DNA of 21,799 nucleotides from positions 62,001 to 83,799 of IMG/VR virus record IMGVR_UViG_3300011154_000001; one strand, given 5' to 3'. Below the pieces are notes generated by a model. The model was not told the DNA's origin and searched no databases. It was given only the letters and a program-made list of their open reading frames with translations. The stretch is from an uncultured virus (IMG/VR IMGVR_UViG_3300011154_000001). Taxonomy: Duplodnaviria > Heunggongvirae > Uroviricota > Caudoviricetes. Positions within the stretch are counted from its first letter, which is position 1. Each line of letters opens with the position of its first letter. Made by a program: the position numbers and the translations under genes. Below, piece by piece: positions 1 through 21,799 of this stretch.

Positions 1-511
1 TACGTCCCGCAAGGGTTTCACCAGATATTTTAGGGAACAAGTATTTAGTAAGCTCATATCTAACAGCACTTGGATTTGTGAGAGGGTAGGTGTCACAGTA
101 CCATCTTACTACGTTCTCCACTTCATTAATCAGATGGTCAATGTATGCAAACATCGTTTTATAAGAGTCTTGTGGTTTTACAGGATCAAGCCACGCTGGT
201 CTGAACACACAATCTTCATTTGTTCTTTTAGCTTTCTTTCGAAGGTTACTAACAGCATCTTTCGACAGTGCTTTGTTCTGATTGCGCTTGTAGATGATTG
301 CATTTGCTTCGTACACACTGATACCCTCTGGTTTGGTTGCTTCCTTGATAAGCTCCTCGATACAAGCATCTGTTATCTTTTCTTTCTGAACAGCTTTAAG
401 GTTTCTTTTACACCAGTCAACAGAAACAGCGCCATCTAAGGCGCTTGATATTTCTTTATATGTGAGACCCTTCTTTCTCAACTCTAGGGCCCTTTCTTTT
501 ACATCATTCAA
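1..511 (-). CDS. N-terminal HTH DNA-binding protein (3'-truncated by window edge)
   Basis: Not in ORF track. TTG start overlaps upstream TGA, with GGAGG RBS. Translates MNDVKERALELRKKGLTYKEISSALDGAVSVDWCKRNL (HTH pattern) and stays open to position 1. Confidence 0.65.
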   Translation of the reverse strand, partial: MNDVKERALELRKKGLTYKEISSALDGAVSVDWCKRNLKAVQKEKITDACIEELIKEATKPEGISVYEANAIIYKRNQNKALSKDAVSNLRKKAKRTNEDCVFRPAWLDPVKPQDSYKTMFAYIDHLINEVENVVRWYCDTYPLTNPSAVRYELTKYLFPKISGETLAGR

Positions 512-741
512 ATCTCTACCTCCAACCATCCACAATATTTGAACTTACCTTCAATCCTAAAATCACCATCTTCAGATAACCAAAGATCCAAACTAAAATT
601 CCCAACATCACCTAGGTGTACATCTTTAAGCAGGCTGCCATTATAAAACATCTCTTCGATGTAATTAGAATGAGGTACGATGCTTAGCAGTGTAAGGTCA
701 TCTCGATCATCTGTGTACTCAACACTATAAAAGGTTTCCAT
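508..741 (-). CDS. hypothetical phage protein
   Basis: 77-aa ORF, GGAG RBS, abuts neighbours. Confidence 0.7.
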   Translation of the reverse strand: METFYSVEYTDDRDDLTLLSIVPHSNYIEEMFYNGSLLKDVHLGDVGNFSLDLWLSEDGDFRIEGKFKYCGWLEVEI

Positions 742-742
742 T

Positions 743-1306
743 TTATTCTCCAGTTACAAAATTAATAAGTCGTTGCTTATCTTCTTCATTAATCAAATTA
801 AAACAAGGTACATTATATTTCTGTGCTAGATTCCACGCAGTTGCTGTCCCTCCACGTATATTACCATGCTTATCAACCTTTGCCCAACAAATAAGAAACT
901 GACTTGGACTCTTCAAAGAGCTTCCCAAGATTTGATAAACATTCCTTGTGTGTAAAAGCTTTGCTCCCCGTGAACACTTATCCCAAGCTGGATGTGTTTC
1001 TGATGCAATCAGTTCTGCTTCTTTCTTATTGTCGAGTCTGTCAAGTACTCGATACCAATCTTTATAATACTCGTCATAGCTTGTGAAGCTATCCCAAGGA
1101 ATATAGATTTGACCTAACACAACACGCTCATCTACATTCTCAGCATAAGCAAGAGCACCTTTTTCAAATGCTGCATCTGCTCCTTGTGCTGCCCCTGAGC
1201 GTACTATGTAATCTTTGCTTGCAAGCTTGAATGCAATGTCTTCAATAAGCTTACAGATGTCTTTTGGACATTCTCTCGAACCTACCCCTGTATAGAATTT
1301 CTTCAT
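743..1306 (-). CDS. SLOG-superfamily (DprA/Smf-like Rossmann fold) protein
   Basis: Motifs YTGVGSRECP, RSGAAQGADAAFE, GGTATA; AGGAGG RBS. Confidence 0.85.
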   Translation of the reverse strand: MKKFYTGVGSRECPKDICKLIEDIAFKLASKDYIVRSGAAQGADAAFEKGALAYAENVDERVVLGQIYIPWDSFTSYDEYYKDWYRVLDRLDNKKEAELIASETHPAWDKCSRGAKLLHTRNVYQILGSSLKSPSQFLICWAKVDKHGNIRGGTATAWNLAQKYNVPCFNLINEEDKQRLINFVTGE

Positions 1307-1318
1307 ACGCCCCTCCTT

Positions 1319-1384
1319 TTAGAAAGCACCAAACACAAACCAAATGAAAGCTATTAAAAATAAAACTATCAATATGCCTACCAT
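1319..1384 (-). CDS. 21-aa hydrophobic micropeptide
   Basis: MVGILIVLFLIAFIWFVFGAF; GAGGA upstream; fills the gap in the operon. Confidence 0.45.
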   Translation of the reverse strand: MVGILIVLFLIAFIWFVFGAF

Positions 1385-1452
1385 TCCAAATTATCCTCGC
1401 ATATATAAACCATCACGCAGCCAATGGCAATAGCAGCAATTAGTCCGAACAT
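1378..1452 (-). CDS. 24-aa hydrophobic micropeptide
   Basis: MFGLIAAIAIGCVMVYICEDNLEW; GAGGAG RBS. Confidence 0.5.
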   Translation of the reverse strand: MFGLIAAIAIGCVMVYICEDNLEW

Positions 1453-1547
1453 TTCCGCTCCTCTCTAGCAATAAGAAACCCAAGCCACATCCTATCTTCA
1501 TAGATCTTCATCTGTCTGTACAGAGTTTTAAGAGTTTCTAGATTCAT
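1440..1547 (-). CDS. 35-aa hypothetical protein
   Basis: MNLETLKTLYRQMKIYEDRMWLGFLIAREERKCSD; ATGA overlap with upstream gene. Confidence 0.5.
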   Translation of the reverse strand: MNLETLKTLYRQMKIYEDRMWLGFLIAREERKCSD

Positions 1548-1759
1548 TTCTGGTCCTTATAGCAACACATAAAATAAGCACCCTCACAAAATCCTTGAAA
1601 TCTGTATTCAACTTCAGGGTCTTGGTAGAAATGACAAAACTCGTTCCACTCTAGATTAGGAGAACTATATTCAAATTTCATCCAATCCTCAAATGGAATA
1701 CGAAGATCCATATAATTAAGGCAAGGTTCTGCTTCTCCCCACACCTCTACACTAATCAT
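1544..1759 (-). CDS. hypothetical phage protein
   Basis: 71-aa ORF in coupled array. Confidence 0.65.
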   Translation of the reverse strand: MISVEVWGEAEPCLNYMDLRIPFEDWMKFEYSSPNLEWNEFCHFYQDPEVEYRFQGFCEGAYFMCCYKDQK

Positions 1760-1916
1760 TCTTTTTCTTCCTTACCCAAAACTCTAGCTGGCCAAGATGT
1801 GGATAATACGAAACATCAATTTCTTCATTACAATCACAAACTTCTCTATGGTGGAGTTCGATGTAGTCTGGAATGTTGTGTTCTTCTAGGTACTTCTTTA
1901 ACTCACCTACATTCAT
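1752..1916 (-). CDS. 54-aa hypothetical protein
   Basis: MNVGELKKYLEEHNIPDYIEL...; ATGA overlap; AAGGAG RBS. Confidence 0.6.
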   Translation of the reverse strand: MNVGELKKYLEEHNIPDYIELHHREVCDCNEEIDVSYYPHLGQLEFWVRKKKND

Positions 1917-2134
1917 TCTTCAATCTCCTTCCATTCAAAAACAATTTCTTGTGTCATAGCAACATCGTCATACAGGACATATTCCACCTTATCCCAATCA
2001 ATGTCAATACTCTTCACATCAAATACATTAGCATATTTTACAGGCAGCCCTTTCTTAGCTGCTAGGTGTATTGGTTGTTCCCAATGTTCAGCGTTTAGGA
2101 TTTCATCCATTGTGATGGTTATTTTATGTTTCAT
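1913..2134 (-). CDS. hypothetical phage protein
   Basis: Start re-assigned to MKHKITIT (ATGA coupling). Confidence 0.65.
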   Translation of the reverse strand: MKHKITITMDEILNAEHWEQPIHLAAKKGLPVKYANVFDVKSIDIDWDKVEYVLYDDVAMTQEIVFEWKEIEE

Positions 2135-2247
2135 TCTAGCAATCCTAGTGTTCTGGCACAGGAAGGACAATAAAGCTTACATTCTACCCACCACCAACAC
2201 GCCACCTCATTATCAAATTTCAATCTTTTACAATGAGTGCAGTTCAT
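2131..2247 (-). CDS. 38-aa zinc-finger-like protein
   Basis: MNCTHCKR...KLYCPSCARTLGLLE; two CxxC pairs; ATGA coupling at both ends. Confidence 0.55.
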   Translation of the reverse strand: MNCTHCKRLKFDNEVACWWWVECKLYCPSCARTLGLLE

Positions 2248-2402
2248 TCCTCAATCCTCTTCCAATCATCCCACTTAATCTTGTCTTTAAGTACAAGTCC
2301 AATTCTATACCAAATACTCCCGTCTTCAAGTATAGTGGTTTCTAGTTGACAGATTATATTTCCAACCCTGCTTCTTTTAGGAAATTGAATTATATTTGTC
2401 AT
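2244..2402 (-). CDS. 52-aa hypothetical protein
   Basis: MTNIIQFPKRSRVG...; GGGAG RBS. Confidence 0.55.
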   Translation of the reverse strand: MTNIIQFPKRSRVGNIICQLETTILEDGSIWYRIGLVLKDKIKWDDWKRIEE

Positions 2403-2619
2403 TCAAGATAAACTCCCTACCCCTCACATGAGCAACATGATACAGTCTCCAAGCATCTTCTGTTCTACCATCTGCATAGAAGAAGTTATATTCCTGGCCT
2501 CTTGTAATATCAAACCCTTGTCTTCTAGCATATTCTTCAAACTCTTCTCTTACTTGCTGTTCAAAGAAGTCATAGCCAGATTCAGCATAACAACCGTTTG
2601 GGTTTACTCCGTAGTCCAT
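2377..2619 (-). CDS. hypothetical phage protein
   Basis: 80-aa ORF in array. Confidence 0.65.
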   Translation of the reverse strand: MDYGVNPNGCYAESGYDFFEQQVREEFEEYARRQGFDITRGQEYNFFYADGRTEDAWRLYHVAHVRGREFILNDKYNSIS

Positions 2620-2852
2620 TTGAAATACCCCTGAGAATATTCTGTGTGAGGCACATTCTCACAAAGATGTTTAATTGAATTTAGTAACATTTCTTTAGGA
2701 TACTCTCCCAGTTCTGTTTCTCCTGCAATGTTTTCAATAACTTTTTCTAAATCTTCAACTCTTTTTACTAGAAAACCAATCAAAGCCTTACCTTGATCAT
2801 CTTGCATGTACGAAGCATACCAACCAGCGTATTTAATATTCCTAATTTCCAC
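2604..2852 (-). CDS. hypothetical phage protein
   Basis: 82-aa ORF, GTG start, downstream of promoter. Confidence 0.65.
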   Translation of the reverse strand: MEIRNIKYAGWYASYMQDDQGKALIGFLVKRVEDLEKVIENIAGETELGEYPKEMLLNSIKHLCENVPHTEYSQGYFKWTTE

Positions 2853-2895
2853 ATCAATTACCCCGTGTTTTTCAGCATTAATTTAAACGAAACAC

Positions 2896-2924
2896 ATAAT
2901 AGCACACATATTCACGTCTTACAA
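2896..2924 (-). promoter_or_regulatory. sigma70-type promoter
   Basis: TTGTAA-17-TATTAT with extended TG, intergenic. Confidence 0.6.
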
Positions 2925-2981
2925 GAGAAAACGTCTATTTACTCAGAATTTCCCGTGGTAATGTTAAGATTACAACCTTCT

Positions 2982-3236
2982 CTAAACAAACTTCTCTCTC
3001 TCTGTTAACTGTGTGATAACCCATTTGTGACTAAACCCCTTCAATTTAAATGCACCGCTCCTCTTCATCAATTCATACCAAAACAATTTAGCTTCTGGGG
3101 TGTAAACAGGTAGCCTAACACGAAGCCTCCATTGCTCTCCTGAAAGCCTATGAGTAAACGTGCCATTTTCTACATACTGCATCCAATTGTATTTGGGGTT
3201 CTTTACTCCAACCCAAGCTAGAAATTTAGCTAGCAT
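2982..3236 (-). CDS. hypothetical phage protein
   Basis: 84-aa ORF, GAGGAGG RBS. Confidence 0.7.
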   Translation of the reverse strand: MLAKFLAWVGVKNPKYNWMQYVENGTFTHRLSGEQWRLRVRLPVYTPEAKLFWYELMKRSGAFKLKGFSHKWVITQLTEREKFV

Positions 3237-3601
3237 TCGTCCTCCTCAAATTCAATAGTTTCTGTCTGCTTCTCATGCCACCATTCCAAAATTAGTCCGC
3301 AGAAAGCAACGGCATTATGTGTTGGATTCAAGCTTACCAGTTCTTTCAGTGTACGGCAACCACAATATTCAAGATACTCGTTCATATCACCACCAACCTT
3401 CTTAATCATCCTACGAGCATATTTAGTTTCTTCACTGCTGTGGTAATAGGCTGGCAGACGCACACCGTAGAGCTTTGCAAGACCCTTCCAATGCTTCTCA
3501 TCATCACCCCAATCTAAATCGAGATGTTCTTTAGCATAAACAATCTTGTCTTTCTTAGCTTGCTGTGCAGCTTGTTTCATTTCTTCTGTGATTTCAAACA
3601 T
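3230..3601 (-). CDS. hypothetical phage protein
   Basis: Start re-assigned to MFEITEE (AAGGAGA RBS). Confidence 0.75.
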   Translation of the reverse strand: MFEITEEMKQAAQQAKKDKIVYAKEHLDLDWGDDEKHWKGLAKLYGVRLPAYYHSSEETKYARRMIKKVGGDMNEYLEYCGCRTLKELVSLNPTHNAVAFCGLILEWWHEKQTETIEFEEDEC

Positions 3602-3602
3602 A

Positions 3603-3776
3603 CTATTCTCCTTTAAAATAATGCTCTTTAATCCAAAGATAAAGCACATATGGCCATACCAGGGATAGAACAAAAATCATTGGAACTCCTTTTATCTTCA
3701 AATCTTCACTTTGAATTCCTACCATAAGGCCAAAGAATCCACAGACGAAAAATAGATATGCTATCAACCAGGTCAA
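3603..3776 (-). CDS. 57-aa two-TM membrane protein
   Basis: TTG start in TTGA overlap; MTWLIAYLFFVCGFFGLMVG...FVLSLVWPYVLYLW. Confidence 0.55.
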   Translation of the reverse strand: MTWLIAYLFFVCGFFGLMVGIQSEDLKIKGVPMIFVLSLVWPYVLYLWIKEHYFKGE

Positions 3777-4072
3777 ATCAATTTCTCCTGTTCTAAATAA
3801 TTCTTATACACTTGTAGAGGAACTTGAATCTCCTTTTCCTCTGGAAGCCGTTCTACTTCTTTACTCCAATCTTTACCAAGAAGCTGTGTATCAAATACAG
3901 TTGTTTCTCCAGAAATTCTATGAATCTTATAGCAGTGATTATCTGCGAAGACAACATCATAATCTTTGAAATATTCTGTTGAATCTTGGTGTGTCACTCC
4001 TAACAATACAAAACGCCTAGGCTTCATTTTCCTAAGCTGTTTTACTGTCATTATTGTGTAAGTCTCAGTCAT
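3773..4072 (-). CDS. hypothetical phage protein
   Basis: 99-aa ORF, AGGAG RBS. Confidence 0.7.
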   Translation of the reverse strand: MTETYTIMTVKQLRKMKPRRFVLLGVTHQDSTEYFKDYDVVFADNHCYKIHRISGETTVFDTQLLGKDWSKEVERLPEEKEIQVPLQVYKNYLEQEKLI

Positions 4073-4361
4073 TACCGTAGCTCCTAATAGGCGGCGGTGC
4101 AGCAGGGCCTTTCCTGTCTTTCCTCATATTTTCTTTCCATTGCCCAATCATATCATTACAATGACTCTTCGAGGAACAGCAATCTTCACAGCCATATAGC
4201 CAAGCCCTGTTAACTTGTAATTGGAATCTATAACTATGTTCTCTCCTAAACTCCTTTTTACAAAATAAGCAACCCTGCCAAAAGAACAATCCATAATGGT
4301 TATAGATCACTCCATGAGCTACGTTGTTGTATTTTTCTGATCGTCTTTTCATTCTTCCCAT
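4065..4361 (-). CDS. Cys-rich hypothetical protein
   Basis: CLFCKKEFRRE and CEDCC motifs; Pro-rich tail. Confidence 0.7.
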   Translation of the reverse strand: MGRMKRRSEKYNNVAHGVIYNHYGLFFWQGCLFCKKEFRREHSYRFQLQVNRAWLYGCEDCCSSKSHCNDMIGQWKENMRKDRKGPAAPPPIRSYGND

Positions 4362-4561
4362 CCTGTGTAATCACAGAAACACTCATCACCAGATTGTGCA
4401 TAACAATAACACCTATCGTCCACCAAAGCTGTTCCTTTACAAGCCCCACAAATCTCCCAAGGACCACTCCCTAAATACTGCACAAATCCAGGTTTTGTTT
4501 CACAGTCCTCCCACTCCTTACAGCACCAATCACAATTACGTTGTCTATATTTATATTTCAT
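4349..4561 (-). CDS. Cys-rich zinc-binding small protein
   Basis: CDWC, CGACKGT, CYC..CFC; start may be ATG at 4560 region; AGGAG RBS. Confidence 0.65.
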   Translation of the reverse strand: MKYKYRQRNCDWCCKEWEDCETKPGFVQYLGSGPWEICGACKGTALVDDRCYCYAQSGDECFCDYTGWEE

Positions 4562-4601
4562 TCTAACTCTCCTAAAAGCTTTATTGCATTTTCAAGATAA
4601 A

Positions 4602-4694
4602 TTATTGTGGTTTACCAGCTACTTGGTCTTGATGTTTATAAAATTCAGCTTCTTTCTGGCGATTCAACATCTCTTTCAGTTCTTCACGAGTCAT
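4602..4694 (-). CDS. 30-aa hypothetical protein
   Basis: MTREELKEMLNRQKEAEFYKHQDQVAGKPQ; GAGGAGA RBS; ATGA overlap. Confidence 0.45.
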   Translation of the reverse strand: MTREELKEMLNRQKEAEFYKHQDQVAGKPQ

Positions 4695-4858
4695 TTCTTT
4701 TCTCTCTCCTCAAATTCAGAACATTTTACTTCTTTTAGTTTATCATCTTTGAAAATATGAATTACTTGCATTGTGTTGAAAGGAAGTTTGCTACAATTTT
4801 CCAAAGCTTTCTCACATACACAGCACATAAATCCTCTCGGAATGTGTGTAATCTCCAC
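4691..4858 (-). CDS. 55-aa Cys-rich protein, reminiscent of lambdoid NinD-like proteins
   Basis: HIPRGFMCCVC...CSKLPFNTM...VKCSEF; GTG start with GAGGAG RBS; family call from memory. Confidence 0.55.
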   Translation of the reverse strand: MEITHIPRGFMCCVCEKALENCSKLPFNTMQVIHIFKDDKLKEVKCSEFEEREKK

Positions 4859-4867
4859 TAACTCTCC

Positions 4868-5080
4868 TCAGCTCAAATAAAACACTTCATAGCCGCTTTG
4901 TACCAGTTGGATTATACTCTTCTTTCCTGTGCTTGTCACGATAGAATTGTCTCGTGCCCGGTAGATAGCATCTTGGAAAAACACTGAGTTTATTTTATCA
5001 ACGATAACTAAGTCTCCATAATAGAGTTGAGGTTTGTTATCAATATTTGATATTTTTAGTAGTTTTGATGGTTCAGTCAT
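4868..5080 (-). CDS. hypothetical phage protein
   Basis: 70-aa ORF, AAGGA RBS. Confidence 0.6.
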   Translation of the reverse strand: MTEPSKLLKISNIDNKPQLYYGDLVIVDKINSVFFQDAIYRARDNSIVTSTGKKSIIQLVQSGYEVFYLS

Positions 5081-5222
5081 CTTGTTTGTCCTTTTCCTTA
5101 ATATTCATCTGTTCGTTATAATATTTCAAAGCTTCTCTATCATTTGTGGCTTGTGCTAGTAAGAGCACATCTTCAAGGGAATAGCACGGGAGAGTGTACC
5201 ACGCATTGGTCTCTTTAGTCAT
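5073..5222 (-). CDS. 49-aa hypothetical protein
   Basis: MTKETNAWYTLPCYSLEDV...; AAGGAG RBS; ATGA coupling. Confidence 0.55.
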   Translation of the reverse strand: MTKETNAWYTLPCYSLEDVLLLAQATNDREALKYYNEQMNIKEKDKQDD

Positions 5223-5386
5223 TTGTAAATCTCCTTGATTAGTTGTCCCTTCTGCTCTGTAGTCAAGAACTCGGCACGATTAATAACACCAACTGCACGT
5301 GTCAAAGCTAAAAACCATTGCTCTGTAGCTTTGTGTTCGGCTGCTTTGATCTGCTCTTTCAATTCACGTTCAACAGAAGGTAACAT
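5219..5386 (-). CDS. 55-aa hypothetical protein
   Basis: MLPSVERELKEQIKAAEHK...; GGGAGA RBS. Confidence 0.55.
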   Translation of the reverse strand: MLPSVERELKEQIKAAEHKATEQWFLALTRAVGVINRAEFLTTEQKGQLIKEIYK

Positions 5387-5388
5387 AG

Positions 5389-5823
5389 CTATTCTCCCAT
5401 AAACTCATATTGATATAGTGGATCAATAAATTCTACATCATTTGATTGGCAATGTAAAATTCCATATTTGTCACATTGAATCTTTACACGCTCAATGATT
5501 TTTCGTGATTGTGCTTTACGAGATTCATAGGCCGATAGCTTAAATACTTTTGTGAATGGTGTATCCTCTATATCGTGATACAGATACTTACCCTCGTTCC
5601 TCACGATGTATACACGATGCGGATAGCGCACTTTATCTGTATCATCGTAAACCCATACAGCGTTGTGTAATTTCACCATTGTAGTAAAGCTTACTGTTTG
5701 CTCCCCAACACCAAAATCATAATCAAACTCATAACCTCCCGTACGTGAACGGTGATACATCATAGAACTTGCAAAAGCATCTAGGCTAGCAAGCTGAATA
5801 TGCAGCGTATCTTTAGTTTCCAT
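5389..5823 (-). CDS. hypothetical phage protein
   Basis: Start re-assigned to METKDT (GAGGG RBS). Confidence 0.7.
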   Translation of the reverse strand: METKDTLHIQLASLDAFASSMMYHRSRTGGYEFDYDFGVGEQTVSFTTMVKLHNAVWVYDDTDKVRYPHRVYIVRNEGKYLYHDIEDTPFTKVFKLSAYESRKAQSRKIIERVKIQCDKYGILHCQSNDVEFIDPLYQYEFMGE

Positions 5824-5833
5824 TTTATTACCC

Positions 5834-5947
5834 TCAATGGTCGTTATCAAATTTAGTCGTGATCTTACCACATAGTTTACAACGGAACTGTGAAAAGTTT
5901 CCTCCAGCGGGTCCGTAATAGCGCCATTCGTGTCCAAAAATACACAT
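5834..5947 (-). CDS. 37-aa DUF1660-like zinc-ribbon peptide
   Basis: MCIFGHEW...FRCKLCGK (C-x-FGH-x-W...CxxCG); GAGGAGA RBS. Confidence 0.55.
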   Translation of the reverse strand: MCIFGHEWRYYGPAGGNFSQFRCKLCGKITTKFDNDH

Positions 5948-5958
5948 ACCTACTCTCC

Positions 5959-6213
5959 TCAATTAATATTCGACAAACCTAAGCTGTAATTAATGCTATC
6001 ATCATTTTTGCAAGAATACAAATCTAATCTCTCTGATTCTTCAACTAAAAGTTCCATTGCAAGCTCAGAAATAAGCTTCTTACAAAGCTGAACACATTCG
6101 TTAATCTCTTTCCCACCATAAAGTTTGTGGTGATGTTCTGGTTGATAACTCGCCCATTCAATCATTTGTTTTTGAATGCGGATAAGAGCTTCATAACGTT
6201 GTTGTGTGTTCAT
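5959..6213 (-). CDS. hypothetical phage protein
   Basis: 84-aa ORF. Confidence 0.65.
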   Translation of the reverse strand: MNTQQRYEALIRIQKQMIEWASYQPEHHHKLYGGKEINECVQLCKKLISELAMELLVEESERLDLYSCKNDDSINYSLGLSNIN

Positions 6214-6214
6214 T

Positions 6215-6382
6215 TTATTTACCTAAGTTAAGATAACGAGTTTCAATTTTATACTGCATATATTGTGCAGCACCCGTACTTTCCTTCTCTTTGAGAACCA
6301 TTTCTTCTGCGTCTTCTCTGTTTCGGTAAATAGAGTGGATTTTCCACTCATCCCAAGCATACCATAAAATATAAATATCCAT
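6215..6382 (-). CDS. 55-aa hypothetical protein
   Basis: MDIYILWYAWDEWKIHSIYRNREDAEE...; AAGGAGA RBS. Confidence 0.6.
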   Translation of the reverse strand: MDIYILWYAWDEWKIHSIYRNREDAEEMVLKEKESTGAAQYMQYKIETRYLNLGK

Positions 6383-6510
6383 TAACTTTTCTCCTTAAGT
6401 AATTTCGTGTACCACTGTAAGAGATTTAAATACGATTGTTCTGTGCTGTCAAGGTCTTTCTTTTGCCTCAACGTACGAATGTCTTCAATAATCCAATCTT
6501 CTGGTTTCAT
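6382..6510 (-). CDS. 42-aa hypothetical protein
   Basis: MKPEDWIIEDIRTLRQKK...; AAGGAGA RBS; ATGA overlap. Confidence 0.55.
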   Translation of the reverse strand: MKPEDWIIEDIRTLRQKKDLDSTEQSYLNLLQWYTKLLKEKS

Positions 6511-6698
6511 TCTTTCTCCTTAGCTTTCTTGATAACGTCTTCAAGCTGCGTCTTAATAAGAATCAATTCTCCTAGACTGGGAATATCTAGTTTGCTTGCC
6601 ACCCGTTCAGCTTTACGACAAGCTCTATCTACGTTCAATAGTATTGACTCTAGGTCTTTTAAAATAGCCTTACGACTTGCCACTTTTCTTTCCTCCAA
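6507..6698 (-). CDS. hypothetical phage protein
   Basis: 63-aa helical ORF; start uncertain (TTG or internal GTG). Confidence 0.55.
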   Translation of the reverse strand: MEERKVASRKAILKDLESILLNVDRACRKAERVASKLDIPSLGELILIKTQLEDVIKKAKEKE

Positions 6699-6725
6699 TA
6701 AAAATAGCCCTTACTCACAGTGTTA

Positions 6726-6754
6726 ATAGTACACCAAGAATAAAGGCTATGCAA
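6726..6754 (-). promoter_or_regulatory. sigma70-type promoter embedded in an inverted repeat
   Basis: TTGCAT-17-TACTAT; arms ATAGCCTTTATTC / GAGTAAGGGCTAT followed by a T-run. Confidence 0.6.
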
Positions 6755-6755
6755 A

Positions 6756-7190
6756 TTATGTTTGATAAATTTTTACTTCAATACCAAGCTCTTCTGATAG
6801 AGCTAGTGTATTACTATTGTCTCCCCAACGGCTTTTGAAGTCTTCTCCTCCCTCATAGCATACAACCTTAGTAAGCTTTCGTTGTTTCATGATGCTTAGG
6901 CACTTAGGGCACGGTGGGTGGCTAATGTAAATCGTGCAGCCGTCTAGGTAAGTCCTATTTGAGAACAACATGCAATTTTCTTCAGCGTGTAATGTATGCG
7001 CATATTTGAAGGTTCTGTCATTTAGCCGTTCGTTAGTATCTTCAAGACCACGAGCAAATCCATTGAATCCAAAAGCTACAGGATTACCATTCTCATCAAT
7101 AATACAGCTTCCTACTTTTGTAGAAGGATCTTTAGACCAAGATGCTACAAGCATTGCAAGGTCCAAGTACCGTTTATCCCATTTATTCAT
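6756..7190 (-). CDS. dCMP deaminase
   Basis: SKDPSTKVG, GFNG, HAEEN and PCPKC zinc-binding motifs. Confidence 0.95.
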   Translation of the reverse strand: MNKWDKRYLDLAMLVASWSKDPSTKVGSCIIDENGNPVAFGFNGFARGLEDTNERLNDRTFKYAHTLHAEENCMLFSNRTYLDGCTIYISHPPCPKCLSIMKQRKLTKVVCYEGGEDFKSRWGDNSNTLALSEELGIEVKIYQT

Positions 7191-7426
7191 TCTGCAATCA
7201 CAATTGATACAAAGTCGAAAACATCTGTTTGATACTTAGTTTGAAGCTCTTCTAATTTTGTTTCGCTTAGGAAATAAACACTGCCTTCTACCATCTCACA
7301 GAATTCATCTTCTCTAAAGTTTGGGGATAGGTATGTATTTTCGTACCTATGATCTTTAATTGCAAAGATTCCTTCTGGATTCTTATTTTCCAAATACTTG
7401 ATAACGTCTTTATTCTTCATTACCAT
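7187..7426 (-). CDS. hypothetical phage protein
   Basis: 79-aa ORF, ATGA-coupled to the deaminase. Confidence 0.7.
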   Translation of the reverse strand: MVMKNKDVIKYLENKNPEGIFAIKDHRYENTYLSPNFREDEFCEMVEGSVYFLSETKLEELQTKYQTDVFDFVSIVIAE

Positions 7427-7629
7427 TCCATTTTACTCCCATCTTCTTCTAAAAGGTGAACAACGATACCATGATACTCCAGTGCTGCCAAGAGGTGTGA
7501 TTCAGAATCTACACGAATTCCTACTAAATCGTTTTCATCAGCGATCTTAAATAGCAAATCCCCAATAAAATTTGATTCAACACCGTTCATTACAAATTTA
7601 TCACCAATTGCTTGAATTATGTAGCTCAT
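7420..7629 (-). CDS. hypothetical phage protein
   Basis: 69-aa ORF, AAGGAGA RBS. Confidence 0.7.
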   Translation of the reverse strand: MSYIIQAIGDKFVMNGVESNFIGDLLFKIADENDLVGIRVDSESHLLAALEYHGIVVHLLEEDGSKMEW

Positions 7630-7630
7630 T

Positions 7631-8038
7631 TTAAATCTCTCCTTCTAGATAAACTCTCATTGCCCAAGTGACTTGCCGTCTTGGTCTGTCCGAATGATCA
7701 TACACAACTCCATCAATAACTGCAATAGCATGGCCACATAAAGCTACGTAATATCTTCCTTTCGGATGCTTTTCACAAAACTTATTAAGCTGAATTCTAT
7801 TTTCTCTTGTGTAAGGCCCGACCTTATGTTTTGTTTTCTTCAAGCTTTGCGGAAGTACTTTACTGCTGTGGATACCACATTTGTTTTTCCTATTGCAAGC
7901 ATTTTTCAAATGACTGTGTGCTTTCTCGTATGTTGTATTAAAGACTTTAGCAAAAGCTTTTACAGTGCAGTCATTCCACTCATTCAATCTTTTTGAAGCT
8001 TTAATTAACTCCTCATCTAGTGGTGCGTATTGGTACAT
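7631..8038 (-). CDS. conserved phage protein with possible Cys-His-Asp triad
   Basis: DCTVKA ... GHAIAVIDGVVYD. Confidence 0.7.
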   Translation of the reverse strand: MYQYAPLDEELIKASKRLNEWNDCTVKAFAKVFNTTYEKAHSHLKNACNRKNKCGIHSSKVLPQSLKKTKHKVGPYTRENRIQLNKFCEKHPKGRYYVALCGHAIAVIDGVVYDHSDRPRRQVTWAMRVYLEGEI

Positions 8039-8047
8039 AAGAACCCC

Positions 8048-8326
8048 TCAATATTTCTTTTGTCCTTTGCGGGTGCCGACACCAGTGCAAGTATAATTAC
8101 CCGAACCTGCTGATTGCTTCGCTGTACGAAGTGTATATTTACCATCGAAATGCTCTTTAACGTAGTCTACACATTTCTGTCTATCTCGTGTATTAAAGAA
8201 CAAATAATCTCCGGTTGCAAGCTGAATGTAATACTTCCCTTTAGCATTGAAGATAAAACTTCCAGACTCTTCGTCATAAAGTTCAATATCTGACTCTGCT
8301 ACTAGAGTTGTCTTTAATTCTGACAT
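8048..8326 (-). CDS. hypothetical phage protein
   Basis: 92-aa ORF, GAGG RBS. Confidence 0.7.
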   Translation of the reverse strand: MSELKTTLVAESDIELYDEESGSFIFNAKGKYYIQLATGDYLFFNTRDRQKCVDYVKEHFDGKYTLRTAKQSAGSGNYTCTGVGTRKGQKKY

Positions 8327-8335
8327 ATAAACCTC

Positions 8336-8539
8336 TCAAATCAAATAATTACCTTTAGGAAGTTCCATATCCCGAAACTTAAATTCTGCAACCAGTTCTT
8401 GATAAACTTTCTGACACTTTCCGCGTGCAATAGACTCAGCATACCAAGACGGACCTTCTGCTGCATTGAAATAGCTTAGTTCCTTGGCTACTTTATCGTA
8501 AAGATTGATAAGCTCTTCATCGGTGTGTTCGTTGTACAT
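8336..8539 (-). CDS. hypothetical phage protein
   Basis: Start re-assigned to MYNEHT (AGGAGA RBS). Confidence 0.7.
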   Translation of the reverse strand: MYNEHTDEELINLYDKVAKELSYFNAAEGPSWYAESIARGKCQKVYQELVAEFKFRDMELPKGNYLI

Positions 8540-8552
8540 TATTTTCTCCTGC

Positions 8553-9077
8553 TTATTTCTTAATTTCTTCAAATATAATGGTTTCTGGTAGCATATCAAA
8601 ACAAACGTATACACTGCTGAATGGTGGATTCAAAGAAGGTTTCGGATCATCGTAGTTTTTAAAATAAGATACTCGACGGTTTAGATACATAATTTCAAAA
8701 TAATTATTTTTAAACATATCGAACCGTTTTTGAGATTCGAAAAGTCCAACTACACCTACGAGCATCGCGAAAGGTTTTTCTAGCTCAAACAGCCTTTGAA
8801 AAACTTCACCTTTCAATGAGTAAGGCGGATTAGAAATAATGTAATCGTACTGATCTTCGTTAGGAGCGTAGTTGAAGAAATCCTTTCCGTCTTCAATGTG
8901 CGAAAGAATTACTTTGCAGCCGTGGTTAACCAACATTTTATAGAAATTTGATTTTTCTGTGTCGAACGGGCACCACACGGTACTTCCAGGTTTTACGTAC
9001 TTAAGGATTGGCAGAATTGCGTATTCCGGCGTATAGAATTCATCGTTACCACTACCTGCCACTTTATCCATCTTCAT
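8553..9077 (-). CDS. small orphan DNA amino-methyltransferase (probably N6-adenine)
   Basis: DEFYTP, VWCPFD, DFF and catalytic ISNPPYS motifs; GGAGG RBS. Confidence 0.8.
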   Translation of the reverse strand: MKMDKVAGSGNDEFYTPEYAILPILKYVKPGSTVWCPFDTEKSNFYKMLVNHGCKVILSHIEDGKDFFNYAPNEDQYDYIISNPPYSLKGEVFQRLFELEKPFAMLVGVVGLFESQKRFDMFKNNYFEIMYLNRRVSYFKNYDDPKPSLNPPFSSVYVCFDMLPETIIFEEIKK

Positions 9078-9238
9078 TAAATGTCCTCCAATGCTGAAAC
9101 AAGACCATCAAAATCTTCTTCTTTACCAAGAACAGTTGCTAGTGCAACTACTGAATCAATATCTACACCGTATTCTTCGGAAAGTTCTTGCAGATACTGA
9201 TTCCTATTAAGGTATCCGTTTTCTTCATAAATACTCAT
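9077..9238 (-). CDS. 53-aa acidic hypothetical protein
   Basis: Start MSIYEENGY with GAGGAGG RBS; ends EDFDGLVSALED. Confidence 0.7.
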   Translation of the reverse strand: MSIYEENGYLNRNQYLQELSEEYGVDIDSVVALATVLGKEEDFDGLVSALEDI

Positions 9239-9267
9239 TCTGTTCCTCCTCTTAAACAAGTGCGTCC

Positions 9268-9296
9268 ATGATAAGCAACGCACTGTTTTCTGTCAA
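9268..9296 (-). promoter_or_regulatory. sigma70-type promoter embedded in an inverted repeat
   Basis: TTGACA-17-TATCAT; AAACAGTGCGT / ACGCACTTGTTT arms flank the -10. Confidence 0.7.
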
Positions 9297-9311
9297 TTGT
9301 TTTTGTAGAAA

Positions 9312-10067
9312 TTACTCAGCTTTTTGTTCTACGGGTTTTGGCTTCTTACGAGCAGCTTTCTTTTCAGCTACAAGCTTCTTCTTTTCAAAAGCTTCCAATG
9401 CACGTTCTACAGCAACCTCTACCATCTCTTCAAATGTGGGCATCTGTTCTAAATCCTCTTCTTCTAGACCTGCTCCACTTTCTGTACAATCTGGATTATT
9501 ACAACCTCGTCCTTGTCGTGCCTCAAACATTACATCCAGTCTTTCACCGATCTGCTTATGGTCTAGCCAGATTTCGCGGCCACGCCGAAGGTCTTCTAAC
9601 TCTTCAGGATTAAGGAAGTCTTGATACACTTCGTACATAACAGATTCAGCATGCTTACCTACGAAGTCCACATGGTCACGAACATTCTGTACGATACCTC
9701 CAGACCCAAAGGCTGCGCTATGGCACATCATAGTGGCATAAGGCTTTACCTCAATACCCGGACAGCTAAGTGCAATCAAAGAAGCTGCTGAATAAGCCTC
9801 AGCTTCAATAATAGCAATTACATCTGCTTCACAAGCTTCAATACAGTTTTTGAAGATAATAGCAGAATTCAAATTTCCACCCGGACTTGACACATGGATT
9901 CGCACCAAATCTCCCTGGTGGGCGGAACGCAATACTTGGAAAGCGTGTCGGTAGTAGGTAGGATCTTTAATTTCTTCGTCTAGATAAATATCAAAAGCGT
10001 TGTAAGTCATTGAGCTTTGGCTAACTTCGCATTGCTCTTTAAACATCGGGATCATTTCGTCTGACAT
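9312..10067 (-). CDS. clpP: ClpP-like serine protease
   Basis: IHVSSPGG, AYSAAS (nucleophile Ser), MMCH; start MSDEMIP with AAGGAG RBS. Confidence 0.85.
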   Translation of the reverse strand: MSDEMIPMFKEQCEVSQSSMTYNAFDIYLDEEIKDPTYYRHAFQVLRSAHQGDLVRIHVSSPGGNLNSAIIFKNCIEACEADVIAIIEAEAYSAASLIALSCPGIEVKPYATMMCHSAAFGSGGIVQNVRDHVDFVGKHAESVMYEVYQDFLNPEELEDLRRGREIWLDHKQIGERLDVMFEARQGRGCNNPDCTESGAGLEEEDLEQMPTFEEMVEVAVERALEAFEKKKLVAEKKAARKKPKPVEQKAE

Positions 10068-10071
10068 ATTG

Positions 10072-10707
10072 CTACTCCTTCGTAAAACCATAATATTTAA
10101 GTTCTGCTTCTTCTCGGGCTTTGACAGCATCTTCAAAGGATTCCCCGTAGTATAAGATTATTTGTTCGCCATCTTTTGCAATTCTCGACTCCCATACACC
10201 TCTATCATCTCGCCAACGAACGCCTGTCCTACCAGAGCTATTTGTAGACTTTCTTTTCTGATCAAAGCTTTGTAAACTAAGAGACGCCCATTCACAAGTT
10301 TCTTTCGAGTAGATTTTAGCCCCATTGATACGATTTATAGTTGTTCCTTCAGGTCTTATTCCCATGTCTTCCAAAAAGTTCTCGAAAGAACCGCCTTTAG
10401 TTGTGTCCCAGCGTTCACACAGAGTCACATCACCATGCCACTCTTCGTAGTCCTGACTCCGAGTGCGTGCGCAAAGTTTCTGCCAAGATCTGTAAGTCGG
10501 TGTACCAGTCATTCCATGGCTCTTGAGTTCTCTAGGCTGACATCCACAGTCTGTAAATTTGTTATGAATCAATCTAGGTGAAATAAGCTCTATAGTATTA
10601 CCGCAATCACATAGACAGTTCCATATAATACTTTTACTTTTATGCTTTTTATCTGACCTGTTTACAACCAGTAGTAAACCAAATCTCTTATTTGTTAAGT
10701 CTTTCAT
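10072..10707 (-). CDS. HNH-type homing endonuclease with C-terminal AP2 domain
   Basis: DLTNKRFGLL..WNCLCDCG, SFENFLEDMGIRP, SGRTGV..W.SRI..YG.SFEDAVKAREEAE. Confidence 0.85.
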   Translation of the reverse strand: MKDLTNKRFGLLLVVNRSDKKHKSKSIIWNCLCDCGNTIELISPRLIHNKFTDCGCQPRELKSHGMTGTPTYRSWQKLCARTRSQDYEEWHGDVTLCERWDTTKGGSFENFLEDMGIRPEGTTINRINGAKIYSKETCEWASLSLQSFDQKRKSTNSSGRTGVRWRDDRGVWESRIAKDGEQIILYYGESFEDAVKAREEAELKYYGFTKE

Positions 10708-11486
10708 TTTCCTCGATTCTCGTACTTTTCAAATGCTTGGCCCCACATCTTAGCCTCCTCTGAGCGGACGCAATATTCCCAAGAATCAAAATCAATTAAG
10801 GTTACAGGAATATTTGCATATTGTGCAACATCTAGCAAGTATTGTAGTCCTGAGTTTTTCTTAAGATCTTGCTGGCGTAAATCACCAGTAATCACCGTGG
10901 TCGAGTTATACCCTTGGCGCCCAACTAGACTTTTTGCAACTTCAGGATCCAGATCTTCGGCCTCATCCACGAGAATTAGGCAGTTATCCCAAGAACGACC
11001 CTTCACATGCTCCAAGCTGAGTTGCTCGATTTTACCATTTGCAAGCATCGCCTCAAAATGTGCAACACCCATACGCTCTTTCATTGTGTTGGTGATCGGA
11101 GCGCACCATGGCTCCATTTTCTCATCTTTTGACCCTTTCAAAAATCCTACAGACTTGCCTTTACCTTCTGCGGGTCGCGCAATAATAACTTTATCAATCT
11201 TTTTATCCATGAGCCAATCGGAGGCAATTACAGATGGGATATAAGTTTTCGAGCTTCCCCAAACACCAACACAAATCACACACGAATCTTCTTGAACAGC
11301 CTTGATGTAGTCTTTCTGCTTATCGTTCATAGGAACGAGCGGCTTACGAAGGCTACTAGTGTGTGCGTACTTCTCTTTGTTTTCTTGGCTTACTCCCCCA
11401 TTCCGAGTCTTGCGGGTACGTTTACGAGGAACCTGAATCTCCTCTCCGTCTACAACTACAAGTTCCATACGACCTTTGCTGCCCAT
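10704..11486 (-). CDS. phoH: PhoH-family ATPase
   Basis: IIARP, VGFLKG...KMEPW, KGRS, ILVDEA, ITGDLRQQD, SGL, VRS motifs. Confidence 0.92.
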   Translation of the reverse strand: MGSKGRMELVVVDGEEIQVPRKRTRKTRNGGVSQENKEKYAHTSSLRKPLVPMNDKQKDYIKAVQEDSCVICVGVWGSSKTYIPSVIASDWLMDKKIDKVIIARPAEGKGKSVGFLKGSKDEKMEPWCAPITNTMKERMGVAHFEAMLANGKIEQLSLEHVKGRSWDNCLILVDEAEDLDPEVAKSLVGRQGYNSTTVITGDLRQQDLKKNSGLQYLLDVAQYANIPVTLIDFDSWEYCVRSEEAKMWGQAFEKYENRGK

Positions 11487-11501
11487 AGTTTTATTCCTTA
11501 T

Positions 11502-11801
11502 TCAAATCAAAATAGAGTCAATTGCTTGTTCAATCTGCCGAAGCTGAAAACCTTCCATATCGCCTACCTTTTCACTAAACAACTGCAATTTACTTTTAAA
11601 AGACTCTAATACACGTTTACGGTCATTGTCAAGGTGTCTTGAATACCAACCTCTTACTTTTTGATAGAGTTCTTCAAATGGTACTGTAGAACATACTAAG
11701 CAAAGCATTTCTGTTAGGCTATCAATCTTCCTAGCATATTCCGCTACTAGTTCAGCATTTCTCTTACGATCATCATCGTCCCGTGAATCATAACAGGGCA
11801 T
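11502..11801 (-). CDS. hypothetical phage protein
   Basis: MPCYD...LCLVC...WY..H..ND; AAGGAGA RBS. Confidence 0.7.
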   Translation of the reverse strand: MPCYDSRDDDDRKRNAELVAEYARKIDSLTEMLCLVCSTVPFEELYQKVRGWYSRHLDNDRKRVLESFKSKLQLFSEKVGDMEGFQLRQIEQAIDSILI

Positions 11802-11811
11802 TTAGTTCTCC

Positions 11812-12012
11812 TTATTCAACTTGCTTCAGAGTGACTTGTTCCAAGTAAGCTTCAAAAGTTGCTGCTGCTACATCACCATAGCTTGGTTCTTTACCATCAA
11901 GCTTTTCACGCAAGAATTTCAAAGCTTCATTCTCAACTTTAGCAAACTCGTCCGGATTCTCACAATAATCCATCATCCAAGCATTAAAAGCATCTACAAA
12001 TTTAGTGTTCAT
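11812..12012 (-). CDS. hypothetical phage protein
   Basis: 66-aa ORF, AAGGAGA RBS. Confidence 0.7.
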   Translation of the reverse strand: MNTKFVDAFNAWMMDYCENPDEFAKVENEALKFLREKLDGKEPSYGDVAAATFEAYLEQVTLKQVE

Positions 12013-12296
12013 TAATTCAATTCTCCTTCACGGGGTGTTAAAACGAATTCAAGAAGCTTACTAATTTCTCTTGTAAGTGCCATACTGCTCTCACTTACCG
12101 CATTACTGTAGCACACATATTTCTCAGATGCAAGGAATTCCTCAACTTCTTTTACATCTTCCCTAGAAATTCTCTGATCCATTTCTCGCTGAAAGTTTAC
12201 AGATAACTCATCATAATTTAGCTGCTGAAGACAATAAAGAATTTCTGGGCTGTCGCGATATAAGGTTAGCATTGCTTGCTTAAGCACATCACTCAT
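12012..12296 (-). CDS. hypothetical phage protein
   Basis: 94-aa ORF, GAGG RBS. Confidence 0.7.
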   Translation of the reverse strand: MSDVLKQAMLTLYRDSPEILYCLQQLNYDELSVNFQREMDQRISREDVKEVEEFLASEKYVCYSNAVSESSMALTREISKLLEFVLTPREGELN

Positions 12297-12693
12297 ACCC
12301 CACCTCGATTACAAAATGTCCATAAAAATCTGTTTCAACTTTCTGACCACTGTTTGAATACTGATCTTCTTCTGGATTTGTCCAAGCTACTTGGTATGTA
12401 TCGCTATTACCGTCATCGTAGACAATATCAAACCAGCATATATCCTTGTACTTCTCCAATCTTTCTTTTACAGGAACATCGCAAGTTGTTTTACCACCGT
12501 AGCCTATGAAGTTTTCTTGAAAAGAAACATAAAGCTTGTTAGCTACGGTGTATTCATGCAAACCTTGTCCATTTGGGTAATAGCTGCGAGATTTATTAAT
12601 ACCTCCTAGATTGAAAGTATAAACATATTCGATTGGAATCTCAACACTCTCACAGTTCTCAAATCCAAAGCTGATTGCCTTTACTTCACTCAT
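12289..12693 (-). CDS. hypothetical phage protein
   Basis: 134-aa ORF with FENCE motif; AGGAG RBS. Confidence 0.7.
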   Translation of the reverse strand: MSEVKAISFGFENCESVEIPIEYVYTFNLGGINKSRSYYPNGQGLHEYTVANKLYVSFQENFIGYGGKTTCDVPVKERLEKYKDICWFDIVYDDGNSDTYQVAWTNPEEDQYSNSGQKVETDFYGHFVIEVGYE

Positions 12694-12928
12694 CTCTCAC
12701 TCCTATAGCTTCTGCTGTGTCAAGACCATGCTTCTTCAAATACTGCCACATAGCTTGATGTTCTTTCAAGATAGCTTCTTTCTCACGAAGGCTTGTCTCA
12801 AGTAAATACTTCAATGTTGTGTTGAAGTCAAGCTTGTGTAGATCAGGATTCAAAAGAATTGTTTGTACAGTTCCGTTTGTACCATCTTTATCTAACCGTT
12901 GCAACCATTCAATTTGATCTTGTTTCAT
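12686..12928 (-). CDS. hypothetical phage protein
   Basis: 80-aa ORF, GGAGG RBS. Confidence 0.7.
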   Translation of the reverse strand: MKQDQIEWLQRLDKDGTNGTVQTILLNPDLHKLDFNTTLKYLLETSLREKEAILKEHQAMWQYLKKHGLDTAEAIGVRDE

Positions 12929-13137
12929 TTATCATCCTCCGATAACCATTTACCAAAACTACTCTCGGATATTAGAATAGTCATTGAAATTAGTGTCCAC
13001 ATAATCCCTGCCGCCAACGGTAGCATGAAGACTACACCAATTACAACTGCTGGATATGTGAAATACATAACCAAGAATGATATAAGAGCCATTGGCACTG
13101 AAATGCTTAGCTGTTTTTGATATTTATTCATCTTCAT
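12925..13137 (-). CDS. two-TM membrane protein
   Basis: Two long hydrophobic stretches. Confidence 0.65.
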   Translation of the reverse strand: MKMNKYQKQLSISVPMALISFLVMYFTYPAVVIGVVFMLPLAAGIMWTLISMTILISESSFGKWLSEDDK

Positions 13138-13447
13138 AAATCAAATCCTCCCAAGTACGTCCATTAATTTGCTGCCATGCCATCCATAATAGCGTAACAG
13201 GCCAAGAAATGCAACACCAAATCATCAGTAATGTTAAAATAGTTGCTACTGTAAAGTTCTCAGGAATTACTTTCCACCTTTCGTCGGGAATCTTACCATC
13301 TTCAATATCTTGTTCATCCATTGCTGAGAATATTTCTTGAATACCAGAATAAAAGCCTCCGATTGGTGTTGTAAGTTTATACAGCCAATTCTTCATAAGC
13401 ATGTATGTGCAAAAGCCGATGAGTAGGTATGCAAGGATGTAGCTCAA
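13124..13447 (-). CDS. two-TM membrane protein
   Basis: YILAYLLIG ... ISWPVTLLW; TTG start, GAGGA RBS. Confidence 0.65.
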   Translation of the reverse strand: MSYILAYLLIGFCTYMLMKNWLYKLTTPIGGFYSGIQEIFSAMDEQDIEDGKIPDERWKVIPENFTVATILTLLMIWCCISWPVTLLWMAWQQINGRTWEDLIYEDE

Positions 13448-13926
13448 TTTGTAATCCTCTTTTCTAGCTTAATTAGTTCCTTCAATACATCTTCTTGCTG
13501 ATGTTGTAAATTAAACTTAGGTAAAAATTTGAAAACTAAACCCGTGTATGTGTGGAAATACTTTAACATGATTTTATCTTCAAAACTCCCCTTCAGTGAT
13601 TTCCTAGAGTATCTTGTAGCAAAAGCCTCTTCTTTAATTACGTCAAGGAGTGGAACTCCTGATTTATAAAGTGACAACTTATCAGAAGTTTTAAGACCTT
13701 TCCTCTTATATCCACTTTTCCTGTAAACTTCATGCCCAACCTCGTGCATGAATACAGACAAGAAGTTCTTATTAAAAGGTGACATCCAAATGCAGTTTGT
13801 CATCTTCTTATTAGACCATTCAATATTAATGTGCGTAGCTCTGTGACCAAACCTAAAAGGTAGTGGGATAATATTATACTTCTTACACACTTTTAAAGCG
13901 TAAATCCATTCTCCTATCTTATTCAT
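13444..13926 (-). CDS. putative zincin metallopeptidase-like protein
   Basis: FMHEVGH (HExxH) plus downstream EEAFA; AAGGAGA RBS. Confidence 0.6.
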   Translation of the reverse strand: MNKIGEWIYALKVCKKYNIIPLPFRFGHRATHINIEWSNKKMTNCIWMSPFNKNFLSVFMHEVGHEVYRKSGYKRKGLKTSDKLSLYKSGVPLLDVIKEEAFATRYSRKSLKGSFEDKIMLKYFHTYTGLVFKFLPKFNLQHQQEDVLKELIKLEKRITN

Positions 13927-14048
13927 CCCATCTCTCCTTCCAAATATTACTTTTCCAGGCTCTGTGCTGCGTTTATAGCGACGTTCTCTTCTCTTTTGAT
14001 GTAGGGTACTGGGGCACGCCTGCAGGCCCTTAAATCGCTTAATTTACC

Positions 14049-14279
14049 CTAGTAATTGAAGTTCGTTGGAAGATTCATCCAAGCCTCTTCGTGTTTACTA
14101 CTATACACACCATCAGAACCTTTTACCACAATTTCCAAACAAGCATCAAAGCCATCCTCTCTTGGGTGAATAATTACAGCTTCGTTATCACAACCTTCAA
14201 TGTAAAGCAATACATCTACTACATTGCCACGATTAAAATTACCAACCATTGTTGTTACTCGGTATTTTACTGTTTGCAT
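14049..14279 (-). CDS. hypothetical phage protein
   Basis: 76-aa ORF, AGGGG RBS. Confidence 0.6.
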   Translation of the reverse strand: MQTVKYRVTTMVGNFNRGNVVDVLLYIEGCDNEAVIIHPREDGFDACLEIVVKGSDGVYSSKHEEAWMNLPTNFNY

Positions 14280-14289
14280 TGTATTTCCC

Positions 14290-14451
14290 CTATTTCAAGC
14301 TATCCACATATTGCTGTGGTGTTTTACCACGAATGTAATATTCTCGCATCATCACGCTGATCATATCAGCATCTAAAGGACGAGTTGTCAAGCTTTTTAC
14401 TTGTTCAACCCACCAAGCCCATCCGAACGGGGTGTTTGGTATAGTTTTCAT
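14290..14451 (-). CDS. 53-aa hypothetical protein
   Basis: MKTIPNTPFGWAWWVEQV...; ATGA overlap; GGAG RBS. Confidence 0.55.
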   Translation of the reverse strand: MKTIPNTPFGWAWWVEQVKSLTTRPLDADMISVMMREYYIRGKTPQQYVDSLK

Positions 14452-14948
14452 TGAAATTTCTCCATTAATTTTAGACGTTCTAGTTTATCTTCATCTTCTT
14501 TAACTCTTCGCTGTCGTGTGAATTGCTCAAGCAAAATCCTTTCTTTACGCTCTTTGGACCTCAAACGAAACTTCATAAACGCTTGCATGATATACGAAAG
14601 CTCCCACCCATTTAGACTGAACTTAAGCCCTTTAACAGAGTAAAGCTTACCTCGGTGAACAATTCCATAATACTCGTCTCCGTTCTGTCTGTCAAGCAGT
14701 TTAGCATAGCCTGTGTAGCTATTATCTTTGCTCATCCAATCGTAAATCTCTCCCCAAAAACCAGTTTCAACAGCATAAGCGTATTTGTGGAATGAAAGCT
14801 TAAATCGTTTTGGATTGTTGTTCAAGCATTTCACAAAAGAAATTACAGGATCTCCAACCATTGGATCAATAGCTTCTTTAGGTTGTGGGTTGCGTACAGG
14901 TGGTTTCTGTGATGAAGGCGATCCAAACAGCCAGTTTAAAAATTTCAT
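14448..14948 (-). CDS. hypothetical phage protein
   Basis: 166-aa ORF, AAGGAGA RBS. Confidence 0.75.
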   Translation of the reverse strand: MKFLNWLFGSPSSQKPPVRNPQPKEAIDPMVGDPVISFVKCLNNNPKRFKLSFHKYAYAVETGFWGEIYDWMSKDNSYTGYAKLLDRQNGDEYYGIVHRGKLYSVKGLKFSLNGWELSYIMQAFMKFRLRSKERKERILLEQFTRQRRVKEDEDKLERLKLMEKFQ

Positions 14949-15184
14949 TTCTTAATCTCCTTACGAATATCCTCTGCTTTATGGAATCGTCCAGCAAGCT
15001 CTACATAATCTACGCTATTGTAGCTGAATTCTCCGTCCTCTACAACATACGGAATACCAAATTCTAGTCCATCCACTTGAAATCCTCCATAGCCGTAGCA
15101 TGACTCTGTGATTTCTATTTCTACACCATATTCTTCCAGAAGGCAAGCTAATTTTTCAAAGAATTCTTTACTTTTCTGTTGCAT
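14945..15184 (-). CDS. hypothetical phage protein
   Basis: Start re-assigned to MQQKSK (GAGGA RBS). Confidence 0.65.
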   Translation of the reverse strand: MQQKSKEFFEKLACLLEEYGVEIEITESCYGYGGFQVDGLEFGIPYVVEDGEFSYNSVDYVELAGRFHKAEDIRKEIKK

Positions 15185-15185
15185 G

Positions 15186-15365
15186 TCAGATTTCCTCTTG
15201 CGCTGTTTGGATAATCTTAAATTTAACCTGCTTCCCTTCAATAATAATGCAGTAGGTATCCTCTCCCGTATTTTGTGCAGCAGCATTTAATGCTTGTTCT
15301 TTAGTGTCGAATTCCATGTAATCGTGAGAACCATATTGGCTTTGAACCACAACAAAATATTTCAC
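15186..15365 (-). CDS. 59-aa hypothetical protein
   Basis: GTG in GTGA overlap, AAGGAGA RBS; MKYFVVVQSQYGSHDYMEFDTKEQAL... Confidence 0.6.
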   Translation of the reverse strand: MKYFVVVQSQYGSHDYMEFDTKEQALNAAAQNTGEDTYCIIIEGKQVKFKIIQTAQEEI

Positions 15366-15631
15366 TTAAAGATCTCCTTATTAAACTTCCAATCTTTATA
15401 GCTAATTTCAGTACCATCAGCAAGAATTACAACCTGCTCAACTGCGTTAGGTTCACGACCAGATTTGTACAATTGTTCAGCACCATATTCTGATAGTCCA
15501 TGATTTGTCAGTCTGCCATTTTCACAAGTGAATTCCATATGCCTAAGAGCTTCAATAAACTCCCTATCCTTTCGACGTTTTAAAAGTTCTGCTGGTGTGT
15601 TTGTACGCTTAAACCACCCAAATAGATCCAT
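15362..15631 (-). CDS. hypothetical phage protein
   Basis: 89-aa ORF, TAATG coupling. Confidence 0.7.
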   Translation of the reverse strand: MDLFGWFKRTNTPAELLKRRKDREFIEALRHMEFTCENGRLTNHGLSEYGAEQLYKSGREPNAVEQVVILADGTEISYKDWKFNKEIFK

Positions 15632-15828
15632 TACTCATTACTCCAAGGTAGATCAGAACTGTGGAAAATCTCGCAGTAATCGTAGCCTGTCAAGAATCCA
15701 CCTTTATCTTCGTACTCTTGCTTTACACGCAGAGCTTCATCTTGATCAAATGTGACAAGCACGATGTTGCTAATACCACCTAGAGGATAATACATATCCC
15801 ATTTACACACAATCCAAAAATCTTTCAT
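15631..15828 (-). CDS. hypothetical phage protein
   Basis: First gene of leftward unit; YYPLGG motif; AGGAGA RBS. Confidence 0.7.
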   Translation of the reverse strand: MKDFWIVCKWDMYYPLGGISNIVLVTFDQDEALRVKQEYEDKGGFLTGYDYCEIFHSSDLPWSNE

Positions 15829-15893
15829 CTTTCTCTCCTAAGCCTTTCAGGTATTTCATTTATGTTTGCACATCTCTGTGCTGTGTGGGGTAT

Positions 15894-15922
15894 AGAATAG
15901 CAGGGGTAGGGGATGGATGCAA
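15894..15922 (-). promoter_or_regulatory. leftward sigma70 promoter
   Basis: TTGCAT-17-TATTCT with extended TG. Confidence 0.65.
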
Positions 15923-15956
15923 GCGGTAGTGGAAAATATTTTTGTGTGGAATGTGC

Positions 15957-15984
15957 TTGACACTGCCCTTAAAGCTGCTAGAAT
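15957..15984 (+). promoter_or_regulatory. rightward sigma70 promoter (divergent pair)
   Basis: TTGACA-16-TAGAAT with extended TG. Confidence 0.65.
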
Positions 15985-16000
15985 TGATGGAGGTAAGGAA

Positions 16001-16288
16001 AGGTACTTAATTTGTCCCATATGTATAGGACATTTGAGGTCATACTGTATAGGATAAAATGTCTCACTATATAGAAAGAGTAAGAAAGAAAGATAAAATA
16101 GATTTTAAAAGCTAATAGGATTAAAAATCCCATACTTCTTAAACAGCTTGAAAAGCGAAAGCTTGATTTTGACATTCATTTGTTGTAGTGTGCAGGGCTG
16201 TTGATGCTTTTAATCTTTTAATCATTTTTGGTGTTAAGAACGAAGTGATAGAGAAAGAATTATGTATGGGATAATTTATCCCATATGT
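16001..16288. repeat. iteron/operator-like 21-bp quasi-palindromes; candidate replication origin
   Basis: Perfect TATGGGATAATTTATCCCATA at 16265-16285; degenerate copies starting about 16001, 16024, 16048 and 16114; A-rich tract 16072-16110. Confidence 0.6.
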
Positions 16289-16315
16289 TTAACCTAAATT
16301 AAGTAGGAGTAGAAA

Positions 16316-16441
16316 ATGAGTCTAATCATCCCACGACCACTGCTGGCATGGATTGATGAGAACCGAGGTGAGATGAGCCGTCAATCATTCATCTTAAAAT
16401 GCATGTTCAAATTAAAGGAGATTCAAGATATGACTAAGTAA
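16316..16441 (+). CDS. 41-aa ribbon-helix-helix (CopG/Arc-like) protein
   Basis: MSLIIPRPLLAWIDENRGEMSRQSFILKCMFKLKEIQDMTK; AGGAG RBS; beta strand, helix, G-x-x-S-R-x-x-F-I helix. Confidence 0.6.
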   Translation: MSLIIPRPLLAWIDENRGEMSRQSFILKCMFKLKEIQDMTK

Positions 16442-16490
16442 ACTCAAATGCAACATAAAAACTATAGATTACTAAATAACTGGAATAACT

Positions 16491-16967
16491 ATGAATACAA
16501 ACGAGTTTTACAAACTCCCAAAAGACTTAGCCAAGGCTGATGGGTTTATTGACAAGAAAACAGGCGAACCAATCAAGATCACAGCAAGCGGTAAGATTGT
16601 CTACGCCTACATGCTAACCAAGAATGAATTTTTTACAGAGAAGCTTCAAGGGCAGCACTATGAATCACAAGCAACGATTGCAAAAGCGTGTAGTTTGGAG
16701 TATAAAGCAGCAGGAACAATTCTGAGGTCTTTTCTAGACCATGGAGTAATTGAGGGGAAGAAATTCAAACCAGAGAATGGCGGTCAGGTTAGGTGGCATT
16801 ATTACAAGGTTTTTACCGATCTTGTGCTTTGGGAGGGTGATACCAAGGACTTCAAGCTAATTGAACAAAAGGTAGTGAAAATCCCCGAGAAAACACCAGA
16901 TAAGCCTCAAGTAAAACCACAACCATATGCCCAACCGGATTGGGATGAATCTGATTTACCATTTTAG
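16491..16967 (+). CDS. winged-HTH protein, replication-initiator-like
   Basis: FYKLPKDL, KIVYAYM, SQATIAKACSL..KAAG.IL..FLD.GVI resemble RepA_N/phage Rep N-termini; acidic tail ending DLPF. Confidence 0.6.
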   Translation: MNTNEFYKLPKDLAKADGFIDKKTGEPIKITASGKIVYAYMLTKNEFFTEKLQGQHYESQATIAKACSLEYKAAGTILRSFLDHGVIEGKKFKPENGGQVRWHYYKVFTDLVLWEGDTKDFKLIEQKVVKIPEKTPDKPQVKPQPYAQPDWDESDLPF

Positions 16968-16976
16968 GAGATATTT

Positions 16977-17342
16977 ATGACTATAGAAGTTATTGACGTA
17001 GACTATGAGCACTACATTATTCGTACAGCGCAGCGTATCATTGATCTTGGGCTAGATGGGGTAAAGCTCCACATTGAGCAAGCCCACGGCAAAGCATTGG
17101 AAACAGGTTTCAACTTTAATGCTTATATGCAAATTTCGCTGTCTGACTATGCAAGTGCTGAATTGCTTGTAAACAAAGGATTAGGAGATTCTGTATTAAA
17201 GAGAATGGGAATGTGGCGAATTGGGGAATTTACTTATTACACCGGATCTAACAAATGGAACACTAAAAATTCTAAAACTTATTATGCCAAATCGTTAGAA
17301 CATTTTGTAGATAAATACATACTCAAGGTAGATAAGAAATGA
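16977..17342 (+). CDS. hypothetical phage protein
   Basis: 121-aa ORF, AGGAG RBS. Confidence 0.75.
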   Translation: MTIEVIDVDYEHYIIRTAQRIIDLGLDGVKLHIEQAHGKALETGFNFNAYMQISLSDYASAELLVNKGLGDSVLKRMGMWRIGEFTYYTGSNKWNTKNSKTYYAKSLEHFVDKYILKVDKK

Positions 17343-17515
17343 AAGAACTTGAAGAGTACTGTAATAACATTGGATTTCAAAGGTACTACGCAGCCTGTGA
17401 ATTAAAACCTGGAGACAATTTTGTGTGGGATGACTACAAACAAATTTGGGTAGAGACTGATGAGAGTTTTGTAAAAAGAGTTACAAATACTTTAGAAAAG
17501 CTTGACAAAAGTTAA
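17339..17515 (+). CDS. 58-aa hypothetical protein
   Basis: ATGA overlap; MKELEEYCNNIGFQRYY... Confidence 0.6.
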   Translation: MKELEEYCNNIGFQRYYAACELKPGDNFVWDDYKQIWVETDESFVKRVTNTLEKLDKS

Positions 17516-17531
17516 ATAGAACTGATATAGT
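17502..17531 (+). promoter_or_regulatory. sigma70 promoter
   Basis: TTGACA-18-TATAGT with extended TG. Confidence 0.6.
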
Positions 17532-17565
17532 CTCTTAATCGATCACAACAAAAAGATTAGAGACT

Positions 17566-17730
17566 ATGGACTACTGCGAATATTGCGATGAAGTGGTCTG
17601 TCTTTGTGTTAAAGAATTTCAATTAGAAGAACAAGAAGAAACAGCTAAGTTTCGATTTGAGTACGCTTTTGAATCGTTAACAGAGAAAGGACAGACCCAA
17701 TTTCATACTATTTTACCAAATTATGAATAA
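17566..17730 (+). CDS. 54-aa Cys-rich acidic protein
   Basis: MDYCEYCDEVVCLC...; directly downstream of promoter. Confidence 0.5.
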   Translation: MDYCEYCDEVVCLCVKEFQLEEQEETAKFRFEYAFESLTEKGQTQFHTILPNYE

Positions 17731-17755
17731 TTTTTGAATTATTTTCATTTAACTA

Positions 17756-17784
17756 TTGACTTTTAAGAAAAAGTCTGATATTCT
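17756..17784 (+). promoter_or_regulatory. sigma70 promoter of tRNA/ncRNA cluster
   Basis: TTGACT-17-TATTCT with extended TG and AT-rich upstream region. Confidence 0.7.
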
Positions 17785-17888
17785 GTTTTATGAATAGGAG
17801 AAATAACAAGTCCTGACAAGCTGTGTGTACGTCCTACAACTGAAACGTTACTACAGCATAGCCTCTCAGACGAGAGGGATTATTTTAA

Positions 17889-17965
17889 GGGTCTATAGCA
17901 TAATTGGTTAATGCAGAGAACTCATAATTCTTTGATTTCCAGTTCAAGTCTGGATGGACCCACCA
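17889..17965 (+). tRNA. tRNA-CAT (elongator Met or Ile2)
   Basis: Acceptor GGGTCTA/TGGACCC, loop CTCATAA, TTCAAGT, encoded CCA; lacks initiator features. Confidence 0.92.
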
Positions 17966-17976
17966 AGTTTTGCAAA

Positions 17977-18059
17977 TGGTCAGTAGCCGAGTTGGTAGCA
18001 GGCGACGTACTGTTAATGCGTAGGGAAACCCACCGTAGGTTCGAGTCCTACCTGACCAG
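17977..18059 (+). tRNA. tRNA-Asn(GTT) with long variable arm
   Basis: TGGTCAG/CTGACCA, loop CTGTTAA, variable arm GGG-AAA-CCC, G73, followed by CAA rather than CCA. Confidence 0.88.
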
Positions 18060-18070
18060 CAAATTTCAAA

Positions 18071-18145
18071 GGCCGTATGATGTAAGGAACAGCATATTTC
18101 TCTTCTAAAGAAATCGACTTGGTTTGAATCCAAGTACGGCTGCCA
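18071..18145 (+). tRNA. tRNA-Arg(TCT)
   Basis: GGCCGTA/TACGGCT, TTTCT-CTTCTAA-AGAAA, T-loop TTTGAAT, CCA. Confidence 0.88.
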
Positions 18146-18148
18146 AAT

Positions 18149-18224
18149 GTTTGGGTGTTCTAATAGGCAAGATGCAGGTCTCCAAAACCTTGGGATTATG
18201 GTTCGAGTCCATACCCATTCGCCA
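18149..18224 (+). tRNA. tRNA-Trp(CCA), possibly degenerate
   Basis: Loop CTCCAAA, TATGG-TTCGAGT-CCATA, G73-CCA; two U-U mismatches in acceptor stem. Confidence 0.75.
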
Positions 18225-18384
18225 AAACCACATCAGCGAAATAAAGCAAGTAACGATGTGTATGCTTCACGTTTTGTTCTCCTCTCGACGTGAAGCTATC
18301 TCTCTGTATTACATTCTCTCCTCATGTGATATAGAGCTATATGCAGCTAATGGTCTTTCTCCTTGCCGTTGGCTGCATTATTTT
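18225..18384 (+). ncRNA. small RNA with three anti-SD (UCUCCU) stem-loops
   Basis: Hairpins 18264-18296, 18302-18336 and 18341-18378 (10-14 bp, G-U pairs on + strand); every loop contains TCTCCT; ends in a U-rich run. Confidence 0.75.
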
Positions 18385-18510
18385 CTAAAGGGTTTTTAAA
18401 TGCTAGTGTGCTGAACTAGCTGGGGCACCAATCGTTCGCTTAGTCGATCGTGTCAAAGGATCAGCGTTTGACTAGAACTCTTCAGAAAATAATTAGAAAA
18501 GGTATTTATT

Positions 18511-18903
18511 ATGCCAGCACCAATCGGGAACAAACAGGGACTATCATCTAATCCCCAGAATCGTAATACGAAGGGAATTACTGGACCTCGTGGTAGACGT
18601 AGCGAACTTCGTAAACTCCTGAAGAAGCTTTCACAGCTTGAAGATGCTTCCCTTGAGAACATTGAAAAGTCTATCAAAGGTGAAGATGTTCCTAAAGACC
18701 AGCTTTCCAGCTCTAAGTGGGTTATTGAAAGGATTGTTTCAACGACTACAGCAGCAGTTGGTGAAGAACAACGTAAGAACGCGATTAAGAAGTCTCTGGA
18801 AGAGAATTCAGAAGATACACCTGAAGAAGATAATTCGGAAGGTGTAACTGAGAAACCTGTTCGCTTTTCTCTTCATATGTTGCCCTCAAAGAAAGAAGAT
18901 TAA
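18511..18903 (+). CDS. probable terminase small subunit
   Basis: MPAPIGNK N-terminus and SSNPQNRN..G..GPRG motif, helical core, position next to tRNA cluster. Confidence 0.5.
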   Translation: MPAPIGNKQGLSSNPQNRNTKGITGPRGRRSELRKLLKKLSQLEDASLENIEKSIKGEDVPKDQLSSSKWVIERIVSTTTAAVGEEQRKNAIKKSLEENSEDTPEEDNSEGVTEKPVRFSLHMLPSKKED

Positions 18904-18904
18904 C

Positions 18905-18972
18905 GCATCCATAGCACAACAGGCAGTGCAGTAAATTGCAGGTTTTCGGATCGTACCCGAATGGATGCTCCA
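18905..18972 (+). pseudogene. tRNA-Cys-derived gene lacking the 3' half of the anticodon arm
   Basis: Perfect acceptor GCATCCA/TGGATGC, U73, CCA, D-stem GCAC/GTGC, T-stem TTCGG/CCGAA; only 14 nt (GTAAATTGCAGGTT) between position 26 and the T-stem. Confidence 0.75.
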
Positions 18973-18973
18973 A

Positions 18974-19191
18974 ACTAGATCGCAAGGTCTGGTATCTACT
19001 TGCCTAGTAGAAGCCCGTGGTTCTGGCGGACCACACAATAAATGGCAGATCGGAATTAGACGGTCAGGTGGAGAGATTCCTCAGCCTATGTGAGGAAAGA
19101 GTTACGGGTCAGGTCAGAGTGGACGCCGTGACAACTATTCTTAAATTGTTGTACAGAGCACTTTGATAAAGAGTGTTCGATAAAGCAATTT
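18974..19191 (+). ncRNA. candidate multi-hairpin structured RNA
   Basis: Seven hairpins, G-U pairs on + strand, GCAA tetraloop, GC-richer than flanks, no credible ORF. Confidence 0.55.
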
Positions 19192-19221
19192 ATACCTTAT
19201 TTAATTACTTCGGAATTTAAA

Positions 19222-19605
19222 ATGTCAAACAAATATTTGGTCCTCGTAACTGGCACTAAAGACAGTCTCGGTTTTGATTTTATGAAGAACGTTGTAGCAC
19301 TCGCTAATAAAGGTGCTGTTCTTCAAGAAGGTAAAGTTCCTTTCATGCGTTTTCCTCATCAAGCATTCATGTATTTTGAGACTAATGAGCTTATGGAAAA
19401 TACCCCAGGCTTCCAGTTCCAACGTATCCTTGAAGTGTACACTAAAGATCAACTAGACGCGATGAGTTGGGACGATTTCAAACATGTGCTAAAGCGCGAT
19501 GTTAACGTAACAGGCAGGAATCGCGATCTTATGACCCGCCAATATCTAAAAGCTGTTGGACAAGAATCCTCCGAAGATTCTGACGAGGATAATAAAGAAA
19601 AATAA
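19222..19605 (+). CDS. hypothetical protein
   Basis: 127-aa ORF with acidic tail. Confidence 0.75.
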   Translation: MSNKYLVLVTGTKDSLGFDFMKNVVALANKGAVLQEGKVPFMRFPHQAFMYFETNELMENTPGFQFQRILEVYTKDQLDAMSWDDFKHVLKRDVNVTGRNRDLMTRQYLKAVGQESSEDSDEDNKEK

Positions 19606-19620
19606 GAATAAGAGGATGTA

Positions 19621-19887
19621 ATGGCTGATACAATTGAAGTAGTAAGATTAACGGGCGATGATTGGCATGATGTCAGTGTACTAACCAGCATAACTGTAGG
19701 CACTGCAATATACATTCAAAGTCAAAGCTCTACTCCTATTCAGATGGCTGTCTCAGCCACAAAACCATCTAAAACATTTAAAGGTATGATTCTTCCTAAT
19801 GACGCACGTTATCCGGCAACTGTAACTGCTGGAGAGAATAATGTTTGGTTGTATGGTATTGGTCCTGTAAGTATTCAGGAGGCTTAA
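19621..19887 (+). CDS. small beta-rich protein, possibly virion-associated
   Basis: 88-aa ORF, GAGGA RBS, directly upstream of fibre-like gene. Confidence 0.7.
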   Translation: MADTIEVVRLTGDDWHDVSVLTSITVGTAIYIQSQSSTPIQMAVSATKPSKTFKGMILPNDARYPATVTAGENNVWLYGIGPVSIQEA

Positions 19888-19890
19888 ACA

Positions 19891-21423
19891 GTGCCTATTA
19901 TTATTGGAAGACCTAATGGAACATCGGGCGGAAGTGATGGAACTCCTAGTCCAGAACAAGAAGCTCGTTTATCCAGTATTGAATCTGTCAACACACAACA
20001 AGACACTAAGCTAGATAGTATCCAAGCTAAAGATACAGAGCAAGATAGTCAACTAACTTCTTTGAATTCTAAAGTTGATGCTGCTGTAGCAACTACAATA
20101 TCTCAAGCTGAAAGAATCTCAACTCTTGAAGATAACTATGTAGATTACGCTCCTACAATCCAAGATATCCAAACTAAGAACACAGAGCAAGATGGTGCTA
20201 TCACCTTAGTCAACGGTAAGAATGATGCACAGGATCTTAGGCTTGATGATGCTGAATCTTCCTTAACTTCTCAAGCTTCCAGGTTGACTGCTGCTGAATC
20301 AACCCTCGCAACTAAGGCTGATCTTGTAAGCGGGAAGATTCCTCTATCTCAACTTCCAGATCTTCCTGTTGGTCGTAAAGTCTCTGTAGCTGACAAAGCT
20401 GAAAGACTTGGCTTGGCTGTTCATCCAGATCTTACAATTGCTTATGAATCTGATACAGCAGATGCTTGGGCTTTGGATGCTGGTGAAGATCCGTCTGTTG
20501 AAGCAAACTGGGACAAGCTTGGGAATGCTCAAGCAACAGGCGTACAAAGTTTCAATGGTAGGACAGGGAACGTAGCTCCAACTACAGGTGACTATACAAC
20601 AGCACAGATCACTACATCAAGTGATAGAGCATTCATCTCTGATGCTGATAGGGTAAGATGGGATAACAAATCTACTCCAGCGTCCGTAGAAGCTGCTGTA
20701 AGTGGTTTGAGAACTGAAGTAGACGCCGGTTATATTAAGCTCAATACTCGTGGAGCTGTTAACGGTGTAGCAACTCTTGGTTCAGATGGTAAAGTGCCTA
20801 CAGCACAACTTCCACCACTTGGACTAACTACTTTACAATCTCAGCGGATTGATCAGATTGAAAGCTTAGCTAGACTAGCAGATGCTAAGGGTGATTCAGC
20901 AGCAACGAATATTCTAGCTGTCGATAACAGGCTTACTCAAGTTGATAATGATAGTAAGAGTCGTGATACCACACAGAACAATAGGCTTACAGCCCTAGAG
21001 ACAGCAAGTGCAAATCATATTCCCACTTCACAGAGGGGAGCTGTTAATGGTGTAGCTCCTTTAAATGCCAGTAGTCAAGTGCCTCTTGTAAACCTTCCAA
21101 CGTTTATGCCGTCCAGAGCAAGAGCTTGGAGAAACGTGAAGGGTAGTAGAGTTGTTGGAACTTATTATACGGTTAATGGTGGCAATGACTTAACTGTCTT
21201 TGTAAGAGCATCAACATCTACTGATGTACAGCGATATCTTCAGATTCTTGTAAGAGAGAATGCATCATCACCTACGTTTGATTTTAGATGTGATGTCTTT
21301 GGTGCGGCAGGTAATAGATGGGTCCAATTAACAGTGATTGTTCCATCTGGTTGGCAATACAGTTTAACAAGTACAGGCGGTAGCACAACAGCTAATACTG
21401 AGTTTTGGTACGAGTTTAGTTAA
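19891..21423 (+). CDS. tail-fibre/virion fibre-like protein
   Basis: Coiled-coil heptads, VQSFNGRTGNV motif, repeated NGVAxL...VP..QLP motifs, beta-rich C-terminal domain; GTG start with AGGAGG RBS. Confidence 0.7.
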   Translation: MPIIIGRPNGTSGGSDGTPSPEQEARLSSIESVNTQQDTKLDSIQAKDTEQDSQLTSLNSKVDAAVATTISQAERISTLEDNYVDYAPTIQDIQTKNTEQDGAITLVNGKNDAQDLRLDDAESSLTSQASRLTAAESTLATKADLVSGKIPLSQLPDLPVGRKVSVADKAERLGLAVHPDLTIAYESDTADAWALDAGEDPSVEANWDKLGNAQATGVQSFNGRTGNVAPTTGDYTTAQITTSSDRAFISDADRVRWDNKSTPASVEAAVSGLRTEVDAGYIKLNTRGAVNGVATLGSDGKVPTAQLPPLGLTTLQSQRIDQIESLARLADAKGDSAATNILAVDNRLTQVDNDSKSRDTTQNNRLTALETASANHIPTSQRGAVNGVAPLNASSQVPLVNLPTFMPSRARAWRNVKGSRVVGTYYTVNGGNDLTVFVRASTSTDVQRYLQILVRENASSPTFDFRCDVFGAAGNRWVQLTVIVPSGWQYSLTSTGGSTTANTEFWYEFS

Positions 21424-21473
21424 GTAGTTTTACATATAGCCTTCTTAGTTGAGGGCTATACAATAAAATTATT
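21423..21473 (+). other. long hairpin with internal loop (terminator or RNase III-like site)
   Basis: AGTAGTTTTA-CA-TATAGCCTTC-TTAGTT-GAGGGCTATA-CAA-TAAAATTATT. Confidence 0.55.
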
Positions 21474-21494
21474 CTAAAATAATTAGAAATAAGC

Positions 21495-21524
21495 TTGCAA
21501 TTATTATAAGAAGTTTGATATACT
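21495..21524 (+). promoter_or_regulatory. sigma70 promoter
   Basis: TTGCAA-18-TATACT with extended TG. Confidence 0.65.
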
Positions 21525-21561
21525 TCTTTCTTACGTAGAGAGTATTTCTCTGAAAAGTTTT

Positions 21562-21640
21562 AGGCTCGCTGTGAAGCGCCCTGTTTATTTAGGACTCGTT
21601 GAGAAACGCTCCATTTCATGCCTTGTCGGGATGACACGCA
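21562..21640 (+). promoter_or_regulatory. triple GNRA-hairpin leader element
   Basis: Three hairpins: 3-bp stem, CU/C internal loop, 4-bp stem, GUGA/GAGA/GGGAU loop. Confidence 0.6.
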
Positions 21641-21666
21641 CTTTTTAATTTAATTAGAGAGTAAGC

Positions 21667-21799
21667 ATGAGAAAATATAAACTGAAAGACCTAGTTGGAA
21701 CTAAGATTAAATTCATTACCGTAGTTTCTAGGTTTGAAGAAAAAGAAGACGATACAGCAGATACAGCCCTTTGGAAAGTAACTTGCGAATGTGGCGGGG
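21667..21799 (+). CDS. HNH-type homing endonuclease N-terminus (truncated by window edge)
   Basis: MRKYKLKDLVGTKIKFITVVSR...WKVTCECG; same pattern as the 10072-10707 N-terminus. Confidence 0.65.
   Translation, partial: MRKYKLKDLVGTKIKFITVVSRFEEKEDDTADTALWKVTCECGG

Follow-up and report, generated by a model that had tools for sequence, protein, structure and literature searches.

Temporal control in virulent phages acts mainly on transcription; T4 also uses protein nucleases and repressors. According to passages of one study, very few regulatory RNAs of virulent phages have an assigned role (PMC4933390), and searching a 2025 review on phage small RNAs (PMC12197685) by terms turned up no such case. 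By the same kind of search, AsxR and the c4 RNA of P1 and P7 were the only RNAs in that review that act at the ribosome-binding site (RBS). Full-text literature searches for phage-encoded anti-Shine-Dalgarno (anti-SD) RNAs returned nothing like the RNA described below.

A multivalent anti-SD design is known from the cuckoo/alpha-r14 RNAs (NfeR1 in Sinorhizobium and CcsR1-4 in Rhodobacter). Passages of one paper describe the NfeR1/alpha-r14 RNAs as three hairpins with differing stems that carry the same unpaired anti-SD word, and the three words redundantly occlude RBSs (PMC10746234). The RNA reported here resembles them in having several unrelated stems and one unpaired anti-SD word. The first-pass annotation of the locus had offered this family as an analogy, and the passages do show the same three-hairpin anti-SD layout. 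The word itself differs: theirs is CCUCCUCCC (PMC10746234), which is contained in none of the 42 loops that we compared, whereas 41 of these read YUCUCCU. Unlike the cuckoo/alpha-r14 RNAs, ours belongs to a virulent-type phage, which has a single copy of it next to tRNAs and 5' of the structural genes; it carries extra helices (H0 and H4), and their covariance model gave no match here at E <= 10. Their targets are transporter mRNAs, whereas the presumed targets here would be genes of the phage itself, and an entire temporal class of them. What is new is the virulent-type phage carrier, the other word and the presumed role in gene timing.

Three further systems offer partial likenesses. Strong sites of T4 RegB consist of GGAG followed by an A-rich tract, and the enzyme needs S1 (passages of the review PMC3014915); this form is close to the GGAGA(A) found here. 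RegB is a protein nuclease that cuts, whereas the agent proposed here would be a masking RNA, and the analogy is functional only. A search of the 83.8-kb genome for a RegB homologue (PF10715, Pfam REGB_T4) gave no match at E <= 1, and thus no gene that could otherwise explain the GGAG-based split between gene classes reported below. The c4 RNA of P1 and P7 is processed by RNase P. It is encoded upstream in its operon, and its loops pair around the RBS and block translation (passages of the review PMC12197685). By analogy, this phage operon-borne RNA with RBS-pairing loops resembles the design proposed here. However, c4 pairs with specific sites in the ant leader of its own operon, whereas here the adjacent gene has no complement and the loops fit a generic SD form; Rfam C4 had no match in 17700-18600 (E <= 10), nor at the gathering threshold in the window and five loci. 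Small RNAs in or beside tRNA regions, as here, occur in virulent phages: sRNA1 and sRNA2 of PAK_P3, described in passages of PMC4933390 as strongly expressed late and of unknown function, and the band C/D RNAs of T4. In the descriptions by which we compared them, no anti-SD loops are reported for either.

We analyzed a window of 21,799 nucleotides, which is the final 21.8 kb of an 83.8-kb record of an uncultured virus (IMGVR_UViG_3300011154_000001). The record has a 77-bp terminal repeat that resembles an overlap left by assembly; the structural genes with which the record begins would therefore follow on from the right end of the window. Judged by the portal protein, the closest isolated phages (49-52% identity) are phages of Pseudomonas, and a tail-fibre-like protein matches P. 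putida phages at about 30%; both likenesses are too little to name a host. The features of the locus are given in Table 1. A cluster of four tRNAs (17889-18224; Rfam tRNA matches of 40.9-65.8 bits) lies directly 5' of the RNA, and the tRNAs and flanking genes are all on the plus strand.

Table 1. Features of the window around the three-hairpin RNA (positions are those of the window)
Feature	Position	Strand	Remarks
Block D, minus-strand genes	1..16175	-	many with AGGAGA-type RBS complementary to the loops; one of three such genome blocks
Sigma-70-like promoter match	17502-17531	+	TTGACA-18-TATAGT; consensus scan
Sigma-70-like promoter match	17756-17784	+	TTGACT-17-TATTCT; consensus scan
Terminator-like hairpin	17862-17877
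tRNA-Met-CAU	17889-17965	+	ARAGORN
tRNA-Asn-GUU	17977-18060	+	ARAGORN
tRNA-Arg-UCU	18071-18145	+	ARAGORN
tRNA-Trp-CCA	18149-18224	+	ARAGORN
H0, 5' hairpin	18229-18260	+	stem CACAUC/GAUGUG, 20-nt A-rich loop
H1	18264-18273 / loop 18274-18286 / 18287-18296	+	10-bp stem (1 G-U), 13-nt loop UUGUUCUCCUCUC
H2	18302-18314 / loop 18315-18323 / 18324-18336	+	13-bp stem (2 G-U), 9-nt loop UCUCUCCUC
H3	18341-18354 / loop 18355-18364 / 18365-18378	+	14-bp stem (3 G-U), 10-nt loop CUUUCUCCUU
U-rich run after H3	from 18379	+	AUUAUUUUCU; also 5' arm of H4
H4, long-range helix	arms 18379-18404 / 18462-18492	+	encloses variable insert 18405-18461
Gene of 130-aa protein	18511..18903	+	first gene after the RNA

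The three hairpins with unrelated stems and matching UCUCCU loops stand in position and sequence as they had first been described. They had been placed directly after tRNA-Trp-CCA, a point that needs correction, as the conserved hairpin H0, missing from that description, lies between. The U-run noted after the third hairpin is present, and we add that the same run forms the 5' arm of the conserved helix H4. The plus strand folds at -54.8 kcal/mol (z = -6.2), an energy reached by none of 200 shuffles, against -40.5 kcal/mol (z = -2.3) for the minus strand. This agrees with the original argument that six G-U pairs favour the plus strand, and our count of one, two and three pairs in H1, H2 and H3 gives the same number. 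The triple-loop pattern occurs a single time in the window and in each related locus, always on one strand, and each genome has one copy of the RNA. In the whole 83.8-kb genome, TCTCC was found in loops closed by at least 9 pairs at four sites, three of which are the loops of H1-H3. An open reading frame that runs across tRNA-Trp and the RNA element (18124-18399) was rejected as coding, since the copies differ by paired changes in their stems and by loop indels whose lengths are not divisible by three.

Relatives were gathered via the downstream 130-aa protein, an exact 28-base word, the loop-word pattern and whole-record scans; a search via the upstream 158-aa protein found none. With the copy in the window included, at least 14 full and two cut distinct copies were recovered from related uncultured phages, and they fall into three types whose stems are unrelated. 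Bioreactor and freshwater samples are among the sources of these relatives. Ten full copies belong to type A (the window, L017, L002, L003, L004, L005, L015, L019, L020, and L023). Type B has three (L010, L013, and L014), with stems that differ throughout and a different H0, and type C has one (L096), again with wholly different stems, which was found by the loop pattern alone. A scan of viral contigs for this pattern (at least 113 stretches) left L096, after a hairpin filter, as the only new true case among the matches listed. The same scan and filter showed L049, L103, L125, and L139 to be tandem repeats, and they were rejected as copies of the RNA.

H0 is nearly invariant in the ten type-A copies, types B and C carry other H0 stems, and the H0 loop of type B itself contains UCCUCCU. 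When folded singly (MFE), 13 of 13 full copies gave H0 plus three hairpins. RNAalifold predicted 41 pairs from the ten type-A copies, of which 8 were compensatory and none was broken, with H0 pairing positions 1-6 with 27-32. We then aligned 15 matches with a covariance model built from type A, which brought in type B. Standard pairs filled 97.9% of 559 cells, against 21-43% with partners slid by 1-3 columns, and compensatory (both-side) changes occurred in 32 of 41 pairs, although both figures lean towards structure because the model itself shaped the alignment, in which L014 is misplaced. None of 500 shuffles reached any of the five measures. By hairpin, the compensatory pairs in this alignment were 2/6 in H0 (with type B added), 8/9 in H1, 10/12 in H2, and 12/12 in H3. 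Stems read directly from the 14 full copies gave 10 distinct 5' stems for H1, 8 for H2, and 9 for H3, all of them paired. By comparison, the loops are almost fixed: UCUCC is kept in 42/42, and the longer word YUCUCCU is present in 14/14 loops of H1, 14/14 of H2, and 13/14 of H3 (UCUCC in 14/14). Covariation across related phages, which had been proposed as a check on the element, is therefore found, with stems that covary around a fixed UCUCC. For H2 and H3, with two alleles each, every one of the four possible combinations was seen; hairpin alleles are freely exchanged by recombination. The type of RNA does not track the similarity of the neighbouring 130-aa protein, and the two types are shuffled relative to each other.

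The strand can be fixed from the same alignments. G-U accounts for 76 of 490 stem pairs (15%), or 75 of 559 cells in the model-fitted alignment, and these would be A-C mismatches on a minus-strand RNA. The one-sided changes run from G-U to A-U and from U-G to U-A or C-G. A scan of 17700-18600 with Rfam models (cmscan, E <= 10) returned only tRNAs and chance matches and no family for the RNA, and a scan of the window and five loci at the gathering threshold found tRNAs only. Our own type-A model did not detect type C (E = 0.74, in the wrong place). A DNA search of 50,697 isolated phages with 17800-18600 as query matched the tRNAs alone. Among sequencing data sets listed for 17880-18900 there was no RNA set, and the single run guessed to be RNA matched parts of the tRNAs only, with unlike flanks. 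From fold, covariation and loop conservation, we conclude that this is a real, conserved, structured element predicted to act as a plus-strand RNA, with variable stems and fixed UCUCCU loops. On the same comparative grounds, it is an RNA family with good covariation that is absent from Rfam, and an addition to the phage RNA repertoire.

The RNA was always found 5' of the 130-aa gene, in 15/15 loci where this gene was seen, including L096, which had been found without using the gene. The gene opens a plus-strand block that runs on to the terminase, portal, protease, capsid, and tail genes. Upstream neighbours vary, and at the site of the tRNA cluster relatives have different tRNA sets or no tRNA. 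The neighbour is a tRNA in the window, L002, L004, L010, L017, L019, L020, and L096, an HNH-type ORF in L005, another ORF in L014 and L015, and a second structured RNA of about 185 nt, for which Rfam has no family, in L003, L013, and L023. Release of the RNA by tRNA processing, suggested by the first-pass annotation, does not hold as a general rule: with other neighbours in six loci (an ORF in three, another structured RNA in three), tRNA 3' processing can release the RNA in some phages only.

Helix H4 connects the RNA to the ribosome-binding region of the gene. In the window, its RNAduplex energy is -22.9 kcal/mol, and 18 nt lie between its 3' arm and the start codon of the 130-aa gene. A comparable helix of 13-20 bp is present in 13/15 loci and weak in L013 and L014. 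As read directly from the sequences, the arms vary by type (AAAGCCUA, AAAGAGUUC, AAAUAGCU, AAAAUUCCUG) and pairing is kept; the H4 loop measures 8 to about 95 nt, and in 12 loci 18-33 nt separate the 3' end of H4 from the start codon. An inserted ORF parts H4 from the 130-aa gene in L003, where this gene has a new RBS and the RNA is intact, so the RNA and H4 form a unit that is separable from the downstream gene. The 130-aa protein has nine homologues (44-91% identity), no Pfam or NCBIfam family, no solved relative, and one weak PHROG of unknown function; tblastn against 50,697 isolated phages gave no match. From its position alone, one might guess that it is the small terminase. Its RBS is AAAAGGU here and AAGAGGU in most relatives, never with GGAG, and between the loops and its translation initiation region (TIR), AAAAGGUA, the pairing energy reaches only -2.2 to -2.7 kcal/mol. 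The terminator scan found none at 18264-18400 and none that is convincing between the RNA and this gene in the window.

To compare the loops with the RBSs of whole genomes, we used four complete ones: G000 and G001 (type A), G003 (type B), and G004 (type C). ORFs of at least 40 aa were called, with starts chosen by pairing with the 16S tail plus a bonus for ATG and length, and overlaps were removed greedily. The calls are rough and the choice of start leans on 16S-tail pairing, by a rule that is the same for all gene classes. For the 16S tail we assumed the conserved form, which may not be that of the host. TIRs are the 22 nt before the called start codon unless another range is stated. All four genomes share one layout: a long plus-strand structural block that starts at the RNA, a minus-strand replication/nucleotide block, a block of small genes on the plus strand and another on the minus strand, and a short plus-strand stretch before the tRNAs. 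Below, the structural and short blocks together are compared, as late genes, with the other three.

GGAGA at -20 to -3 was much rarer in the late genes, with 8/44 against 55/126 in G000, 4/46 against 53/130 in G001, 1/46 against 55/149 in G003, and 4/43 against 42/126 in G004 (p <= 0.0034 in each of the four). The base after GGAG was A in 205/299 non-late sites but in only 17/55 late ones (p = 2.5e-7); late genes favour UAAGGA. Complementarity to the RNA followed the same division. At least 7 contiguous nt complementary to the genome's own loops were found in 4/44 late TIRs against 45/126 of the rest in G000, 2/46 against 31/130 in G001, 3/46 against 41/149 in G003, and 2/43 against 40/126 in G004 (p <= 0.0035 per genome), and all three non-late blocks contributed. 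Pooled over the four genomes, these are 11/179 late and 157/531 other TIRs (p = 6e-12). Since these genomes are relatives, the per-genome tests repeat one history and do not count as independent. Matches of at least 6 nt to the 16S tail did not differ (52/179 late against 158/531 others; p = 0.92).

The split in loop complements was kept in ATG genes of at least 80 aa (8/122 late against 70/213) and in genes below 150 aa (4/88 against 135/449), and it also holds from 150 aa upwards. The median energy of the loop-TIR duplex was -9.7 kcal/mol for non-late and -7.1 kcal/mol for late genes, and loop energy minus 16S energy was -1.8 against 0.0 (p = 2e-11); duplexes with the 16S tail, too, are slightly weaker for late than for other TIRs (-6.8 against -7.7 kcal/mol; p = 2e-4). 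Good loop matches remain in 4 to 9% of the late genes, one of which is the portal gene, with AAGGAGAAA. As a control we read the loops in reverse: 19/179 late and 88/531 other TIRs then matched at 7 nt (p = 0.054), and the difference was significant at 6 nt. This remaining split indicates that part of the signal is that non-late TIRs are richer in AG; however, the loop word is nearly the same backwards, so the control is not clean.

Two isolated phages, syntenic or related, that lack the three-hairpin RNA show a weaker pattern. In the syntenic Pseudomonas phage M1, GGAG was found in 13/40 late against 81/132 other genes (p = 0.0019), and at least 7 nt complementary to the G000 loops in 6/40 against 28/132 (p = 0.5; p = 0.038 to 0.18 with the other loop sets). 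In phiPMW, the G000 loops gave 4/29 late against 53/163 (p = 0.048), and the other three sets gave no difference. Fewer GGAG sites in late genes may thus be an older habit of this phage group, and from M1 the split may partly predate the RNA or be independent of it. M1 is not a clean negative, since an intergenic gap of its late block holds a single hairpin with the same loop word in its loop (UUGUUCUCCUC). What is special to carriers of the RNA, on this comparison, is the strength of the non-late preference for GGAGA, together with late genes almost devoid of loop complements.

The first-pass annotation had noted that the loops are complementary to RBSs of leftward genes. The match between the loops and a class of RBSs is real, yet this class comprises all three non-structural blocks, on both strands; block D of G000 contributes 15 of its 45 called genes with at least 7 nt complementary to the loops. 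It had also noted that five plus-strand genes downstream lack AGGAGA. In the window there is indeed none on the plus strand after 17801, and the spared set extends to the whole structural block. Exact copies of loop 3 (6512-6521) and loop 2 (4703-4711) are present, as reported, with chance expectations of 0.11 and 0.21, and such single matches carry little weight alone. TCTCCT is also present at 11807-11812 on the plus strand. In the window it occurs 34 times, against 14.0 +/- 3.6 in shuffles; 30 of the 34 are on the plus strand, and 27 of those lie before 16 kb. By predicted complementarity, the loops match the RBSs of non-structural genes far more than those of the structural block next to the RNA.

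Our preferred reading, to which we give slightly less than an even chance, is that a multivalent anti-SD RNA silences GGAGA-type early and middle mRNAs and spares late ones. A structured plus-strand RNA of about 150-260 nt would be co-transcribed with the tRNA cluster or another upstream neighbour. Its left end may be formed by tRNA 3' processing in some phages, and its right end at the U-run of H3 or by cleavage of H4. Each of the three hairpins, on freely evolving stems, would expose YUCUCCU in a loop of 9-18 nt and pair with GGAGA-type SD sequences, which would keep 30S subunits off these mRNAs. The non-structural genes (the replication/nucleotide block and the two small-gene blocks) are written largely as (A)GGAGA(A), and the structural genes mostly as UAAGGA, or as AAGGAG followed by a base other than A. 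We take these blocks to hold middle and early genes, an assignment of our own. As the stable RNA builds up, translation of early and middle genes would be shut down; because the structural block avoids the GGAGA form, late genes would be left free. Host mRNAs with GGAGA sites may be silenced too. We infer that the RNA is made and is stable, that it pairs with mRNAs, that this pairing represses, and when it does so.

Timing is the weakest point of the repressor reading. Lying at the head of the late block, the RNA would be expected late; the promoter-like sites upstream point to early expression. These sigma-70-like matches would make the RNA early rather than late, which counts against repression of early and middle genes, although the consensus scan that gave them (13 sites against 9.2 +/- 3.0 in shuffles) is weak evidence for promoters 5' of the tRNA-RNA cluster. 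An accumulating stable RNA would fit early or late expression. The silencing of hundreds of mRNAs needs very high levels of RNA, which also counts against repression. In a stronger form of the repressor reading, translation would be governed by the RNA through two RBS forms: early and middle genes would be deliberately GGAGA(A) and would be switched off together by a three-headed anti-SD RNA from the tRNA operon, with the structural UAAGGA sites beyond its cover. This seems possible to us, and we lean somewhat against it.

Two other roles for a plus-strand RNA are unlikely but deserve weighing. The pyrimidine loops might bind S1 or another RNA-binding protein of phage or host, so that the RNA titrates or recruits it as RsmZ/CsrB does for RsmA/CsrA, with another word. 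Three identical loop words (four in type B) on unrelated stems are a design for a protein sponge too, and loop conservation (YUCUCCU and U-rich flanks) exceeds the 5-6 nt needed for SD pairing. No bacterial reader protein for UCUCCU loops is known to us, which counts against such a decoy, and by itself it gives no account of why late TIRs avoid the loop complement; still, passages on T4 RegB, which acts with S1 on GGAG and an A-rich tract, show that S1-dependent recognition exists (PMC3014915). The RNA might instead act in cis, with H0-H4 as the 5' UTR of the 130-aa mRNA, serving as a processing site (H4 would be an RNase III-type substrate), a stabilizer, or a switch for this gene and for those of packaging and structure that follow. 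Its fixed place before the gene, the reach of H4 to just upstream of the start codon, and the lack of a convincing terminator in between in the window would all fit a late-operon leader. We nevertheless consider it improbable, to about the same degree as the decoy: the intact RNA of L003 is parted from the gene by an inserted ORF, the TIR of the 130-aa gene lacks complementarity to the loops, the types of RNA and protein are reassorted among the loci, and the fixed loop word is left unexplained.

The two remaining alternatives appear very improbable. A minus-strand RNA would present (A)AGGAGA in its three loops and could serve as a CsrA/RsmA sponge; each of these loops contains A-N-GGA, the core of CsrA sites. 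A CsrB/RsmZ sponge needs GGA loops on the transcribed strand, and here they occur only on the minus strand. This reading, which had been put forward as the alternative to the plus-strand RNA, is contradicted by the 15% of pairs that are G-U on the plus strand and would become A-C mismatches; the far weaker minus-strand fold, one-sided changes that fit selection on the plus strand only, and neighbours that are all plus-strand genes stand against it as well. If the hairpins were simply terminators in an array, or insulated the late genes from the tRNA operon, their serial arrangement and the U-rich run after H3 would be accounted for with no sequence-specific role for the loops. We give this reading hardly any credence, in view of H1 and H2 having no U-run, the negative terminator scan over the hairpins, and the retention of UCUCC in every loop while stems were replaced, whereas terminator loops are not conserved.

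If the repressor reading is true, the RNA would add a new layer to phage gene timing, in which two gene classes are separated by the form of their RBS under a simple, testable rule, by which the RNA represses GGAGA sites and leaves UAAGGA sites untouched. It would give a reason why SD forms differ between gene classes, and it would provide a compact, programmable off-switch for translation. In the stronger form set out above, it would play as an RNA the part that RegB has in T4, and no RNA regulating translation globally would have been known from a virulent phage before it.

Four related loci, outside the window, contain a second structured RNA, which is about 185 nt long (see the table below). 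At three of them (L003, L013 and L023) it is placed after the last tRNA and before the anti-SD-loop RNA; in L014 an ORF separates the two RNAs. The consensus obtained with RNAalifold from the four sequences has 46 predicted pairs, 18 of them with compensatory changes. A comparison of this RNA with Rfam returned no family, either at the gathering score or at E <= 10, and a hammerhead ribozyme was not detected.

The surroundings of the anti-SD-loop RNA vary among the related uncultured phages. In some of them mobile-looking ORFs occur next to the RNA, upstream of it in L005 and downstream in L003. Inserts of varying length are present in the loop of H4, the long-range helix between the last hairpin of the RNA and the start of the 130-aa gene (window 18379-18492; equivalent site in L017, L010, L015 and L020). 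The insert measures 8 nt in L002 and in copies that resemble it, whereas that of the window is about 57 nt long; L017 and L010 have in common a conserved one of about 95 nt.

Within the window, the variable region of the tRNA-Asn(GUU) contains an additional arm, about 10 nt long (GGGAAACCCA), which is unusual among Asn tRNAs. The phiKZ-like Pseudomonas phages include some with similar tRNA-Asn genes, at 83-88% identity. There are two near-consensus matches to a sigma-70-type promoter, and both face the short block on the + strand, as well as the tRNAs and the anti-SD-loop RNA. The PhoH-like, HNH endonuclease and ClpP-like genes are consecutive on the - strand (9312-11486).

Features in the window and at related loci
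Feature	Location	Strand or direction	Detail
DprA-like gene	window 743-1306		
ClpP-like protease gene	window 9312-10136	-	
HNH endonuclease gene	window 10072-10707	-	
PhoH-like gene	window 10704-11486	-	
Sigma-70-type promoter match	window 15957-15984	rightward	11/12, with TG
Sigma-70-type promoter match	window 17502-17531	rightward	11/12, with TG
tRNA-Asn(GUU)	window 17977-18060		84 nt
HNH-type ORF	L005:1537-1947	-	immediately upstream of the anti-SD-loop RNA
Inserted ORF	L003:2279-3000		between H4 and the 130-aa gene
Second structured RNA	L003:1760-1950		
Second structured RNA	L013:2076-2275		
Second structured RNA	L014:1700-1905		
Second structured RNA	L023:680-876		

The whole 83.8-kb record has a direct terminal repeat of 77 bp, which, being so short, could be an assembly overlap. 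One layout of four strand blocks is common to four related genomes, this one included, and to Pseudomonas phage M1.

Hairpins were found in two isolated relatives. Phage M1 (OP714164.2, ~40860-40890) has a single one, between genes within the late block; its loop is UUGUUCUCCUC, and AUCCUCCU follows the hairpin. In phiPMW (KU862660.1, ~5605-5630), a hairpin with a CUCCUAA loop lies directly 3' of the tRNA-Trp. These two hairpins may be reduced relatives of the anti-SD-loop design.
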